Shown here piece by piece: positions 1-64,000 of a stretch of DNA of 64,000 nucleotides. The translations under genes and the position numbers were made by a program. A model generated the notes under the pieces. The model made no database searches, had not been told where the DNA came from, and saw only the letters and a list, made by a program, of their open reading frames with translations. Numbering within the stretch: position 1 is the stretch's first letter; each line of letters starts with the position of its first letter. Source of the DNA: a virus; the IMG/VR virus record IMGVR_UViG_3300017767_000005. One strand, written 5' to 3'.

Positions 1-20
1 CTTGCGCCTCATTTTCACAA

Positions 21-56
21 CCCCATCGGCTCAATCGAGTCGGTGGGGTTTTTTTT
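21..56 (+). terminator. Intrinsic-type hairpin terminator
   Basis: CCCCATCGGCTC-AATC-GAGTCGGTGGGG stem (G-U pairs allowed) followed by T8. Confidence 0.7.
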
Positions 57-65
57 ATTTTGAAT

Positions 66-210
66 CCAGGAACCTTTTACCGGAAAAGTAAATCATAAAA
101 AGATATCCAGGAAATCTAAGACCAGGTTTTTTTTACCGAAAAAATAAGTCGTAAAAAATATCAGAAAGAAAAAGACCAGGATTTTGTTTTACCGAAAAAA
201 TAATTCCAGG
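66..210 (+). repeat. CCAGG-cored direct repeats in the left terminal non-coding region
   Basis: CCAGG at 66, 107, 122, 176, 206; AGACCAGG-T-rich-ACCGAAAAAATAA repeated at about 119-147 and 173-203. Confidence 0.8.
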
Positions 211-219
211 TCTAAATAA

Positions 220-262
220 AAAATAGTCGCGAAATGCCTAAACCGGAAGTATTATATACCCC
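220..262 (+). promoter_or_regulatory. Early promoter 1: upstream TAGTCGCG element plus TATA box
   Basis: AAAATAGTCGCGAAA (220-234) and ATTATATACCCC (251-262); same architecture at 1849 and 15436. Confidence 0.75.
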
Positions 263-320
263 CTAGACTATGGATATATATGGCGGGGTAAGAGCCGCCG
301 AAAATAGGAGGATAAAAACT

Positions 321-503
321 ATGACAGAAATAATAACTTGTGAGTGCTGTGGCACTTGGAATTGGCGGAAGATAGGCGAGGGTAATAATTACCTTCGTTC
401 TGAACAGGAAGCCGATAGATTGAATGCGAAACCAAAGGATGCGTTTTACTGCGCGTACTGTTGGATTAAAAACGACATATGGATTGAGGTTGTACCGGAG
501 TGA
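321..503 (+). CDS. Small zinc-finger protein
   Basis: AGGAGG SD before ATG 321; CECC...CAYC motifs. Confidence 0.7.
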   Translation: MTEIITCECCGTWNWRKIGEGNNYLRSEQEADRLNAKPKDAFYCAYCWIKNDIWIEVVPE

Positions 504-508
504 AAACT

Positions 509-727
509 ATGGCAAAGAAAATGAGCCTTGATGATTTCCTACTTACTGTTAAGAGAAAAGTAATGGATGGGGGCGTAATGTGTATCGCGGCAGTTGTCGA
601 AACTGAATGCGGCAGATATGTCAAACACCAAGTTACTTTTACCGACATTGTATTTAGGTTCACACATGACAACTCCGAAAATCCTGGTCTTGGAGATTTC
701 AGAAAAATACCTTTGGGGGAAATGTAA
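509..727 (+). CDS. Hypothetical early protein
   Basis: ORF coupled to neighbours. Confidence 0.55.
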   Translation: MAKKMSLDDFLLTVKRKVMDGGVMCIAAVVETECGRYVKHQVTFTDIVFRFTHDNSENPGLGDFRKIPLGEM

Positions 728-728
728 G

Positions 729-911
729 ATGGTAGGTTATTATGGAAACTTCAAATGTGGTCGATGCGGAAAAATTAGTTATCGGCATAATTCCGAAAAA
801 TGTAAATGCCACTATGAAAAGAAGGCTTCGGAGAGCAACAGAACCTATTCAAAAAGATTAACCCAATTATTAGATTCCCACAGAAAAAGGAGGGAAGAAA
901 ATGCTGAATGA
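729..911 (+). CDS. Small Cys-rich protein
   Basis: CGRCG and CKCH motifs; start inferred at ATG 729. Confidence 0.55.
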   Translation: MVGYYGNFKCGRCGKISYRHNSEKCKCHYEKKASESNRTYSKRLTQLLDSHRKRREENAE

Positions 912-1152
912 ACAAAAAATAGAATTAGCAAAAAAGTATGCAGAAAATGAAGAACGAAACGCGCACACGGAAAATGTGTTACTTTTAGCGGAAAACTTCG
1001 GGACTACGGTTCAGATAAAATCCGTTAAAAATATCTTGAAGTTAGTTAGATTGCGTGGATATTTGAATGGCGGTAGTGAACATAGTTACCTTACATTAAT
1101 CCACAATCAATACTTCGATAAAATCCGCGCTGAATACTTAGAGGTGCGCTGA
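901..1152 (+). CDS. Hypothetical early protein
   Basis: GAGGGA SD; 83-aa ORF in tightly packed operon. Confidence 0.65.
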   Translation: MLNEQKIELAKKYAENEERNAHTENVLLLAENFGTTVQIKSVKNILKLVRLRGYLNGGSEHSYLTLIHNQYFDKIRAEYLEVR

Positions 1153-1323
1153 ATGAGTTTAGAAAACGCTTTCGTAAAGTCTTTCTCATTCAGTATGATG
1201 CTAGACATGCAGGGATTCAAAACTTGGATTCACACAGACGACCATATTATCAACGACTTAGTTTCAACCGTAAAAGTAAATGGTGAAGGTATCTTGCCTT
1301 TGGTGGTGATTGGTGTTGAGTAA
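1153..1323 (+). CDS. Hypothetical early protein (56 aa; not in ORF track)
   Basis: GAGGTG SD; ATG directly after the previous stop. Confidence 0.55.
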   Translation: MSLENAFVKSFSFSMMLDMQGFKTWIHTDDHIINDLVSTVKVNGEGILPLVVIGVE

Positions 1324-1582
1324 AAAACTAAACAGGTTGGAAACAGGTTGGATAAAGATTATCCTTGAAAGTAACTTAGACCTATCTTCGTTCACGGCTA
1401 CCCAAGCCATGCACAAAATCAAAGAAACTCCTACGCGTGATGGGCCAAGAAAATCATATCCACAACATTCAATGAAAATGGATATTGTTTTGAAAAAGCA
1501 TTCGCGATTCACATATGTTAGATTAACCAATAAACTAGGTAACATTTGGACTTACATAGGAGATGAGAAAAATGCCGATTAG
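1310..1582 (+). CDS. Hypothetical protein, possible winged helix
   Basis: ORF track; start uncertain. Confidence 0.5.
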   Translation: MVLSKKLNRLETGWIKIILESNLDLSSFTATQAMHKIKETPTRDGPRKSYPQHSMKMDIVLKKHSRFTYVRLTNKLGNIWTYIGDEKNAD

Positions 1583-1745
1583 AGATAACAGAACATACAG
1601 AAGAAAATACGGCGACTTAATTATAACCGTAAAAGTAAATGGTAAATCCCAAAGATATTTGATTAGTCATTTAGGTTTCGGAAAACAATACACTACGGGG
1701 ATTTACGGAATGTCAAAAACTATTTCGGGGTTGAAAATACTATGA
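1572..1745 (+). CDS. Hypothetical early protein
   Basis: AGGAGA SD; basic 57-aa ORF. Confidence 0.5.
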   Translation: MPIRDNRTYRRKYGDLIITVKVNGKSQRYLISHLGFGKQYTTGIYGMSKTISGLKIL

Positions 1746-1848
1746 GAAAAATAATCGTAAAAATAAAACCCACAGATAGAAAGGGCAAGCCAGGAAACCA
1801 GGATAGTTTTCCGAGAGAAGTAAAGTTTGCAAGGAGGGGAGAAAACTG

Positions 1849-1891
1849 AAAATAGTCGCGAAACCCCAAAACCACAACATTTATATACCCC
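1849..1891 (+). promoter_or_regulatory. Early promoter 2: upstream TAGTCGCG element plus TATA box
   Basis: AAAATAGTCGCGAAA (1849-1863) and TTTATATACCCC (1880-1891); spacing identical to promoter 1. Confidence 0.75.
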
Positions 1892-2032
1892 TAATCATAT
1901 TTCATATTAGAGCCGGAGGGCGAAGCCAATGAGCAAGAAAAATACAACAGCAAAAAACAACACAGAAAACAAACCAAAGAAAAACTTCGGTAATTTCGTA
2001 TTTACGATTACCGACATCAAGGAGGACAGAAA

Positions 2033-2332
2033 ATGCAATTCGGAAAATTAGTTACTATTGACGGAAAACTATTTGTGGATTCTGATTTACCGACTCACGA
2101 TAAACCTATCGAGGTTTTGAATGGTTTTGAATCAATGAGAGGGGAGTATTGGTTTGTCACAGAAAAACCAAAGGTCGGCTCGCGTGACCCACGCTCTTTC
2201 GGATTCTTGCAACACACCTACGGTTGGGAGTGGGGCTACATAGATGAGGCTTGGCTAAAATTAGCAGGTAAGCATCATGTGTGGTCTATCAAAAAAATAG
2301 ATTTACCATATGCAGGTAAAAGAGGTGATTAA
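2033..2332 (+). CDS. Hypothetical protein, resembles DUF2958-like family
   Basis: AAGGAGG SD; YWFVTE...FG...WEWGYI pattern. Confidence 0.5.
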   Translation: MQFGKLVTIDGKLFVDSDLPTHDKPIEVLNGFESMRGEYWFVTEKPKVGSRDPRSFGFLQHTYGWEWGYIDEAWLKLAGKHHVWSIKKIDLPYAGKRGD

Positions 2333-2822
2333 AATTAGCAGAAAAGTAAACATAGATGATTTGCACATATTCAAAGTTAATTGGAGTGATGCAGAATTAG
2401 AGAGATTGATTGAAGATAAAATTGTGACAAAAGTAAAATGGGGTAATGGGTTCCGTTACTCAACTTTTGATTACGCGATTCATTGGCATGAATATGAAAT
2501 ACCCGATGAAGAGTTACGACCATTTTTCAAGAGAGAAGATGGTGGTTATGATAGCATGATTATCAGAATTAAAATGCAATGGGAAAAAGCAAATAGAGAA
2601 TCCCGTAACAAAAACTTGCTACGGTGGCGGTTCAAAAGATTGCAGAACCTTGCTTTTGAGAAAAAAATACTTGCTAGAAAAGGTCGGCCATGTCGTGAAT
2701 GTAAATCAACAAATACTATTTTAAGCGGAGATGTAAACTTTGCAGATGGTGGTTATCATTCTTCAACAACTCTTCAGTGTTTAGATTGTGAACACTTTGA
2801 TGTTACGGGGGCGAGATTTTGA
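2310..2822 (+). CDS. Hypothetical protein with C-terminal zinc ribbon
   Basis: CREC...CLDC; start may be GTG 2325. Confidence 0.6.
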   Translation: MQVKEVIKISRKVNIDDLHIFKVNWSDAELERLIEDKIVTKVKWGNGFRYSTFDYAIHWHEYEIPDEELRPFFKREDGGYDSMIIRIKMQWEKANRESRNKNLLRWRFKRLQNLAFEKKILARKGRPCRECKSTNTILSGDVNFADGGYHSSTTLQCLDCEHFDVTGARF

Positions 2823-2958
2823 GCAACGCATTCACGGCTGATAGAGAGAGAAACATTACTCCTAAAAGAAAGGTTATTCCGTATTTCAGATTTAGAGATG
2901 TTTGGAATACAAAAACTTCGCAAGAAAATATGGTGAAGAAAAAAGAGAAGGTGAAACA

Positions 2959-4452
2959 ATGAACAAACCAATAGTAACAATAACAATTAGTAATCTTAAA
3001 TTACCGGGAGATATAGAGTATATTCGCGATTTGATAAAAGAAGCCGGATTCACAATAGACACGCTTTCCGTGTGGGAAGGTGATGACTAAATGGCACGAT
3101 GCAAAGATGGATGCAAGCCGGAAAACCATTTTCCCGTTTACAAATCAGCAAGACAAAAATATCCTACTCTTACAGGATGCAGAAAGTGTTTTTACATTGT
3201 CCATAAAACAACGCAGGTGATTTCATGATGGAATGGGGAAACTATCAAGGGACGGGAAGATTCCTGGATATTGATGATAAAAATTGGAAGTGTGGAGATT
3301 GTGGAAACATTTGTCCAAAAACAACTGACTTAGGCATGAATCGCCATCGTTGTGAGAAATGTGGAAATAAGAGGGGCGACACGACAAGGGGTTGGATTGA
3401 GGAAAAAATAGTCACAAAAAATGACGATACCAACATTTATATACTACCGAGAAGAGGACATATTACTGAGAGGGAAAACAATGAGTGACGAAGCACAAGA
3501 CCAATATGACATAGCCAAAGGTGCATTAGAATTAGCATCAATGGCTTTGCTTAAACTAAAGAATAGATGCGGAGTAATACCGGATGATATTTACTATGTC
3601 GAGTTTGATACTCCAATAGTTTTAATGGAAAAGAAACTTGAAGAATTAATGGGTGAGAATGATGAGTGATAGAAATTATTATTGGCTAGTACCATGCAAA
3701 AAACCGGAATGGGGTTGGGCCAAGTGGTTTATTTTTAGCGAAGAACAAATGCGGGATATGGATATAGAAGATTTCCATGTCGTAGCAGACCCTACGGGTA
3801 TTTCAAAAGATTTGGTGGTGGTTTCTGATGGCAGTTGATTTAACACCAACCAAAGCAGGTTATACTTATATGCTAAAAGTAGTTTCTAAAAACTCGACAA
3901 ATGCCAAAGACCGAGCATGGGCTAAGGCTGAATTACAAAAAATACAAAATGGAAAAAATGTACCAAGGAGGACTGAATGATGGATAAAGAATTAATGGAT
4001 AGAATTATGCAAAAACTAAGTGAGAGAGATAAGGTAGTAGGTTGTGGTGGCGAAGCCGAAGTCAATTTCTTGACAGGTGCTATGACGATGTTTCAATTGC
4101 TAAATCCCGAATCAGTAAAAGATGGTTCTTGGTGTCCTCCGTCGTGGGTGATACCTATTCTAAGTGGCGATAGTCCTTTGAAGATATGGAGGGGTAAACA
4201 ATGAGTTACGATGATATTAAAAATAATCTATGGGATAGATGGGAAGGCATTCACAAAGATGTCGGTTATGAAATCGCGATAGATTCAAGCGTTGAAGGTG
4301 ACAATTGTTTGAAAGTTACTTTTTACGAAAAAGACATGGATGGAGAGTTTTATGTTTCAGTGGATATTACAGACGACGGTTTTGAATCGAGTCTGCATGA
4401 TGCACATAAAAAAGCCATAAAAGTAATTGATGAAATCATGGAGGGTTACTGA
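2959..4452 (+). CDS. Run of seven small coupled early ORFs (2959-3090, 3091-3228, 3225-3488, 3481-3669, 3662-3838, 3977-4204, 4201-4452)
   Basis: GGTGA/GGAGG SDs and ATGA-type overlaps; two are Cys-rich; functions unknown. Confidence 0.55.
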
Positions 4453-4453
4453 T

Positions 4454-5128
4454 ATGAAGAATTGGTTGTCAGAAGAGATATTTAACGAAGAGGCAGGGCA
4501 TTGTGATTATTGGGATTGGCAATTTGAGTCAATCAATTTCCAATGGCTACCGAAGCGTGGAGTTTGGCATATCAGATATTATGATTATGCGGGTATTTTT
4601 AACGGAAAAATAGAAGGTCGAGAAATGACCCGATGCGTATGTAATGACGGTCAATTTACACACTACATGGTCGAAGGCACTAAGGACAACTTGAAGAGAA
4701 TACCACTTCGATGTCCTACATGCGAGCCGGAACCTACACCCGTACCGGAACCTACAATGTGTTTTGTTGAAGATGATAGAAGTTATCGTAATTCTCATGC
4801 AGGTTCGGGTTTGATGATTCACGATTCAAATTGTAATCATATTCAATGGAAACATCACGGAATGTATTTTATGGAGAAAAGTATTCCTATCACAAAAGAA
4901 GGTATGGAAACTATCGCTTGGAATATGCTTGCAGACATAGCGCGTGAAATTGATTCAAACTACGATGTTCCCAAAGGCCATGTCCCTTGCACTGAAGATG
5001 AGTGGAGAGATTGCTTTAACCTTGAAAGAGCGAAGCGAAATGCAACCATTGATGTGATGCACTACGCTACTTGCGATTGCATGAAAGAGCATCGGGAAAG
5101 AATAGAAAAAGAATTGGGGGAAAACTAA
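4454..5128 (+). CDS. Hypothetical protein with Cys/His motifs
   Basis: 224-aa ORF; CPTC and PEPTPVPEPT linker. Confidence 0.65.
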   Translation: MKNWLSEEIFNEEAGHCDYWDWQFESINFQWLPKRGVWHIRYYDYAGIFNGKIEGREMTRCVCNDGQFTHYMVEGTKDNLKRIPLRCPTCEPEPTPVPEPTMCFVEDDRSYRNSHAGSGLMIHDSNCNHIQWKHHGMYFMEKSIPITKEGMETIAWNMLADIAREIDSNYDVPKGHVPCTEDEWRDCFNLERAKRNATIDVMHYATCDCMKEHRERIEKELGEN

Positions 5129-5255
5129 TGAAGAAAAAAGAAATGATAGAGATAGCAAGGAATTGTCTTGAGGCGATTGAGGCCGGAGGCGATAGAGAAA
5201 CCGGCACGATGATGTTAATAAAAGAAAATCTAAAGTTAATGTTGGGGGAAAACTA

Positions 5256-5672
5256 ATGTCAGAAGAAAATGTGGAAGATTTGGAAAAAACAAAAATGCAG
5301 TATTTAGGTCGCACTAGAGATAACAAAAAAGTAAGTGTAAAGATATTCGGCAATATGAATGCCACTTCAACCTTTGGAAATGTCAAGGCATTCAAACACT
5401 TGGTTATCGGACAGATATTCTTTGTCCCTAAAAGTAAAGATGATACAGGTTGGTACTTAGGCCACATCGAATACGGTGATGTCGAAGATTGCGACCCGAA
5501 GTATATTGTCGCTGATGAAATCGCTAAGAAACAACGGACACAGAAAACCGTAGCAAAGAAGTTTGACGGCATAGGTAGTTTAACCCTAAATGAAATCGTT
5601 GAAAAATCTTGGCAACTCAATCAATCACAGAAAGCACAACTTATAGGGCTAATTGTATCGAGGCTATCATAA
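5256..5672 (+). CDS. Hypothetical protein
   Basis: GGGGG SD and TAATG coupling; preceded by small ORF 5128-5256. Confidence 0.65.
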   Translation: MSEENVEDLEKTKMQYLGRTRDNKKVSVKIFGNMNATSTFGNVKAFKHLVIGQIFFVPKSKDDTGWYLGHIEYGDVEDCDPKYIVADEIAKKQRTQKTVAKKFDGIGSLTLNEIVEKSWQLNQSQKAQLIGLIVSRLS

Positions 5673-6568
5673 TGATAAATGTATTATCTTGTTTCGATGG
5701 TATTTCGTGCGGTCAAGTCGCATTGGAAAAATCCGGTATAGAATACGAAAACTACTATGCCTCCGAGATAGATAAATCAGCGATAGAAGTAACTCAACAT
5801 AATTATCCTAAAACTATTCAGTTAGGAGATGTTGAGGATTGGGAGTCTTGGAATCTTGAGAATGTCGATTTGGTTATGGGCGGTAGTCCATGCCAAGGTT
5901 TCAGTGTGGTTGGTAAACGATTAAACTTTGACGACCCAAGAAGTAAACTATTCTTTACTTTTGCAGATATTCTAAAACATTACAAACCTAAGTATTGGCT
6001 TTATGAAAATGTGATTATGGATGATGATATACGCGATGCGATTTCAGAAATCTTAGGAACGCAACCCGTTATGATTCAGTCGGCTGATGTATCAGCACAA
6101 TTACGGAAAAGGTATTATTGGTCTAACATTCCATTTTGTTCTCCGAGAAAACTAATAGTGAACATAGAGGATATTTTAGAAGATAAAGAATACAAATATC
6201 CAGCATCAATTATTGGTCGCAGGTTAGACGAAGATGGTTACAGAAAAGACCATGACGAATCAATACCACGCGTTCAGTATCTATCAGTTAGGAAAGGAAA
6301 GAAGGCAGGTTGCCTAACGACTGTAACCAAAGATTCAGTAGTCAGCAAATTACCACACGGTCAATACCATGACGCTTACAATACTCATAAAAATAGTTGG
6401 CGACATTGGACTCCGCTAGAAAGAGAAAGACTACAAACTCTCCCCGATGGTTATACAGAAATCATGGGTAAATACAATAGAGAGAAAGGTATTGGTAACG
6501 GATGGACTGTTGATGTTATCGTTCACATATTCAAGTCGATTGAAGGAGAAAACACGGTTTGGTTGTGA
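5672..6568 (+). CDS. C5-cytosine DNA methyltransferase
   Basis: Motif I CFDGIS, motif II EID, catalytic GSPCQGFS, ENV, QLRKRYYW, GNGW. Confidence 0.93.
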   Translation: MINVLSCFDGISCGQVALEKSGIEYENYYASEIDKSAIEVTQHNYPKTIQLGDVEDWESWNLENVDLVMGGSPCQGFSVVGKRLNFDDPRSKLFFTFADILKHYKPKYWLYENVIMDDDIRDAISEILGTQPVMIQSADVSAQLRKRYYWSNIPFCSPRKLIVNIEDILEDKEYKYPASIIGRRLDEDGYRKDHDESIPRVQYLSVRKGKKAGCLTTVTKDSVVSKLPHGQYHDAYNTHKNSWRHWTPLERERLQTLPDGYTEIMGKYNREKGIGNGWTVDVIVHIFKSIEGENTVWL

Positions 6569-6606
6569 TTACCAGCATTTATATACTATCGAAGGTAGGG
6601 TTAGAT

Positions 6607-7401
6607 ATGGCGGAGAGAGAGAAGTCAGATAAGATGAATTGCCCGAATGGTAGTTGTCGTGTCGTCACCTTTGAAAGAGGTGGATGGAAAGACGGTCTAT
6701 GGGAGTATGAAGATTCAAGCGCATGGTCGGCTATGCAGAATAACCGTTGTCCGGGATGCGGAGAAGTAGGTGAAGATTTATGAGCGAAGATTTACGGAAA
6801 AAGAAACCTACAAAGACTAATTTGTTGAGAGCATACCAATCACTTACTATGGAGATTGATGAACACTTTCGCCGCAACGATACCTTGACATCAGAAGAAT
6901 GGGATAGGTTAGGTAATGAAGCATTTGCACACATTCAATTTATGAAAAAGGGGGAAAACTAATGAGCGAAAGAGCAGAAGAAGCAAGAGAGGGTTTTAGA
7001 ACAATTTTGGAAAACATAAACGATGAGTTAGAGGGCGGAGATGTCGTATTAGACTTTGAAGCGTTTCCAGCATATCATATATTCTTAGATGTTCTAAACA
7101 CACTTGTAGGTCAAAAACTTAGAGATATGAAGGCTACCGATGAATTAATGGAAAAACTAAACAAGATTAACAGACTCAGTGAAGGTGACGGTTTAGTATT
7201 CAATATGGGGGATGAGAAATGACTAAGGAAATGACAAAAATACAAGTTTCAATAGGATGCCCAAGCGGTCAAACCGATTGGGGTAATGGTTATATTATCG
7301 TTAAAGTTTCAAAAGGATTTGAGAGTGAGTTTGTTGAGGCAATCAAAGACCATGCACGATTCTTTGCTAAGGAATATACTTTGGAGGATGATGCACAATG
7401 A
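6607..7401 (+). CDS. Four small coupled ORFs (6607-6783 Zn-finger, 6780-6962, 6962-7222, 7219-7401)
   Basis: ATGA/TAATG overlaps and SDs; CPNGSC...CPGC in the first. Confidence 0.55.
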
Positions 7402-8009
7402 ACATAGGTTCAGAAATTAGTTTTATGGGTCAAGTAATGAAGTGCTTTGACTTGGCGATTGATAACAAAGCGGCTGAGAGTAAAGTTAGCACACTATGGT
7501 ATCTTGGCGACCCATGTTATGTTGTCGCTGATGAAAAGTGGGATTTGTTTTGTCAGAAACTTTGGGCTGATGAAGCAAAAGCCAATGCGAAAAATAACGG
7601 TCACATGGATTCTATCATTGAATGGGAAGGCGAAAGACTTGAGGTTTGGTCTAACGGTGGTGACGGTTCGTGGCACTTTGACTTTAGAGGCAAGGATGCC
7701 GAAAAAACACCATTGAACGGAAACGATGCGGAGTTTTGTGTCGATGCGGGTATCTTCTGTATTATGCCCGTAAAAATATGTGATGTCAAAAACATTGACG
7801 GATTGAAAAGTCTTGGTATGGTTTTCAAACATGAACCGGAATTGTATGTCGAGGACAATGTTGTGTATATCAACGATGTTCACGATGAATCAGTGGGAGA
7901 ATGTTATAATTGCGACGAAATGATACAAAAAGATTCTGAAGAGTATTGTGAAAGAGGGGAATGTGTCGGTTGTTGGCACTGTTTTGATTGTGAGTGTGAA
8001 GAAGAATGA
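7398..8009 (+). CDS. Hypothetical viral protein with acidic Cys-rich tail
   Basis: YLGDPCY...GGDG...VDAG pattern that I recall from phage hypotheticals; C-terminal CxxC repeats. Confidence 0.65.
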   Translation: MNIGSEISFMGQVMKCFDLAIDNKAAESKVSTLWYLGDPCYVVADEKWDLFCQKLWADEAKANAKNNGHMDSIIEWEGERLEVWSNGGDGSWHFDFRGKDAEKTPLNGNDAEFCVDAGIFCIMPVKICDVKNIDGLKSLGMVFKHEPELYVEDNVVYINDVHDESVGECYNCDEMIQKDSEEYCERGECVGCWHCFDCECEEE

Positions 8010-8296
8010 CCTACTATTATTTCACATGCAAGTTTTGTAAATGCACTTTCAAAGGTCGCGGACATATGCTTAGTCAAGGCGGTTACTGTTGTGATGGTTG
8101 TAATAAGGAAAAAGTATTACCGGCACGAATGAAAGGTGAACACCTATGAATCATAAATTACCCAAAAAAGAAAGTTTGGATGGGGTGCTTTCACGCAATC
8201 CCGACCCACTACCACACAATGCAGGTATGCCAAGAGGCGCGCCTCTTGGTTACAGTAGCATGGAAGAATACTACGAAGCACAAAGGAGATGTAGGG

Positions 8297-8782
8297 ATGA
8301 GGCCAGCCGATAGAACATACTTGTATAACATAGACTACATAACAGGTAATGTGTTGTGGTATGCAGGTCTAGGGACTCCGTTCAAATTGTCCTATGATAG
8401 TCGAGAGGCAGTTAGTATTCCTAACTCACAGATAGATAACATACGCAAAGGTTTGATTAAGTTTACCGATAATAGTAATTGGTATAGAATCACAGGAGAT
8501 AGCAAAGTAGTAACAAGACCGTTTGCATGTCAACAGTGTGGTACATCTTGGACTCATGCTTGTGAAGCATACGCTAAAGGACATACAACTGATATGGGAG
8601 TGTTGTCTGTTACAAGCGATTTTAGAAATCCCGAAAAAACAATTCTGTTTGGTCAATCAATCAGACATGCAAAAACTTGCAAAGTGTGTGGGGATTTGAT
8701 TTGTGGCGATTGTGGAATGCCCGAAAGAGGAAAGAATGCAGGGCGTTGTCGCGCTTGTAAGAAAAAATCGTGGGAACGATAA
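8297..8782 (+). CDS. Zinc-finger protein
   Basis: CQQC, CKVCG..CGDC, CRAC; start inferred at ATG 8297. Confidence 0.65.
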   Translation: MRPADRTYLYNIDYITGNVLWYAGLGTPFKLSYDSREAVSIPNSQIDNIRKGLIKFTDNSNWYRITGDSKVVTRPFACQQCGTSWTHACEAYAKGHTTDMGVLSVTSDFRNPEKTILFGQSIRHAKTCKVCGDLICGDCGMPERGKNAGRCRACKKKSWER

Positions 8783-8808
8783 TACAACACCGACAGGGTG
8801 ATAAAGGT

Positions 8809-8958
8809 ATGAGAATAGATATTGTATGTCCGAAGTGTGATGCTAGTCGCTTTGCCGTAAGGCATGAAGGAGGCCACTTGAAACTCATGTGTTGTCATTG
8901 TAATTATCATCTTAGGTTTATAGTTGGGGGAAAAGAAAATGGGAAGAGCAAAAATTAG
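8809..8958 (+). CDS. Zinc-ribbon microprotein
   Basis: CPKC...CCHC. Confidence 0.55.
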   Translation: MRIDIVCPKCDASRFAVRHEGGHLKLMCCHCNYHLRFIVGGKENGKSKN

Positions 8959-9238
8959 TCACATCAGATTGAGAAAGAGATTAGTGCAGATTCTAAAGTC
9001 GCACGACGGAGAGTTACCATCAGCGCAAGCATTGTATCGAATGGTAGTCGAATCCGGTATGTCACCGAATCTTGCAGGTTCGCACAATAGAATCGCGCAG
9101 ATATGTAGCATTACCAAAGGTATCGGTTCTTTAACCACTAAAATAAGAAGTGTTAGTGGTGATAGTTATACGGCAGATGTATATTACCTTGAAAGTGAAG
9201 ATGACTTCAAAGATTGGGTCGCTTCCAAAATGGGGTAA
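8939..9238 (+). CDS. Probable winged-helix DNA-binding protein
   Basis: Helix-helix-helix followed by beta wing pattern. Confidence 0.5.
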   Translation: MGRAKISHIRLRKRLVQILKSHDGELPSAQALYRMVVESGMSPNLAGSHNRIAQICSITKGIGSLTTKIRSVSGDSYTADVYYLESEDDFKDWVASKMG

Positions 9239-9242
9239 ATGA

Positions 9243-10094
9243 ATGCGATTGGGTTCTTGGGTTTTCGTAAAGACCAAGGACTTGTCTATCGACGCATACT
9301 ACCCTTACACTAAGAAAGGGAAGAACAAAGTCTTTGAGCCATACATCGTTTTTTCCAGCCCATCAGATACTTTGTATCTTTACGGAAAAAGAAACCTTTG
9401 GTCTTTACTCGATGCTCTATTTCCAAATAACCCTCTTCCCCGAAATCCGGTAAATGCAGACCTAAAAGATGCAATACAGGGTAAAGTAATCTTAGAAGAT
9501 TTGTTACAAGACCCCGATGCTTGGGAGGACTTGAGATTGCAAGTCAGACAGGGTGAACGATATGACCCATTTGGCCGTTCTAAGGTATCTTGTAGGCCAC
9601 CAAACGATGCAGATGTAACTTTCATCATGTCGGCTTCTTCGGCTTCGTCAGAAGTGGATATAACGCCTAATTTGATATTGCTTGAAAATCAATTCAAATC
9701 GTCATACTGTATGCCATTTACTATTACCACTAAAACAAACATGAAAACAATTCCAGCATTGTTTATTCCGTTGGATTCAGCACAGAATTACAAAGTAGTA
9801 GTCACTGATGAAATCGGTGGGGAACACCTTATCTTTTCCATAATAGAAAACGCAGGTTGTAATTTCAGACCGAAGGTTGCTTCTCGATTCTCAGCAGACC
9901 AAATTACAAAAATCCAAAAAGAAATCAAAGAGCGTATCATCATGCTTGATTCTATCCTAAAAATAAATTACGAGTTTCCGATTATGCGACCACTTGACGC
10001 AGGTATGAAGTGGTATGAAATGGACTTCTTAGAACACAAACGCTTCACATCTTGTCCGATGTATTCACTTTGGCGGATAAACTACGCTAATTAA
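9243..10094 (+). CDS. Hypothetical protein (283 aa)
   Basis: Long ORF ending the early operon; no motif recognised. Confidence 0.75.
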   Translation: MRLGSWVFVKTKDLSIDAYYPYTKKGKNKVFEPYIVFSSPSDTLYLYGKRNLWSLLDALFPNNPLPRNPVNADLKDAIQGKVILEDLLQDPDAWEDLRLQVRQGERYDPFGRSKVSCRPPNDADVTFIMSASSASSEVDITPNLILLENQFKSSYCMPFTITTKTNMKTIPALFIPLDSAQNYKVVVTDEIGGEHLIFSIIENAGCNFRPKVASRFSADQITKIQKEIKERIIMLDSILKINYEFPIMRPLDAGMKWYEMDFLEHKRFTSCPMYSLWRINYAN

Positions 10095-10112
10095 TTATAT
10101 TTTTCACCCTGC

Positions 10113-10299
10113 TACTGAAAGAATTATTCGGCTTTCAGTCCATCGGTTTTTTACAATTCTTGAATTAATTCATAGAGGGGGGGAGGGATTGTTCTATTAC
10201 TTACTTATCTTATTATTACTTCTTTTTCTTACATGCCTATGAAACAATTCAAGAATTAATCTAACTTGCTCGCAGTATCTCGATTTAATTCTTTCAGTA
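10113..10299. other. Candidate replication origin (nested inverted repeats)
   Basis: 14-bp perfect IR (10113-10126/10286-10299) and 19/21 IR (10155-10175/10237-10257) share centre 10206; G-run and pyrimidine-rich core; upstream of the helicase operon. Confidence 0.6.
10114..10152 (+). terminator. Hairpin plus T-run ending the early operon
   Basis: ACTGAAAG/CTTTCAGT stem, then CCATCGGTTTTTT. Confidence 0.4.
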
Positions 10300-10355
10300 A
10301 GATACCTAATTATTGAAACATTATGCTTATATCCTATATCGTGTAAGATAGTAAC

Positions 10356-10736
10356 ATGGGCGAACCGATGAACCGTGGTATGATGATAGCGAGAGTATGG
10401 AATATGCTCAACGATGAAGGGGCGATGAGGTCGGTTGATATTTACACAAAGTATTGCGACTCCTATCTAAAGTACGGAGTTTACACCGCTTCAGCATTTT
10501 CTCAAATCTTGAGAAGGTCGGGATGCTTCATTCCCGTAGGCGAAGAAACCATTGAGCGAACCTATGTCATGGGTAACAAAAACACAGTTAGGGTTACGGT
10601 TTGGGATTCTAAACCAATAGAGGCTCTAATCAAACCTTACATCACAGAAGGTTGTCACCCACTTAGGAAATTATCTAAGATGCCAGCATTCGTTAGAGAA
10701 GCCGTGAAAAATTGGGGTGAGCAGAATGTCGCATGA
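10356..10736 (+). CDS. Probable winged-helix protein, first gene of the replication operon
   Basis: wHTH-like helix pattern; TATA 29 nt upstream of ATG. Confidence 0.6.
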   Translation: MGEPMNRGMMIARVWNMLNDEGAMRSVDIYTKYCDSYLKYGVYTASAFSQILRRSGCFIPVGEETIERTYVMGNKNTVRVTVWDSKPIEALIKPYITEGCHPLRKLSKMPAFVREAVKNWGEQNVA

Positions 10737-11475
10737 ACGGTTTGAATCTCTTGACATTTTTTGGAAAGGCGACAAGAATAGATTTAGCCCTAAAATATGT
10801 TACATCTATTTACAGGGCGAATATGGTTTCATCCCATACATAGCCTCATCAGCAGTTTGTGGTGGTAAAAATACGATAGCGGAAATAATGTCACCGAATA
10901 TGTCCGTCGAGCCATTCAACCGTATGCCTAACATGGTGAAATCATCGTGGGGTATCACGCAAGTATCGAGCAATACTTGTTTCTTAAATCTATCTTCTTT
11001 CCCATCGGTCAAGATGATGCCGGATGCAAACCCCGACCTTTGGAGAAAGACATACCCAATGTTGATGGACTTACTTTTGTGGCTAAAACAAAGTGGTTGT
11101 AAACAAATCAATTTCATAACTTCGATGAATACTTCTTCGGCAGACCAAGATAGTGATTTGATGGTGTATGACCTATACAACGACATCAGGCCGGAAGTCG
11201 ATTTACTTACTACACTACCAGCGTGGTTCATCCCTTCGACATGGCATATGATGGGAGGAAGGGCTTGTGTCATTTGTGCTATCCAAGACGAAGGACAATA
11301 CATAGACCAAGATGCTTACGGGTTATTAGAAGAGTATTTGGTCGCTCTTGGGCTACCGTATCACAATGTTCATAAAGAGCGTATTACACAGGTCTTACTA
11401 TCGGTGCGAGAGAGAGTCGAACAATTGGGTGACACATTTGACTTGTTTGATGACGAAGGGGGAGATTGGGCTTGA
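10726..11475 (+). CDS. Possible PAC2/proteasome-assembly-chaperone-like protein
   Basis: QGEYGFIPYIAS, LLLWLKQSGCKQINFITS and DAYGLLEEYLVALGL match the PAC2 layout as I recall it. Confidence 0.45.
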   Translation: MSHERFESLDIFWKGDKNRFSPKICYIYLQGEYGFIPYIASSAVCGGKNTIAEIMSPNMSVEPFNRMPNMVKSSWGITQVSSNTCFLNLSSFPSVKMMPDANPDLWRKTYPMLMDLLLWLKQSGCKQINFITSMNTSSADQDSDLMVYDLYNDIRPEVDLLTTLPAWFIPSTWHMMGGRACVICAIQDEGQYIDQDAYGLLEEYLVALGLPYHNVHKERITQVLLSVRERVEQLGDTFDLFDDEGGDWA

Positions 11476-12809
11476 ATGAAATTATCACAAAACTAATTCG
11501 GTTTACCAAAGACAATCATTATGTCGATGTTGAAGATAAAGTCCCATTGTTTGCTTGTAGCATTGGCGCACATATTTTTAACGCAATCAACAAATGTAGT
11601 CGTTGCGATTTCGACCCTGCTCATCCACAGAACAATGATTTCAATATCGCCAATTGTCCGTTGCGACATCACAATCCGCCAATTTATACTCCAATGTCCC
11701 AAGTGGGTGATACAAGAATCCACATACTGATGCGTGGTGCAAAAGGTTCCGGTAAAAGTATGTTGATTAATATGTTCCTCAATGAAGGTACGGGACTTCT
11801 CTATACCGACGGTGCATTTTTTGATTCGGTAGGTTTCCGAACCATGATGGGGCCAAACTCGGTCACAGAAGCCGGTATGTTCGGTTCGGTTGATGAAGAA
11901 GGTGAAATCGTTGGTCGTCCATTGGCTAGAGAAATGTGCGGCGGTTTCTTAGGATTTGAAGAATCATCCAGCCTAACTGATGCTAACAAAAAAGACCACA
12001 GTATCGACATGAAAAATCAATTACTTACTTCTCTCGATAATGGAAGAGTGCAGAAGATGATGCGTAATGGTTGGGTGAATTACAATACCCGTTATACTTT
12101 GTGGGGTGGAACACAACCGGCGCGATTGGAAATGGAGTCCGGTCTTGACCGAAGGTTCTTCATCATCGACATAGAAATGTCACCGGAAAAGGAGGCACTG
12201 TTCAAGAAGGCACAACACTTACAATCCAACATGACAAGAGGCGACAGACTTGCTCTCGCTGATGAAGCAATTTACATTCGCAATTGGTTTAACACAAGAA
12301 TGCTCGATGCTATTCTTAATCCTCCGTCGGGAGTTATTTTTACGGATGAATTAGGTGCGTGGCTTGACAGGGATGATATTCGTTCTTACGAGTCTGATTT
12401 GTTTAGGCGTTTGGCTATCGGGTACGCTATGCTCAAGGATAAGTGGGTAGGTGGAGAAGTCCTAAGAATAGAATTGGACGACCCACTACTCGGACTTCTT
12501 GAATCGTCATTGATGATGAGAAGGTCTGTAATGGATTCAGATGTTCGCATGATTAAGGATGCGTTTTGGATGCAGGACATCAAGAAGTCAACTTTACTGA
12601 AAGAAATAAGTCGCATCATTACTAAAGGTGATTATGTTGCCGCTAAACGATGGATTGATGAAAGTCTAACTCAACAGCCTTGGTTTGCAGAATACACTCC
12701 GAAGGCTGATGGTCGTCGTGGTCGCAAGGGTGTCATGTGTCGTATCGGCCCATTGACTGACCCAAGACAAGTAGCGCAGAAATGGGGTAAGGGGGAAATA
12801 GAACAATGA
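11466..12809 (+). CDS. mcm: MCM-like AAA+ replicative helicase
   Basis: Walker A GAKGSGKS, Walker B GFEE, TEAGMFG, QP and LDRRF arginine finger. Confidence 0.75.
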   Translation: MGLNEIITKLIRFTKDNHYVDVEDKVPLFACSIGAHIFNAINKCSRCDFDPAHPQNNDFNIANCPLRHHNPPIYTPMSQVGDTRIHILMRGAKGSGKSMLINMFLNEGTGLLYTDGAFFDSVGFRTMMGPNSVTEAGMFGSVDEEGEIVGRPLAREMCGGFLGFEESSSLTDANKKDHSIDMKNQLLTSLDNGRVQKMMRNGWVNYNTRYTLWGGTQPARLEMESGLDRRFFIIDIEMSPEKEALFKKAQHLQSNMTRGDRLALADEAIYIRNWFNTRMLDAILNPPSGVIFTDELGAWLDRDDIRSYESDLFRRLAIGYAMLKDKWVGGEVLRIELDDPLLGLLESSLMMRRSVMDSDVRMIKDAFWMQDIKKSTLLKEISRIITKGDYVAAKRWIDESLTQQPWFAEYTPKADGRRGRKGVMCRIGPLTDPRQVAQKWGKGEIEQ

Positions 12810-13120
12810 TAGAAATAACTGAAGATAATCTATGGTTTCACCATAACGAAAAAGACCCAAGCCCTATCAAGTGGTATGTGCAAGTAGCCGCTACCCATGA
12901 GTATTCTCCCGAAGTAGCAGTTTTGCGGGAAAAGTACGGACATCTAACTATCATGGAACAGGGTTACGATGAAAGCAATCGTTACGGTTGGTTCACGGTA
13001 TATGGTGTCCCACTTCACGCATACTTGTGCGTCTATCCTCAACAAACTGATAATGCTACATTTGCTCAAAGGAAGATAATTCCAAAATTGTCAAGAAAGT
13101 ATAGGGAGATGGTTCAATGA
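12806..13120 (+). CDS. Hypothetical protein
   Basis: ATGA overlap coupling. Confidence 0.65.
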   Translation: MIEITEDNLWFHHNEKDPSPIKWYVQVAATHEYSPEVAVLREKYGHLTIMEQGYDESNRYGWFTVYGVPLHAYLCVYPQQTDNATFAQRKIIPKLSRKYREMVQ

Positions 13121-13746
13121 AATCCGAAGATGAAATCCGTGACAGGCTCTCCAAGACTAACAGTGCTTTGGAGATGGAGTTACTTTTATGGGTGTTAGAA
13201 ACCCCCGATTGTCCTATTTGTGGAATGTCTAATCGGAGAGAGATTGAGATTGGTGTAATGAATAGTGAAATCACACCTTCATTTTTAGAGGAAAAGTATT
13301 CGTGGCCGGTTGGTACTGTAATGACTCATATCGAATCCCACATTGATTATGACCCTGCCGAAGCGCAACACATGGAAAAGATGCGTAGCGAGTCCATCAA
13401 TACACTTGATGCGGCACAAGACATCGTTGGGCGATTGCTAGGTTGGATTGATGAGTTAGAGCAACAAAAAGATGAAGGCGAAGGTATCACTTCCGAATGG
13501 GTTGCAGATGCGGCTAAGTTAGTAGCACAAGCAAATACTTCTCTCCGTCTTGTAGGACAACTCAAGAAGGAAATCGGTGTCGATTCGCAGTTACTTTTAG
13601 CACAAGCACAAATGGATAATGTTATGGGTGTTTTAGTTAATACTCTCCGTGACCAGCCACACTTGTTAGATACAGTCGAGTTACAATTAGCGGCATTGAA
13701 ACCACCAAGCCATATCCAAGATGTTGATTTTGAGGTGGTTGAATGA
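13117..13746 (+). CDS. Candidate terminase small subunit
   Basis: CPIC...HxxxH zinc/HTH region, long helical oligomerisation segment, C-terminal IQDVDFEVVE. Confidence 0.45.
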   Translation: MKSEDEIRDRLSKTNSALEMELLLWVLETPDCPICGMSNRREIEIGVMNSEITPSFLEEKYSWPVGTVMTHIESHIDYDPAEAQHMEKMRSESINTLDAAQDIVGRLLGWIDELEQQKDEGEGITSEWVADAAKLVAQANTSLRLVGQLKKEIGVDSQLLLAQAQMDNVMGVLVNTLRDQPHLLDTVELQLAALKPPSHIQDVDFEVVE

Positions 13747-13867
13747 ATTACTCGGAGTTTGACAATGAAATAAAAGACTGTTGTATAAGAGAATTACATT
13801 ATCGCACAGATGAAAAGAAATACGGTTGCGGTGTGTGCGGCACTATATGGAAAGTGGTGGATGATGT

Positions 13868-14125
13868 ATGAGTAAGGTGTGGCGTAGTAATACGAGTAAA
13901 GTATTATTCAAAAGGCCGATTTACAAACACGAATGGCCTAATCTTGTAGCGGCTATGATGGAGGATGGACTTCATGCACAGATTACCGATAAAGGTATTG
14001 TGTGGACTTATGGTGGTTACGACATAATGCCATCTTCTGTAAAGAAGGCGTGGGGATTAAGCGACGGTCAATTCGGCAAGTTAAAAGGCTATATCTTAGA
14101 ACATGACTGTTGGGGGAGTTTGTAG
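13868..14125 (+). CDS. Hypothetical protein
   Basis: 85-aa ORF in operon. Confidence 0.6.
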   Translation: MSKVWRSNTSKVLFKRPIYKHEWPNLVAAMMEDGLHAQITDKGIVWTYGGYDIMPSSVKKAWGLSDGQFGKLKGYILEHDCWGSL

Positions 14126-14781
14126 TGGGTGTGGTGATTCTAAGTGCAGACCCCTATCCGTATCGTACAGGCACAGTTATTGAATCGAATGAGATTACGA
14201 ATGCGCCAACAAAGAACGACACGACTTACATATTCCATGTCCGAAGAGTTACGGAAAAGGAAATACTTGCGTGGCAAGAAGTGGTAAATTATCGCTTAGT
14301 GTTTGTGATTGACAAACTACCTAAGATTAGTGGTAAAACTAAGGATAGTATCATCATCGACAAATCTCTCATCATTCGCAAGTCTGACTTCAAGCGTGAA
14401 GTAGGTGCTATGTTGAATTGGGGCAACCGTGAACAGACGGCTAAGTATATCGAGAAGTTACCGACTCCACTTGCCCTTTCCTTCTTGCGTGAGAATCGTA
14501 AGGATATAGGTTTGTGGAGATTACTTGCTGATTGTGTTTTTGTTTTACCGGATGAGTATGCAAAGGCAATCTTGTCTTATGGTGTCGAAGCAGGTCGAGG
14601 CATGAAGTGGCCGAAGCGTAAAACAACCGCAAAAGAAAGACCGGATTGTTTTCGTGAGTCTGATGTTTATTGGGAACACTTGTTAGAATGTTCAGCGAAT
14701 GTTCGTAATGATGTTAGAGATACGGGTAAAGTACCCAAAGGTGTCAAGAAGAAAAAGGAGAGTATTCTTGAATGGATATAG
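14110..14781 (+). CDS. Hypothetical protein, possible degenerate clamp-loader subunit
   Basis: Alpha/beta then helical architecture without a Walker A; PIP-like C-terminus KESILEWI. Confidence 0.4.
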   Translation: MGEFVVGVVILSADPYPYRTGTVIESNEITNAPTKNDTTYIFHVRRVTEKEILAWQEVVNYRLVFVIDKLPKISGKTKDSIIIDKSLIIRKSDFKREVGAMLNWGNREQTAKYIEKLPTPLALSFLRENRKDIGLWRLLADCVFVLPDEYAKAILSYGVEAGRGMKWPKRKTTAKERPDCFRESDVYWEHLLECSANVRNDVRDTGKVPKGVKKKKESILEWI

Positions 14782-14990
14782 TGTTATTCATTCTGTTCCT
14801 TATCATAGCAAAGGGTTGTGCTTCGCTTTACAACTATCAAATTAAAGTGATTAGGAGGCGAGCGCAAGAGGATATGATTCAAAGACTCCACACCAACATA
14901 GACAGAATAGAAAACCCCCAAAAATACAATGATAGTGGGGATGGTGCAGACAGGATTCCTATTGATTGGTTTATGTGGTCTGACTTATGA
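14772..14990 (+). CDS. Small protein with N-terminal membrane anchor
   Basis: MDIVLFILFLIIAKGC hydrophobic segment. Confidence 0.55.
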   Translation: MDIVLFILFLIIAKGCASLYNYQIKVIRRRAQEDMIQRLHTNIDRIENPQKYNDSGDGADRIPIDWFMWSDL

Positions 14991-15021
14991 AGTGTTGCCC
15001 CTACTTTAATAGGTAAACTAT

Positions 15022-15438
15022 ATGGCGCATAACATGAGCGCAACGAATAGAAGAGTTAGGAGAGCAATTTTGGAAATACTATACGATAGTGGCCCTATGA
15101 CTAAAGAGGAAATGGCTTCTGCTTTAGCGGCGAGAAAAGGTGTTGCTCATGTTCCTTCTCCGCATAGTTTGTCGGCACTACTTTGTAAGTCGCACAGTAT
15201 CATACAGTTAGGAAAAAAGAAAGTTGAAAACTCTCTAGGTGTAAGTACCAAACATAATGTGTATGACATTGACCGCGATGTGATTTTGTGTAAGGATGAA
15301 TTGATTCATATTCGTGAACCATCCACAATGACTCCAAAGGAAAAAGTAAAGGCGGCTAAGTGTCTATCATGTGGTCGAACAAGAATCAAACCCGAAGGAT
15401 TTGATGAATGTTTGACTTGTGTTAGAATCACAGAATAG
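15022..15438 (+). CDS. Winged-helix plus zinc-ribbon protein
   Basis: AILEILYDSGPMTKEEM HTH start; CLSC...CLTC. Confidence 0.7.
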   Translation: MAHNMSATNRRVRRAILEILYDSGPMTKEEMASALAARKGVAHVPSPHSLSALLCKSHSIIQLGKKKVENSLGVSTKHNVYDIDRDVILCKDELIHIREPSTMTPKEKVKAAKCLSCGRTRIKPEGFDECLTCVRITE

Positions 15439-15470
15439 TCGCAAAATAGCCCAATACGACCCTTTATATA
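15436..15470 (+). promoter_or_regulatory. Third early-type promoter
   Basis: TAGTCGCA (15436-15443) with TTTATATA at 15463; same spacing as promoters 1 and 2. Confidence 0.7.
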
Positions 15471-15509
15471 CTACCGAGATGAGAGTATATTGTAAGGGGA
15501 ATAGATACC

Positions 15510-16605
15510 GTGGATAGAGCGCAGACCGTAACGCATGTTGAATACGAAGTCCTTGATTGGATTTTGCATAACATTGATGTTGCCGAGTTACATGAAGTAA
15601 TGGCAACTGATGATGTTAGCACTAAGCGATTCAATACAGGAGTTGCTAATGTAACTAAGTTAATATACAATCTCGCTGAAAGGAGGACACACAGACTCCC
15701 TAAGACACACGCTGATTACAAACCAAAGGAGGCAGAACCAAATGACAAAAAGAACCGTAAAAAGAAGTCCGTATAAGGTCGGACAAGTATTGAACCACCA
15801 CGCCATGACGCAGATTATCAAGGGGCGACCAATTCCCTCTTGTGCTGGTTTCAAGGTTAGTGATGTCACTAAACTAGACCATGCAAGCGGCGGTTATCTT
15901 GTTTCGCTTGATGGTCGAAGGGCTGTCAATGGTGAGAAGGTATGTGCATCTTTCGTAGTTACATTCCCCTCGTTTCGCCGCAAGACACGCAAGGCTTACA
16001 TTACCGCTTTCCGTTACTTTATCGGTGATATTAACAAGCCCGTTAAGCAAGTTAATATACCCCGTAGTAAGACTGTTAAACGGGAGGAATCAAAGGTGAT
16101 TGTTAAGACCGAACCTGCTGGTGATGGTCGTAAGAGGATGATGCTTATTGATTTCTTGGAGGTGTAAATATGAACAATAATACTGCTGATGCTCTAAACT
16201 TGAAGGATTGGACGGATGAATTGAAGTATCTCAATCGTATGAATCTAATGGATTTCAAGGAATGGCTTTTCCCTAACGCTACCGATGATTACCTTGCGGG
16301 TAAGTGGGAGTTATTTGGCAGGGATAAGTTAGGTTTCATTTGGTCTTGTTCTCTTGACAAATTGACAAGAATTATCGAATACATAGGGTGGTGCAAGCGT
16401 GATTGTTAGACTTTACAACCGATTCGTTGAGTGGCTTGTTATGACTCGATTCCCTAAGTGCAGGGCTTGTGATTGTAAGGGTGCTACTATGTCGTGGATT
16501 TCTGACCCCGTATGCACTGACTGTTTCGCACAGTTAGCCGAATACGAAATGGCGGAACATGCTGATGACTTTCTTTACGGGGTAAGTTATGAGGTGAGTC
16601 AATGA
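15510..16605 (+). CDS. Four hypothetical ORFs (15510-15776, 15742-16167, 16170-16409, 16399-16605)
   Basis: Coupled ORFs with GGAGG/GGTG SDs; the last has CRAC...CTDC. Confidence 0.6.
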
Positions 16606-17150
16606 ATATGTATGGTCTTGAATATGATGAGAATGGCAATCCTTGTCCGTTTGGTTCTGCTCGCAGTTATTGTGACAAACACATGAAGATACTTGTCGAA
16701 GTCTATCAGATGGGCGGTTCAGCCGTTATCAGACACGGTGCTACTCCCGATGTGATGCCGCTTACCAAAGCCGGAACCCCACTACGGGGAGGCTACGCAT
16801 TTCACCCGATGACTCGCTGGATGGGGGATTCAAGGGAAAACTATCTTTGGGCTATGTATCATGGTGCGGCTCTTGCGGTTGAGTATGAGAAGCGATACGA
16901 CAAAGAGCATTTTTGTGCTGACAAGATTGAGGAATTGTTTGAGTTAGCACACTACATTCCCGAAGGCAAAATGACTACCATACCACGATGCTTCAATCAA
17001 AGCACAGGTCAAAACCTTGACTTGCTTGATGAGGATAAGTGGCCTTGTGTTATCGAAGCAACAAGGGAGTTTTACATTAGGGACAAAATTAACTTCGCTA
17101 AGTGGGAGAGAGGGCGACCTTCTCCTTCATGGTGGGAGGGGATAGAATGA
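16602..17150 (+). CDS. Pyrimidine-dimer DNA glycosylase-like protein
   Basis: CDKH.K..VE..QM, HP...W....ENYLW, EYEKRY.KEH and C-terminal FAKW...P.WW pattern. Confidence 0.7.
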   Translation: MNMYGLEYDENGNPCPFGSARSYCDKHMKILVEVYQMGGSAVIRHGATPDVMPLTKAGTPLRGGYAFHPMTRWMGDSRENYLWAMYHGAALAVEYEKRYDKEHFCADKIEELFELAHYIPEGKMTTIPRCFNQSTGQNLDLLDEDKWPCVIEATREFYIRDKINFAKWERGRPSPSWWEGIE

Positions 17151-17262
17151 ACATAGATATGTGCGATATTGCTAGAATGACTATTGTATATGGTGACGGT
17201 TCGATGGTGATTATGATTCGTCAACCCAACGGTACTATGAAAGTCGAAAGGAGGAAACGCTG

Positions 17263-18177
17263 ATGAACGGAGTTTGGGCTACAAAACACAGACCTAATAG
17301 TTTAACGGGCATTGTAGGACAAGATACACTTGTTGCCGAGTTAATGGCGATAGTGGCTGATGACGCACCTATGCAACATTACCTATTCTATTCTCCCGAA
17401 GCGGGTACAGGTAAGACTTCTGTTGCTTATGCTTTGGCTAAGGACTTAGACTATCAGTTAATCGTTTTCAATGCTTCATCTAAGAAGCAAAGGGGTATCG
17501 AGTTTGTTGAGGAACATATCATACCTATGATTCAAAGCGGTATTCAAGAGCGCATATTCCTTTTGGATGAAGCCGACCAATTGACGGATGCGGCACAGTC
17601 GGCATTGAAAGGTGCGATTGAGAATGCGAGTGGTTATTTTATCCTTACTTGTAATCGTCTGCCGAAGGTATCTCGTTGGCTTCAATCGCGATGCCAAGTT
17701 AGAACATTTGAACCGATTAGCCCTATCCTTATGGGTGATAGGTTGTTTAAGATTGCATCGTTAGAAGGATGCGCTGACAATCTTACAACGGAAATGTATA
17801 GCACTATTGTTCGTAAACATAAGGGCGATTTGAGGAATGGTATCGGTGCGCTTCAAACGGCTTGTAGTTTGCCCGAAAAAGAAAGGGAAAGGTTCATTGA
17901 TAGTTTGACTACACCTAACATGGATTATGGTCGATTTCTCAAATTGTGTTTCGCTGACAATAATCACGAAGAGGCCGTCAAGATGATGCGCGGTTCTGTT
18001 CGTGAACAAGTTAGGAATGTATTTACTTTTGCCGTTGAAGGTGTTGCGTCACCTGCTAACAAGATGCGAGTCGTTGAGGCCGCAATCGTTAGCGAGCGTG
18101 ACATTATCAACGGTGTTGATGAGGAAATTGTACGATACAATTTCATCAGATTACTGATAAATGGGGGCAATCAGTAA
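17263..18177 (+). CDS. rfcS: Replication factor C small subunit (clamp loader)
   Basis: WATKHRP, GTGKT, NAS...RG, LLDEAD, AQSAL, LQSRC, GDLR. Confidence 0.93.
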   Translation: MNGVWATKHRPNSLTGIVGQDTLVAELMAIVADDAPMQHYLFYSPEAGTGKTSVAYALAKDLDYQLIVFNASSKKQRGIEFVEEHIIPMIQSGIQERIFLLDEADQLTDAAQSALKGAIENASGYFILTCNRLPKVSRWLQSRCQVRTFEPISPILMGDRLFKIASLEGCADNLTTEMYSTIVRKHKGDLRNGIGALQTACSLPEKERERFIDSLTTPNMDYGRFLKLCFADNNHEEAVKMMRGSVREQVRNVFTFAVEGVASPANKMRVVEAAIVSERDIINGVDEEIVRYNFIRLLINGGNQ

Positions 18178-18224
18178 GTTTATATCCCCCATCTAACAAC
18201 GGAAATATAACGGAGAACGGTATC

Positions 18225-19457
18225 ATGCAATACGACGACATGTTAAACAAAGTAGCCACACAGGTAAAGATTGACCCCGAAGCACTATCAGCAAAGGCTG
18301 ATGGTATTCTAGCACAGGAGGGGGCCGGTTGGCAAGCCTCCGGTAAGACAGAAGAGGAATGTAAAGTCCTTGCTCTAAGAGTAGCCGCACGACAAGTAGC
18401 GGCTGATTCTGCCCGTCTTGCTCGTAGTGGTGCTGACCTATACGAAGGTATGTTCGTTTCTGTTCCAAGACATAAGGATTGGGCGGGAATGGCTTACAAG
18501 AAAATGAAGGGTACATTAGACACTCTTGATACTGATGGTCGCTTGGCACTTGTAACTCAAGGTGCGGTGCAAATCTTTGAGGATAACCATGATGGCTCTT
18601 TCTCTTGTCACTACAACCCTTCTTTAGAGGCAAAACAAACCTTTGAGGAAGATGTTGCTACGAAGGACATTCAATCACTACCAAAGCGAAGTATGGCTCT
18701 AACAGATGGGACACACTTCAGTTTGATTTGGGACAAAAATAACATGCAGTTTGCAAACGGTAATCCCAACTTCAAGTATGGTTCTCTAAGACCGCTTGAG
18801 GAATTAGACCGTACTTGTATCTTCTATGGTCGTAATGCGGCTGGTAACGGTAATGTCGGACAAATCGAAATCCGTCTAAGTGGTGAACAGGCTAAGGTTC
18901 AATTCCCAACATTCGTGACCGGCACTATTGGTCTAAAGACGGCTAACAGGGCTGGACTATGTTATGGCACTAAGGCTACGCAATTCAATGCAGACCCTTC
19001 AAAGTCTGACATCTTCGGACAACCACCTTTGGTTCTAACAGATGGTGCGCCAAGCGGTATTGTTGCTGATTGGCTCGGTGAAACTCTTCTGCCTTCGCTT
19101 GAGAAGTGTGCTGAAGTTTACGATACTTTAGACCAAAAAGAAAAGTGGAATACCACTTTCGCTACTATTGTTGAAGTCGTTCACATCGACCCAAGAGAGC
19201 GTGGCGGATTTGTTGTATCACTTGCTGACACAGATATTATGTCCGGTGCGCCCGTCATTGACATGATTGTTCCATCGGAACATGAAGGTGAAGTTGACTT
19301 TGGTATCGGTTCTGAAATCGTTATCATTGGTTCTCCGTGGACTACCAAAGAAGGTGAATTAAGATTCTCAACAAGTGGTTGGTGGTGTGTAAACGCTATG
19401 ACTCCACTTGCAGATACAATGGATGCTGACACAGAAACCGGATGGGATGCCGAGTGA
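18225..19457 (+). CDS. Probable single-stranded DNA-binding protein (OB-fold)
   Basis: N-terminal helical domain, beta-rich OB-like repeats, acidic tail DTMDADTETGWDAE; replication context. Confidence 0.6.
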   Translation: MQYDDMLNKVATQVKIDPEALSAKADGILAQEGAGWQASGKTEEECKVLALRVAARQVAADSARLARSGADLYEGMFVSVPRHKDWAGMAYKKMKGTLDTLDTDGRLALVTQGAVQIFEDNHDGSFSCHYNPSLEAKQTFEEDVATKDIQSLPKRSMALTDGTHFSLIWDKNNMQFANGNPNFKYGSLRPLEELDRTCIFYGRNAAGNGNVGQIEIRLSGEQAKVQFPTFVTGTIGLKTANRAGLCYGTKATQFNADPSKSDIFGQPPLVLTDGAPSGIVADWLGETLLPSLEKCAEVYDTLDQKEKWNTTFATIVEVVHIDPRERGGFVVSLADTDIMSGAPVIDMIVPSEHEGEVDFGIGSEIVIIGSPWTTKEGELRFSTSGWWCVNAMTPLADTMDADTETGWDAE

Positions 19458-19756
19458 GTGACGGTTGGGTTTCTGATGAATTGCGTGAGTGTAAGACTAA
19501 AGCCGTAGGTGACTATGTTCTTCTCAAATCCCGCAAACAAGCGGGTGTGAGGGATGAAGGTAAGATTATCTCTAACTTGTATCGTTGTCGCTACCAAGTA
19601 TTATCTCTCGGTGGAAATGCAAACGCCAAACTATCTTTTACCGTAAAAGAAGGTGACATTGTTTTCATCAGTAAGGATGATGTATTCAACATTGACGGGA
19701 TGCTATTCTGCAAGTGGGATGCAATCGCTTGTGTTTGTTACGAAGGTGAAGATTAA
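19454..19756 (+). CDS. groES: GroES-like co-chaperonin
   Basis: AVGDYVLL, VLSLG, VKEGDIVF, IDG; TAATG-coupled to groEL; GTG start overlaps the SSB stop. Confidence 0.75.
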   Translation: MSDGWVSDELRECKTKAVGDYVLLKSRKQAGVRDEGKIISNLYRCRYQVLSLGGNANAKLSFTVKEGDIVFISKDDVFNIDGMLFCKWDAIACVCYEGED

Positions 19757-21315
19757 TGACTAATGTAATTACAGGATTGCGAGCGAGAAAGGCTTTGCTA
19801 AAGGGTATCAACCTTGTCGGTGATGCAGTAAAGGGAACATTAGGGCCGCAAGCAAGAACGGCAGTTATCGGGAGAGGCAACCTTCCCCCAATGATTCTAA
19901 ACGATGGTGTTTCTATTGTCGAAGCGGTTCATTCTGATATGCCCGAAGTGCAAGTAGGTATTCAGTTAATCCAACAAGTCGCCAAGCAAGCACAGAAGGC
20001 TTCGGGTGACGGAACGACTACTGCTACTCTCATAGCACAAGCATTGTGTAATTCGGCCTTTGAATGGATAGAGCGAGGTATGAGTCCGGTTGAAGTATTC
20101 AATCAGATTGACAAAGCGAGCCGAGTTGCTATTTCTTTCCTAAAAGAAGATAGTATGCCTATCTCAACAAAGGACTTGGAATCCTTGAAGTATGTCGCTA
20201 CTATCGCGGCAAATAACGACTCCGAATTAGGAGATATGATTGCTGAAATCTTTTACAAGAAGGGTGTTGAATGTTCTATTACTCTTGAACCATCCTTCGA
20301 TGGTAAAACGGGTTACAAGATTGTTGACGGGTTTGAAATGCCATCCGGTTTAGTGAGTCCAATGTTCGCTACCAACGGTGAGTGTGTTTTGGAAAACCCT
20401 GTTATAGTTATCACAAAAGAAACCATCACGGAGTTTGAAGATATTACACCGGCACTACAAATAGCCGTTGAAGAATCTCGGCCTATCTTATTCGTTGTTG
20501 ATAATATGAAGGGTGTCGCATTGTCGAACCTTCTTGTCAATAGTATTAAGGGAATTGTAAATGCGGCAGTTGTTCGTATTGCTGGTTACGGTGACGGCAA
20601 AGAGGAATGGTATGAAGATGTAGGTCTGATTGCTAATGCTCATGTATTCTCCGGTATCGGTGCTGATAGTATTTCACATATTCAAAAGGATGCAGGTCAC
20701 TTCGGTTCTGTACGAAGAGTGACTTGTAATTCTGAATCCACTACAATTGTTGGTAGTAGTGCCGCCGAACATGAGTCTATGCCGGAAAGAATAGCGGCAA
20801 AAGTATATGGTCACAATGGTTTGGTTCATCAAAGGGATGAAGCAGAACATACTTTTGATAAGGAAAAACTAAGTCAAAGGATTGCTCGTTTTGACGGTGG
20901 TATATGTTCTATCCAAGTCGGCGGTATGACTGACTTAGAAGCCACCGAAAGGCGAGAGCGTATTGATGATGCTATCAATGCTACCAAACTCGCAATCCAA
21001 GGCGGTGTAAGTGTTGGTGGTGGTTTGGCTCTCAAACATCTTGGTTCTGCTTCGGAGTCAAGTGTCATGGCCGTTGCTTTGGATGCACCTTTCAATACCT
21101 TGTGCGAGAATGCCAACATTTCTCCCGAAGCAATATGGAATGTTAGTAAGCCTAATATCGGCATGGATTTCAAGACAATGCTAAAGACAGACTTGATAGA
21201 AGCGGGTATTCTTGACCCGACACAGGTAGTAGTCAATTCGCTAACAGTGGCGGTGTCAATCGCTAAGTTAGTGTTACTTACAGATACGGTTATTTTACCG
21301 AGAGAGGATTTGTAG
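19756..21315 (+). CDS. groEL: Group I (GroEL-like) chaperonin
   Basis: TLGP, NDGVSI, GDGTTTAT, IAANND, AVEESRPIL, ERIDDAINAT, GGG, GILDP. Confidence 0.92.
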   Translation: MTNVITGLRARKALLKGINLVGDAVKGTLGPQARTAVIGRGNLPPMILNDGVSIVEAVHSDMPEVQVGIQLIQQVAKQAQKASGDGTTTATLIAQALCNSAFEWIERGMSPVEVFNQIDKASRVAISFLKEDSMPISTKDLESLKYVATIAANNDSELGDMIAEIFYKKGVECSITLEPSFDGKTGYKIVDGFEMPSGLVSPMFATNGECVLENPVIVITKETITEFEDITPALQIAVEESRPILFVVDNMKGVALSNLLVNSIKGIVNAAVVRIAGYGDGKEEWYEDVGLIANAHVFSGIGADSISHIQKDAGHFGSVRRVTCNSESTTIVGSSAAEHESMPERIAAKVYGHNGLVHQRDEAEHTFDKEKLSQRIARFDGGICSIQVGGMTDLEATERRERIDDAINATKLAIQGGVSVGGGLALKHLGSASESSVMAVALDAPFNTLCENANISPEAIWNVSKPNIGMDFKTMLKTDLIEAGILDPTQVVVNSLTVAVSIAKLVLLTDTVILPREDL

Positions 21316-21350
21316 GCATGTTTATATGCTATATATGATAAGGTGATAAT

Positions 21351-22286
21351 ATGACTTGGGGAGATACTAAGAAAGCGGCAACAAAGACCGAACCTGCAAA
21401 GACAGGATTTGGGAAAGAATACTATCGAGGATTGTTTGAGAACAATACTGCTCAATCCGTTCCGGTGCGAATGGCATTGGTAGCAAAGGAGAATTGTGCT
21501 AAGAGTGGACTTGCTATTGACCTAGCAAGACAAGTTAGACCAAAGGGTAAAATATACATCATTGATGTCGATAATAGCGCAAAGGCTACCATCGACGCAG
21601 TATATCCTAAAGATAAGGATATTATAGTATTGCCTCTATTGGATGAGCGCGATGAATCAATTTACAATGAGGATTCCACTATTAACTACGCTTGTTTAAT
21701 CGACAAGGCTAACTTCTATGTCAACATTTTGGCTGACAAGGCCAAAGAAGGAGAGGACATAGCGGCTATTGTATTCGACGGTGGTTCAACATTCCTAAAG
21801 TGGTGCGAACACGCTATGACTACTATCTTGTTACGCAAAGGTGTAATCAAGGAAGAGGGTGACTCGTTCAATCAGAAGGAGTGGCGTACTCGTAATCAAT
21901 CGTTCCGTGAAGTTATGACTAGATTGCATGGACTTGCAGTACCTTCTGTATTCTTTACTTTCCACCTAAAAGATGTTAGCAATTATGTTGACAATGGTAA
22001 CGGTGGCAAGGTTCTAATGAAGATTGGTGAAAGGCCGGAATGGGAAAAGGGTACTATGCGACTCTTCTCTCAACAGATTTTCCTATCTCGTTACATGCGA
22101 AAGGCTGATGCGGCGGCAGGTGTCAAGGCAGACCCCAAACTCAAGGATGAGGAATGGGTAATCAAGGCTACGCTTGAGGAAATCAAGGGTAAGCACATGG
22201 AACATGTCGGCGAAACTCACGAAGTATTATCGGTAAAGAAAGGCGAAGTTAAGTGGTCGGGACTACCGTTCCTAAATTGGAAGTGA
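21351..22286 (+). CDS. RecA-fold ATPase (Sak4/RadA-like recombinase candidate)
   Basis: Degenerate Walker A AKENCAKS, IIDVD, Walker B-like IVFDGGS, FHLK. Confidence 0.6.
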   Translation: MTWGDTKKAATKTEPAKTGFGKEYYRGLFENNTAQSVPVRMALVAKENCAKSGLAIDLARQVRPKGKIYIIDVDNSAKATIDAVYPKDKDIIVLPLLDERDESIYNEDSTINYACLIDKANFYVNILADKAKEGEDIAAIVFDGGSTFLKWCEHAMTTILLRKGVIKEEGDSFNQKEWRTRNQSFREVMTRLHGLAVPSVFFTFHLKDVSNYVDNGNGGKVLMKIGERPEWEKGTMRLFSQQIFLSRYMRKADAAAGVKADPKLKDEEWVIKATLEEIKGKHMEHVGETHEVLSVKKGEVKWSGLPFLNWK

Positions 22287-22290
22287 TACT

Positions 22291-22548
22291 ATGGTCGATG
22301 AAAGTCACATACTAGACATTTACAAACATCTTCAGAAGATGTCTAAGTTTCAAACCGAAATTATCAATGAATTAGTTTTGTTGAAGCAAGAGGTTCAGTC
22401 CATCAAGCGTATTATCACAGAAGGTTTGGTTGAAGATACTCAAATCCGAGGACAGACTGATAAGTTGTTCAGTGCAGTTATGGAGTTGCAAGAATCCCAA
22501 CCAAGTATCTTAGCACATCAATTAGTTGACAGGGAGAGGCTACAATGA
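22291..22548 (+). CDS. Coiled-coil hypothetical protein
   Basis: Heptad pattern; AAGTGA SD. Confidence 0.6.
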   Translation: MVDESHILDIYKHLQKMSKFQTEIINELVLLKQEVQSIKRIITEGLVEDTQIRGQTDKLFSAVMELQESQPSILAHQLVDRERLQ

Positions 22549-23387
22549 CCGTAAAAGTAAACAATGCAGTTTTGCAGAATCTATTGACTATTTCTAAGAG
22601 AAAACAAACCGTTAATGGTAAGGGTCAATCACAGGTTGATTCTTGTATCTTGTCATGTGATGGCAACAATGTTTCCATTATGAGTTTGACAAGGGATATG
22701 ACAGGATTGACTTATGTTGAAGGTAACACTACAACCGATGGCGTTACTTCTCTCAACCCTAAGACATTGATTCCCATACCGGACATTGACAGGGTGCTTG
22801 GTATTCTCAAGATGCACAGTCAAGCAGTTACTCTAACTTATGATGGTGCTACTAACAAGTTGAAGTTTAAGTCTGCAAACAAACAGACTACACTTGATGC
22901 TTCACTTGATGCTAAGGCTTTCTCGCATAGCACTGAAACCCTAACTACCTTTAGGGAGAAAAGTATGTCGCTTGCCGACAGGATTGATGTAGGTAACGCT
23001 ACTTACACTACTGCTGGTGGTGAGAAGATTGATTCCACTATCCACTATGAGTTTGATTGTACCGAATTGTATGAGGCACTTAGATGCGACAATATCAACG
23101 GACAACGATTGAATCTATACAAGTTTGAAGGTGGTGGTTCCACTCTCAAGATTACAGTAGGCGACCCACACTTGGGACAGACTACTACTACTTTAAGCGG
23201 AAAAAGAGATGCTATACCTAAGTGGGAATGTGAGTTTGATGGTGGTCTTGACGACCTGTTCAAACATTTCCACGGTGAATGTCTAATCAGTATCTTTGAC
23301 TTTACTAAGTTTGGTCAAGGTTACAGAATGCTAATCAATTTCAACAATGGTTCGTGGGCTTTCCATGCGGCATTGTTGAAGAATTAA
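22545..23387 (+). CDS. pcn: DNA sliding clamp (PCNA-like)
   Basis: 280 aa with two alpha/beta repeats of clamp pattern (SIMSLTRDMTGLTYVE; IDRVLGILK...VTLTY...KLKF); RFC and PolB present. Confidence 0.65.
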   Translation: MTVKVNNAVLQNLLTISKRKQTVNGKGQSQVDSCILSCDGNNVSIMSLTRDMTGLTYVEGNTTTDGVTSLNPKTLIPIPDIDRVLGILKMHSQAVTLTYDGATNKLKFKSANKQTTLDASLDAKAFSHSTETLTTFREKSMSLADRIDVGNATYTTAGGEKIDSTIHYEFDCTELYEALRCDNINGQRLNLYKFEGGGSTLKITVGDPHLGQTTTTLSGKRDAIPKWECEFDGGLDDLFKHFHGECLISIFDFTKFGQGYRMLINFNNGSWAFHAALLKN

Positions 23388-23501
23388 TACTACATGGGGA
23401 GTTTGCGTGAATAAAAACGAAGAGTCAGCCTCCACTGTGCGACGGGTATTGTGTTTCGCCTGTTTCGTTCTCCCCTCCCGTATTTTTTTCAAGGTGATAC
23501 C

Positions 23502-23837
23502 ATGAGTGTTATGAATCTCAAGAACGGGGCTTTGCGTAACCTTGACCTAAAACAGACAAACGATTTGTTACTAATAATAGACGGTAAAGTAAGTAAGCGT
23601 AAGCGATACTTGAAGGTTGCATTGTTAGCGGCTTTGACTTACGACTTTGAAGGTGACAGTTTCTATCTTGCGAGCGAAGTCGCTAAGAGAGCGCAACGAT
23701 ACACTAACAAGAATTGCGATATGACAAGTAAAGTTGCGGGTAATCTATTAGGTAATATGTATCGTATGGGTATCTTGGAACGAACAACCGCCCCTCCACA
23801 CAATTACAGATTGAAGGAGGAATATAGGGTTGTCTGA
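23502..23837 (+). CDS. Winged-helix DNA-binding protein
   Basis: AAGGTGA SD; LASEVAKRA...VAGNLLGNMYRMGILE...YRL. Confidence 0.7.
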   Translation: MSVMNLKNGALRNLDLKQTNDLLLIIDGKVSKRKRYLKVALLAALTYDFEGDSFYLASEVAKRAQRYTNKNCDMTSKVAGNLLGNMYRMGILERTTAPPHNYRLKEEYRVV

Positions 23838-24861
23838 TGTTACTATTCATGTGGGAGATTGTATCGAGCAGATGCGTAACATTCCCGATGAATCCGTTGA
23901 TACTGTAATCACAAGTCCTCCGTATTGGGGATTGCGTGACTATGGCGGTGACGGCAGGGTTTGGGGAAATCGTTATTGTGACCGAGAAGGTGTGATTTTT
24001 CCGAACCACGAATGGGAAGGTTACACAAGACCAAGTGAGAATACCCGTAAAAATAATAATTCGTTGCAATTGAAATCAGCATATTGGGAACCCCAAGAAC
24101 AAGCGTTCTGCAAACATTGTGATGCGTGGTTCGGACAGTTAGGACTTGAACCAACGCACGAACAATATGTTAAAAATATGGTAAAAGTATTTGATGAAGT
24201 CAAGCGTATTCTCAAACCCGAAGGCACACTATGGTTGAATCTAGGCGATTCTTACTGTGCAGGTAGTCGTAAGTCCAATGTCGGACAAACTATGCACGAA
24301 GGGGATGAGAGAACACTACCAACACAAATGCGTAATCAAGCAAGTGGTAGTTTGAAGGGTAAGGATTTAGTAGGCATCCCTTGGAAGGTAGCACTTGCGT
24401 TACGAGAAGCGGGATGGTGGTTACGACAAGATATTATTTGGGCTAAACCAAATTGTATGCCGGAGTCTGTAAAGGATAGATGCACCAAGAACCATGAGTA
24501 TATGTTTTTGCTAACTAAGTCTGCACATTATTACTTCGACCATGAGGCCATAAAAGAAGGGGAAAACAAAAGGAATAAGCGTAGTGTTTGGTGGGTTAGT
24601 CCTAAGCCCTTTGCAGAAGCGCATTTTGCCGTATTCCCTATTGACTTGATTGAGCCTTGTGTGCTTGCAGGTAGTCCCGTTGGTGGCACTGTGTTTGACC
24701 CCTTTGGTGGGTCGGGAACAACTGCGATAGCCGCAATCAAACATGGACGCAACGCGATACTAACTGAATTGAGTCCCGACTATGTTAAAATAGCGGAAAA
24801 AAGAATATCCGATTTCAAACAAACGACAGGGCTTGACAAAGAGGGGGTCGAATGGCTCTAA
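23830..24861 (+). CDS. N4-C/N6-A DNA methyltransferase (beta type)
   Basis: TSPPY, DIIWAKP, FDPFGGSGTT; Cys/His-containing insertion. Confidence 0.93.
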   Translation: MSDVTIHVGDCIEQMRNIPDESVDTVITSPPYWGLRDYGGDGRVWGNRYCDREGVIFPNHEWEGYTRPSENTRKNNNSLQLKSAYWEPQEQAFCKHCDAWFGQLGLEPTHEQYVKNMVKVFDEVKRILKPEGTLWLNLGDSYCAGSRKSNVGQTMHEGDERTLPTQMRNQASGSLKGKDLVGIPWKVALALREAGWWLRQDIIWAKPNCMPESVKDRCTKNHEYMFLLTKSAHYYFDHEAIKEGENKRNKRSVWWVSPKPFAEAHFAVFPIDLIEPCVLAGSPVGGTVFDPFGGSGTTAIAAIKHGRNAILTELSPDYVKIAEKRISDFKQTTGLDKEGVEWL

Positions 24862-25463
24862 AGAGGGTTCTTAATTTGTATTCAGGTATTGGTGGTAATA
24901 GGGAGTTATGGAAAGATTGCGAAGTAACTGCCGTTGAAATTGATGAGGATATTGCTAACTTTTACGCTAAAAGGTTTCCTCAAGACGAAGTTATTGTGGG
25001 TGACGCACATCAATTTCTTTTAGACAATTACGAAGATTTTGATTTCATTTGGAGTAGTCCTCCTTGTCCTTCTCATAGTCGAGCGCGATTTTGGAATGAG
25101 AAGGCTGAAAGACTTTATCCCGATATGAGTTTGTATCAAGAGATTTTGTTTTTACAACATCACTTTGACGGTGGTTTTATTATCGAAAATGTAGTACCTT
25201 ACTACGAACCTTTGATTGAAGGAACGAAGATAGGGAGGCATATGTTTTGGTCTAACTTTGATTTGAATGTCAATTACAAGAACGATAGAATAAAGACCGA
25301 AAGGGGTAATTTGGAAACATTTGAAGAGGAATGTGGGTTTAGCACAAAGGCTTTAGGTCAATGGAGGAAACGCTATACTGTTCTAAGGAATATGGTTGAC
25401 CCGAAATTAGGTTCGGTTTTGTTTAATAGTTATGATAAAAGTAATAAGGTGGATTGGTTATGA
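24852..25463 (+). CDS. Short C5-cytosine DNA methyltransferase
   Basis: LYSGIGG, VEID, SPPCPSHS, IENV; only 203 aa, so a minimal target-recognition region. Confidence 0.8.
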   Translation: MALKRVLNLYSGIGGNRELWKDCEVTAVEIDEDIANFYAKRFPQDEVIVGDAHQFLLDNYEDFDFIWSSPPCPSHSRARFWNEKAERLYPDMSLYQEILFLQHHFDGGFIIENVVPYYEPLIEGTKIGRHMFWSNFDLNVNYKNDRIKTERGNLETFEEECGFSTKALGQWRKRYTVLRNMVDPKLGSVLFNSYDKSNKVDWL

Positions 25464-25930
25464 CATTTAGTAAACTTGTGTTTTTGGCAACTCACGAAAT
25501 GTTAGAAGAAGTTTGGGGAAAAGAAATACTAACTCCTATCGACAAGGGTTATCCCAATTGCTTTTCTGAAATGTCCTATTGGGTTTTGTTTGAAGAGGAT
25601 GAGCCGGTAGCATACACGGCCTCCAAGGGTTACGGTAGTTTTACTCTTGTTGGTAATACTTATGTTAAAAGTAAGTATAGAAAGCAAGGTAGCCATGGCA
25701 AACTTTTATCGGAAAGGAATAAGAGGCTTCGTGGAGTTTTAGTTACAGTGTTGAATCCAATTGAAGAATCGAATATGCAACATCTTGCTAAGGTGGTTTC
25801 AAGGCTTGGATATACCCAAGTCGAATCATACGATGATGTGGAAGATATTATGGGAAAAGAAATGTATAACGAAATTAGTTTTGGCATAAAACAACAGGTG
25901 TGGAGGAACGATGGCTCGCAAGTGTCTTAG
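25460..25930 (+). CDS. GNAT-family acetyltransferase-like protein
   Basis: Motif A-like NTYVKSKYRKQGSHGKLL; PVAYT beta strand. Confidence 0.6.
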   Translation: MTFSKLVFLATHEMLEEVWGKEILTPIDKGYPNCFSEMSYWVLFEEDEPVAYTASKGYGSFTLVGNTYVKSKYRKQGSHGKLLSERNKRLRGVLVTVLNPIEESNMQHLAKVVSRLGYTQVESYDDVEDIMGKEMYNEISFGIKQQVWRNDGSQVS

Positions 25931-26063
25931 GCGGTGCAGGGAATGTGGTCGAGAAGAAGTGACTAACGCAACACAGTGTATGGTTAGAAGGGCTGATGCA
26001 CACAAATACTCTCATTGGCAAAGGCGCAAGTATTGTGGAACCATGCGTGTAGTGCGTGATTGA
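25911..26063 (+). CDS. Zinc-ribbon microprotein (KYCGTMRV family; not in ORF track)
   Basis: GGAGG SD; translates as MARKCLRRCRECGREE...RKYCGTMRVVRD. Confidence 0.65.
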   Translation: MARKCLRRCRECGREEVTNATQCMVRRADAHKYSHWQRRKYCGTMRVVRD

Positions 26064-26098
26064 TAATGTTTATATGCCATATTTGATACCGTGGTTTT

Positions 26099-26347
26099 AT
26101 GACGATGAGTGACCATCAAGACAGTGAACATTTTGCAGGTGCGCGTGACGAAAGCGAAATCTTGGGTATGTTGGATAAAGCAGAAAGGAAATACAATTAC
26201 CACTATACTACTTACATGGGTAATGGCGGTAGGTTGAATTATGGCGAAAGGATGCACCATGTAAAGCAAATAAAAGCCTTGCAAGGTGTCATTAAAACTC
26301 TTAGGTGGACTCTCGGTGACAAGGAAGTTGACCATCCCCTTGAATAG
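26099..26347 (+). CDS. Hypothetical helical protein
   Basis: Leaderless-type promoter 29 nt upstream. Confidence 0.65.
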   Translation: MTMSDHQDSEHFAGARDESEILGMLDKAERKYNYHYTTYMGNGGRLNYGERMHHVKQIKALQGVIKTLRWTLGDKEVDHPLE

Positions 26348-26382
26348 ATAACCTTATATTGGTATGGTAATTGGTATATATC

Positions 26383-26691
26383 ATGGCAACAGTAATAGAC
26401 CCGACCAACGGCGAATCCGTTGAGTTTGATATTGACTTTAATGATGTGGGAAATCGACGCGTCGAAGCAAAGGCTTCTAACGGTGATACACTGTATCTCG
26501 ATGTAACATACGGTATCAAACCGAGCGACCCTTTGTATCAAGACCGCGATTGGTTGTTAGCGGAGTATTCCGACAATGACCGCACTATGGCAGACATAGC
26601 ACAACAATTCGATGTGACCCCTATGACTATCTATGCTTGGCTTAGGAAACATTCTATCCCAACAAGAAGTCGTGGTCGTAAGAGCCTATGA
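26383..26691 (+). CDS. HTH transcription regulator-like protein
   Basis: DRDWLLAEY...TMADIAQQFDVTPMTIYAWLRKHSIPTR. Confidence 0.8.
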   Translation: MATVIDPTNGESVEFDIDFNDVGNRRVEAKASNGDTLYLDVTYGIKPSDPLYQDRDWLLAEYSDNDRTMADIAQQFDVTPMTIYAWLRKHSIPTRSRGRKSL

Positions 26692-26726
26692 GCATGTTTA
26701 TATACGGTATCTAATACCCTATTTAC

Positions 26727-28949
26727 ATGATAGTGGATGCAGTAGGCCGGAACAATGTCGTAGTTAGACACAGGGATGCAGACGGTAAGCGTGTCGAAAC
26801 CACGATTACTGACTTTTATCCTTATTGTTATGTTGAGGATGAATCGGCTGAGTATGTTGAAGGTGCTAAGGAACAGGGTTACAAGGGAGTGTTTGGCGAA
26901 TCGCTGACTAAGGTAACTGTTAGGTCGTCTGATAGTATTAGACGAATCAAGGAGATTGGCCCAACATGGGAAGCGAATATCCCGTATGTCAACCAAGTTT
27001 TAGCGGCTAAAGTAAAGCGTGGTGATGAGCCATTTGCACCGTATGAACACCGAGTTTGGTATCTCGATGGTGAATGGAAGATAAGCACAGGCGAAATCAC
27101 TATGCTTTCAGTCTATGATAGTTTTACGGAAAATCTATACTCATGGGTTATGATAGGTGGTATCGGTGCAGGTAAATACAAGTCTTTGTTGGATGCCAAC
27201 AATAACTCGTATGAATACGATACTCCGGTTCTTGCGTTTGAAACCGAGCGTGAATTGTTACAACACTTTGTTGGATTTATGCGTAAACAAGACCCCGACA
27301 TTATCACCGGATGGTATGTCGCAGGTGCGGATATTAAGCAAATCGTCAAGCGTTGTCAAGCGGTTGGGGTCAAGGCGCAGTTAATGTCGCCTTACAACCG
27401 TTTGCGGTATGACTATGGCGATTGGTCGCAACCTATTGTTGGGAGAAATGTAATTGATTTGATGCAAGCATTCCCTAAGTTATGGGAATTGAAGAATGGT
27501 AAGTTAGGCGGTTACAAATTAGACAATGTAGCAAAGGAATGTTTAGGGGAAAGTAAAGTCGAGTTGCCCGATGGTCACGACACATATTATTCCGACCCTG
27601 TTCTGTATCTCGATTACAACAGACAAGATGTTGCTTTACTCCCAAAACTAAATGCTCTTGTCAACGCGATTGAATACTTCATAGCGGTTCAACACATCGT
27701 TCAGTGCGATATTGCTACTACTCCTTTTGTGACAAAAGTATTTACTTGTTTGACATTGTGTGACCCCGAAGTGGATTTCCAAATCCCATCCAAACCTATA
27801 TTTGACAAGGTGAAATACGATGCGGCTATTGTTCTCGATGCGCCACAGGGAATACACCGCAACATAGGTATCTTTGATGTTAAAGCCATGTATCATAGTA
27901 ATGTGAACCTTCACAACATATCATGGGACACACTTGACGCAAATGGCAAGGATTGTGGTAACGGTACTTGTTTCACCCAAGATAAACAGGGTTTGCTTGG
28001 TCGTCAAATGGATAACATGACAAAATTGCGTGACAAATACAAGGCTTTGCTCAAGGGTGCTAAGACCGATGAGGAAAGGGTGCGTTATGACGCATTACAG
28101 TACGCTACGAAGTCTTTAGTGGCTTCGATGTATGGTTGTGCCGGTGACGCAAAGTATGGCCTCTATCACCCCGATATAGCGTCTGCTATTACTCATGCTT
28201 CAAGGGAAACATTGTTGAAGTTAAAGTCGGTTGCTGAATCTCATGGTTTTCCCGTAGTGTACGGACATACTGATTCTGTTATGTGCGAGATACCTTCTGT
28301 CGAAAAGGGTCTTGCTGAATTGGATTCTATTAACGAACAAATGAGTCCTATTATCGTACAGTTTGAGAAGTGGTCGTCAACATTCCTTTTGATGGGTAAG
28401 AACCGATATTGTGGTCTTGTTGAATGGACTGATGGTGAACACCATGACCCGAAGCGATATGTCAAGGGAATTGAGTTGAAGCAATCTCGTATGCCCGAAA
28501 TAATGAAAGAATCAATGGGTAAAGTAATTGATGGTATTCTCAACAATACAGATTCGGTAAAAGTAACTGATGAATTGTGTGATTTGATAGACAGTATTGT
28601 TAGCGGTAAAATAGACCCGCTTGAATTGTGTATGAAGGGCAAACTAACTAACGATTTAGAGAAGTATAAGAGTATCAGTGGTGCGGCGGCTGGCGCGCAG
28701 TGGGCTAATCGTACATTAGGTAAGGGCTACCGCAAGGATGATTACTTCTTGTGTGCTATCGACCCAAAAGGTAACTATATTGCCTTCGACCACCCAAGCG
28801 AAATAGAGGGTATTACTGAAATCGGCTATCGCACTATGGTTGAGCGTTTTATTATCAGTAAAGTAAAGCCATACTACGAAGTCGCAAATTGGGATATGAC
28901 CGCACTTCTTATCTCTATGGATGGTAAGAAGAATACTATGTGGATTTAG
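26727..28949 (+). CDS. polB: Family B DNA polymerase
   Basis: Exo motifs (LDGE, DPDIITGW, YNRQD); FDVKAMYHS, K...SMYG, YGHTDS, KNRY. Confidence 0.95.
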   Translation: MIVDAVGRNNVVVRHRDADGKRVETTITDFYPYCYVEDESAEYVEGAKEQGYKGVFGESLTKVTVRSSDSIRRIKEIGPTWEANIPYVNQVLAAKVKRGDEPFAPYEHRVWYLDGEWKISTGEITMLSVYDSFTENLYSWVMIGGIGAGKYKSLLDANNNSYEYDTPVLAFETERELLQHFVGFMRKQDPDIITGWYVAGADIKQIVKRCQAVGVKAQLMSPYNRLRYDYGDWSQPIVGRNVIDLMQAFPKLWELKNGKLGGYKLDNVAKECLGESKVELPDGHDTYYSDPVLYLDYNRQDVALLPKLNALVNAIEYFIAVQHIVQCDIATTPFVTKVFTCLTLCDPEVDFQIPSKPIFDKVKYDAAIVLDAPQGIHRNIGIFDVKAMYHSNVNLHNISWDTLDANGKDCGNGTCFTQDKQGLLGRQMDNMTKLRDKYKALLKGAKTDEERVRYDALQYATKSLVASMYGCAGDAKYGLYHPDIASAITHASRETLLKLKSVAESHGFPVVYGHTDSVMCEIPSVEKGLAELDSINEQMSPIIVQFEKWSSTFLLMGKNRYCGLVEWTDGEHHDPKRYVKGIELKQSRMPEIMKESMGKVIDGILNNTDSVKVTDELCDLIDSIVSGKIDPLELCMKGKLTNDLEKYKSISGAAAGAQWANRTLGKGYRKDDYFLCAIDPKGNYIAFDHPSEIEGITEIGYRTMVERFIISKVKPYYEVANWDMTALLISMDGKKNTMWI

Positions 28950-28998
28950 ATATAGTTAAATACATAGGCGTATTGGGTTTTAATAGAGGGACAGTCAA

Positions 28999-29343
28999 AT
29001 GACAGACGGATTCCGTTCACCCAAAAAATTATCCGGCAAACAATTGACTGACCAAGTTTCTTTGATTAACGCTAGATTAGACCTACTAACAAACGCTATG
29101 GCGGCAGATGTTCAGCGACTCAATGTTCTTCTTTTCAGTTATTTTAAGGAAATAGGTAAGGCCGAGGAAATCAGATGTGAGAAGTGTGGAGTTTCCAACA
29201 TCAGACCACATATTGAAGGTATTGAGATTGACCCTCGGTGTGTGAATTGTGGCGCACTTATTGAAGATTTACCGGATGAAGCATTTACTGACCCTGCGGT
29301 TATGGATGAGGCAGAAGGTGAACCTAACGATGAAGAGTCATAA
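28999..29343 (+). CDS. Zinc-ribbon protein with acidic tail
   Basis: CEKC...CVNC. Confidence 0.7.
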   Translation: MTDGFRSPKKLSGKQLTDQVSLINARLDLLTNAMAADVQRLNVLLFSYFKEIGKAEEIRCEKCGVSNIRPHIEGIEIDPRCVNCGALIEDLPDEAFTDPAVMDEAEGEPNDEES

Positions 29344-29408
29344 ACAATTATAACTCTCAACACTTAAATAACAATAGTATAGTGGTTAATTTACAAGAAG
29401 TGATTATC

Positions 29409-29798
29409 ATGGCACGAAATAATACAATATCGGCAACATTCAGCCAAGCATCCGGTGACGGCGCAAGCGGTTACACCGAGTCCTCCGGTTCTAAATCTTT
29501 TACATCGGGCGATTCAGTCAAAATCGAAGGCACAATTTCTCATAGTGGTGCTACTGTTTATTTGGCAAGCGATTACGGTTTGGCTCAATGTGATGGTATT
29601 TACCTTGAAAACCGTGATTCAACAAACTTCATTACTTGTGTTCTAAAGGATGCTTCGGACAATGTTCTAAGCACATTGAAGATTGCACCCGAAGGTGTTT
29701 TCATGGTTCGTTTAGATGCAGATATGACGGCTGTTGCCAAAGTTTCTTTGATAGCAGATACCGCACCATGCGAGTTTGTTCTTTGTGTTTCGGAGTGA
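29409..29798 (+). CDS. Beta-rich protein resembling a virion component
   Basis: Ser/Gly/Thr-rich beta composition unlike its neighbours. Confidence 0.6.
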   Translation: MARNNTISATFSQASGDGASGYTESSGSKSFTSGDSVKIEGTISHSGATVYLASDYGLAQCDGIYLENRDSTNFITCVLKDASDNVLSTLKIAPEGVFMVRLDADMTAVAKVSLIADTAPCEFVLCVSE

Positions 29799-29803
29799 TT
29801 TGA

Positions 29804-30004
29804 ATGTCAAGAACAAGACAGGACTTGGCTCGATTACAAGCCATGTGTAAAGACTTCGGTAAAGTTTCCCCTAAAGAATGGCCGGAAGGTCTTGTTGGTG
29901 TTGGGCCGGATATGCGCGCTTGGGTTCGCTCTCAAGAAGATGCACCAAAGGCCGCGCCTAAGAAGGCCGCATCCAAGCCAAAAAAGGTCGAAAAGGCTGA
30001 ATAG
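29804..30004 (+). CDS. Small protein with Lys/Ala/Pro tail
   Basis: PKAAPKKAASKPKK. Confidence 0.6.
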   Translation: MSRTRQDLARLQAMCKDFGKVSPKEWPEGLVGVGPDMRAWVRSQEDAPKAAPKKAASKPKKVEKAE

Positions 30005-30039
30005 GCAAGTTTATATACCCCCTCGTACTATGTATATAC

Positions 30040-30948
30040 ATGGGCGAGAGAGCATCCACCTACAACCCCCAAGAGGTTACTGACGAAGTAGTGCTACGCG
30101 TTAGCAAGTCGTCATTCCTTCAATACAATATGTGTCCTAGACAGTATGCGTGGAATAAGATAATGCTACCGGATTTGCAGATACCCGTATCAGATGCGGC
30201 TATTCGTGGAACGGCCATACATCAAGTCATGGAGGATGCACTAAGGGACATTACAGACGATACTAAAACAACCCTAAAGGTAACTGCTGACAATCCGGTA
30301 TGGCGTGGTACTCCTTGGGATAATTTATTTGATTCTCACGCTATCGCTCAAGATGTTGAGTTAGATGATGGAGTGGATAGTCTAAAGGAAATACTTGCTT
30401 CTATCATTGAGGATTGGGGCGAATTGGAAATCGTTGAATTAGAGGATAAGCACGAAATCCCATACACCGTTGAATGGACTCACGAAGGCGGCACAGGTCG
30501 AACCGATTGTGTGCTTGTTGGTATGATTGACGGTGTGTTCCGTATGCCTAACGGTAACTTGGTAGTGGTTGAATTAAAGACGGGTAGTGCTAACAATGGC
30601 AAACTATCCCGTACTCGCAAGGAATTGTGCTTCTATCGCAAGTTACTCATGCTCAAGGGTTACGATGAACCAACACACTTCTTGACTATATTCCCCGATG
30701 CAGACGACCCTAAGTTTTTGAGTCAAATGATGAATAAGAAGAAGGCCGAAGTTTACATGGGTGAAATGAAAGGACTAGCCGTTCTTGAGCCGGTTGGAAC
30801 ACGAAGTATTAATGCTATGGAGAATACATTAAGTAACAGTGTGAAGGGTATAATCTCGCAAGAGTGGCCTATCAAATGGAATGAATACTTTTGCACCCAA
30901 TGGTGTGAGTTTCACTTATCATGTAATGAAGAATTGTTGGAGGCATAA
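30040..30948 (+). CDS. PD-(D/E)XK (Cas4/RecB-like) exonuclease
   Basis: CPRQY, GTAIH, GMIDG, VELKTG, ELCFY, CTQWCEF..C cluster. Confidence 0.85.
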   Translation: MGERASTYNPQEVTDEVVLRVSKSSFLQYNMCPRQYAWNKIMLPDLQIPVSDAAIRGTAIHQVMEDALRDITDDTKTTLKVTADNPVWRGTPWDNLFDSHAIAQDVELDDGVDSLKEILASIIEDWGELEIVELEDKHEIPYTVEWTHEGGTGRTDCVLVGMIDGVFRMPNGNLVVVELKTGSANNGKLSRTRKELCFYRKLLMLKGYDEPTHFLTIFPDADDPKFLSQMMNKKKAEVYMGEMKGLAVLEPVGTRSINAMENTLSNSVKGIISQEWPIKWNEYFCTQWCEFHLSCNEELLEA

Positions 30949-30950
30949 GA

Positions 30951-31097
30951 ATGAGTAAAGATGGTTGTCCTAAGTGCGATAGTGGTATGGTTGCCACCGA
31001 GGAAATGTTCTTAGTTACAGGCGAGGTTGACGGATTAAGGCAAGCACAGATAGTCCACACTTGTATGTCATGCGGCCACAAATGGGCGGGGAAGTAA
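30951..31097 (+). CDS. Zinc-ribbon microprotein (48 aa; not in ORF track)
   Basis: GGAGG SD; CPKC-x28-CMSCGHKW; TAATG-coupled to the primase. Confidence 0.65.
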   Translation: MSKDGCPKCDSGMVATEEMFLVTGEVDGLRQAQIVHTCMSCGHKWAGK

Positions 31098-32104
31098 TGA
31101 GTTTACTATCATTCCCAAGAGAGGTTGGTTTGAAGAGAGCAGTATGCAACGACCAACAACAATACCGTAATTATATCACAAAACTAAATGGTAAGGCTAA
31201 CATTTACACTTCACTATACTCGTTTAGGGATAAGGACAGAAATGCACCGTGGAAGTTTGATACTACAAGCGCAATCATAGATAGGGCTTGGTGGGACTTT
31301 GATGCTGGCGAACAGGGCGGAATTGAACAGGTGAAGCAAGATGTCGCTAAATTACTCTCACGACTTGATGGCGACATACGGCTTGTGGCTACGGGTCGAG
31401 GGTTCCATGTTCACCAACTCTTCTCACGCCCCGTTATCGGCATTCAATTCCACAAACACTTGGCGCGATACCAAAAGATGAAAGCAAGTGGGTTAGCAAC
31501 TCTTGATGGGTTTGCTTTTCCGGCAAAACTAACTCGCATACCAAATACATTCAACGCTACTCGCCAACGATGGGCGGTCTGCATACCTACACAAGCATTC
31601 GCATCCGACCCTTTGGGATTCGCGATACCTAAGAAGCCGGTTAGGGAATACTTCTCGGAATGTCCTTTCGGTGGTCGCAAGAATACAAGCACATTTGACT
31701 TGGTTAAGTGGGCTAACGACAACCCTGCACATGAGGTCGAGTTGCCAAAGTTTGACGGTGACATCAGTAGTGCCGGAGAAGTGCCGATTATGCCTTGTTT
31801 AGAGGGGGCTATACGCCACGAAAACCCTAAGCATGAAGTAAGGGTAGCCCTAGTGCAACACATGGCACAGGAGTTACGCTGGTTCGCCGACCCGCAAAGC
31901 GTCCCTCCCGAACAAAGGGCTGAAATCGAAGATACAATCTTTGAATACATCAAGTCTTTGGGATGGCGTGATTTTAAGGAAAATCTAACTCGTATCGGTA
32001 TCAAGACCAATATGAATTACGACAACGCACCTTCTTGCAGATGGTTCAATTTGAGAGGAATGTGCAAGGGTAAGTGTTGGAGATATGACGGCAGTATCAG
32101 TTAA
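31097..32104 (+). CDS. priS: Archaeo-eukaryotic primase, PriS fused to a PriL-like Fe-S domain
   Basis: WWDFDA, TGRGFHVH, RIPNT; C-terminal PCLE...H..R...SC...C.G.C. Confidence 0.85.
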   Translation: MSLLSFPREVGLKRAVCNDQQQYRNYITKLNGKANIYTSLYSFRDKDRNAPWKFDTTSAIIDRAWWDFDAGEQGGIEQVKQDVAKLLSRLDGDIRLVATGRGFHVHQLFSRPVIGIQFHKHLARYQKMKASGLATLDGFAFPAKLTRIPNTFNATRQRWAVCIPTQAFASDPLGFAIPKKPVREYFSECPFGGRKNTSTFDLVKWANDNPAHEVELPKFDGDISSAGEVPIMPCLEGAIRHENPKHEVRVALVQHMAQELRWFADPQSVPPEQRAEIEDTIFEYIKSLGWRDFKENLTRIGIKTNMNYDNAPSCRWFNLRGMCKGKCWRYDGSIS

Positions 32105-32136
32105 TGTTTATATGACAACCGGCTTGTGTTTATATC

Positions 32137-32856
32137 ATGGTTCTTCTTATTGATAGGAGAGAAAACGAATTACTAATCCATAAATTATTAATTAAGATGG
32201 GTGATGTTAATAATGACCCAAAAGGACAGGCTCAAGTATTACATCTAACTTCGGGCGATTACATACTTGGAGATTGGGGGATAGAGGCAAAGGAAATCAA
32301 TGACTTGTATCGTAGCATTCTCGGTATCGGCAGAAACGGCAGAACCGTTGTTCACCAACTGCACGAATTATGCGAACAGTTTGACAAACCATTCTTGGTA
32401 GTTTACAACACTGAATTGAAGCCTTACTTTCATGGTCGCAGACCAAGTGCAAAACAAATATCAGATGAGCGCAAAAAGATGATGGCGATAATCAAATCTT
32501 TCAAAATGACAATGCACCAACGATTTCCCAAGTTACATTTCTTGCAACTAAACACTATGGATGATTTCGTGGATTGGTTATACACTAATCATAGACAGAA
32601 CATTATTTCTAAGGTAAAACTAAATACAATCAACAAACCTGCGCCCGTAGTTAGACATGACGATAATCGCGTCAAGACCTTAATGAATTGCGGGATTAGT
32701 GACAAACAAGCCGAGTCGCTTCTCGCACACTACGGTAATTTAACGGTTATTTTACGCAAAGGTACTAAGCAGAAGGAAATGATGTCCGTTGCCGGTATAA
32801 CTCGCAAACAAGCGAAGTCTATACTTTCTCTAAGGGATAATTTCAACGCAAATTAA
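32137..32856 (+). CDS. ERCC4 (XPF/Hef)-type nuclease with HhH
   Basis: IDRRE, GDYIL, IEAKEINDL, C-terminal HhH VAGITRKQA. Confidence 0.85.
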   Translation: MVLLIDRRENELLIHKLLIKMGDVNNDPKGQAQVLHLTSGDYILGDWGIEAKEINDLYRSILGIGRNGRTVVHQLHELCEQFDKPFLVVYNTELKPYFHGRRPSAKQISDERKKMMAIIKSFKMTMHQRFPKLHFLQLNTMDDFVDWLYTNHRQNIISKVKLNTINKPAPVVRHDDNRVKTLMNCGISDKQAESLLAHYGNLTVILRKGTKQKEMMSVAGITRKQAKSILSLRDNFNAN

Positions 32857-35800
32857 ACGCACTGTTCGATTTGCCTTTAGTGCTGAACCTTTGGAAATTA
32901 ACTTTGACATTGTGAATCACTACCGATGAGTAACTTGCATCATCATCACCACTACCCGGAGTCCTCTTGATACTTACTTTCACGGTATTTCCTTTTGTAA
33001 CAACCCCTTGTAATGGTATTGTTCCCATTAAAGTAACTTGCGTGTTAGATTTGTTACCTGCTATGCTGAATGTTCTCGACTGTTTTTGAGAAGTTTCGAC
33101 ACATTCCACTTCAACGGTTAGAACAGCAATAGAAGAGGCCGTTCCTCCCATAGTGTAAAGCGCATCAACGGAAACCATTTCGTCTGAAACATCATCCGGT
33201 ACACGAACCTTGATTGACTGTGTGTGAGTCTGTCTGTCCGATACATCGGGGTCAACAAGTCCCGGTAAAACAAACCCTTCGTTGGTTGTAGTAGCCGTTG
33301 AAGAAGATGGCGTACTTAGAGCATCTAAGCCTTCAACTCCCCTTTGGGTATTCTTAGGAACCGGAGGCTTCTTCTGACCTAATAGTGTGAATCCACTACC
33401 TTCTGAACCCATGTCCTGTAAATCCATTCTTCCGGCTAAGTTGGAATGTGTTGATAGATTAAAGTTATTACCGGATATATTTTGGGAAAAAGAACCTTGG
33501 CTATTGAATCCGGTTGTTCCACCTTGATACAAAGGAGGGGTGTATGTAGTGCTACCAACTGCACCGCCAAAAGTACCACCACTGTAAGCACCTGTCGGTA
33601 TATTTGGTGAAGGGTTTTGTGGCGCATCGAGAATAATATGCTTGTGACCGCTACCGCCTGTGCTTACCCCTCCCCTTGTTGCGTAAGGTGTGCTTTGTAT
33701 GGCTTTTGTTGTGTTAGGATAAAGATACGACGCTAAACCGCCTGGGTCTTTGCTTTCATCTCTTTCTAATTTCAACTCGACACTTTCGACATCTCTTTGA
33801 TTTACTTGCCACCTAATATCTTGAATAACCATAGGTTCGCTACTTAGACCTAATCCACTATCTGTCATTGTGACATTAGTAGCAGGTCGCCAACGCAAAT
33901 CATCGACTATGTGTATTCTCGGTGCATACCAAAAGTTACGGGTATCGTATGCGCCTGTCATGTTGGAATACTGTCTGACACCTATTGGGAATAGACTATC
34001 TGCGCTTGTGGTCGCAAAGTTACTTATGCCGGACAATCCTATGTCGTGTGCATTGTGTAGGATTCCCGAACCCGTTGGGCTTCCACACCTTCTTCTCAAC
34101 AACGCTCTAAGGTATTCACAATCAACGGATATTACAAACTTAGCACCACTCGGTTTACCACTACTCCAATATGATGAAGGTATGTCAATTTCATACAAAC
34201 CACTATATTTTACATTTAGGCTTGTTGATGATGAACCCGCAACATCAAATTGGGGTGCATAACTTACTGTTGCACCACCAACGGGGGCAGTAAAGGGATT
34301 TGGTGCATTATTAAACTGACAATCACTGATATATATTGTAAACTCGGCATTGTCAATATCTGTTCCCGATTGACCGTCTTTCAACGCTATATACATACGC
34401 AAATTATCTCCGTAAGATTGGCTTGCTTTAGGGCAGTTAGCAGGTATGAAAACCATTTGAGCCGCATGGGAAATAGAGTTTGCACCCCACCAATGATACT
34501 GTTCATTGTAAGGAACACTGTCACCATCACCCGCGCCGTGTGGCAAGAATCCGTAACCGAATCTATCTCTCTTTAATGTGTCACCGTTTGCTGGCGCACT
34601 ACTCAAATGTCCGTCAAGAGCATTTACCATTCCGGGAAATAGACTACCGGATTGTGGGCTAGACCACATATAATTGTAATACTGTGTTGGCGCAGGGGGC
34701 AAACTACCCGAAGCGACCATAACGCTTCTTGCGGTAACTCCCCTTTCACACCATCGCGATACATCAGCAACATATCCTGTTCTGCCGCCGGATAACATCT
34801 TGTCGTCAAATGTTTCATCCCTTAGAACCTTTCCTTTAATTGAAAGACTTTTTGTTTTAGCCTTATTGTATTCTTCTTGCGCTAACGATAATGCTTCGTT
34901 GCGACTTGTTGCTTCGGGTATTTCTAAGATTTTCCAACGGTATGTTTGATTTAGTGTTGGTTCGGGGAAATCGGCAAACGAAGCACCACCGTTGTAATAC
35001 ACTCTAACATTGGTTATGTGGCCGGACATTTTTGCGTTAAGGGTATTAGAGGAAAAAGATGTTCTTGTCAAACCTTCACCGCAATTGTAAGCAGGTCTAA
35101 TTTCTAACTTGTTATCTTTTCCGATAAAGTAAGTTATCGGCAATCTTTTTGTGTTTGTGTAACCATAACCTGTCGATTCAGCCGACTCTTTAACGAATCC
35201 TAACAAACTCTTCCCTCCCCTCATATCAATGACTGAACCAAAGGAGTCAAAGTTAGATGATGTGCCGTCAGTAGTCATTTGGTAGTAATTAGGTATTGAA
35301 CCAATATCATACCAACAAGGGATTGAGGCTTGGGTTAGCCAACTGTTTGAGAAACAAAAAGACCACATATACCGCATCTTATCGTGAAGCCAATATGTGC
35401 CTATGTTTGGAGTTTCGATATGACCTGTGATAGAAGTTAAGAATCTCAAGGCATACCTACTGCTTAGAGTTGACATAACCACTACTTCATCAAATGCACC
35501 GCTTGTTCCTTTTGCGCTACTGTTAGTTTCAGCATTCACCGCTATTGGGGTAGTTGAACCCGATGTCCTTAGAGTCGGGTGTGTTCCGGCTTGCACCAAT
35601 AACTCATATGCTTCATCATTAGTGTAGTTGTTACCGGAATCTGAAAATATGTAACAACCCGCCAATTGTTGCGGCACTGATATTGTGTCATTGACCGCCA
35701 CTGTTGTTCTTATTGAACCTGTTTCTTGGACTATTTTAGCGGGGTCAACATGGATATTAGTACCATCAACTATTAGTACGGGTGCGACCCACTTAGCAGT

Positions 35801-38800
35801 TACATTTCTTACTCTCATTCCATTCGGCCCGACCCCTCCCGAAACCACACCATCATTTACGAAATCAGCCGCACTACAAGTTATGATTTTTGCACCTAAT
35901 CCCGATGTCGATGTCGAAGTGCAAGTTTCAGTTATACCTGTATCTAATTTAGTCGTATAACTATAATAGAATGTTTCTGATGAAGGATTGTCTGAATCCT
36001 TCCCTCTTGTAGCCTTTATCTTACCAAAACCTGTGTCGGGGAATCCGGCTATATCGCTAACAGAAGGTTTAGTTTCTATGACTGTATCTCCGTTTTGTAT
36101 TGTTCTGTTTAATTGAGCCGTTTCGATATACAAGTATCTTGAGTTTTGATGTGGTTGGTGTGGAGAGGCTATGTTTTTTTGAGAAGCGGTTGCTTCTCTC
36201 CAATAACTATCCATCAACACCGGAACACCAAATCCGTTCATTTCCCAATCCGGCAAAGACTTTCTTGTTCCGTATTCTTGACCGCTTTGACCACCATTAA
36301 TAAAAGTATTAAGGTTAAAGAACTTTGAGGAATCCATGATAACGAAAGACCCTCCTTTGTCCTCCCAATTGGCGAAATTGTCATAACCCGAAGCATGGTC
36401 GCTACTACCAACAACTTTCAAGAAGTAAGGGTTGTCAGCATCGCTTGAGTCAAATGTGACATTTGTTGATGGGGTAGTTTCCAAACTTATGTCATTACTA
36501 CTAATCGCGCTTATCTTGTGAACACCTTTGTAGGTAGTATTATTGAATATGTAAATATAGTCACCAACGGCTAAACCACTTACACCTAAAGAAGAAGTAG
36601 CGTGAGCGTATAACTTTAGTGTACCGGAATCATTTTTCATAGCATATCCCGAAGCACTTCTTACTTGTCTAACAGGGTTTGTTCTATCTTCAAGTGGGTA
36701 AGACCAAGCCGCGTCTGTTGAGGGGTCTGTACCATCCATTTCCCACAAATCAAAGTCTGCATCAGCCTTCAAACTTGTGTAAGATTGTCTGTTTCCGTTT
36801 TCATCCATTTGGTCTGCAAACTTTACTTCGACTTCGTAGTTATCTCGATGTGGGGGTAATAGTCCAAACTTAGATTTCCTATAACCACCGTCAGCGTTTG
36901 CATCACCGTTGTTTCTCATGTCCGACCAAAGCAACCAAATGTGCTTGTAATCATCTGATAGTTTCATTGACTCTATCGTAGCACCTGCTGAATGGTCTTT
37001 AGATAATCCACTAACACCTACCAAGTAATCATGCCCATCCCCAACATCGTCAATTACCACACCAAGATATGTGAATGTATCACGGAATCCGTCACTATCT
37101 ATGATTTGTCCTACACCGCTTGTAGCCGACCAACTAACCGTACCTGCATCATCGAAAAACTCTTCTTGAACACGAATCTTGTTTGAAGTAGTAGTTACAT
37201 CTGCGAGTAAAGTAAATGTATTGTTTGCCGCTTCCGGCTCAAACGCATAAATCCCGAAGTGCTTTCTGAACCAACGGGATTTAGCCAAGTCGCGCATCCA
37301 AACTGCATGAATGTTTCTATTTTTGGCTTTTAGAGTCAAAGCACTACTTGTAAAGAATCCTTTGTCGATACAGTAAGTCATACCGGATGAAGATGTATCA
37401 AGGTTTATTCCGGCCCCGCCATAAACTTCAAACCAATAAAACCCTCCTGATTCTTGTATAGCAGTTACTTGCCAAGAGCCTTCAGCACTTGAATTAAACC
37501 CATCATCGGAATGAGTTTCGGGAATAGTAATGTAGTCACCTACTGCTAATTTATTATCAGAACTGCCTCTATGTGGGTGTGCGTCAAACTTAAACCAAGA
37601 AGTATTCATAGCAGTTGTTGAAACACCATCGGGATTACTGTCGTCTATCTGTAATAGTTTTGCATTTGAAGTACCTACATAAGTCGGCCCCGATGTCGCA
37701 ACGGCAACAGGTCTTTCTCTTGTTGGAGTTATGGAAAAAGTAAATGCAGTAGTTATACCGTTCACTGATTTCAAAGTGTATGTGCCGTCATGGTCGCTTG
37801 TTCCATAAACTGTAATGGTGTCACCATTAGATAACCCATGATTAGGTTCTAAGACTAACTCGGTTTGTGAAGAGTTTTTGGTGATACCGATTATAGAATA
37901 ACCTAACCATTCTCTTTCGACATTGTTAGGGCCGAACTCATCTTCGTTGTTATACATCTGTATTAAGTCAGCGTTATACAGTGAAGGTCTTTGGTCGTGT
38001 AATTCGGAATAAGAAGTAGCACTTTCAAACCCTAGAGATTCTATACCTTCTTGTAATTTAGTAGTCCCTAAATACATAGTTTCTGCAAGTTTAGCAACTT
38101 CACTTTTTCTTGAAAGCACGACATCAGAAGAACCTAAACCTACTTGACCTACTTCCCAAGAAGTTATTTGTCTATCCATAACACCAAGACTATCTCTTGC
38201 CGTTACATTTATTGCTCTTGTATTGTCTTTACCCCTTTGTTGTATTTTTACGGAATCTATAACTCCTTGCCAAAGTGGTCTGTCTATGTTACCACTAAAC
38301 ATTAGTAGTTTCCAATCGACTACATCATCATCCAAAAAGAATGAAGTCAAATTGTGTTCGCTATCATCGTCAAGGATTGTTATTCTGCCAAGCGAAGTTG
38401 AATTGACTGTCATATTGCAAGCCCAATCGGTTACGGGTGGTGGCAACTTAGCACCATCGGCAGGGTTTGTAAGAGGAATGTAAAGTGCGGCTCTATCAAT
38501 CATTGTGTGTATGATTGCACCTTCTGATGCGGTGGGGGCGGCAGTAGTGCCGAATAACTCCCATCCGGTCATGTTCTTAGGGAGGAAAGCGGCACTTGTC
38601 GATGTGTCGCTCTTTAGCGTATATCCGCTACTGTACGCACCTGCGGTTGTGTTGGTAGCAGTAACTTCTGTACCGTTGTGATATACTTTGAACTTGTTGT
38701 TTGTGTAATCGAGTTTGAAATCAAAGTCACTGAAAAGCCCTGCGTGGGGTGATATTCCAAGAGGCATACTTTCTTGGTCGGCATCGAAATATGTGTGGTA

Positions 38801-39874
38801 AGAGTCCATACCTGCCGCTACTCCCATTGTGCCGGATGGGTCGAAAGACCATTCAATCGCGGCAGTACCACCACCCGAACCTGTTGTCCCGAATGCTGTG
38901 TTACTTGGAAATCCTACCTTTAGTATATATTGAAGTGATGCACCCAAAGAAGTATCTTGTCCGTCTGTCCTACCCGAAACCGGAGAAGCATTGTAACCGT
39001 TGTATGCTTGGTGTGCAACTCTTATTGTAAAGTATTCTCCGTCACCCCTACTGTTCAATGGTGTGGAACACGCTATAACGGGTCTGTCTGCACCTGTTGG
39101 GCTAACATTGTCTAATCGGTTGTCGTTGTATTGTTTTTGGTATGTAGTTACATTCAAAAACGGTTTTCCACCCGCACTTATCACCGGGTGCCAAATCTTT
39201 TCGGGCTGATTGACAACACTTTGCGCTACTCCCGAACTATTGTAACCATACATTTGAACTCTTTCTCCCATAAAACAACCTGTAAGGTGTGCCGTCTGAT
39301 AGAAATGTGGGTCATTACCTGTTGTTGGGAAACCTACATCACCATCATGCCAATTGTGGCCGTTGAAAGCGTATTTTGCTGACCTTCCGTATGTTGCATC
39401 TGTATCACCTAAAGGAATAAAATACTGTATTGAGGAATCGTGACCGCTACCCAACAACATATAGGTATCATCAGTGCTTGCGACTTGTGCTTTGTTGTAT
39501 CGCGTTCTGTTAGGATGCGCCCATCCCGAAGGATATTGTAATCGAGAGCGACCTTCATACTTTTCTCCTAAAGATAATCTGATTGTGTCTAATGTAGTCC
39601 AATCTGATATACCTTTGTTGTGTAGCAAATATGAATCGGATGAAGCAAACTCATTGTTTGTAACCCTGTCACGAATAGACCATCTGAATCGCGGATTGAG
39701 TGTAGCCTCTCCGTTCATTATGTTTCCGTGATGTGTATTGTTGGTATCGTATGCACCATCGGCAGACGGAGTATTAGTATCGTCTGCTATGCACCTAAGT
39801 CCTTGAAAGTCCTCATAGTAACCGGCCAACCAAAAGCCGTATTTTGCAAATCCTTCCGTACTTGTTCTTGGCAT
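32843..39874 (-). CDS. Giant tail-tip/receptor-binding protein (2343 aa)
   Basis: Directly downstream of the tape measure; beta-rich; hub-like segment LWQGVIDSV...VTARDSL. Confidence 0.8.
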   Translation of the reverse strand: MPRTSTEGFAKYGFWLAGYYEDFQGLRCIADDTNTPSADGAYDTNNTHHGNIMNGEATLNPRFRWSIRDRVTNNEFASSDSYLLHNKGISDWTTLDTIRLSLGEKYEGRSRLQYPSGWAHPNRTRYNKAQVASTDDTYMLLGSGHDSSIQYFIPLGDTDATYGRSAKYAFNGHNWHDGDVGFPTTGNDPHFYQTAHLTGCFMGERVQMYGYNSSGVAQSVVNQPEKIWHPVISAGGKPFLNVTTYQKQYNDNRLDNVSPTGADRPVIACSTPLNSRGDGEYFTIRVAHQAYNGYNASPVSGRTDGQDTSLGASLQYILKVGFPSNTAFGTTGSGGGTAAIEWSFDPSGTMGVAAGMDSYHTYFDADQESMPLGISPHAGLFSDFDFKLDYTNNKFKVYHNGTEVTATNTTAGAYSSGYTLKSDTSTSAAFLPKNMTGWELFGTTAAPTASEGAIIHTMIDRAALYIPLTNPADGAKLPPPVTDWACNMTVNSTSLGRITILDDDSEHNLTSFFLDDDVVDWKLLMFSGNIDRPLWQGVIDSVKIQQRGKDNTRAINVTARDSLGVMDRQITSWEVGQVGLGSSDVVLSRKSEVAKLAETMYLGTTKLQEGIESLGFESATSYSELHDQRPSLYNADLIQMYNNEDEFGPNNVEREWLGYSIIGITKNSSQTELVLEPNHGLSNGDTITVYGTSDHDGTYTLKSVNGITTAFTFSITPTRERPVAVATSGPTYVGTSNAKLLQIDDSNPDGVSTTAMNTSWFKFDAHPHRGSSDNKLAVGDYITIPETHSDDGFNSSAEGSWQVTAIQESGGFYWFEVYGGAGINLDTSSSGMTYCIDKGFFTSSALTLKAKNRNIHAVWMRDLAKSRWFRKHFGIYAFEPEAANNTFTLLADVTTTSNKIRVQEEFFDDAGTVSWSATSGVGQIIDSDGFRDTFTYLGVVIDDVGDGHDYLVGVSGLSKDHSAGATIESMKLSDDYKHIWLLWSDMRNNGDANADGGYRKSKFGLLPPHRDNYEVEVKFADQMDENGNRQSYTSLKADADFDLWEMDGTDPSTDAAWSYPLEDRTNPVRQVRSASGYAMKNDSGTLKLYAHATSSLGVSGLAVGDYIYIFNNTTYKGVHKISAISSNDISLETTPSTNVTFDSSDADNPYFLKVVGSSDHASGYDNFANWEDKGGSFVIMDSSKFFNLNTFINGGQSGQEYGTRKSLPDWEMNGFGVPVLMDSYWREATASQKNIASPHQPHQNSRYLYIETAQLNRTIQNGDTVIETKPSVSDIAGFPDTGFGKIKATRGKDSDNPSSETFYYSYTTKLDTGITETCTSTSTSGLGAKIITCSAADFVNDGVVSGGVGPNGMRVRNVTAKWVAPVLIVDGTNIHVDPAKIVQETGSIRTTVAVNDTISVPQQLAGCYIFSDSGNNYTNDEAYELLVQAGTHPTLRTSGSTTPIAVNAETNSSAKGTSGAFDEVVVMSTLSSRYALRFLTSITGHIETPNIGTYWLHDKMRYMWSFCFSNSWLTQASIPCWYDIGSIPNYYQMTTDGTSSNFDSFGSVIDMRGGKSLLGFVKESAESTGYGYTNTKRLPITYFIGKDNKLEIRPAYNCGEGLTRTSFSSNTLNAKMSGHITNVRVYYNGGASFADFPEPTLNQTYRWKILEIPEATSRNEALSLAQEEYNKAKTKSLSIKGKVLRDETFDDKMLSGGRTGYVADVSRWCERGVTARSVMVASGSLPPAPTQYYNYMWSSPQSGSLFPGMVNALDGHLSSAPANGDTLKRDRFGYGFLPHGAGDGDSVPYNEQYHWWGANSISHAAQMVFIPANCPKASQSYGDNLRMYIALKDGQSGTDIDNAEFTIYISDCQFNNAPNPFTAPVGGATVSYAPQFDVAGSSSTSLNVKYSGLYEIDIPSSYWSSGKPSGAKFVISVDCEYLRALLRRRCGSPTGSGILHNAHDIGLSGISNFATTSADSLFPIGVRQYSNMTGAYDTRNFWYAPRIHIVDDLRWRPATNVTMTDSGLGLSSEPMVIQDIRWQVNQRDVESVELKLERDESKDPGGLASYLYPNTTKAIQSTPYATRGGVSTGGSGHKHIILDAPQNPSPNIPTGAYSGGTFGGAVGSTTYTPPLYQGGTTGFNSQGSFSQNISGNNFNLSTHSNLAGRMDLQDMGSEGSGFTLLGQKKPPVPKNTQRGVEGLDALSTPSSSTATTTNEGFVLPGLVDPDVSDRQTHTQSIKVRVPDDVSDEMVSVDALYTMGGTASSIAVLTVEVECVETSQKQSRTFSIAGNKSNTQVTLMGTIPLQGVVTKGNTVKVSIKRTPGSGDDDASYSSVVIHNVKVNFQRFSTKGKSNSAFNLR

Positions 39875-39894
39875 ACTATCACTTCTCTATACTA

Positions 39895-42800
39895 TTACAA
39901 AGTTAGACCTCTTTCGGCCAACTGCACTTCAACTAATCCTATAATTTGGTCTGCCGCCTGTTGTGTTGTCATACCATTGAAGTGATTTGTCATAATTACT
40001 TCTGTGGTATTAATAAGTGTTTCAACACCTTTGTTGACTACTTGCTTAACCATATCTCCTGTTATGTTACCCTTTGCCATACCGAAGAACATTTCTTCTC
40101 TTGCGTTAGCAAACTCAAATGCCGCCGCTTTAGCCGCTTCGATAGGCCCAATGACATTAGCCGCCATACCATCACCAAAGCCTTCCAAGTCGTCTAATTC
40201 CATTATGTCTGCAATCCTACTAATGAAATCATCAAATGAGGATGCGGCTTTTGCTTGTGCCAAAACAAATCCTTGATATGCGTCGGGAACTTTTTCTCCA
40301 ATCATTTCTTCTAAATCTTCTAAAGCCTCTTTCTTTTCTTTTTCTATCTTACCTACTCTTTCCATATCTTCGGGAACAACCACTTCTCCTAAATCTTTGA
40401 GGAACTCCCAATCTTCATAGAACTCATTATCTTCTTCTGCTATCGCATCAGCCAAACGGTCATCTATGTCATCCATAATTCTTGAGTATTCTTGACCTGC
40501 TTGGTATATTTGTCTTGCTAGTGTTTTGTTTGCTTCAGGACCAATAAGGCTCATACTTGACTCCATATTCATAATGTCTGTTAGGATAGACAAATCTTCC
40601 CTTCTTGCTTTCAATCTTGCTTCTAAGAGTTTTCTGTTTGTGGAATCGGTAGCATCTTCTAACTCTTCCTCCATTTGTTTAACATCTGCTTGTGCCTGTG
40701 CTTGTTGTCCGTATAATTGTTCTAAAGTTAGACCTTCAACGGTTTTTTCGATATTTTGAAATTGGTCGTTTGTGTATGCAACTGTCTGTGCGAAGTTACC
40801 CATATCGCTTTCTGCATCATCAGCCGCTTCTCCAAAGTCGGTGAAGTAAGCAATACCTACTGCCAAACCTGTCAACAACAAACCTATACCTGTTGCAGAA
40901 GTAAGTGCATTTAATGATTTAGCAAGAATACCAACTTTAGGCGCGGCTACTAACGCTTGTTGACCTACTCCCAATATACCTAATCCTAATCTAGTTGCTT
41001 CAGAAGTTGCTTGGAACATTTGAATAGTCATAGGAACCATAGACATCATCATCAGAATCATACCGGCTCTTGCAGACTCTTGACTGTCACCAAACATAGT
41101 GAACATCATCGACATTCCACCCAATATCAAAGAAGTTTTCATGTAAGCACCGTTTAACGCCATTTGACTATTGAATTGTTTGTCTTGAGAGTTTGTGAGA
41201 GCATCTTGTAATGCTATGAACATAGGCATTTGCATTATTATTTCTCTAACTGCGGTTGCTTCCATTTTGTAAGCACCGGCTAATTTCATAGCGGTTGAAG
41301 TAGCAAGACTTTCTAAACCAATAGTTTTCACTTGTGCATTATCTTTGCTTCCTAAGATAGTTATACCTTCCAAATAAGCCAGGTTTAGGATTGCTTGTCC
41401 TTGTGTTGTTTGTTGGGTTTGCCTACCCATCATATTTTCGGCCAAGATGTGCATACCTTGTCTTCTGATAAGACCATCAATTACTGCTATTTCAGTATTG
41501 TAAGTAGCAATTCTTTGTTTGCCTACTTGTTCATTTAATTGATACAAGTTAATGTTATTTTGAAGTATCTGCGCTCTTTCCTGTGATTTTAGATTTATCA
41601 AAGCGGCATTATTTACCAAAACATCATTTATTCTTGCTTCGTTATTTTTTAGGAATAAACCATTATTTATTACTCTATTGATAGATTGTTCGTAGCCTAA
41701 TTCTTGTTGTTTTTGGTGGCTGACATATTTCCCCTTTGACAACATTTCTCCCGCTATTACTCTTTTTGCATCTTCTAAAGTTTTAATTTTGTGCAAAGCC
41801 ACAATTTCAGAATCAAGTGCAGTTAATGTTTGGAATTGTGCTTTTGCTTGGTCTTGCTCTTGTTGTGTACCTATTATATTCAATAGGTTTACTTTTTCCC
41901 TGCCTTGTAACTCTTGTTGCAAACCTTGAGTCATTTGTTGACTTCTTTGTTGTAGTCGAGCCATTTCGTTTGAATCAATAATGTTTTGTTGTAAATTAGT
42001 TTGAGCCAATTGTAACTGTCTTGTTTTTGTCATTTGCGCTCTTACATTTTCTAACCTTGCAATTCTGTCTAACTTGTGTATCTCAGAATCCATCAAAGCA
42101 AGACTTTCTTTTTGTGCGACATTACGGCCACCGTAAGCACTTGCCCTAACGATTTCTTCACCGGACAACGCTCTCATAATTGTTGCCTGTGTTTGCAAAG
42201 ATACATTCAAAGACATAATGTTCAATAGAGCCTCACCTAAAGGCGCATAGGCTCTTACCATTTGTTGAACACCGAATGTTAATTCCATCATAAACTTACC
42301 TGCATCTGTGTTTACCATATCGGCAAACCCTTGATTCATTCTTGTCTGTGCCTTTGTCTGCATTATTGTAAATGGTAGTAAAGCATCACCAACTGCCGCT
42401 TTAGCATTCATCAATTCTGCTTCTGCAATTTTCAATTGATAAACTTGGTCTTGTAACTTTTTGTTAGATTCTTCAGTAGCACTATCTAATCTTCGTTGAG
42501 CCTGTGTGTTTAAGTCGATAGCCCTTGAATGGTTGTTCATTAACTTTAACGCTCTTACATAGTGGTCGTTACCTGCGATAGCCTGTGCTACACGCAGTTT
42601 ATCGGCTTCACTGTTCATAATAGAGGAACGGGTGATATCGCGCATTATATCTTCCATGCTACGCAAGTTTCCTTCTGCATCTTTAGTTGCAATACCAAAC
42701 TCCCCAAGGATTTCAGCATTTTCACCTGTATTAGCACCAAGACGGGCATACATCATACGCAAAGCCCTACCTGCCTTACCTTGCTCTTCACCGGCTTCAA

Positions 42801-43572
42801 TAAGCGTAGCAGACATAGCGGCCATATAGGATATGCTGTCACCTGCTAACTGACCCGAAGATGCGAATTGGTTCATAACATGGGTTATGTGTTGCATTGT
42901 AGCCGCAGAACGGTTTTCAATTGTGTTTAATTCGTCAAGCAATCTTGCGCTATTCTCACGAACTGTATTGGCTTGTTCTTCTGCACTCATTCTCATAAAT
43001 TGAGAACGGGTCAAATCACCATAAAGTGTGTTTGTCTGTTGGTGTAGTTGGATTAACCTTTGCATGGCATCCCCTGTTTCCATACCACCAATCATACCGA
43101 ATTGCATACCTGCGGCAGTAGCCTCCTGTATCGCCTCTCGGCCACCGAATACACCGGATAACTGCGCCATTCTTGCACCTGCTACTTGAGCCTGTGCCGC
43201 ACTGAATCCAAAACTTTCGCCTATGTCGATAATGTTTTGTCGCAAATGTTCAGAACCTTCTATTGTAGCGGCGAACTTTTCAAACTCAAGCCTTGCTTCT
43301 CCTACTTCAACCGAAAGGGGAACGGTTGAATCAACAAGCATTTGCATTTGGTCTGAAATCAAACCTACTGATTCTCCTATACCCGATAAACCGTCAAGTA
43401 TAATCGAATTAACTACACCTATCTTAGCATCAACATCTGCGATTAATCTATCGGCTTGAAACGCACCCACTACATCGAAGAAAACCCTTGATGCACCAGC
43501 ACGAAGTACGACCATAGCCGCCGCAGTAAAAAGTAAAATTACCGGAAAAAGTATTGAAAAAATGTCTATCAT
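39895..43572 (-). CDS. Tail tape measure protein (1225 aa)
   Basis: Helical Ala/Gln-rich; typical GKAGRALRMMYARL core; follows the chaperone genes. Confidence 0.9.
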   Translation of the reverse strand: MIDIFSILFPVILLFTAAAMVVLRAGASRVFFDVVGAFQADRLIADVDAKIGVVNSIILDGLSGIGESVGLISDQMQMLVDSTVPLSVEVGEARLEFEKFAATIEGSEHLRQNIIDIGESFGFSAAQAQVAGARMAQLSGVFGGREAIQEATAAGMQFGMIGGMETGDAMQRLIQLHQQTNTLYGDLTRSQFMRMSAEEQANTVRENSARLLDELNTIENRSAATMQHITHVMNQFASSGQLAGDSISYMAAMSATLIEAGEEQGKAGRALRMMYARLGANTGENAEILGEFGIATKDAEGNLRSMEDIMRDITRSSIMNSEADKLRVAQAIAGNDHYVRALKLMNNHSRAIDLNTQAQRRLDSATEESNKKLQDQVYQLKIAEAELMNAKAAVGDALLPFTIMQTKAQTRMNQGFADMVNTDAGKFMMELTFGVQQMVRAYAPLGEALLNIMSLNVSLQTQATIMRALSGEEIVRASAYGGRNVAQKESLALMDSEIHKLDRIARLENVRAQMTKTRQLQLAQTNLQQNIIDSNEMARLQQRSQQMTQGLQQELQGREKVNLLNIIGTQQEQDQAKAQFQTLTALDSEIVALHKIKTLEDAKRVIAGEMLSKGKYVSHQKQQELGYEQSINRVINNGLFLKNNEARINDVLVNNAALINLKSQERAQILQNNINLYQLNEQVGKQRIATYNTEIAVIDGLIRRQGMHILAENMMGRQTQQTTQGQAILNLAYLEGITILGSKDNAQVKTIGLESLATSTAMKLAGAYKMEATAVREIIMQMPMFIALQDALTNSQDKQFNSQMALNGAYMKTSLILGGMSMMFTMFGDSQESARAGMILMMMSMVPMTIQMFQATSEATRLGLGILGVGQQALVAAPKVGILAKSLNALTSATGIGLLLTGLAVGIAYFTDFGEAADDAESDMGNFAQTVAYTNDQFQNIEKTVEGLTLEQLYGQQAQAQADVKQMEEELEDATDSTNRKLLEARLKARREDLSILTDIMNMESSMSLIGPEANKTLARQIYQAGQEYSRIMDDIDDRLADAIAEEDNEFYEDWEFLKDLGEVVVPEDMERVGKIEKEKKEALEDLEEMIGEKVPDAYQGFVLAQAKAASSFDDFISRIADIMELDDLEGFGDGMAANVIGPIEAAKAAAFEFANAREEMFFGMAKGNITGDMVKQVVNKGVETLINTTEVIMTNHFNGMTTQQAADQIIGLVEVQLAERGLTL

Positions 43573-43595
43573 ACTTTCACTTTCCTAGACTAATA

Positions 43596-43898
43596 CTACT
43601 GCTTCTCAAAGGCTACGCCCATGCTCTTGAGCATATCTAAGCCTTGACTGTCGCTTAATAATTCCCTTTTGGTTTGTCGTTGTTTTCTGCGAGCGACCAT
43701 ATCTTTACCACTTGTTTTTCTTTGTGATTTGTTGGTGGCTTCTGCTATTCTTTCTTGCATTTCGTTTGCGACATTCAAATCTAAGAGTAATTTTTGCTGA
43801 CCGCCTTCGCAATCATATTTCTCCCATAAATCTGACGGGAGAACCCCTTTGTAGGCCATGCACAAGGAAGGGGCTACTCTTGTGAAGGTTCCAAAGGG
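43596..43898 (-). CDS. Tail assembly chaperone, frameshift-extended part (gpT-like)
   Basis: Open -1 frame from slippery CCCTTTG (43898-43892) to stop at 43596. Confidence 0.75.
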   Translation of the reverse strand, partial: PFGTFTRVAPSLCMAYKGVLPSDLWEKYDCEGGQQKLLLDLNVANEMQERIAEATNKSQRKTSGKDMVARRKQRQTKRELLSDSQGLDMLKSMGVAFEKQ

Positions 43899-44236
43899 AG
43901 TGCGCCTTCGGGGTCGTCACCACGAACAAACCCAAGAATCTTTCTCAATTCAACACTTGTTAAAGTTTCTGCATCGAAATCAGCAGGTTCTATAATACAA
44001 CTTGGAACCCATGCTTTAATTTGGTGTGCCATACCTGCACCCGCTTCATCCATAGCATTTGCAAACTCTTTCGCTTGTTCGGAAGTCCATTCTGCGGGGT
44101 CTGTTCCGAAGTGTATATGGTCACGAAATACCTTCGCTTGTTTATTCTCAATATCCAACTTCTGCAAACCACCTGCTTGACGCACTGTGATTTTCGTTCC
44201 ATCGTCTAACTCAAACTCTTTTGTTAATACCGGCAT
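43874..44236 (-). CDS. Tail assembly chaperone (gpG-like)
   Basis: Lies between tail tube and tape measure; slippery heptamer near the 3' end. Confidence 0.8.
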   Translation of the reverse strand: MPVLTKEFELDDGTKITVRQAGGLQKLDIENKQAKVFRDHIHFGTDPAEWTSEQAKEFANAMDEAGAGMAHQIKAWVPSCIIEPADFDAETLTSVELRKILGFVRGDDPEGALPLEPSQE

Positions 44237-44279
44237 CTTTTTCTCAACTCTTTTTCCTCAAGGGAATACTATACTATAT

Positions 44280-44474
44280 CTATTGGTCCTCGCGAGTAAT
44301 TATACCCATGTAACCTGTTCCGTTGTGGCAAGCAACTACATTAATCGCAATTATTTCATCACTTGCCGCATATGTTCTCAATTTTGTCTGTATGACTGTG
44401 TGAATATCATCGACTGAACCATATACGATTTCTGTCGTCAATTTTGACGGAACTCCGATGGTATGAAGTGGCAA
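44280..44474 (-). CDS. Small tail-module protein
   Basis: GAGGTG SD; 64 aa. Confidence 0.55.
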   Translation of the reverse strand: MPLHTIGVPSKLTTEIVYGSVDDIHTVIQTKLRTYAASDEIIAINVVACHNGTGYMGIITREDQ

Positions 44475-44484
44475 CTAAACCACC

Positions 44485-45477
44485 TCAATACGCGCCCGAT
44501 GTTGTATTTCTCATTACAATATCCATCATCTTTGAATCATCCGGTGAATAAAGTGCAACGAAATTGACTGACATTGTGTTGGTATCTCGACCACTGACAT
44601 TTGCATCTGCGGCTTCAAATCTAATCTTGTAAAAGTTGAATGTTAGAAGGTCTGCGGTTGCGTCGTCACCGAATTGAACCTTCAACTCAATTCCGCTACC
44701 GGACAACTCAAGACCGTCTGCGGTAGTCAATTGTGTGTATGTTGGTTCGCTTTCAACTGCGGAATGGACTACCTTGTTAAACTCGATTGTTCCACTGATT
44801 TCTCTTCGTTGTGCCGGTGGTGCAACAGTGTAAGTAGTGCTACCGAGAGCGCAAGCGTTTTCATCGTCACGATTTAGATTAATGTCAAAACTAATTGACT
44901 TGACTAAAGATGTAGCGGTTGAGTCTGCGTTAAAGAATACCTTAGCGTTAGAGAAGTAAAGTGCCGGTAGTGCATCGGGGAATGTTGGGTTTGTTGTTCC
45001 AGCATTCGCAATTGCGCCAATATCTTCTGAACGACCCATCATACTAAATCCGACTGTTGCGTATTCGTTTAGGCTCGCTGATACAGACATTGAATCGACT
45101 ACTTGACCCTTGTAAAGATGTTCCTTATCTTCACGGCTTACAAGTAGTGTGTAACTAGCAAGTGTTCCCGCTTCTGTAAAGGTGTGTGGATAAAGACCGC
45201 CCGAAATAGAACCTACTGTGTCCGTTCCCATCATACCCATAATTAGGTTTCCTGTGAAATCATCATTGAGCATAGCCATGTTGATGTCACCGGAGGAATA
45301 CTCTTTGCCGGTTACGGTCTTTGCCGCACCATATCTGCTCATATCATCCCTTGTTAGAATGTCATATTGATGTCTGATAGACTCATCATCGACTTCACCA
45401 AACTTGTATGAACCGGATGGTGTGCCATAGGCTGACTCTTTTTTGATTGCGACATATCGGTTGTCAAATGTTCCCAT
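44485..45477 (-). CDS. Major tail tube protein
   Basis: YVAIKKESAYGT, YPHTFT, REISGTIEF; position in operon. Confidence 0.85.
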   Translation of the reverse strand: MGTFDNRYVAIKKESAYGTPSGSYKFGEVDDESIRHQYDILTRDDMSRYGAAKTVTGKEYSSGDINMAMLNDDFTGNLIMGMMGTDTVGSISGGLYPHTFTEAGTLASYTLLVSREDKEHLYKGQVVDSMSVSASLNEYATVGFSMMGRSEDIGAIANAGTTNPTFPDALPALYFSNAKVFFNADSTATSLVKSISFDINLNRDDENACALGSTTYTVAPPAQRREISGTIEFNKVVHSAVESEPTYTQLTTADGLELSGSGIELKVQFGDDATADLLTFNFYKIRFEAADANVSGRDTNTMSVNFVALYSPDDSKMMDIVMRNTTSGAY

Positions 45478-45527
45478 AAAATCACCTTGCTATGATTAAG
45501 CGATATTAGGGTTGATACTTAATACTT

Positions 45528-46598
45528 TCATCTGCGACGCATATTTATTCGTCTTAGATATGTAAATGTTAGCATATGTGTGCAAACTACATCATCATCG
45601 TCAAACTTATGAGCCAATTCTAAAGAGTAGTTGTTTAGGCTGTCGGTAGTACCCAAAAGACCTGTTTTTGTATAAATCTCATCAAAGACCTCTCCGGCTA
45701 TGTTTAAGCATAATCTATACGCGTTTTCGTAGTTAGTGCCTCTTGTAGTGATATACACAATAACTTCGTATTCTTGGTCTATTCTGCCACCACCAAGAGC
45801 CGCAAACTCCGGTGAATTGATACCACGAAGCATAACATGGATAACGGGAGGGGTAAGTCTTGTAAGCATAGAGCGCGATACATCGAACCCATACTTGATT
45901 GCGGATTCATCCATGTGTGATTTGAGATACATTCGCTTACTATTCTTTAACTGATTGACAATAGACATACCCATGCGAAGTAGTGTGTCTGTGGCGAAAT
46001 CAGAAGGCATTAATTCATCGGGAGTAAATGCACCATGTTTTGATACATACACTGAACCCCACTTTACATTACCGCTATTATTACCAAAGGAAATAGTATC
46101 TGATGAACCGGATGCACCCGTAACCGATAGGTAGTGTGTTGAACCATCATCATCCTCCATAATCTCTCTCATATACAGTCGGGCATTACCGCTACTGTCA
46201 AGAGTTAATCTTAGGACTAAAGGAACGGGTTCTTCGTCTGCCATAGCAATATCTAATTCGGGAGAAGTAACTGTTGACGCACCGACTAACTTTACCTTTT
46301 TTGAAGTGCCGTCTGCCTTAACTTCGACTTTGTGTGTGCCGTTATCAAGACTCATTAGGACTTCGTTGTTATTCGGTGCAGTAGTATAATACAATACCGC
46401 TAAAAGTGTTAAGTCATTCTCCGTTGGTGTAATGTTGTATCTTGCGTCTGTGACTTGCCAATAGTCACCGCTTGTAGTTGCACCACTACCTGTTATGGCA
46501 AATGCTTCATTATTGCTTTCACCTGCTACCGAAGGACTTGTCGGGTTTTCACCATTTAGTCTTGTAGTCCAAAATTGAGAAGTAGTTGCTATCGCCAT
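45528..46598 (-). CDS. Tail terminator-like protein with an N-terminal beta domain
   Basis: C-terminal EYEVIVYITTRG...EVFDEI; precedes the tail tube. Confidence 0.6.
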   Translation of the reverse strand: MAIATTSQFWTTRLNGENPTSPSVAGESNNEAFAITGSGATTSGDYWQVTDARYNITPTENDLTLLAVLYYTTAPNNNEVLMSLDNGTHKVEVKADGTSKKVKLVGASTVTSPELDIAMADEEPVPLVLRLTLDSSGNARLYMREIMEDDDGSTHYLSVTGASGSSDTISFGNNSGNVKWGSVYVSKHGAFTPDELMPSDFATDTLLRMGMSIVNQLKNSKRMYLKSHMDESAIKYGFDVSRSMLTRLTPPVIHVMLRGINSPEFAALGGGRIDQEYEVIVYITTRGTNYENAYRLCLNIAGEVFDEIYTKTGLLGTTDSLNNYSLELAHKFDDDDVVCTHMLTFTYLRRINMRRR

Positions 46599-47158
46599 CA
46601 AATCACCTCTTGAAACTCCCTGTCTATGTGTCTTTTTACGGTTCGTTCAGAAATCATTCCAAAGATTCTTTCTGCTTCATCTATGAATCTTGTTCCGACT
46701 AAACCATAGTGATAACCTTGACCGTCAAACGAAGGCATCCAACCGTAGCGCATATTGGATTCACGATAAACAGGGCGACCTTTTATTGCCGCATCACTTT
46801 TCCACTTAAAATAACCTGCGGGTGTGCCTTCGTTATACATTATTGCAAGATTCCATGATGCGCCGTTATCATCGGGGCTTGTTTCAATACCTGCACCGAT
46901 TTCTCCATCACCACGACCACCACGACTACCAAATCTTGCTTCGACTGTATCTCTCTTAATTTCTATTTCTCTATCTAAAGAGTTACCAACCATTTGTGAT
47001 GCTTGATTTCTAAAGTGTTTGTTGATGTGGTTTTTTGTTCGCTCTTTGACTCTTGACATAGTTTCACTAAAACCACGCCTAATAGCACGAAGCATTCTAT
47101 CGTTTGCTTTACGCAACGATATGTCTAACTCGCTTGTGTCAAATGTTACTGATACCAT
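46598..47158 (-). CDS. Tail completion/neck protein (HK97 gp10-like)
   Basis: Long N-terminal helices, NSL, NEGT, GTRFIDEA; position. Confidence 0.65.
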   Translation of the reverse strand: MVSVTFDTSELDISLRKANDRMLRAIRRGFSETMSRVKERTKNHINKHFRNQASQMVGNSLDREIEIKRDTVEARFGSRGGRGDGEIGAGIETSPDDNGASWNLAIMYNEGTPAGYFKWKSDAAIKGRPVYRESNMRYGWMPSFDGQGYHYGLVGTRFIDEAERIFGMISERTVKRHIDREFQEVI

Positions 47159-47694
47159 CAATCAACACTTCCCAAATGAGCAAGACGCATTAAGTTTCTA
47201 TTTCCTCTTTCTCTAAGTGCGCTACTCCTAAGAGAGCCTTCGGTTGTTGTTGTTTGGAACATAGATTCATCTTCAAGATAATATGCGGCGGCTATATCGC
47301 CGCAAATCTCACGGAGAACATGCGCCATTTCTCCTTCTTGTACTGTTACATTGTCTGCATGGTCAAAGGAAACTCCTGTGACCCCTGTAAGAGTGTGTGT
47401 GGATTTGCCAGCCCATGCGAATGAATCTCCGTCAATGTTACCGTTACCTGCATTCGCAAAATCTGTTCCACTTGTTAAGACAACGCTTGTAGCACCAGCG
47501 ACTACTGCACCGTCTAATGTGGTTTCACCGATTTCACGACTTGGTGTATCGCGACCATAATCTTTGAAGATTTGGTCTATGTCTATTGTAGCCCTGCGAA
47601 TTGCACTTGTTAGTTTTGTGTTTGCTCTTGTGCGCTGTGCGCTATCAAGACCAAGACGAGAACCAACATCAGCAACGCTACAATAATAAACCAT
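47158..47694 (-). CDS. Head-tail connector with inserted beta domain
   Basis: YCSVADV...AIRRAT...ID, insert TTLDGAV...H, VLREICGDIAAAY. Confidence 0.7.
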   Translation of the reverse strand: MVYYCSVADVGSRLGLDSAQRTRANTKLTSAIRRATIDIDQIFKDYGRDTPSREIGETTLDGAVVAGATSVVLTSGTDFANAGNGNIDGDSFAWAGKSTHTLTGVTGVSFDHADNVTVQEGEMAHVLREICGDIAAAYYLEDESMFQTTTTEGSLRSSALRERGNRNLMRLAHLGSVD

Positions 47695-47695
47695 A

Positions 47696-47848
47696 TTACA
47701 TCAACCCGCCAACATCAATTCCAAGAGAAGCAACCATAGCAAAGAAAGCATATTTCAAATACTTAGCCATTACAGACAATTCAAAAACTGCTTGTTCAAG
47801 CAATCTTACCCTTTCATCAAGGGATTCAAATTGTTCTTCGCTAACCAT
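47696..47848 (-). CDS. Small coiled-coil plus TM protein (holin-like; not in ORF track)
   Basis: MVSEEQFESLDERVRLLEQ...YAFFAMVASLGIDVGGLM. Confidence 0.55.
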   Translation of the reverse strand: MVSEEQFESLDERVRLLEQAVFELSVMAKYLKYAFFAMVASLGIDVGGLM

Positions 47849-47853
47849 TTGAC

Positions 47854-48033
47854 TCATTCCTTCTTAACCATTTCTTTTGCATCGTCGGCTAAGTCGGTGA
47901 CTTCTTCAATAATCTCTTCGATTTCATCAAGAGTTATTTTTCCATCTGCCATAACTCTCTTGTAAAGAGCAAGACCTTTCTCTCCGACATAAGCCGCTAC
48001 CATACCGTATAATACTACTGCATCAATATCCAT
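47854..48033 (-). CDS. Small membrane protein (holin-like)
   Basis: AAGGTGA SD; hydrophobic N-terminus and ADGKITLDE motif. Confidence 0.55.
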   Translation of the reverse strand: MDIDAVVLYGMVAAYVGEKGLALYKRVMADGKITLDEIEEIIEEVTDLADDAKEMVKKE

Positions 48034-48044
48034 TTGATTCACCT

Positions 48045-48478
48045 TCATTCTCTATATAGGATTTCTTTAACTGCCGAAAAAGGTAACACCGTAAACGGAC
48101 GCGATTCGCCCACCCTATAAATCTTGTAGCCGTGGTCTGTCTTTTCAATGTTCACATTGGTATAACATCTTTCCGGTGGTTGATAAACTATTTTTCCCTT
48201 ACGCATTTTTTTCACCTGTAATCAAGTCTTTTTTTTGTTTCTTTTCCGCTAAATCTAATTGCTTAGACTTTGCATCAAACCATGTATCTAGTAAATTGCA
48301 TCTTGTCACTTTAAGCACCTCTTAGTGATTCTATGTGTTCAGCAGTAGGACATGAACATATGTCCGTAGGCCATAAATCTAATCTTAGGTAATCTTCTTC
48401 ACCGTCATTGTGTAATACATGACCGTTCTTGAGAACTTCACGGTAGTTTTCCAATAATACTTCGTAATAACTCTTCAT
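48045..48478 (-). CDS. Three coupled microORFs (48045-48206, about 48187-48309, 48311-48478)
   Basis: Translated by hand; GGTGA/GAGGTG SDs and overlaps. Confidence 0.45.
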
Positions 48479-50643
48479 GATAACTTCACCATAATAATTG
48501 CGTTTGCGGGATTTCCACCGCCATTTTTTATTCTATACTTTGTCCCGCTTGCGGCATGGTCTACTACTTTATGCTTTATCTGTAAAGTATCACCATCTGC
48601 AAGAGTAATAATTGAAGTGCAATCAAAGTGGTCGTCAACCCAAAAACCATTTTTTTGTATTCTGCCAAAACCTTCCATAGTTGAACCATGATACATAATT
48701 ATCTGAATTGTGTATTTGTTACCACTTGTTTCTGCAATAGAAGTGCCGGTTGTTGAATCTCCAAAGTGCAATCTTGCATATACAAGATAAGTGCCAGCAG
48801 TTGAAGCAGTAGCAGTAAATGTACCACTACTAAAACCTGTTAGTGTTCCGGTTCTTGTAAATCCGCTTGAATCATCAACAGCAAGCGTATTGTCAGTCGC
48901 TTCGGCTAACCCATCAACCGCACTTGTCAATTCCCATCTGCCATATACAGAAGTAGCATCACCCGTTAAGTAACCTGCGTCATTAGCAAAAGAACTAACA
49001 GCACCACCAGCCGGAACAAAGTTGGCTATGGCCGGTGGCTCTAAAAAACCCAAATCATTAGCCAAAGCACTTACGGGGTCGCCAGCCTGTAATGCAGAAG
49101 CGGCCAAAGAGCCTTGAGCCGCAGTAGCAAAGTCTGAAAATGTGCAATTTTTGAGATTGTCGCTATCGTTTGCGTCAAGCATTAGAATCTTGTCTGCCGC
49201 CGCAGGGGTAACTTCTGTGGTTGTTGCACCATTAAGTGCGGCTTTGACATTTGCTTCGTTTGTAACATCTGCACCGGCTTCTGCATTTCCTAAGAATGTT
49301 AATACTTGCGCCTGTGTTAATTCTTCTGAATCACCACTACTACCTGTTACTCTTCCAAGTATTCTGCTTGTGGCTACATTTGACACAACATCAACCGTTC
49401 CTCCACCTCCACCTCCACCGGCTATTGAAGAACCGCTTGTTATCTGCACATCATCCCCATCTTCATTTGTAAAGTATAATTCGTTAGGAGAGCCTGTTTT
49501 AACCCACAAAAGACCCTTTCCGCCTACTGTGGTGTGTCCGGTAGCCGCTACACTTCCCTTTTCATCAATTACTAATCCTGTTGGGTCAATAAGACCGCCA
49601 ACATCTAATTTACCCGTAATGTTAAAATTACCTGCTATCTTAGGCATAGGGCCGGAGGCATGTCGAGGACTACGATACACACCTTGAGATATTTGGCTGA
49701 AAGACCATGAGCCTCTTATCTTGGGCGCATTAACTAAGCGTATGTCTGCACCTTGAGCCGTTAGTCCTGTTGGCCCTTTGAGCATTACACCGTCACCGAT
49801 TTCTAATTCCTCTAAACTAACATAGTTATTATCATTGAATAGGATTTTGTGACCGGCAGTATCAGCATTAAGAATTACTTTTCTCATATAACTAACAAAT
49901 GCACTTGGGGTTGTTGATGGACTTTGACCATAGCCTGTTGCACCTGTAATGGGAAGATAAATACCACTAGATGTAGCCTTAAACTCGCATGTAGCCGCAC
50001 CTGCGTTAAACAAATCGTCACTGTAAGTAAATGTCCCAAAGTCAAAGTGTTTGAGCCTGTCGTTATCAACAAGGTTGCCCGTTGGTTGGAATGTAATACC
50101 GTCATCGGCAGTAAAGGCAGTAAAGGTAGTTTTACCGCTTGTACCTGTCGGTGCAACATAGTTAGGTGCAAAAGAGCCTGTTTTCAATACGGTTGTTTGG
50201 TGGTCGCCATCATCAAACTTTGTAACTACTGAACCACCATACATATTAAGAGTAATAGTGCCACTCCAATTACCACCATCAGCCATCATCAAAAATCTAT
50301 TAGCAAAAGATTTGTAACTACCGTATTCTGACCCACTACCGCCTTGTCTAAAATCTATGGTTGATGCGGTTCCGGCTTTAATCCCATCTGCTTTAGCAAG
50401 ATATACACCTTTAGTAACGGGAACAGTTTGTAATCTTACTGAACTTCCATAAGTGCTTTCAACTATTATTTCCCCTATTGTAATAGAAGAACCTGTGGTT
50501 AAATCAAAGTAACATTCTCGGTTATTTGCTTTGTCGTTGAATACTGCAACATCACCTGCACCGGGAACACCGCTTGGAGTCCAATTACCCGCTACATTGA
50601 AAAGATTAGCGGAACCGTCGCCTAACCATTCTTTTGTTGCCAT
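48475..50643 (-). CDS. Fibre/adhesin-like virion protein (722 aa)
   Basis: WLGDGS...GNWTPSGVP beta-strand start, Gly linker, C-terminal TYLVYARL beta-sandwich. Confidence 0.7.
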   Translation of the reverse strand: MATKEWLGDGSANLFNVAGNWTPSGVPGAGDVAVFNDKANNRECYFDLTTGSSITIGEIIVESTYGSSVRLQTVPVTKGVYLAKADGIKAGTASTIDFRQGGSGSEYGSYKSFANRFLMMADGGNWSGTITLNMYGGSVVTKFDDGDHQTTVLKTGSFAPNYVAPTGTSGKTTFTAFTADDGITFQPTGNLVDNDRLKHFDFGTFTYSDDLFNAGAATCEFKATSSGIYLPITGATGYGQSPSTTPSAFVSYMRKVILNADTAGHKILFNDNNYVSLEELEIGDGVMLKGPTGLTAQGADIRLVNAPKIRGSWSFSQISQGVYRSPRHASGPMPKIAGNFNITGKLDVGGLIDPTGLVIDEKGSVAATGHTTVGGKGLLWVKTGSPNELYFTNEDGDDVQITSGSSIAGGGGGGGTVDVVSNVATSRILGRVTGSSGDSEELTQAQVLTFLGNAEAGADVTNEANVKAALNGATTTEVTPAAADKILMLDANDSDNLKNCTFSDFATAAQGSLAASALQAGDPVSALANDLGFLEPPAIANFVPAGGAVSSFANDAGYLTGDATSVYGRWELTSAVDGLAEATDNTLAVDDSSGFTRTGTLTGFSSGTFTATASTAGTYLVYARLHFGDSTTGTSIAETSGNKYTIQIIMYHGSTMEGFGRIQKNGFWVDDHFDCTSIITLADGDTLQIKHKVVDHAASGTKYRIKNGGGNPANAIIMVKLS

Positions 50644-50645
50644 AC

Positions 50646-51038
50646 CTACTCACTCACTTTAGTTTTAGTGACTTTGCCTTGATAGACAGTACCACCTTTT
50701 TCACTAATGAGAGCAAGCATATCCTGTGCTTGTTTTTCAATTTGTCTTAATTGGGTTGATAACCTAATGTCGTTTGCTCTTCTCTCATTCTCATTGACAT
50801 AACTTGGAATAGTATCAATCATAACTCGCAGACAATCTGCGGCAACCAAAAACTTGATTGCTGACTCTTTTTGTGCAGTAGTTACTGCGTTTGCCGAATC
50901 TGCGGCAAGTAAGTGTGTCCCTCTTGTCTTTTTGTTTACTTCTTCTGTGCGAATAGTAATGTATTCACTAATAGTCCCTTCATTCAAACCTCTTGGTCTG
51001 TTGAGAAGGTCACGGATATTAGCGGTAGTTACTGTCAT
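50646..51038 (-). CDS. Probable head-tail adaptor
   Basis: Four-helix pattern, downstream of the capsid genes. Confidence 0.5.
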   Translation of the reverse strand: MTVTTANIRDLLNRPRGLNEGTISEYITIRTEEVNKKTRGTHLLAADSANAVTTAQKESAIKFLVAADCLRVMIDTIPSYVNENERRANDIRLSTQLRQIEKQAQDMLALISEKGGTVYQGKVTKTKVSE

Positions 51039-51388
51039 TACTCTTCCTCATTTATGCTCATTCCCCATCTGTCGTTATAATCTTTCGGGACATCAAGGAA
51101 TGTTGCGTCTTTAGGAATGTTTGGTGAGCGACCCATAACAAAAACTAATTTAGATTCGATAATATCCTTAGCCATTTTGCTATCGGGCAACCAATAAGTA
51201 TCTTTTGTTTCTAAAAGAGTTACGGGGTGATTAGGTTTTCGTGAAACGGGTTTACCTAAACGGACAATCCAACCAAGATGAGAAAACCAATTCTCATTTC
51301 TGTGTTGTAATTCAACAACAGTTTGTTTTTCCGGTAAAGGTATTTTCTTTTTCTTTAATGCTACAACTAACTTAGACTTTTGACTCAT
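51038..51388 (-). CDS. Hypothetical head-module protein
   Basis: Coupled ORF, 116 aa. Confidence 0.65.
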   Translation of the reverse strand: MSQKSKLVVALKKKKIPLPEKQTVVELQHRNENWFSHLGWIVRLGKPVSRKPNHPVTLLETKDTYWLPDSKMAKDIIESKLVFVMGRSPNIPKDATFLDVPKDYNDRWGMSINEEE

Positions 51389-51519
51389 TCTTTAACTTCC
51401 TTTTTGGTAGTTTTCTTAGGCTTCTTTGCTTTAGTAGCCTTCTTTGGGGGAATGACATCGTAGTTACCGTCTTTTCTAAGACGATAGATTGTACCATCGG
51501 GTTCAGTCCACTCATCCAT
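51385..51519 (-). CDS. Basic microprotein (44 aa; not in ORF track)
   Basis: GAGGTG SD; MDEWTEPDG...PKKATKAKKPKKTTKKEVKE. Confidence 0.6.
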   Translation of the reverse strand: MDEWTEPDGTIYRLRKDGNYDVIPPKKATKAKKPKKTTKKEVKE

Positions 51520-51529
51520 TTAACACACC

Positions 51530-52000
51530 TCAAACAATTGTTTCTTGGTATGTGATATAGATGTTAGCCGCACCAGCAGTTAGAGCCGCACCACCAATGG
51601 TGAAAAGAAGATTCTTAGCCGCATTAAGTTTTGTACCTTTAGAGCAAAACTCCCATCCAGCAGTAGCCGCAACCATAGCACCATTATCGAATGCAGTAGC
51701 CGCAATAACTGAATCTGCAACTCCTGTGTGTCCTATTGCAATTGTAGCGGAACCGCTTGAAGCAAATGGGACTTCAACATCAATAAACCAAGCCTTTAGG
51801 ATTGCGCCCGCAGGTAATTGTTGTGCGGCAACACCATCGGCAGTTAGAGTTTTAGCCGCAGTATCTCCGCCATCTTGGTCATATTGATAAACAAACTTTA
51901 GAGTTTTCTCGATAGTGTTTGCAGTTTTAACATCTGTAACTGAATCTGCTTTAAGCATCTTCGTTGTTACGAAGTCGTTAAACTTTTTATTTTGTGCCAA
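51530..52000 (-). CDS. Probable capsid decoration protein
   Basis: GAGGTGA SD, TTG start; beta-rich; directly after the MCP. Confidence 0.6.
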   Translation of the reverse strand: MAQNKKFNDFVTTKMLKADSVTDVKTANTIEKTLKFVYQYDQDGGDTAAKTLTADGVAAQQLPAGAILKAWFIDVEVPFASSGSATIAIGHTGVADSVIAATAFDNGAMVAATAGWEFCSKGTKLNAAKNLLFTIGGAALTAGAANIYITYQETIV

Positions 52001-52010
52001 CTAAATCACC

Positions 52011-52955
52011 TCAAATTACGCCTGTAATCTTAGCAATTCTGTTGTTTGTTCCGCTTGAAGCACCATCTTGGGATTCGTGAATAACTGTTCCCATGTAGCC
52101 TGTAAGCATCCAATCGAATCCAACACCTGGAAGGCGAGTTAATTCAGTTTCTTGGAAACCAGCACCGTTGTAAGTGAAGAACTCAGCAGTTTCGCTACCT
52201 GGAATAAGTAGTAGTGCATCATCTTCAAGAGCCGAAGCCGCGCTACCTGTTCCCGGATTTACTTCGTTCTTACCACCTGTGTAATCGCGAGTGTAGTAAA
52301 CAGTCATGTTTGCAATTCTTCTCATATGCTCTTGTAGTGACTCGACTACATTTCCATATAGTTGAGTGTTTAGAAGTGCGCTTCGTGTGGAAGTAGGTAG
52401 GACAAGTGCCATTCCTTCATCACCGGAAACTCTTGCATTTGAGTAAACTAAGTCCATTGTGTCGAGAAGGTCTTTTTCTTCATCTGCACTTGCTGAACCA
52501 AAGGTTGCAGTAGCCGCTTTGGACTGACCTGCGCCTGTGTGTAGTCCGTCTAAGATTAGGTTGTCAATTGTGTTAGCCCTTGCACGAACAATTCCCAACT
52601 GTTGTCGGTCAATGTTTTCAAAGGACTCGCCACGAAGTCTAACTGTGTCTAGGAAAACACATCGACCCATACCTTTCTGCAACTTTACAGTGTAGTTTGC
52701 GGTTCCGACCTTTGTTGGGTCTGCGATAGCCGCATCATCTAGTGGGAAAGTAAAAGACCCGTCAACACCTGTGTACCACTTGAACTCAAGCCAAGGAACA
52801 CTTCTAACACCTACAAGGTCTGTACCTATTGCAAGTCTGTTAGATTGCAACTGAATAAAGTCACGAAGGGTTTGCTCAAGAACGCTGTCGCCGACACCGA
52901 ATGGGCCAGCCGCCGCGCCTACATTTAAGATTTCTTCCAAAGAATTATTTGCCAT
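52011..52955 (-). CDS. Major capsid protein (HK97 fold)
   Basis: 314 aa; position after protease; pattern of E-loop, spine helix IVRARANTIDNLIL, ALVLP, LLIP. Confidence 0.85.
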   Translation of the reverse strand: MANNSLEEILNVGAAAGPFGVGDSVLEQTLRDFIQLQSNRLAIGTDLVGVRSVPWLEFKWYTGVDGSFTFPLDDAAIADPTKVGTANYTVKLQKGMGRCVFLDTVRLRGESFENIDRQQLGIVRARANTIDNLILDGLHTGAGQSKAATATFGSASADEEKDLLDTMDLVYSNARVSGDEGMALVLPTSTRSALLNTQLYGNVVESLQEHMRRIANMTVYYTRDYTGGKNEVNPGTGSAASALEDDALLLIPGSETAEFFTYNGAGFQETELTRLPGVGFDWMLTGYMGTVIHESQDGASSGTNNRIAKITGVI

Positions 52956-52982
52956 TTTAATCACCTATTCATTATTTTAGTT

Positions 52983-53402
52983 TCAACTTGTAGCCGCCTG
53001 TGTGACATTGATAGGAACCAAGTCGCCAGCACTTGAACTTGTTGTTTCGCCTGTCCCGACATAAACTCCAATGAGTTTTCGGGAAGAAGAAGTAGTACCG
53101 CACACACCAGCCGCTTGTGCATAAACCAAGAGTCCGGTTGTGTAAGTTTGAGAAGCCGCAGAAGCAATCATCATTGTTCCGTTTAGTGGAATGAATGAAA
53201 CTGTTGCATTTGCAGTTTCAAGTGTACCATCTGCGTCACGGCTTGATTCGCCCATTGAAACTCCAATGGCGATTTCGTTAGCCGCAGTTAGGTCTAACTT
53301 GTTGTTAGTCGAATCGTGTACTAATAAATAACCGACACCTGCAACTGTTGTTGCATCTTTTAGTGTTGCGGTTCTTGGGTCGTTTGCGCTAAATGCTACC
53401 AT
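52983..53402 (-). CDS. Capsid cement/decoration protein
   Basis: Ala/Thr/Gly-rich (AIGVS...IGVYV); lies between protease and MCP. Confidence 0.65.
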   Translation of the reverse strand: MVAFSANDPRTATLKDATTVAGVGYLLVHDSTNNKLDLTAANEIAIGVSMGESSRDADGTLETANATVSFIPLNGTMMIASAASQTYTTGLLVYAQAAGVCGTTSSSRKLIGVYVGTGETTSSSAGDLVPINVTQAATS

Positions 53403-53403
53403 T

Positions 53404-55614
53404 TCAAATCATCTCCTTAATTTCTTCATAACTTTGTGCTTTGAATCTTCCATCACGCATTTCAACACCACTTAGGGTCTTGTTCCACGCTGAAGCCCAT
53501 GCGTTATATCCCTTAGCGTAGGTTGCTTCGGGAGTTTCAACAACTTTACCGTTTAGGTAATTTGCTACTACTGCTTCGGACTTTGCCGGTGCAGGGGTGG
53601 ATTCTGATGCAACCGCAGGTTCAACCGGCTTCATTTCAGCAGGTTCTTCGACCTTTGGACGGGATTCTTCCCAAGATGCAATAAGAGAACTAATAGTATC
53701 GCTTGATAAATCTTCGTGACCTTTCAAACCCATTTCAGTTGCTTTTGCTACAAGTGCAATTCTTTCATCTTCAATTTTCTTTGCTTCAATTGCCTTAAAC
53801 TCAGCAATAGTCGCTTGTGCAAGGATTAAATCTGCTTTAAGGGCTTCTGCTTCAGCCAATGCTTCGGAAGCAACTGCACCCATTTCTTCATTAATAATTT
53901 CGTCGCTCATGGTAGTTTCACCTTTTTGCTGAACTGTGGCAGTTGTGGTTTGATACTTAAATGATTCTGTCGAAATCATATCATTTTCTATAATTTCTTC
54001 ATTTTCAGAAGCGGCCATAGGTTTAATTTTATTAACTTCTTCTATGTTCGCTCTCTCATAAGCAGGTTTATGCACGATAGCCAAGTGGTCAAATGTAAAG
54101 TCGCTTTCAAAGACCATACCATCATCGTTTGCTTGGATAGGAACACCGTAACCACCAATAGATACACCGTAATTACTACGCAACCATAGACCGGATTCAA
54201 GAGCCTCAAATAATTCTGTCCTTTGGACTTGAGCCTTGTAGCGAACATTCCACTTACCGGCTTCTAACTCTTCAAGACTTGCTTCTGTAACAACACCAAC
54301 AACGGCTTCATCAATCCCACCATCCATGTTACGAGAGAATCCTATCTTTGTTGGCTTAGGGTGATTTAGTGTTAAGTCTGCACCTACCATCTGTTGCATA
54401 GCGACATCTGCACCTTTACGAGTTAAAGACCAATTGTTTTTGTTCATGCCTTCATGGAATGCAATACCGGATATTTCAATAATTGACTTTCCGGTTGTTG
54501 CTTCGACTTTTGCTACTACATCGTCAATAGTAATCTCCATAGTAACATTAACAGGCTGACATGTACCAGCAACCAACTCTTCACCAACGGGACAAGAATC
54601 TTCGGAAGCATATGCTTTATCTTCTTCATCTTCACCATCTTCTGAGTATATTTTTTTCATATATCCGGCTTCTTCCTTTTCCGGTATATCCTTACCTTTG
54701 TTTTTACTCATGTATTCTTCATGGGTTTTACCGGGCATAAAAACTTTCTTGCCATCTTCTTCATGTGAATGAATACCATCAAGACCCATTTCTTTTGCAC
54801 GACTCATGGCTTCAGTCGGATTATCGAATACATCTTTGCGAATCATCTTTGCTTCAACGGTTCCTCCACCACAACCTCCGCCACAACCACAACCTTCTTC
54901 GGAAGCCTTCTTTGACTTTCTGCCGTGATTGCTTGGTAGCAAATCATTGTCTTGAACATATTTAGGATTAGATGGTTTACCGCTTCTAACTAACTTTAGG
55001 AATGCGTTTACTCTTGCCATAGACCATGCGGCTCTTGAAACACCGGGTCGGTGAGATGTGGAAAAAGCACCAGCACCACGGCGATATACTGCCTTTAGCA
55101 TACCAAGTGTAACTTTCTTTTCACTTTTTTTGTTATGCTCACTAACTTTTGTTTTCAAAGACTTAGTTACTGATTCGGAAAAAGTAACTCCGCCTTTAGA
55201 GTCTTTTGCTGAATCTTTTGGATTTTTATTAGAGCCTTTGCGCCTATCTTTTGGTGGCGCAGGGGTTGAAGAATCTTTATCGGAATAGATTTTTTTCATA
55301 TGTACCGCTTCAACAGGACTACTTCTCCATTGACGGCAAGACCAATATCCGGGTGTTGTACGGTCTTTTTTATTTGCACAATCATGTCTGTCACGGAATG
55401 CTTTGCGTCTTTTAGGGTCGTCACGCTTAATTTCCATGTTAGGGTCGCCAAACCTTACAATAATTACTTTACCGCTACTATTAGTGGTATAGACTCCAAA
55501 CTTCTTTTTTTCATTAGGTGTTCGGAATGGTTTGTTAAGAGTAACTTTACGCCCTTGGTATTCTGCCGCACTGACATTTTCTTCTTCCCAATCTTCATAA
55601 CTAGGAGTAGGCAT
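53404..55614 (-). CDS. Prohead protease-scaffold polyprotein with N-terminal accessory domains
   Basis: Protease motifs LNHP, GVSIGG, FDHLAIVHKPAY; C-terminal coiled-coil scaffold; about 370-aa N-terminal extension. Confidence 0.85.
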   Translation of the reverse strand: MPTPSYEDWEEENVSAAEYQGRKVTLNKPFRTPNEKKKFGVYTTNSSGKVIIVRFGDPNMEIKRDDPKRRKAFRDRHDCANKKDRTTPGYWSCRQWRSSPVEAVHMKKIYSDKDSSTPAPPKDRRKGSNKNPKDSAKDSKGGVTFSESVTKSLKTKVSEHNKKSEKKVTLGMLKAVYRRGAGAFSTSHRPGVSRAAWSMARVNAFLKLVRSGKPSNPKYVQDNDLLPSNHGRKSKKASEEGCGCGGGCGGGTVEAKMIRKDVFDNPTEAMSRAKEMGLDGIHSHEEDGKKVFMPGKTHEEYMSKNKGKDIPEKEEAGYMKKIYSEDGEDEEDKAYASEDSCPVGEELVAGTCQPVNVTMEITIDDVVAKVEATTGKSIIEISGIAFHEGMNKNNWSLTRKGADVAMQQMVGADLTLNHPKPTKIGFSRNMDGGIDEAVVGVVTEASLEELEAGKWNVRYKAQVQRTELFEALESGLWLRSNYGVSIGGYGVPIQANDDGMVFESDFTFDHLAIVHKPAYERANIEEVNKIKPMAASENEEIIENDMISTESFKYQTTTATVQQKGETTMSDEIINEEMGAVASEALAEAEALKADLILAQATIAEFKAIEAKKIEDERIALVAKATEMGLKGHEDLSSDTISSLIASWEESRPKVEEPAEMKPVEPAVASESTPAPAKSEAVVANYLNGKVVETPEATYAKGYNAWASAWNKTLSGVEMRDGRFKAQSYEEIKEMI

Positions 55615-55650
55615 GGATAAAGCGATTCATGGGCTGATTAATAAAAATAA

Positions 55651-55722
55651 TGGAGTCGGCAGGATTTGAACCTGCGGTATCATGGTTGCAAACCAAGCGT
55701 TTTTCCGCTAAACTACGACCCC
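55651..55722 (-). tRNA. tRNA-Ala(UGC), CCA not encoded
   Basis: Cloverleaf GGGGTCG/CGACTCC with G3:U70 and A73; D-arm GTTT/AAAC; loop TTTGCAA; T-loop TTCAAAT. Confidence 0.85.
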
Positions 55723-56643
55723 TTATGTTTTGATTTCTGTTTCTATGTATTCTGCATCCCTTCGCCACCCGTCAACATCAACCCATAAGGATAAATGCAC
55801 ATCAAATGACTGATTTGTAGGTATGTTTGGTTTTGTGAATACCTTTCTATCAATTGCGTCGCCTGTTATGTTGTAACCAGCATAAGTATTGAAATACATT
55901 GTTTGGTTATCAGTCCATACAATGTAAATATCGACTTCGATATACTGTTGCTCTTCACAAGACCAATCTGCATCCCAATAAATCTGCATATCAGTAGTAT
56001 TATTGTATAACTCTAATTTAACTTCGGGATTGTAAAGGGAACCTGTGCAATTATTTTCGGGTTCTTCATATTCGCATGAACCATCGTCACTTGTTGCCGT
56101 ACTGTTATAGTTAGTGGCATTGGAATCTGTGCAACCCCAAACTTCTTCATCTGCGGGATTACAAGAACCATCATCATGTGTAGCATTAGAGTCATAGTTA
56201 GAAGCCGCATCATTAGTGCATCCCCAAACCTCTTCTTCATAATAACATGAACCATCATCTTCATTAGCCCAATCATCGTAGTTTATCGCATCCCAATCTG
56301 TGCAACCCCAATAGACATCTTCGTATGGTTCGTCGTCTTGCCAAGCCCAATCACCATCTCCTTCATCACCAGCAGGGGTTAAATCAATAATACCTCCTAA
56401 CTCAAGACCGGAACCAGCCAATAAAATTAGAATAGGGATAATAGCAGTTAGTAACTTATGTGTTTTACCTGCCATTTCGGTTGCTTTGTCAAGTGCCGTA
56501 GTATTTTCTTTTATGGCATTACTATTATTGAGTTTTCCATCATCAAGAAGGTCTGCGATAATATCTGATTTAGAACGACCTGTTAATTCGGCTATCTCAT
56601 CAGCATTTTCAAGTGATGCTTGAATATCGGGGGCAGACGACAT
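55723..56643 (-). CDS. Membrane-anchored acidic protein with three GCTD...DDGSC repeats
   Basis: TM LLTAIIPILILLAG; WGCT[DN]xxAxNYxxxAxxDDGSC three times. Confidence 0.8.
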   Translation of the reverse strand: MSSAPDIQASLENADEIAELTGRSKSDIIADLLDDGKLNNSNAIKENTTALDKATEMAGKTHKLLTAIIPILILLAGSGLELGGIIDLTPAGDEGDGDWAWQDDEPYEDVYWGCTDWDAINYDDWANEDDGSCYYEEEVWGCTNDAASNYDSNATHDDGSCNPADEEVWGCTDSNATNYNSTATSDDGSCEYEEPENNCTGSLYNPEVKLELYNNTTDMQIYWDADWSCEEQQYIEVDIYIVWTDNQTMYFNTYAGYNITGDAIDRKVFTKPNIPTNQSFDVHLSLWVDVDGWRRDAEYIETEIKT

Positions 56644-56647
56644 ACCA

Positions 56648-57109
56648 TCACTTCTTTTTCTTTAATACTTCTGAATCAGGTTTGGGTAATTTGGAAGTAT
56701 CTATACAACTATTTTTTATTCTATCCATTTCTTGATTATGGTCTTGTGCAGACTTAGCCATAGTCTGTTCATGCTTTTGTTGTAGTTTTTCTAACTCTAT
56801 GGTATGCTCTTTGTATGCCGCATCACGGTCACGGTCATGCTTTAATTCAGTTGGAATGTTATCAACCTCTTGAGTCTGTTCTGACTCCCACATACGAAGT
56901 ACGGTTTGTAATGCAGGGGCGGCTACACCACCAATGATAGCGATAAGTGCGATAAATCCATCAAGATTCATTAAAACTACATCGGGTTTCCAAATACCCA
57001 TACCTACTACTGCACCACAAGCCATAAGCCATAGATAGATTGCAGGTATTACTGTACGCTTTACCATTTTGTCATTAAATGAATGACCGTTCTTTTTATT
57101 CTTCGTCAT
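56648..57109 (-). CDS. Two-TM membrane protein with coiled-coil tail
   Basis: Two hydrophobic segments; coupled to the portal gene. Confidence 0.75.
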   Translation of the reverse strand: MTKNKKNGHSFNDKMVKRTVIPAIYLWLMACGAVVGMGIWKPDVVLMNLDGFIALIAIIGGVAAPALQTVLRMWESEQTQEVDNIPTELKHDRDRDAAYKEHTIELEKLQQKHEQTMAKSAQDHNQEMDRIKNSCIDTSKLPKPDSEVLKKKK

Positions 57110-58472
57110 TTTTCATCCCCTCTTGTTCATTGGTTCTTGGTAACTCTCCGATATTTGTATTATCCCCATCTTTGTTGCGTATGTTGCCACTTTTTTCTTG
57201 TGGTAGCCCCATAATGTCTAAGGATTGATTTAGCGTTAGTATGCCGGAAGTGTAACCCATCACGGCTCTCTTTGCTAAATCTAACGGAGATTCTTCGGCA
57301 ACCGGCTCAAAGTCAAATGCCGGTAAGTCTGCCATTGTATGCTCAATACCAAGTAACTCAAGATGCTTTGAAAACAACTTCATAACTTCTTGTCTTACAA
57401 CATATTGTAGTCTGCGAATAGCGGTATTAGCCCACATATTCGCATTGTAAGTAGCCGCAAAGGTTGAGCCACGCTCTTGACCTGCCGCTACTCTTGGAAC
57501 ATGCAATACTGCCGCTATGTTGCTACCGACCATATCAAGGAAGCCGGAGTTATCGGGAACAGTATTATTCAAATCGACATGGTGCAATTCCACATAACTT
57601 GGTAGGATAGGCATTTGGTCGCCACGCAAACCTTCAAACAGTGTAATTACTTCATCCATAATTTTACCAAGCCTTTCTGCTTGTTCATCGGGGTCTGTAA
57701 TATGTTCGATAGCGGATTTGTCGATTGTGATAAATTGCTTTGTTAGTGCATCTTCAAGAGCAATACGGTTATTCATACTGTTATACTTTACACGGATTGC
57801 TTGCTTTAGTGACGAAAATCGGGATGCGCCCCATACACCGTAAGTTTGACGAGTCTTAGTATCTTCAAACCAATTACTACGATAATCTATTCTAAAGTGG
57901 ATAATTTCACTTCTTGGGAATACTGATTGACTGTATTGACCTTCACGAAGAATGTAAAACTCATTGCTCATAATGTATGAGTATTCGTCTGCATGGAATG
58001 GCATACCTGTTGGCCCGCCCCTTTCATCAACGATTGTCATTTGTTTTATCGGTAAACTTTGCACATCGGTAATACCGATACCTGCTTTACCAACAAGTTT
58101 GTTGATGTCGTTGCCATAAACCATTAGGTTACGCATAGCATTGATTAGTATATCATCAAAGTCCACTGTTTCAACAAGCATTTTGATACCGTTGCGGATT
58201 TTTTGATTTTTTGCTCGCTTGTAATCTATGAAGTAGTTATTACCTGTAAGGGCAACACTTCTTACTGCCCCGTTTAATTCGGGGTCTAACTTTACCATGT
58301 TGTCAAATAACTCCCATTCATTGTCGTAGTTACTATCGCTTTGAAACTTTTCAGTTTCCTTCATTATGTTAGGTAAACCTGCGGCTACACTGAAAGGAAC
58401 ACTTGTGCCAGCGCGAACATCAACTTGCGAGGCAACAATCTGCTTTTTACTAAACGGCCACCAAGAGGGCAT
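57096..58472 (-). CDS. Portal protein
   Basis: 458 aa; YGND, EIIHFR, YGVWGAS, AAVLHVP, LTLNQ; first large gene of the head operon. Confidence 0.85.
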   Translation of the reverse strand: MPSWWPFSKKQIVASQVDVRAGTSVPFSVAAGLPNIMKETEKFQSDSNYDNEWELFDNMVKLDPELNGAVRSVALTGNNYFIDYKRAKNQKIRNGIKMLVETVDFDDILINAMRNLMVYGNDINKLVGKAGIGITDVQSLPIKQMTIVDERGGPTGMPFHADEYSYIMSNEFYILREGQYSQSVFPRSEIIHFRIDYRSNWFEDTKTRQTYGVWGASRFSSLKQAIRVKYNSMNNRIALEDALTKQFITIDKSAIEHITDPDEQAERLGKIMDEVITLFEGLRGDQMPILPSYVELHHVDLNNTVPDNSGFLDMVGSNIAAVLHVPRVAAGQERGSTFAATYNANMWANTAIRRLQYVVRQEVMKLFSKHLELLGIEHTMADLPAFDFEPVAEESPLDLAKRAVMGYTSGILTLNQSLDIMGLPQEKSGNIRNKDGDNTNIGELPRTNEQEGMKNDEE

Positions 58473-58501
58473 AAACTATCGACTACCGTTCTGTTTTTTA
58501 A

Positions 58502-58651
58502 CTATTTTTGAGTATTAAAGGCTGATTCCCACTCTTTTTTGCGTTTTTTTCTCAATTTTAATAATCCGAAACCGACAAAGAACCAAAACAGTAATTCAGC
58601 GATAACGAGAGCAACTCCAATTGTCGTGGCGTTATGTATCTCAAAGGCCAT
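58502..58651 (-). CDS. Single-TM microprotein with polybasic tail (not in ORF track)
   Basis: GAGGGG SD; IGVALVIAELLFWFFVGFGLL followed by KLRKKRKK. Confidence 0.6.
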   Translation of the reverse strand: MAFEIHNATTIGVALVIAELLFWFFVGFGLLKLRKKRKKEWESAFNTQK

Positions 58652-58998
58652 GTTTTTATCCCCTCTTGCATGATAACACGGTATGGTTACGGTTGATTCA
58701 TAATTATTGGGTCAATTTGCCCCAAAGTTAATTGTTTTGAAAAATTATACTTTTTCAGAAAAAATAAAACGCACTACTGCGAGCCATGTTGCTAATTCTT
58801 TTATTGTTTCATAGACAGAAAGTAAAAAGAAGTAATAAGAATAACAAGCGGGGCCAAGAATATACCTATGAAATAATTCAACAATTAACAAAAACCGCAA
58901 TACTGCGCCCAAAATAATTCTTTCAGTAGCAACATAATTTACAGAAATAATATGGTTGATAGACAAGCCTATAAAGGGGTGGCTCTTGGGATTAAATA

Positions 58999-60426
58999 AT
59001 GGGAAAAAGATGTCCTGTCAATGTCGGCTACGAGTTAATACCGGAACACTACGACCCTGCAATATCTATACTTGCAAATGCAAGAGCATTACATAAGATA
59101 AATGATATTCGTAGTGTCAAAGGTTGGGAAATGGCAATATACCGTTGGAAACAATCCGATGGTAAAGTTGTAAAACCTGCCGAACCCGAACCAAAAAGTA
59201 TCAGCACTTCTTACTATTATGATAAAGACGATGATACATACATTACATTTTTAGAATCAGCCGGTAAAATGATTTTTATTAATGGTGAACAACACCGCAA
59301 CATGAAGGCCGCATATTCTGACATGGTTGGTAAAGGTGCTACTGTTACTGAAATGGCACGAAGATTTGAAATGCCGAAGGCTTGGTTTGATGAATACAGA
59401 CGCAGACATAGTTGGAATCACGATATGTTGCCATATACTGATGAACAAGTTATGGCTAACTCCACTGACGACTTAGTAAAAGACTTACTTGAGCAACAAA
59501 AAAATGAGTTGCACACCGAGTTTGAGCGCAAAAAGTGGAAAAGGATAGAAAAAGATGCTGAAAAGTATCAAAACTTTGAATATGAAATACTTGCTGAGTT
59601 TAAGGATATTATTTCACAGGCAGATTTAACAGTTACAAAACTTGAAATGAACGATGAGGGTCACGATTATTCCCTTGTTGTATCTCCAACTGATTTTCAT
59701 TGGGGTAAATACGGTTGGGTTGATGAAGTAGGTGAACAGTATGATTTTGAAGAAGCCAAAAAACGCCTTATGGAAAAAACAAGCGAATTGATTTCCCGAT
59801 TACCTTCTCGCCCCGAACAGATTATTTTAGCAACAGGTAGCGATTGGTTCCATGTTGATAACGACCAAGGCACTACAACAAGAGGAACACCACAGGATAT
59901 GTGCGGTAGCCCTGCTGAAATCCTAATGACGGGTTGCCAAATGGCAAGAGAACATATTGATTTACTAAGACAAGTTGCACCCGTTAAGGTTGTATTCATG
60001 CCGGGTAACCATGACCGCATGAGTGCAATTGCACTTATGATGTATTTGTCTGCCGTTTACGAAAATACATATGATTGCGAAGTAGTAGTTAGTCCATCCA
60101 CCCGACAATATGTTGAATACGGTAACAATTTAATGGGCTTTATTCATGGTGATGGTGCTAAAAATCTTGAAGAGTTAATGTCATGTGAAAAGCGTGAGTT
60201 ATGGGGTAAGTGCGAACATCATACTTGGTTCCACGGACATTTGCATCATCGTAAAGTTTTAGAAAGTAAGGGTTGTTTAATTGTTCAATTACCAAGTCTT
60301 GCAGGTCACGATAGATACCATGCGCGACAAGGTTACACAACAAGTAAGGCTGGATTAGCGGCACATATCATAGACAAAGAAATGGGTCTAATTGGTAGTT
60401 TGTTTGCGCCGGTGGTGGGACATTGA
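58999..60426 (+). CDS. HTH plus calcineurin-like metallophosphoesterase
   Basis: TDFHWG, GSDWFH, PGNHD, IHGD, HGHLH; HTH-like TVTEMARRFEMP. Confidence 0.85.
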   Translation: MGKRCPVNVGYELIPEHYDPAISILANARALHKINDIRSVKGWEMAIYRWKQSDGKVVKPAEPEPKSISTSYYYDKDDDTYITFLESAGKMIFINGEQHRNMKAAYSDMVGKGATVTEMARRFEMPKAWFDEYRRRHSWNHDMLPYTDEQVMANSTDDLVKDLLEQQKNELHTEFERKKWKRIEKDAEKYQNFEYEILAEFKDIISQADLTVTKLEMNDEGHDYSLVVSPTDFHWGKYGWVDEVGEQYDFEEAKKRLMEKTSELISRLPSRPEQIILATGSDWFHVDNDQGTTTRGTPQDMCGSPAEILMTGCQMAREHIDLLRQVAPVKVVFMPGNHDRMSAIALMMYLSAVYENTYDCEVVVSPSTRQYVEYGNNLMGFIHGDGAKNLEELMSCEKRELWGKCEHHTWFHGHLHHRKVLESKGCLIVQLPSLAGHDRYHARQGYTTSKAGLAAHIIDKEMGLIGSLFAPVVGH

Positions 60427-60593
60427 GTATTTCCCAAAAACAAAAAACAATAAAGTTTCCTCAAAAGAAATTAAGAAAATGCAATACTTGTGGTTATGAA
60501 GCAATAGTAATGTATAACACACACAAAGTATGGTGCAACAAAACTAAAAAAAGTAAATACTGCGGCACTATGAGGGTGATTAGAAATGAGTAG
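60423..60593 (+). CDS. Zinc-ribbon microprotein (KYCGTMRV family; not in ORF track)
   Basis: TTG overlapping the previous stop; RKCNTCGYE...KYCGTMRVIRNE. Confidence 0.6.
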   Translation: MSISQKQKTIKFPQKKLRKCNTCGYEAIVMYNTHKVWCNKTKKSKYCGTMRVIRNE

Positions 60594-60717
60594 TAAAAGA
60601 GAAAGTGTTGTATGCACTAATGTTGTTTGTGGTTGGGCTTCCCGACACTACCCTCGCCAAAAGGCTTTAACAAGAGAATGCCCCGTATGTCACTTGCGCT
60701 CGCTCAAAGCGCGGTGA
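60586..60717 (+). CDS. Zinc-ribbon microprotein (43 aa; not in ORF track)
   Basis: GAGGGTGA SD; CTNVVC...CPVC. Confidence 0.55.
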   Translation: MSSKRESVVCTNVVCGWASRHYPRQKALTRECPVCHLRSLKAR

Positions 60718-60783
60718 ATAGTATGTATAACCTTAGAAAAGATGTATTATGGAATCTTCCAATAACAATGTATGTGATGAAAA

Positions 60784-62289
60784 ATGTCGAACCTCAAAAG
60801 AGCATTAGCCTTTGAACGGGCAAAAAACGATGTAAAGTATTTTTACAAGTGGCTTGGTTACTCATGGGGTAATCATATTGGCGAATGGATGGATATGTAT
60901 TCAGCCAAAGATGATATGCACATTAACCGTGTATGTATTATTGCACCAAGAAGTCATAGTAAGTCTGTTACTTTAGGCGTAAAACTATTACATATGTGTT
61001 TGTTTGAAAGGTTTAACAAAAAACCTATGGATATTTGGTTATTTTCGGCAAGCCAAGATACGGCTAAAAGACGATTGGCTGAAATCCGCAAAGACTTAAC
61101 AAGCCATAAAGAGTTATCCCGCTATCTTAACACTAAAAAGGGTGGTAAAGAAGAATTATGGTTGACTAACGGTGCAGTAATACGATGTTCTTCTGTTGGG
61201 TCTGCAATTCGTGGCGACCATCCCGCAGTAGTAGCACTTGACGATGTATTGCTTGATGCTAAAAAAGAATTAAACAATGAGCAGTTGCGACATTGGTTGC
61301 GTAAAGTAGTTATGCCAATGCTTGACCCGGGTTCTAAGTTGTTTTGTGTTGGGACACCTATGGCTCAAACTGACTTATATCATACTGAAATGCTTGACAA
61401 TGCACTTTGGAAATCCGGTGTATGGACGGCGTTACCTAATTGGGATGAGGCGAAAGACGAACCGGATAAATTAGTGGCACTTTGGCCGGAGTTTAGACCT
61501 GTTGGTTTTCTTTTAGAACAACGGGCAGTATGTGGTGAGTTAGAGTTTGCTCAAGAGTTTTTGTGTCGAGTCATTGACGATGAATCTTCTGTATATCCTC
61601 GCAAATACACAAGGCGTAATTTAGACTTAGAGCAAACATTTGATACTGACAAGCGAGCAGGTATGCGATATGTTATTGGGTTTGACCCATCACAAGGGCT
61701 TGGAAAGGACTATTCCGTTATGGTAGTTGTTAGACAAGAATCCGATGGTAGTCTTGTAGTCTGCAACATTTGGAGGCGTAATGATTTTTCCCCCGATAAA
61801 CAGGCTGACATGATAGGGGAATGGTGTAAGCGTTATGGTGCGCCACTTGCGGCAGAAGATGTAGGGTTTCAAAGACTGTTTAAGAGTTTATTAGAAGCCA
61901 AAGGAATAAATGTGGATTATCGACAAAGCAAAGTAAGCAATAAAGGTTTGAAGCAAGGGTTGTTAAATCGTTTGCGAGTTTGGTTTGAAAGAGAAAAGAT
62001 AGTTTTTGCTTATGGTAGTGACGCAGTAAGGCGTTCTGTAAATCTAATGCTTGAAGAATTAGAATCCCATGCTTGGAAGGCAGGGGAAATCGTTGATACC
62101 GGCAGACATAATGACTTGGTAATGGCACTTGCTCATGCAATCGACCAATTCTCATCAAATATCAATGATGTTCCCGTTGTCATGGGGTCTATGAACCGTG
62201 GTGAATGGCAGGGTGGAAGTAGCGGCAAGACACGCGCTGGCAGGTATTCTGGTTTGGGCGGTAGGGTTGTATCTCGTAGGCGTTTATAA
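60784..62289 (+). CDS. terL: Terminase large subunit
   Basis: Walker A variant APRSHSKS, VALDD, VGTP, QEF, nuclease IGFDPS and HNDLVMALA. Confidence 0.92.
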   Translation: MSNLKRALAFERAKNDVKYFYKWLGYSWGNHIGEWMDMYSAKDDMHINRVCIIAPRSHSKSVTLGVKLLHMCLFERFNKKPMDIWLFSASQDTAKRRLAEIRKDLTSHKELSRYLNTKKGGKEELWLTNGAVIRCSSVGSAIRGDHPAVVALDDVLLDAKKELNNEQLRHWLRKVVMPMLDPGSKLFCVGTPMAQTDLYHTEMLDNALWKSGVWTALPNWDEAKDEPDKLVALWPEFRPVGFLLEQRAVCGELEFAQEFLCRVIDDESSVYPRKYTRRNLDLEQTFDTDKRAGMRYVIGFDPSQGLGKDYSVMVVVRQESDGSLVVCNIWRRNDFSPDKQADMIGEWCKRYGAPLAAEDVGFQRLFKSLLEAKGINVDYRQSKVSNKGLKQGLLNRLRVWFEREKIVFAYGSDAVRRSVNLMLEELESHAWKAGEIVDTGRHNDLVMALAHAIDQFSSNINDVPVVMGSMNRGEWQGGSSGKTRAGRYSGLGGRVVSRRRL

Positions 62290-62542
62290 ACCTCTTTTTG
62301 AGATTTTTTGTCGCGAATTTTTTTTGGTACTAAGCAGTGTGATTCCTGGCGGGGTATAGATTTTTGTAGTCAAAATGCTACCTAAAATCCTAAAATCGCT
62401 CATAAACGCACCCTGGTGGCCTTCATTTTCTGCGGTGCTACCTATTGACCTAATTTATATTTGATGGCCTCCAGGACCCCCCTACGGGCTTAATTTCGCT
62501 ATTTCTATCTGTGGGGTTTGGGTCTGAACGCGATTTCAAAAT

Positions 62543-62576
62543 AAAAAAAAGGGAGGGAGGCCGAAGCCTCCCCCCC
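62543..62576 (-). terminator. Intrinsic hairpin terminator with UUCG loop
   Basis: Minus strand G7AGGC-TTCG-GCCTCCCTCCC then T-run; 20 nt after the stop at 62597. Confidence 0.8.
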
Positions 62577-62596
62577 AATTCTTTATTCTATTCGCA

Positions 62597-63724
62597 TTAC
62601 TGCGGGCTGTCACCCCCTACTAGGCGGGACATGTCAACCGCTAGACCAAGGTAAGGAGTACCATTGAAATCGAATACAACCGGCTTCAATGCTACTCGAT
62701 ACCATCCGTCTTTATTGTCTGACATTTTGCGGGTGTAGGCTTTCAGTCTGCTGGATGCAAGCAATTCTTGAACCATTGAAACCGCATCATACCCTCTCTT
62801 CTTGGCCGCAAGCATCTTGTTTGCTAGTTTTTGACTCTCAATCTTGACTCTTGTAAACTTGACATCACCGGACATACTAGCACTGAGTTTTCCGTCAACA
62901 ACTTGAGGCAGGTCAAAGCATACACCTTGCTTGGTTAACTGTGTTCTGTGGTTGCCACAATGAGGGCAACCATTCGCCGCACTGACCATTTTGATTCCAA
63001 GGTTGCCACGACCACAACCGCCCATCTTCTTGGAACATCTGTAAGAGGATGCACGAAGTCTAATGCTGTGGATTGAATGAGCATTGACACAAAGGTGCGA
63101 ATAACCTTCTTCAGTGCCATATTGCTTAACTTTCAATATGTGTCTGTAAGTTGTTGAATTAACTATCTCGTCACCGTAAAATTGGGACATCTCATAATCA
63201 CTAGGATTAATTTCAATATATTCAACTGTTGAAGCATCTGTCACATTGAATGCTCTAAGTAAATCTTGACCTGTGACTTCCAACTCACTGAGTTTGATAG
63301 GGTAGCCACCACGACCACTAATTAGGTCTGAATATCTGTCCTGTGCTTGATGTGCTTCAATGCAAACCTGTACTGCCTTGGTTAGCATTCTGTTAGTTGT
63401 TGCCATGAACATTATTTGCTCAATCATGACCGGGAACTTTGAACCGTTGTCATAGGTGACAACTAGGTGCTTTCCTAAGTGGTTCTGTAAGTATTGACCG
63501 TTTGCCATAATGTTAGGCAGGTCGACTGTTTTTGCAATCCTGTTAAGGTCTGCATTAGTGAAACATTCTGAAGCCTTGAAGTCCTCATCTTTGAGGGTCT
63601 TGACTACATTACCGCCGACTATTTTGGCGGTCATTTTCAGTACTGTCATTGTTGCTTTAACCTCATCAAGCGGGTTGGTCGTATCGTCGTTCTCATTGTT
63701 AGCATGGTTCATTTCTGTGTCCAT
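62597..63724 (-). CDS. Orphan 375-aa protein with internal zinc finger
   Basis: GGAGG SD; CSKKMGGC...CPHC; own promoter and terminator. Confidence 0.8.
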   Translation of the reverse strand: MDTEMNHANNENDDTTNPLDEVKATMTVLKMTAKIVGGNVVKTLKDEDFKASECFTNADLNRIAKTVDLPNIMANGQYLQNHLGKHLVVTYDNGSKFPVMIEQIMFMATTNRMLTKAVQVCIEAHQAQDRYSDLISGRGGYPIKLSELEVTGQDLLRAFNVTDASTVEYIEINPSDYEMSQFYGDEIVNSTTYRHILKVKQYGTEEGYSHLCVNAHSIHSIRLRASSYRCSKKMGGCGRGNLGIKMVSAANGCPHCGNHRTQLTKQGVCFDLPQVVDGKLSASMSGDVKFTRVKIESQKLANKMLAAKKRGYDAVSMVQELLASSRLKAYTRKMSDNKDGWYRVALKPVVFDFNGTPYLGLAVDMSRLVGGDSPQ

Positions 63725-63762
63725 TTTTACGCCTCCTGTGGAGGCTGTGACAAGCCATCACC

Positions 63763-63822
63763 ATATATAGTCTGCGACTATTTTCATCATTTTGCGACCA
63801 TTTTCAACAATTTTCGACTGAG
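63763..63822 (-). promoter_or_regulatory. Promoter with tandem TAGTCGC-like elements
   Basis: Minus strand: CAGTCG, TGGTCGCA and TAGTCGCA at about 20-nt period, followed by TATATA. Confidence 0.6.
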
Positions 63823-63964
63823 CCAAGGGTCATTTTTCTGACTAGGATTTGCTCACTATACAACCAAAGGTTCAGTAGTGATTATTAATTTTCCAGGATT
63901 TTTTATTAATTCGGAATTAATAACTTTCCAGGAATTATTATTAATTCCGGGAACCAGGATTTTG

Positions 63965-63984
63965 AAAATAGTCGCGACTATTTT
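63965..63984. repeat. Perfect 20-bp palindrome
   Basis: AAAATAGTCGCGACTATTTT. Confidence 0.9.
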
Positions 63985-64000
63985 TTTGTGACTATTAAAA

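Follow-up and report, generated by a model that had tools for sequence, protein, structure and literature searches.

Gene content of the window and its affiliation

The DNA analysed here is a stretch of 64,000 nucleotides from the IMG/VR virus record IMGVR_UViG_3300017767_000005, referred to below as the window. It encodes a family-B DNA polymerase (26727-28949), a Cpn60 chaperonin, a clamp-loader-like AAA+ protein, PD-(D/E)XK and ERCC4 nucleases, three DNA methyltransferases and a large terminase (TerL, 60784-62289). A DNA search with both window ends against 50,697 phage records gave zero matches, and the polymerase shares only ~23% protein identity with the polymerases of haloarchaeal viruses. 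Over 130 contigs of IMG/VR and over 120 from marine metagenomes carry relatives of TerL with 58-97% identity; the TerL of contig L001 is 97% identical to that of the window at the amino acid level and 88% at the nucleotide level. The gene set matches the description of magroviruses, viruses of Marine Group II/Poseidoniales archaea, whose genomes were reported to be linear and terminally redundant (PMC5434244). The window was assigned to a magrovirus of Marine Group II (Poseidoniales) archaea, and its promoters are therefore of the archaeal TATA type. Magroviruses are uncultured and abundant, and to our knowledge nothing is known about the control of their genes.

Layout of the early control field

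The sequence-only reading of the window proposed that CCAGG/CCTGG (CCWGG) is confined to the termini and early promoters, and that the copies at the left end share an orientation and lie in direct repeats. The features of these regions are listed below in window coordinates.

21-58, + strand: GC-rich hairpin followed by a T-run, terminator-like as read from the sequence; directly precedes the left CCAGG repeats
66-210, + strand: five CCAGG in three ~55-bp tandem units upstream of promoter P1
224-260, + strand: early promoter P1, with a TAGTCGCG box (224-231), a 19-nt spacer and the TATA-like ATTATATACC (251-260)
1790-1802, + strand: two adjacent CCAGG, ~55 nt upstream of the box of promoter P2
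1853-1889, + strand: promoter P2, with a TAGTCGCG box (1853-1860) plus TTATATACCC
62345-62475, no strand assigned: three CCWGG in the 0.3-kb spacer after TerL, from the alignment with L001, L002, L214 and L003
62597-63724, - strand: p375, gene of a rapidly evolving zinc-ribbon protein of 375 aa, with transcription directed away from the field
63893-63958, + strand: three CCAGG, of which two belong to 35-bp tandem units; flanked by the p375 promoter and the palindromic box
63969-63980, no strand assigned: palindromic box TAGTCGCGACTA, the first element of the box field, which runs on past the window end; its continuation is represented by L001 4901-6660

The left-end copies are indeed all CCAGG on the + strand and reside in three tandem units, each of which consists of CCAGG, a T-tract, ACCG, an A-tract and a degenerate box. 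The location of the surviving sites in early-promoter and control repeats is also non-random, as had been proposed. The label 'termini' had to be abandoned, as the positions so named are merely the ends of the window (a cut or an assembly end) and not mapped genome ends. Contig L001 aligns with window 59082-63998 and continues with another ~1.7 kb of repeats and two small ORFs in reverse orientation, after which a promoter at 6617-6656 aligns to window 220-259. Because L001 is continuous through the repeats to P1, the two window ends represent the flanks of one control field that has been split here and is continuous in the relatives. The order in this region is TerL, a 0.3-kb spacer, the divergent zinc-ribbon gene p375, a field of ~2-3 kb with 20-33 TAGTCGCG boxes, P1 and the early genes; the same order was found in L002, L003 and the 59.8-kb relative G001.

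Two further conserved non-coding elements were observed. A block after TerL (window 62290-62400, alignment columns 60-115), which reads TCGCGAATTTTT ... GGTACTAAGCAGT ... TTAATTTTTGTAGT, is kept in five genomes with differing downstream modules, and it could be a packaging or termination signal. Folding of the TerL spacer alignment revealed a terminator and otherwise no conserved RNA structure, and no Rfam family matched. A palindromic element that precedes the helicase operon (10112-10300; 58730-58890) has BLAST matches just upstream of the TerL module in L002, L003, L004 and L214.

CCWGG is purged from magrovirus genomes

An exact scan identified 19 CCWGG in the window, compared with 75.8 +/- 9.1 expected from dinucleotide-preserving shuffles (100 of 100 shuffles contained more than 19). 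The sites start at the following positions.

66, 107, 122, 176 and 206: cluster upstream of P1
1790 and 1798: cluster upstream of P2
62345, 62412 and 62471: cluster in the TerL spacer
63893, 63928 and 63954: cluster between the p375 promoter and the palindromic box
683, 3263, 33741, 41379, 52126 and 52198: remaining sites

The scan reproduced the earlier counts for every cluster (5, 2, 3 and 3), and the 'about half a dozen' copies estimated for the rest of the window turned out to be exactly six. Four regulatory non-coding stretches (1-300, 1746-1928, 62290-62596 and 63725-64000; 1,069 bp in total) contain 13 CCWGG against 0.93 expected, while the remaining ~63 kb contain 6 against 66.6 expected, an 11-fold depletion, so that the deficit in coding DNA anticipated by the sequence-only reading is strong. 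The comparison with a Markov expectation, which that reading had suggested, gave a divided answer: the deficit is present relative to dinucleotide shuffles and disappears in a maximal-order model (19 observed, 13.7 expected), since the sub-word CCAG has likewise been purged. There are 63 copies of CCAG in the window against 235 expected, and nearly all leftover copies are CCAGC or CCAGG. We counted 43 copies of CCAGC, one of CCAGA and none of CCAGT (95 expected for each of the latter two), as well as five of CCTGA; this pattern suggests additional asymmetric restricted words that overlap CCWGG.

CCWGG is one of many words removed from the window. GATC, AGCT and ACGT have 0 copies each where ~230 each are expected, GCWGC, CAGAG, GAGAC and GCTCC are likewise absent, and GGWCC occurs three times. 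More than 12 palindromes of 6 bp have 0 copies, including AATATT, ACCGGT, ATGCAT, TCCGGA, GTATAC, ATCGAT, TGCGCA, GTGCAC, GAATTC and TTTAAA. The purge of CCWGG, which is among the most consistent of any word in the magrovirus group, extends to the relatives, in which 820 kb contain 19 copies against ~1,280 expected (7 against 628 in the TerL loci L003-L034 and 12 against 657 in L037-L080). Four relatives that are 91-100% complete have 1, 0, 0 and 1 copies where 102, 114, 78 and 118, respectively, are expected. The exceptions to this group-wide purge are a lineage with 74% TerL identity (L035, L036 and L247-250), in which the density is near-normal, L042, and the lineage of the window itself. 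The set of purged words varies among the relatives: GATC is kept in G004, in which CCWGG is purged, GTAC is kept in G001, and CTAG in G003.

Within the lineage of the window the purge is less strict. Coding DNA contains 6 CCWGG in 63 kb of the window and 2 in ~9 kb of L001 and L002, several-fold above the family background of ~0.02 per kb and still ~tenfold below expectation; the excess over the background indicates that the purge has been relaxed in this lineage. Words containing CTAG are tolerated only in this lineage as well.

Decay of 5-methylcytosine by deamination was considered as a cause of the depletion and excluded, since selection is indicated by the zero-copy words and by the occurrence of the pattern throughout the family, and since the CTAG-containing products of such decay are also purged. 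In marine archaeal metagenome-assembled genomes, GATC was reported to be methylated, Poseidoniia showed weak AGCT modification, and some Euryarchaeota had modified CGCG and GTAC (PMC8919816). The purged words thus match motifs reported as methylated in marine archaea, which fits host restriction as the driver, and restriction of CCWGG by the Poseidoniales host is presumably what drives its purge.

Enrichment of CCWGG is specific and limited to one cassette type

The control fields of two relatives are enriched in CCWGG as well, with 16 copies against 1.66 expected in L001 and 11 against 1.94 in L002. GATC, AGCT and ACGT are missing from the regulatory stretches of the window and from the fields of both relatives, where GGWCC, GCWGC and other purged words are represented by 0-2 copies. 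As GATC, AGCT and ACGT are still absent from the field, the field is not merely exempt from the purge, and the enrichment is specific to CCWGG. The partly purged words CTAG and GTAC are uniformly scattered across the window. With the boxes masked, no 6-mer of the L001 field is more over-represented than CCAGGA (13 copies against 0.32 expected), which also ranks first among the words that distinguish the window from 39 kb of its nearest CCWGG-free relatives.

The clusters are conserved in relatives in part: they recur only in L001 and L002, the nearest relatives, which share the cassette, and absent from L214 and L003, whose TerL proteins are 93% and 87% identical to that of the window. Both of the latter retain 24-30 boxes with zero CCWGG, indicating that the motif is not essential to the basic function of the field. 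In the TerL spacer, two or three CCWGG positions are common to the window, L001 and L002 and are substituted in exactly L214 and L003. The p375 protein divides the relatives in the same way. It forms a syntenic family of 375-aa proteins that are 22-85% identical where TerL is 80-97% identical, and the identity to the window copy is 85% in L001, 59% in L002, 32% in L214, 28% in L003 and 22% in G001. This split matches the presence of CCWGG, indicating that the word travels with one type of cassette composed of p375 and the field. The alignment of L214 with the window ends at the TerL spacer and the two are divergent beyond it, which indicates a mosaic genome. The L214 field (5030-7122) has an over-represented word of its own, ACCCCC/GGGGTA (6 copies against 0.23 expected), which may be an alternative second motif for the differing p375 allele of L214.

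Placement of CCWGG relative to boxes and promoters

In the purged sublineages represented by L004/G001, L010 and L221, a CCAGG is located 4 nt after the second TTAGTCG box that follows the palindromic box. Its core is invariant in L004, L010 and L221 while the flanks vary, and L001 has CCAGG at the equivalent place. This conserved copy is the only CCWGG in the 59.8 kb of G001 and in the 13.7-kb locus of L010, and one of two in L221. The sole CCWGG of G004 (loci L066 and L069) is non-coding and lies near repeats or promoter-like TATA elements, and the same is true of one of the two copies in each of L062 and L068. The DNA upstream of P1 shows no alignment beyond 40 bp between the window and L001, yet it contains 5 and 6 CCWGG, respectively; the central W is oppositely oriented in the two, which fits recognition of a palindrome and not of a directional word.

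Among the 37 field sites, 14 lie 0-6 nt from a box, compared with 6.9 +/- 2.3 under random placement (14 was reached in 8 of 2000 trials). Within the window, every CCWGG is at least 10 nt away from a box (nearest gaps 10-13 nt). A fixed composite element with a set distance between box and CCWGG was ruled out, as the gaps are 10-13 nt in the window and range from 2 to more than 200 nt elsewhere; the spacing of CCWGG to boxes or TATA elements is variable. A scan of IMG/VR for a box-N-CCWGG pattern was too unspecific, with at least 120 single chance matches in unrelated contigs, and was not used.

The boxes provide a second case of a purged palindrome in the control field. In L004, L005 and L007, in which the field lies ~2.1-4.6 kb after TerL (52300-54900 in G001), CGCG is ~10-fold purged, and all 7 copies in the three TerL loci (50-69 expected) are inside TAGTCGCG or TTAGTCGCG regulatory boxes. 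Purged palindromes thus persist where they are regulatory.

The sites could have multiplied without any function if the purge had been relaxed by a new host or by protection, and if chance CCWGG copies in fast-evolving repeats had then been tandemly multiplied. Many of the sites are in recent tandem duplications (three units of 55 bp and two of 35 bp, with a decayed copy in one unit) and hence are not independent; moreover, the field turns over fast and moves between genomes as a cassette, the motif is dispensable in L214 and L003, and the coding density is mildly relaxed too. Such neutral hitch-hiking would at most be expected to bring the word back to its compositional expectation, whereas the three genomes with clusters exceed it 6- to 14-fold. 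The sites also occur in many non-homologous contexts, CCAGGA is the top non-box 6-mer in the L001 field, similar densities are reached in regions that cannot be aligned, and fully purged genomes keep an invariant CCAGG with variable flanks at one place. We consider neutral multiplication rather unlikely. The fallback of the sequence-only reading, that the sites are 'plain iterons', comes nearer to the interpretation that we prefer, in which CCWGG would be a repeat bound by a protein.

C5 methyltransferases and candidate binding proteins

The sequence-only reading attributed two C5 methyltransferases to the virus, and both proteins match PF00145. The METHYLTRANSFERASES of the window consist of two PF00145 enzymes and one N6/N4 enzyme.

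5609-6568, + strand: C5 cytosine methyltransferase 1 (MTase-1), 319 aa, in the early region; PF00145, E 4e-38
24852-25463, + strand: C5 methyltransferase 2 (MTase-2), a minimal protein of 203 aa that has the catalytic motifs of the N-terminal part but no evident target-recognition domain
23830-24861, + strand: N6/N4 amino-methyltransferase, from a profile search

PF00145 was not detected in 12 CCWGG-free relative contigs (4 that are 91-100% complete and 8 that are 43-63% complete), in a search that gave matches in two control virus records used as a positive control, and no homologue of MTase-1 was found in G001-G004. The N6/N4 enzyme has a 76% identical ortholog in G001, which is CCWGG-free apart from its single conserved site, indicating that this enzyme is not linked to the tolerance of CCWGG. 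A 44-kb contig encodes P0001, a 94% identical ortholog of MTase-1. The closest viral homologues of MTase-1, 54-63% identical and organised in tandem arrays, are found in contigs without CCWGG. Tandem arrays of two or three DNMT3-like C5 paralogues were seen in two unrelated marine virus contigs (L085 2724-4459 and L086 8284-10864). The nearest solved structures to MTase-1 are DNMT3A/B, over the catalytic core only. Compared with E. coli Dcm, both MTase-1 and MTase-2 show similarity at best over motifs IV-VI and none in the target-recognition region. The joint tolerance of CCWGG and CTAG is what would be expected if protective cytosine methylation had been gained fairly recently, and the link between the methyltransferases and CCWGG is drawn from the one long genome of the CCWGG-positive type in the comparison, which is the window.

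Among the proteins that might bind CCWGG, p375 has as invariant features an SHL..N.H motif and a C..C..CP.C ribbon. It belongs to no Pfam or NCBIfam family, and for its AF2 model (pLDDT 76) Foldseek retrieved no match (best E 0.48) and VIA none with a Z score over 3.9. Searches of IMG/VR with p375 and MTase-2 yielded practically no additional loci. Scanning of ~55 proteins encoded outside the virion-gene block with Pfam and NCBIfam revealed no candidate reader of CCWGG, a missing Pfam match not being decisive, and none of the methyl-reader domains SRA, MBD, EcoRII-N and Vsr was present among them. The early proteins had no informative Pfam, NCBIfam or fold match. Either p375 or an unannotated early protein is a candidate reader or regulator of CCWGG.

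The central proposal of the sequence-only reading was that the state of viral C5 methylation at the clustered CCWGG gates early transcription or packaging, by analogy with Dam methylation at the pac site of phage P1. CCWGG is a classic palindrome of C5 methylation, the orientation of its W is not conserved, as would fit symmetric recognition, and the clusters are flanked by TerL and the early promoters. The C5 methyltransferases are peculiar to the lineage, and the sites are often 3-5 nt from boxes, where methylation could affect box occupancy. As in the GATC clusters of P1 pac and E. coli oriC, a palindrome that can be methylated forms a cluster at a control site beside packaging or early functions, and the genome encodes the matching class of methyltransferase. 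There, however, both the specificity of Dam and the reading of the methylation state are experimentally established, whereas here the system is known from sequence; in addition, the clustered word here is CCWGG in a virus with an archaeal host, and elsewhere in the genome it has been purged instead of being common. Against such a switch speak the DNMT3-like core of MTase-1, which is elsewhere unlike Dcm, the minimal MTase-2 with no recognisable target-recognition domain, the location of the MTase-1 gene in the early region and the absence of a reader domain among the ~55 scanned proteins. The purged relatives keep their single CCAGG with no C5 methyltransferase, which argues that the ancestral site works without viral C5 methylation. 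A methylation-read switch is therefore quite unlikely in our assessment.

DISCUSSION

We consider the chances about even that CCWGG has been selected as a cis-element in the early control field and has been made tolerable in this lineage by viral C5 methylation. This interpretation builds on the purge of the word, its specific enrichment and positional conservation, its co-variation with the cassette and the distribution of the C5 methyltransferases, which are observed in the window and its relatives. To these it adds a binding protein, host restriction as the cause of the purge and protection by methylation, each of which we put forward conditionally below.

In the proposed mechanism, CCWGG, mostly as (T/A)CCAGGA, would be bound by a dimeric DNA-binding protein beside a factor that recognises the TAGTCGCG boxes. 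Poseidoniales hosts would restrict CCWGG, and the magrovirus group would accordingly purge it, so that the word would survive only where it is needed. The ancestral state may have been a single CCWGG beside a box, from which the cassette common to the window, L001 and L002, comprising the p375 allele and the box field, would have acquired dozens of copies by multiplication. That multiplication could have become affordable through the C5 methyltransferases that the relatives lack and that plausibly protect CCWGG. Type IIE/IIF enzymes specific for CCWGG, such as EcoRII, require two or more sites for cutting. If the host enzyme were EcoRII-like, one site would be harmless and clusters would need protection, and this would account for the single CCAGG tolerated in purged genomes.

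The components of this system have counterparts elsewhere. As in other phage and archaeal-virus genomes that avoid restriction sites, short palindromes have been removed genome-wide here; unlike in those cases, one purged word is 14-fold enriched in a defined control region, and the enrichment is confined to one cassette type within the family. Tandem operator arrays are bound by archaeal virus regulators such as F55 of SSV1 and SvtR and AvtR of rudi- and lipothrixviruses, with a gene for a small DNA-binding protein adjacent to the array. The magrovirus field resembles them in having short repeats clustered around divergent early promoters beside a fast-evolving gene. It differs in that two motifs, the TAGTCGCG box and CCWGG, are interleaved, in that the array extends over ~2 kb with 20-30 boxes, and in that the regulator is a candidate only.

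A role of the field in packaging or replication has to be weighed as well. The field could be a concatemer junction or a terminal region in which CCWGG, with or without the boxes, marks a site for the terminase or a nuclease or forms origin iterons, and the purge elsewhere would then partly serve to avoid stray cuts. The field directly follows TerL and precedes the first early promoter, and the window record begins inside it. The ends of T7-like genomes have a comparable placement. A single CCWGG is left in G001 and in G004, in both cases within non-coding repeats, and magrovirus genomes were reported to be linear and terminally redundant (PMC5434244). However, the six coding sites in the window and the normal density in the 74%-TerL lineage argue against a word at which the virus cuts its own DNA, G002 and G003 have no CCWGG at all although G003 is rated 100% complete, and the contigs of relatives run through the field unbroken. 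The boxes are positioned exactly 20 nt before TATA elements at P1, at P2 and at 15436, which points to transcription. Taken together, we find a packaging or terminus function improbable. A scheme that combines these elements, in which the control field is built on host-restricted palindromes that are otherwise purged (CGCG in the TAGTCGCG box and CCWGG beside it) and in which newly gained C5 methyltransferases protect CCWGG and also create an epigenetic state that a cassette-specific protein, with p375 as the candidate, reads to switch early transcription or packaging, is very unlikely.

The early control field of magroviruses is now defined as the boxes between TerL and the first early promoter, CCWGG stands out as a second motif purely because the family purges the word elsewhere, and the lineage-specific relaxation of the purge is linked to acquired C5 methyltransferases. 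A testable prediction follows for the specificity of the C5 enzymes, namely CCWGG and possibly CTAG. If methylation were read at these sites after all, this would be the first epigenetic switch in an archaeal virus. The search for survivors of a purge could find functional sites in other uncultured viruses.

What the first reader, a model, noticed from the sequence alone, without database searches (positions are those of the whole stretch)
10113..10299. Four-site dyad-symmetric origin candidate upstream of the helicase operon
Two inverted-repeat pairs (14/14 and 19/21) share the axis 10206. The motif AAGAATT appears at 10119(+), 10155(-), 10251(+) and 10287(-), i.e. two identical head-to-head units offset by 132 nt. 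They flank a G-string (10177-10187) and a pyrimidine/AT-rich core. Inverted initiator sites around an unwinding element, with G-strings, are hallmarks of archaeal origins (established). No Orc1/Cdc6 is encoded, so the adjacent wHTH (10356) or ORF 9243 may be a novel initiator (inference). One arm also forms a local terminator hairpin.
Basis: partly seen in the sequence, partly recalled or inferred. Interest (0 to 1): 0.75.

Follow-up and report, generated by a model that had tools for sequence, protein, structure and literature searches.

The report
Conserved palindromic origin-like element of magroviruses
A 190-base palindromic DNA element with an easily melted centre lies before the helicase operon of this marine archaeal virus, recurs at a second site in the genome, and is kept in dozens of related viruses, so it is most likely a replication start site, though a gene-control role is not excluded.

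Summary
Two inverted repeats (14/14 and 19/21) share the axis 10206, with four AAGAATT sites around a G-run and an AT-rich pyrimidine core.

The window is a magrovirus-like tailed archaeal virus with PolB, RFC, a chaperonin and a divergent P-loop helicase that the literature calls MCM.

New findings:
- The element is a conserved module. A profile finds it upstream of the helicase operon in 71 of 80 IMG/VR relatives.
- It sits between an OB-fold (SSB-like) gene and, usually, a winged-helix gene.
- A second copy lies at 58752-58930, between the divergent portal and ORF58999 promoters. That is the main strand switch.
- Ten full-length relatives carry 1-3 copies at the same places: six have two, three have three, and one has only site 2.
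- The copies are among the least stable duplex stretches of each genome.
- Sub-modules are flipped between lineages, and arm mismatches show no G:U bias. The element therefore acts as DNA, not as RNA.

Best reading (0.55): a replication origin with an initiator that is not Orc1/Cdc6, possibly also coupled to the adjacent promoters. Main rival (0.25): a transcription-control hub.

The G-string and the "terminator hairpin" are not conserved. ORF9243 looks like an SSB, not an initiator. No function has been shown experimentally.

The scan has noted origin-like arrays beside MCM genes on other DNA, but not this element.

The parts
10113..10126 (.). Site 1, outer left arm (TACTGAAAGAATTA). In close relatives the homologous arm overlaps the stop codon of the upstream OB-fold gene.
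10130..10152 (.). Site 1, left M module (GGCTTTCAGTCCATCGGTTTTTT). It is a direct repeat of the right M module here and a mirror image in other lineages.
10155..10175 (.). Site 1, inner left arm (AATTCTT...TTCATAG).
10176..10236 (.). Site 1 core: a G-run (10177-10187, not conserved) followed by an AT-rich tract that is pyrimidine-rich on the + strand. It includes the conserved motif TTACTTCTTTTTCTTAC. Candidate unwinding element; its least stable 40-bp window falls in the 0.00 percentile (as rounded) of all 40-bp windows in the window.
10237..10257 (.). Site 1, inner right arm (CTATGAA...AAGAATT).
10267..10286 (.). Site 1, right M module (TGCTCGCAGTATCTCGATTT). It has this orientation in nearly all relatives.
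10286..10299 (.). Site 1, outer right arm (TAATTCTTTCAGTA).
10326..10334 (+). TATA-like box (CTTATATCC) about 26 nt before the ATG at 10356. Inferred promoter of the wHTH/PAC2-like/helicase operon with a leaderless or near-leaderless mRNA. The box is conserved as CCCTTATAACCC in close relatives.
   Evidence: conservation; function is inferred
9243..10094 (+). Upstream neighbour gene, with an OB-fold N-terminal domain (SSB-like). A member of this family ends at the left edge of the element in nearly all relatives.
10356..10736 (+). Winged-helix protein (DUF3860/PadR-like topology), a candidate binder of the element.
11466..12809 (+). Divergent P-loop helicase (Walker A GAKGSGKS, FEEF, DRRFFIIDI, N-terminal Cys/His cluster). 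It corresponds to the protein called MCM in the magrovirus literature.
   Evidence: PMC5434244; no Pfam or PDB sequence match
58752..58930 (.). Site 2, the second copy of the element. Parts: left M 58766-58785, inner arms 58793-58814 and 58866-58887, purine-rich AT core 58815-58865 (reverse complement of the site 1 core motif), right M 58891-58910, outer right arm 58915-58928.
58968..58977 (+). TATA-like box (CCTATAAAGG) 31 nt before the ATG of ORF 58999-60426.
   Evidence: function is inferred

Best explanation
The element is a cis-acting DNA module of about 150-190 bp that most likely serves as a replication origin of this magrovirus-like archaeal virus. It is present twice in this genome: site 1 at 10113-10299 before the helicase operon, and site 2 at 58752-58930 at the divergent portal/ORF58999 junction. 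Proposed mechanism (inferred): sequence-specific proteins occupy the symmetric array of sites on both sides of the centre. These sites are the AAAGAAT/ATTCTTT outer sites, the M sites of the GCAGTA..GCGTTTT type, and the TTCATAG/CTATGAA inner sites. The AT-rich, strand-asymmetric core between the inner arms melts, and the virus-encoded MCM-like helicase is loaded there, probably head to head. The initiator is not an encoded Orc1/Cdc6. Candidates are the adjacent winged-helix protein family, the helicase's own N-terminal domain, or host Orc1/Cdc6. Because each copy abuts core promoters, occupancy may also tune the flanking operons. Shown here: the anatomy, conservation, copy number, positions, low duplex stability and lack of an RNA signature. 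Inferred: binding, melting, helicase loading and initiation.
For: (1) Conservation: a profile of the element matches full length, on both strands, about 1.0-1.6 kb upstream of the helicase gene in 71 of 80 IMG/VR loci whose helicase is only 60-79% identical. In the close clade the non-coding element has 68% mean column identity, while the flanking proteins are about 48% and about 30% identical. (2) Fixed place in the replication module, between an OB-fold SSB-like gene and the wHTH/PAC2-like/helicase operon. (3) Copy number: six of ten full-length relatives carry two copies, three carry three and one has site 2 only, at homologous places. Site 2 is always in the divergent portal/ORF58999 gap. 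That gap lies within about 200 nt of the cumulative GC- or purine-skew minimum in 7 of the 10 relatives. In this window it is the skew minimum only once the early region at the window's left end is set aside. Third copies lie in ORF-poor DNA and not directly before a gene. (4) Low duplex stability: the copies fall in the 0-2.4% least stable 100-bp windows. A copy is the single least stable window in 4 of 11 genomes. In this window the values are 0.03% and 0.06%. (5) DNA-level recognition: the sequence of the half-sites is itself conserved, the M module and the core are flipped in some lineages without loss of the rest, and arm mismatches show G:T 140 against A:C 126. (6) This matches the working definition of archaeal and archaeal-plasmid origins: an AT-rich, low-stability region flanked by inverted repeats next to replication genes (PMC4010727; PMC6972569; PMC12141716).
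Against: There is no functional or physical evidence. Only assembled contigs of DNA runs were available, so no depth profile could be read, and no RNA run was listed. GC skew follows gene orientation, so the skew minimum at site 2 is not independent of the strand switch. There is no sign change at site 1, where skew drops from left to right, the opposite of a simple bidirectional origin. Every site 1 and site 2 copy ends 46-73 nt before a start codon, directly upstream of a TATA-like box. That is also what an upstream regulatory element would look like. No cognate initiator was identified. The winged-helix gene is missing next to the element in some lineages. The comparison with host ORBs could not be made.
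Confidence: 0.55

Rival explanations
1. The element is a transcription-control hub: an upstream activating or repressing array bound by a viral winged-helix regulator or a host factor. It would set the timing of the three operons it abuts (replication operon, ORF58999-terminase operon, portal/structural operon), with no role in initiation.
For: Each site 1 and site 2 copy ends at a nearly fixed 46-73 nt before a start codon, just upstream of a TATA-like box. Site 2 fills the space between two divergent core promoters. A PadR/DUF3860-like winged-helix gene is the first gene after site 1 in 8 of 11 genomes, as is typical of autoregulated repressors. Earlier scan notes on other genomes judged similar arrays before MCM operons to be promoter elements. 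These are leads only.
Against: The sites span about -55 to -240 and do not overlap the TATA box or start site, where archaeal repressors usually act. One module would have to co-regulate replication, packaging and structural operons. Third copies lie in ORF-poor DNA without an abutting gene. The winged-helix gene is absent beside the element in several lineages that keep every module. A conserved, extremely unstable, strand-asymmetric core of 30-60 bp has no obvious role in an operator.
Confidence: 0.25
2. The element is another kind of cis-acting DNA site: a centromere-like partition site, a recombination or resolution site, or a packaging-related site recognised by a symmetric protein complex.
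For: It has multiple symmetric protein sites. TubR (a plasmid partition protein) and RTP appear among the fold matches of the winged-helix protein. Site 2 lies near the portal and terminase genes. The asymmetric core is in opposite orientation at sites 1 and 2, as expected for paired recombination sites.
Against: No recombinase, partition ATPase or protelomerase was found next to any copy. All ten close relatives show the same gene order across site 1, so there are no inversion isomers. Cores of 30-60 bp are far longer than recombinase crossover regions. The copy next to the helicase operon has no link to packaging.
Confidence: 0.08
3. The element encodes a structured non-coding RNA: a long hairpin, or a terminator for the upstream operon.
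For: The 261-nt spacer folds into one long hairpin at -52.1 kcal/mol (z -2.5). In this genome the G-run can pair with the U-rich tract through G:U pairs. A local hairpin followed by a T-run follows ORF9243.
Against: Across 38 elements the arm mismatches are G:T 140 against A:C 126, so there is no wobble bias on either strand. The left M module is a direct repeat of the right one in this and other lineages, which breaks the long stem. The half-site sequences are conserved rather than co-varying freely. There is no Rfam match at E up to 1. The local hairpin is weak and absent in relatives.
Confidence: 0.04

Closest known systems
Archaeal chromosomal and plasmid origins: oriC1-type ORB-DUE-ORB next to orc1/cdc6, and Sulfolobus oriC3 with the winged-helix initiator WhiP (PMC4010727, PMC12141716)
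   Same: An AT-rich unwinding region is flanked by inverted recognition elements. It is placed beside replication genes. There are several origins per replicon. A conserved motif lies inside the unwinding region, as with the ucm. In oriC3 the initiator is a winged-helix protein and not Orc1/Cdc6.
   Different: No orc1/cdc6 gene or recognisable WhiP/Cdt1 is encoded here. The motifs were not shown to match ORB or mini-ORB. Each half carries three or more different modules instead of one ORB. Modules flip between lineages. The replicon is a 60-72 kb tailed-virus genome.
Palindromic origins of eukaryotic DNA viruses: HSV-1 oriL/oriS with UL9 boxes around an AT centre, and the SV40 core origin with four GAGGC sites in head-to-head pairs (my own knowledge, not checked with tools)
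   Same: The origin is a palindrome with an AT-rich centre and inverted initiator sites. It lies between promoters of replication genes or between divergent promoters. HSV has two to three copies per genome. The logic is head-to-head helicase loading.
   Different: The proteins are unrelated (UL9 is SF2, large T is SF3). Here the helicase is MCM-like and no origin-binding domain has been identified. The resemblance is in architecture only.
Predicted origins of archaeal MCM-encoding plasmids of the pT26-2 family (PMC6972569)
   Same: They are predicted by the same criteria: AT-rich, low-stability, repeat-rich DNA near the MCM/Rep gene and GC-skew extrema.
   Different: Those origins are single, not conserved as one sequence family, and not organised as one nested palindrome.
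Operators of PadR/MarR-type winged-helix autoregulators
   Same: Palindromic sites lie upstream of a gene for a dimeric winged-helix protein.
   Different: The element is about ten times longer than an operator. It does not overlap the core promoter. It has an unstable core and occurs at other loci, and in genomes where the winged-helix gene is not adjacent.

Membership tests
Archaeal Orc1/Cdc6-dependent origin (ORB-DUE-ORB) | AT-rich, easily melted region flanked by inverted recognition repeats | tested here: met
   Inverted arms share one axis. The core is in the 0.03% (site 1) and 0.06% (site 2) least stable 100-bp windows.
Archaeal Orc1/Cdc6-dependent origin (ORB-DUE-ORB) | Adjacent orc1/cdc6 initiator gene | tested here: not met
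   No Cdc6/ORC Pfam hit was found in 40 scanned ORFs. The only AAA+ clamp-loader-like ORF is an RFC small subunit (E 2e-26). Caveat: these proteins are very divergent, and Pfam misses even the helicase.
Archaeal Orc1/Cdc6-dependent origin (ORB-DUE-ORB) | Repeats match the ORB/mini-ORB consensus, or the host's own ORBs | not tested
   No ORB consensus was available from a tool, and no Poseidoniales genome handle could be obtained.
Archaeal Orc1/Cdc6-dependent origin (ORB-DUE-ORB) | Initiation mapped at the site (marker frequency, ARS activity, 2D gels) | not testable with these tools
   Only assembled contigs of DNA runs were available.
Palindromic viral origin (HSV oriL/oriS, SV40 type) | Palindrome with an AT-rich centre and inverted pairs of initiator sites | tested here: met
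Palindromic viral origin (HSV oriL/oriS, SV40 type) | Virus-encoded origin-binding protein that recognises the repeats | tested here: inconclusive
   A winged-helix protein is adjacent in 8 of 11 genomes, but no binding was tested, and it is not adjacent in G008 and G012.
Winged-helix autoregulator operator | Operator overlaps the core promoter of the regulator's own gene | tested here: not met
   The element ends about 27 nt upstream of the TATA-like box and extends to about -240.
Winged-helix autoregulator operator | Site and regulator gene always linked | tested here: not met
   The element is present without an adjacent winged-helix gene in L047, L063, L067-L075, L080, G008 and G012, and at sites 2 and 3.
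Structured RNA / intrinsic terminator | Pairs kept through compensatory and G:U changes, with a strand-specific wobble bias | tested here: not met
   G:T 140 against A:C 126. Module flips break the stem. No Rfam match.
MCM family (for ORF 11466-12809) | MCM AAA+ core and N-terminal zinc-binding domain recognised by profile or fold | tested here: inconclusive
   The P-loop motifs and a Cys/His cluster are conserved, but there is no Pfam, PHROG or PDB sequence match. The MCM label rests on PMC5434244 (profile-profile searches).

The most novel reading that the evidence does not exclude
The palindromes are Orc1/Cdc6-independent origins at which a virus-encoded factor nucleates head-to-head loading of a viral MCM-like helicase on a melted core. 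That factor would be the DUF3860/PadR-like winged-helix protein or the helicase's own N-terminal domain. This is an SV40/HSV-like origin logic operating with archaeal-type replisome parts, with two to three such origins per 60-72 kb genome across an abundant group of ocean viruses.
Probability: 0.3. Interest if true: 0.8.

Novelty: new variant of a known kind. Interest (0 to 1): 0.58.

Why it matters
Magroviruses are among the most abundant archaeal viruses of the surface ocean. [quoted passage not shown] The magrovirus papers held in the library do not mention an origin or palindromes. A defined, conserved cis-element next to the helicase operon gives a concrete DNA substrate. It allows a test of how a viral MCM-like helicase is recruited without an encoded Orc1/Cdc6, using recombinant proteins from uncultured viruses. 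It also gives a sequence marker: the profile finds the element across the group. If the element instead controls transcription, it defines the regulatory node that links the replication, packaging and structural operons.

Tried and rejected
- Rfam scan of 9900-10500 at E up to 1: no match.
- Sigma-70 promoter and intrinsic-terminator scan: nothing at the element, and the scan does not apply to archaeal promoters.
- Phage database blastn of 9243-12809: no match.
- Pfam and PHROG on the neighbouring ORFs: nothing apart from one PHROG family of unknown function for ORF 7398-8009.
- PDB sequence profiles of the helicase and ORF9243 families: only chance-level hits.
- Host comparison. The chaperonin query in genome contigs found no relative. 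The helicase alignment found only one virus-like contig binned in an Opitutales MAG. No Poseidoniales genome could therefore be reached, and host ORBs were not compared.
- Whole genome of the window: none is held.
- Sequencing runs. 23 of the 24 listed runs hold the stretch or part of it, 22 of them viral metagenomes kept as Logan contigs. No RNA holder was listed.
- Laying contigs of four samples. There is no depth information and there are no joints at the element. No variants were seen between 9796 and 11043. One run's contigs break at the palindrome centre, which is an assembly effect.
- Idea that the inner arms are TATA-like boxes of late promoters (TTCATAAA). That motif is not a recurrent promoter motif in the window, so the idea was dropped.
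- Idea that sites 1 and 2 are inversion sites. All close relatives have the same gene order.
- Earlier scan notes by sequence: none.

Full report
**1. The observation**

The sequence is as described. The repeat finder gives a 14/14 inverted repeat (10113-10126 with 10286-10299) and a 19/21 inverted repeat (10155-10175 with 10237-10257). Both are centred on 10206.

AAGAATT lies at 10119(+), 10155(-), 10251(+) and 10287(-). That is 4 of the 27 matches in the 64-kb window. The four sites are parts of the two repeats, so they are not four independent events.

An ungapped symmetry count over the 261-nt spacer picks the axis 10206.0 with 42 of 80 complementary positions. No dinucleotide shuffle out of 300 exceeded 38.

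The G-run at 10177-10187 and the pyrimidine-rich AT core are there. The local hairpin after ORF9243 is real but weak: -9.4 kcal/mol, and 11 of 200 shuffles fold as well.

**2. The genome**

Pfam finds the following:
- a family B DNA polymerase (26727-28949)
- a Cpn60/TCP-1 chaperonin
- an RFC-like AAA+ protein
- AAA_24, PD-(D/E)XK and ERCC4 nucleases
- two DNA methylases
- on the other strand, a tape-measure protein, tail tube, portal and large terminase

This gene set matches the magroviruses, tailed viruses assigned to Marine Group II (Poseidoniales) archaea. [quoted passage not shown]

It has conserved Walker A (GAKGSGKS), FEEF and DRRFFIIDI motifs and an N-terminal Cys/His cluster. It has no Pfam, PHROG or PDB sequence match. 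I therefore call it MCM-like on the literature's authority, not on a test made here.

The RFC-like protein is a true RFC small subunit (E 2e-26 to archaeal RFC). No Orc1/Cdc6 domain was found in 40 ORFs scanned.

**3. Conservation at site 1**

The helicase has 122 relatives in IMG/VR, and 80 loci were fetched.

In the closest clade the helicase is 76-79% identical, ORF9243 about 48% and ORF10356 about 30%. The gene order there is the same, and the spacer aligns along its whole length with 68% mean column identity. The non-coding DNA is thus better conserved than the proteins on either side.

The inner arms read AATTCTTTCATTTCTTCATAGG and CCTATGAAACAAAAAAAGAATT. The outer arms are of the AAAGAATAAA.CG type, and the left one overlaps the stop codon of the upstream gene.

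In this window both inner arms have changed together (TTGAATT with AATTCAA). That raises their complementarity.

The G-run is not conserved. The TATA-like box about 26 nt before the ATG of ORF10356 is conserved.

A profile of the element then matched nearly all loci, full length and on both strands. With a broader profile, 71 of 80 loci matched. In these loci:
- A 250-330 aa ORF always ends at the left edge of the element.
- The next ORF starts 46-68 nt after the right edge in nearly all of them.

**4. Anatomy across 38 diverse copies**

Each half carries three kinds of conserved site:
- an outer AAAGAAT/ATTCTTT site
- an "M" module of about 20 nt (consensus GGnGnGCAGTAcAGCGTTTTATT, with a near-palindromic GCAGTAC core)
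- an inner arm (TAATTCTTTaATT..TTCAAaG and its complement)

Between the inner arms lies a core of 30-61 nt. It is AT-rich, often has its own short central palindrome and often has a G-run.

The right M module of site 1 has the same orientation in almost all loci. The left one mirrors it in about 31 loci and is a direct repeat of it in about 11-20, including this window. Such flips break a single long hairpin but are harmless for an array of protein sites.

**5. DNA or RNA**

Across the 38 elements, positions aligned to their own reverse complement are 2083 Watson-Crick, 140 G:T, 126 A:C and 604 other. An RNA stem under selection would show many more G:U than A:C on the transcribed strand, and this is not seen.

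Three further points agree: the half-site sequences are themselves conserved, sub-modules flip, and Rfam has no match. I conclude that the element works as double-stranded DNA recognised by proteins.

**6. A second copy, and copy number in relatives**

A motif scan of the window turned up a second cluster at 58752-58930. It lies in the 526-nt gap between the portal gene (minus strand) and ORF 58999-60426 (plus strand).

It has the same modules as site 1. Its right outer arm (TAATTCTTTCAGTA) is identical to that of site 1, and a TATA-like box lies 31 nt before the downstream ATG.

Its core is purine-rich on the plus strand. It carries the reverse complement of the site 1 core motif, sharing AAAAAGAAGTAATAA. 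The core is thus inverted between the two sites while the arms and the flanking promoter keep their orientation. The opposite polarity of the two cores is also seen in the close relatives examined (G001, G002/G004).

Ten full-length relatives were fetched and scanned:
- Nine of the ten have a copy before the helicase operon. It was not detected in G013.
- All ten have a copy in the portal/ORF58999 divergent gap.
- Three (G008, G010, G011) have a third copy in the ORF-poor early region, not abutting a gene.

**7. Physical properties and skew**

With nearest-neighbour energies, the copies fall in the 0-2.4% least stable 100-bp windows of their genomes. In G001, G005, G010 and G011 a copy is the single least stable window. 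In this window the two sites are at 0.03% and 0.06%.

Site 2 coincides within about 200 nt with the minimum of cumulative GC or purine skew in 7 of the 10 relatives. In this window it is the minimum only once the early region at the left end is set aside.

This is not independent evidence. Skew in these genomes follows gene orientation, and site 2 is the divergence point of the two gene blocks. At site 1 there is no sign change.

**8. Neighbouring proteins**

ORF10356, folded with 30 homologues, gives a confident winged-helix model (pLDDT 89.6). Its best match is 2od5, a marine-metagenome nucleic-acid-binding protein (E 2e-4). PadR/LmrR regulators, RTP, TubR, TFIIE and Orc/Cdc6 winged-helix domains follow. 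The Atlas places it with DUF3860 proteins of Thermoplasmatota.

The family is adjacent to site 1 in 8 of 11 genomes and absent there in G008, G012 and several loci that keep all modules. A paralogue lies at 15022-15438.

The ORF9243 family comes as two BLAST clusters joined by hhalign at 97.5% probability. Its model has pLDDT 85.7, with an N-terminal OB fold resembling PriB, SSB, RPA and CST (Z 5-6.5) and a C-terminal alpha/beta domain. It is most simply the "ssb" listed for magroviruses, not an initiator.

ORF10717 resembles PAC2-type chaperones in the Atlas only.

**9. Reads**

Only Logan contigs of viral metagenomes were available, and no RNA holder was listed. Laid contigs of four samples carry no variant between 9796 and 11043. 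One run's contigs break at the palindrome centre, which is an assembly effect. No depth profile could be read.

**10. Interpretation**

The element meets the working criteria for archaeal and archaeal-plasmid origins. It is an AT-rich region of low stability flanked by inverted repeats next to replication genes, and several origins per replicon are known (PMC4010727, PMC6972569, PMC12141716).

It also has the layout of palindromic origins of eukaryotic DNA viruses, which lie between promoters of replication genes. That comparison rests on my own knowledge.

Three features favour an autonomous cis-element such as an origin (0.55):
- It is self-contained and tolerates changes of orientation.
- One copy sits in ORF-poor DNA.
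- Its core is conserved and highly unstable.

Its tight position upstream of three core promoters, and the neighbouring winged-helix gene, keep a transcription-control hub alive (0.25). The two roles may coexist.

A partition, recombination or packaging site (0.08) and an RNA (0.04) are less likely.

No paper held in the library describes an origin or these palindromes in magroviruses. Earlier notes of this scan report analogous arrays beside MCM genes on other DNA, but not this element.

Noticed in passing
window 10717-11475: The ORF between the winged-helix gene and the helicase resembles proteasome-assembly-chaperone PAC2/PAC1 proteins in the protein-language-model search only (score 0.91-0.92). 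It has no Pfam hit. A homologous ORF of about 260-300 aa precedes the helicase in most relatives.
   Followed up: partly
window 9243-10094: This unannotated 283-aa protein has a predicted N-terminal OB fold (SSB/PriB/RPA-like, Z 5-6.5) and a C-terminal alpha/beta domain. It is probably the magrovirus SSB. Its family always ends inside the left edge of the element.
   Followed up: yes
window 15022-15438: A paralogue of the winged-helix protein ORF10356 (profile E 1e-6) is encoded 4.3 kb downstream in the replication module. It is a second candidate binder.
   Followed up: no
window 58499-58651 (minus strand): A small ORF of about 50 aa with a hydrophobic stretch and a basic tail lies between the portal gene and site 2. 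It is absent in close relatives, whose gap is about 290 nt instead of 526 nt.
   Followed up: no
G010 (L108) 50307-50462 and G011 (L101) 68895-69049: The third copies of the element carry an extra perfect 12-bp palindrome TACAAATTTGTA in both halves. Further GCTACAAATTT repeats lie in the ORF-poor DNA around them.
   Followed up: partly
L021, L022, L026, L034, L048, L066, L077, just after the right edge of the element: A conserved motif of the type (G/T)ACGCTTGCG follows the element in several clades but not in this window's clade. Its function is unknown.
   Followed up: no
L137 (CAXXDF010000003.1, 61,226 bp): A contig encoding a 65%-identical helicase is filed in a MAG labelled Opitutales bacterium. 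It is probably a magrovirus-like contig binned with a bacterium.
   Followed up: no
window 10227 (run X20): One contig joins the right half of the core to a different purine-rich sequence (TAATAATAAGAATATAG...) that resembles an inverted core. It may be a relative's copy, a fold-back assembly artefact, or a flipped core variant.
   Followed up: no
window 55651-55722 (minus strand): A tRNA-Ala (TGC) gene lies inside the structural module.
   Followed up: no
window 1-10000 versus 10000-32000: GC content, GC skew and AT skew step at about 9-10 kb. GC rises from 0.37-0.40 to 0.42-0.45, and AT skew falls from 0.10-0.21 to about 0.03. Site 1 therefore marks the border between two compositionally different gene blocks.
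   Followed up: no
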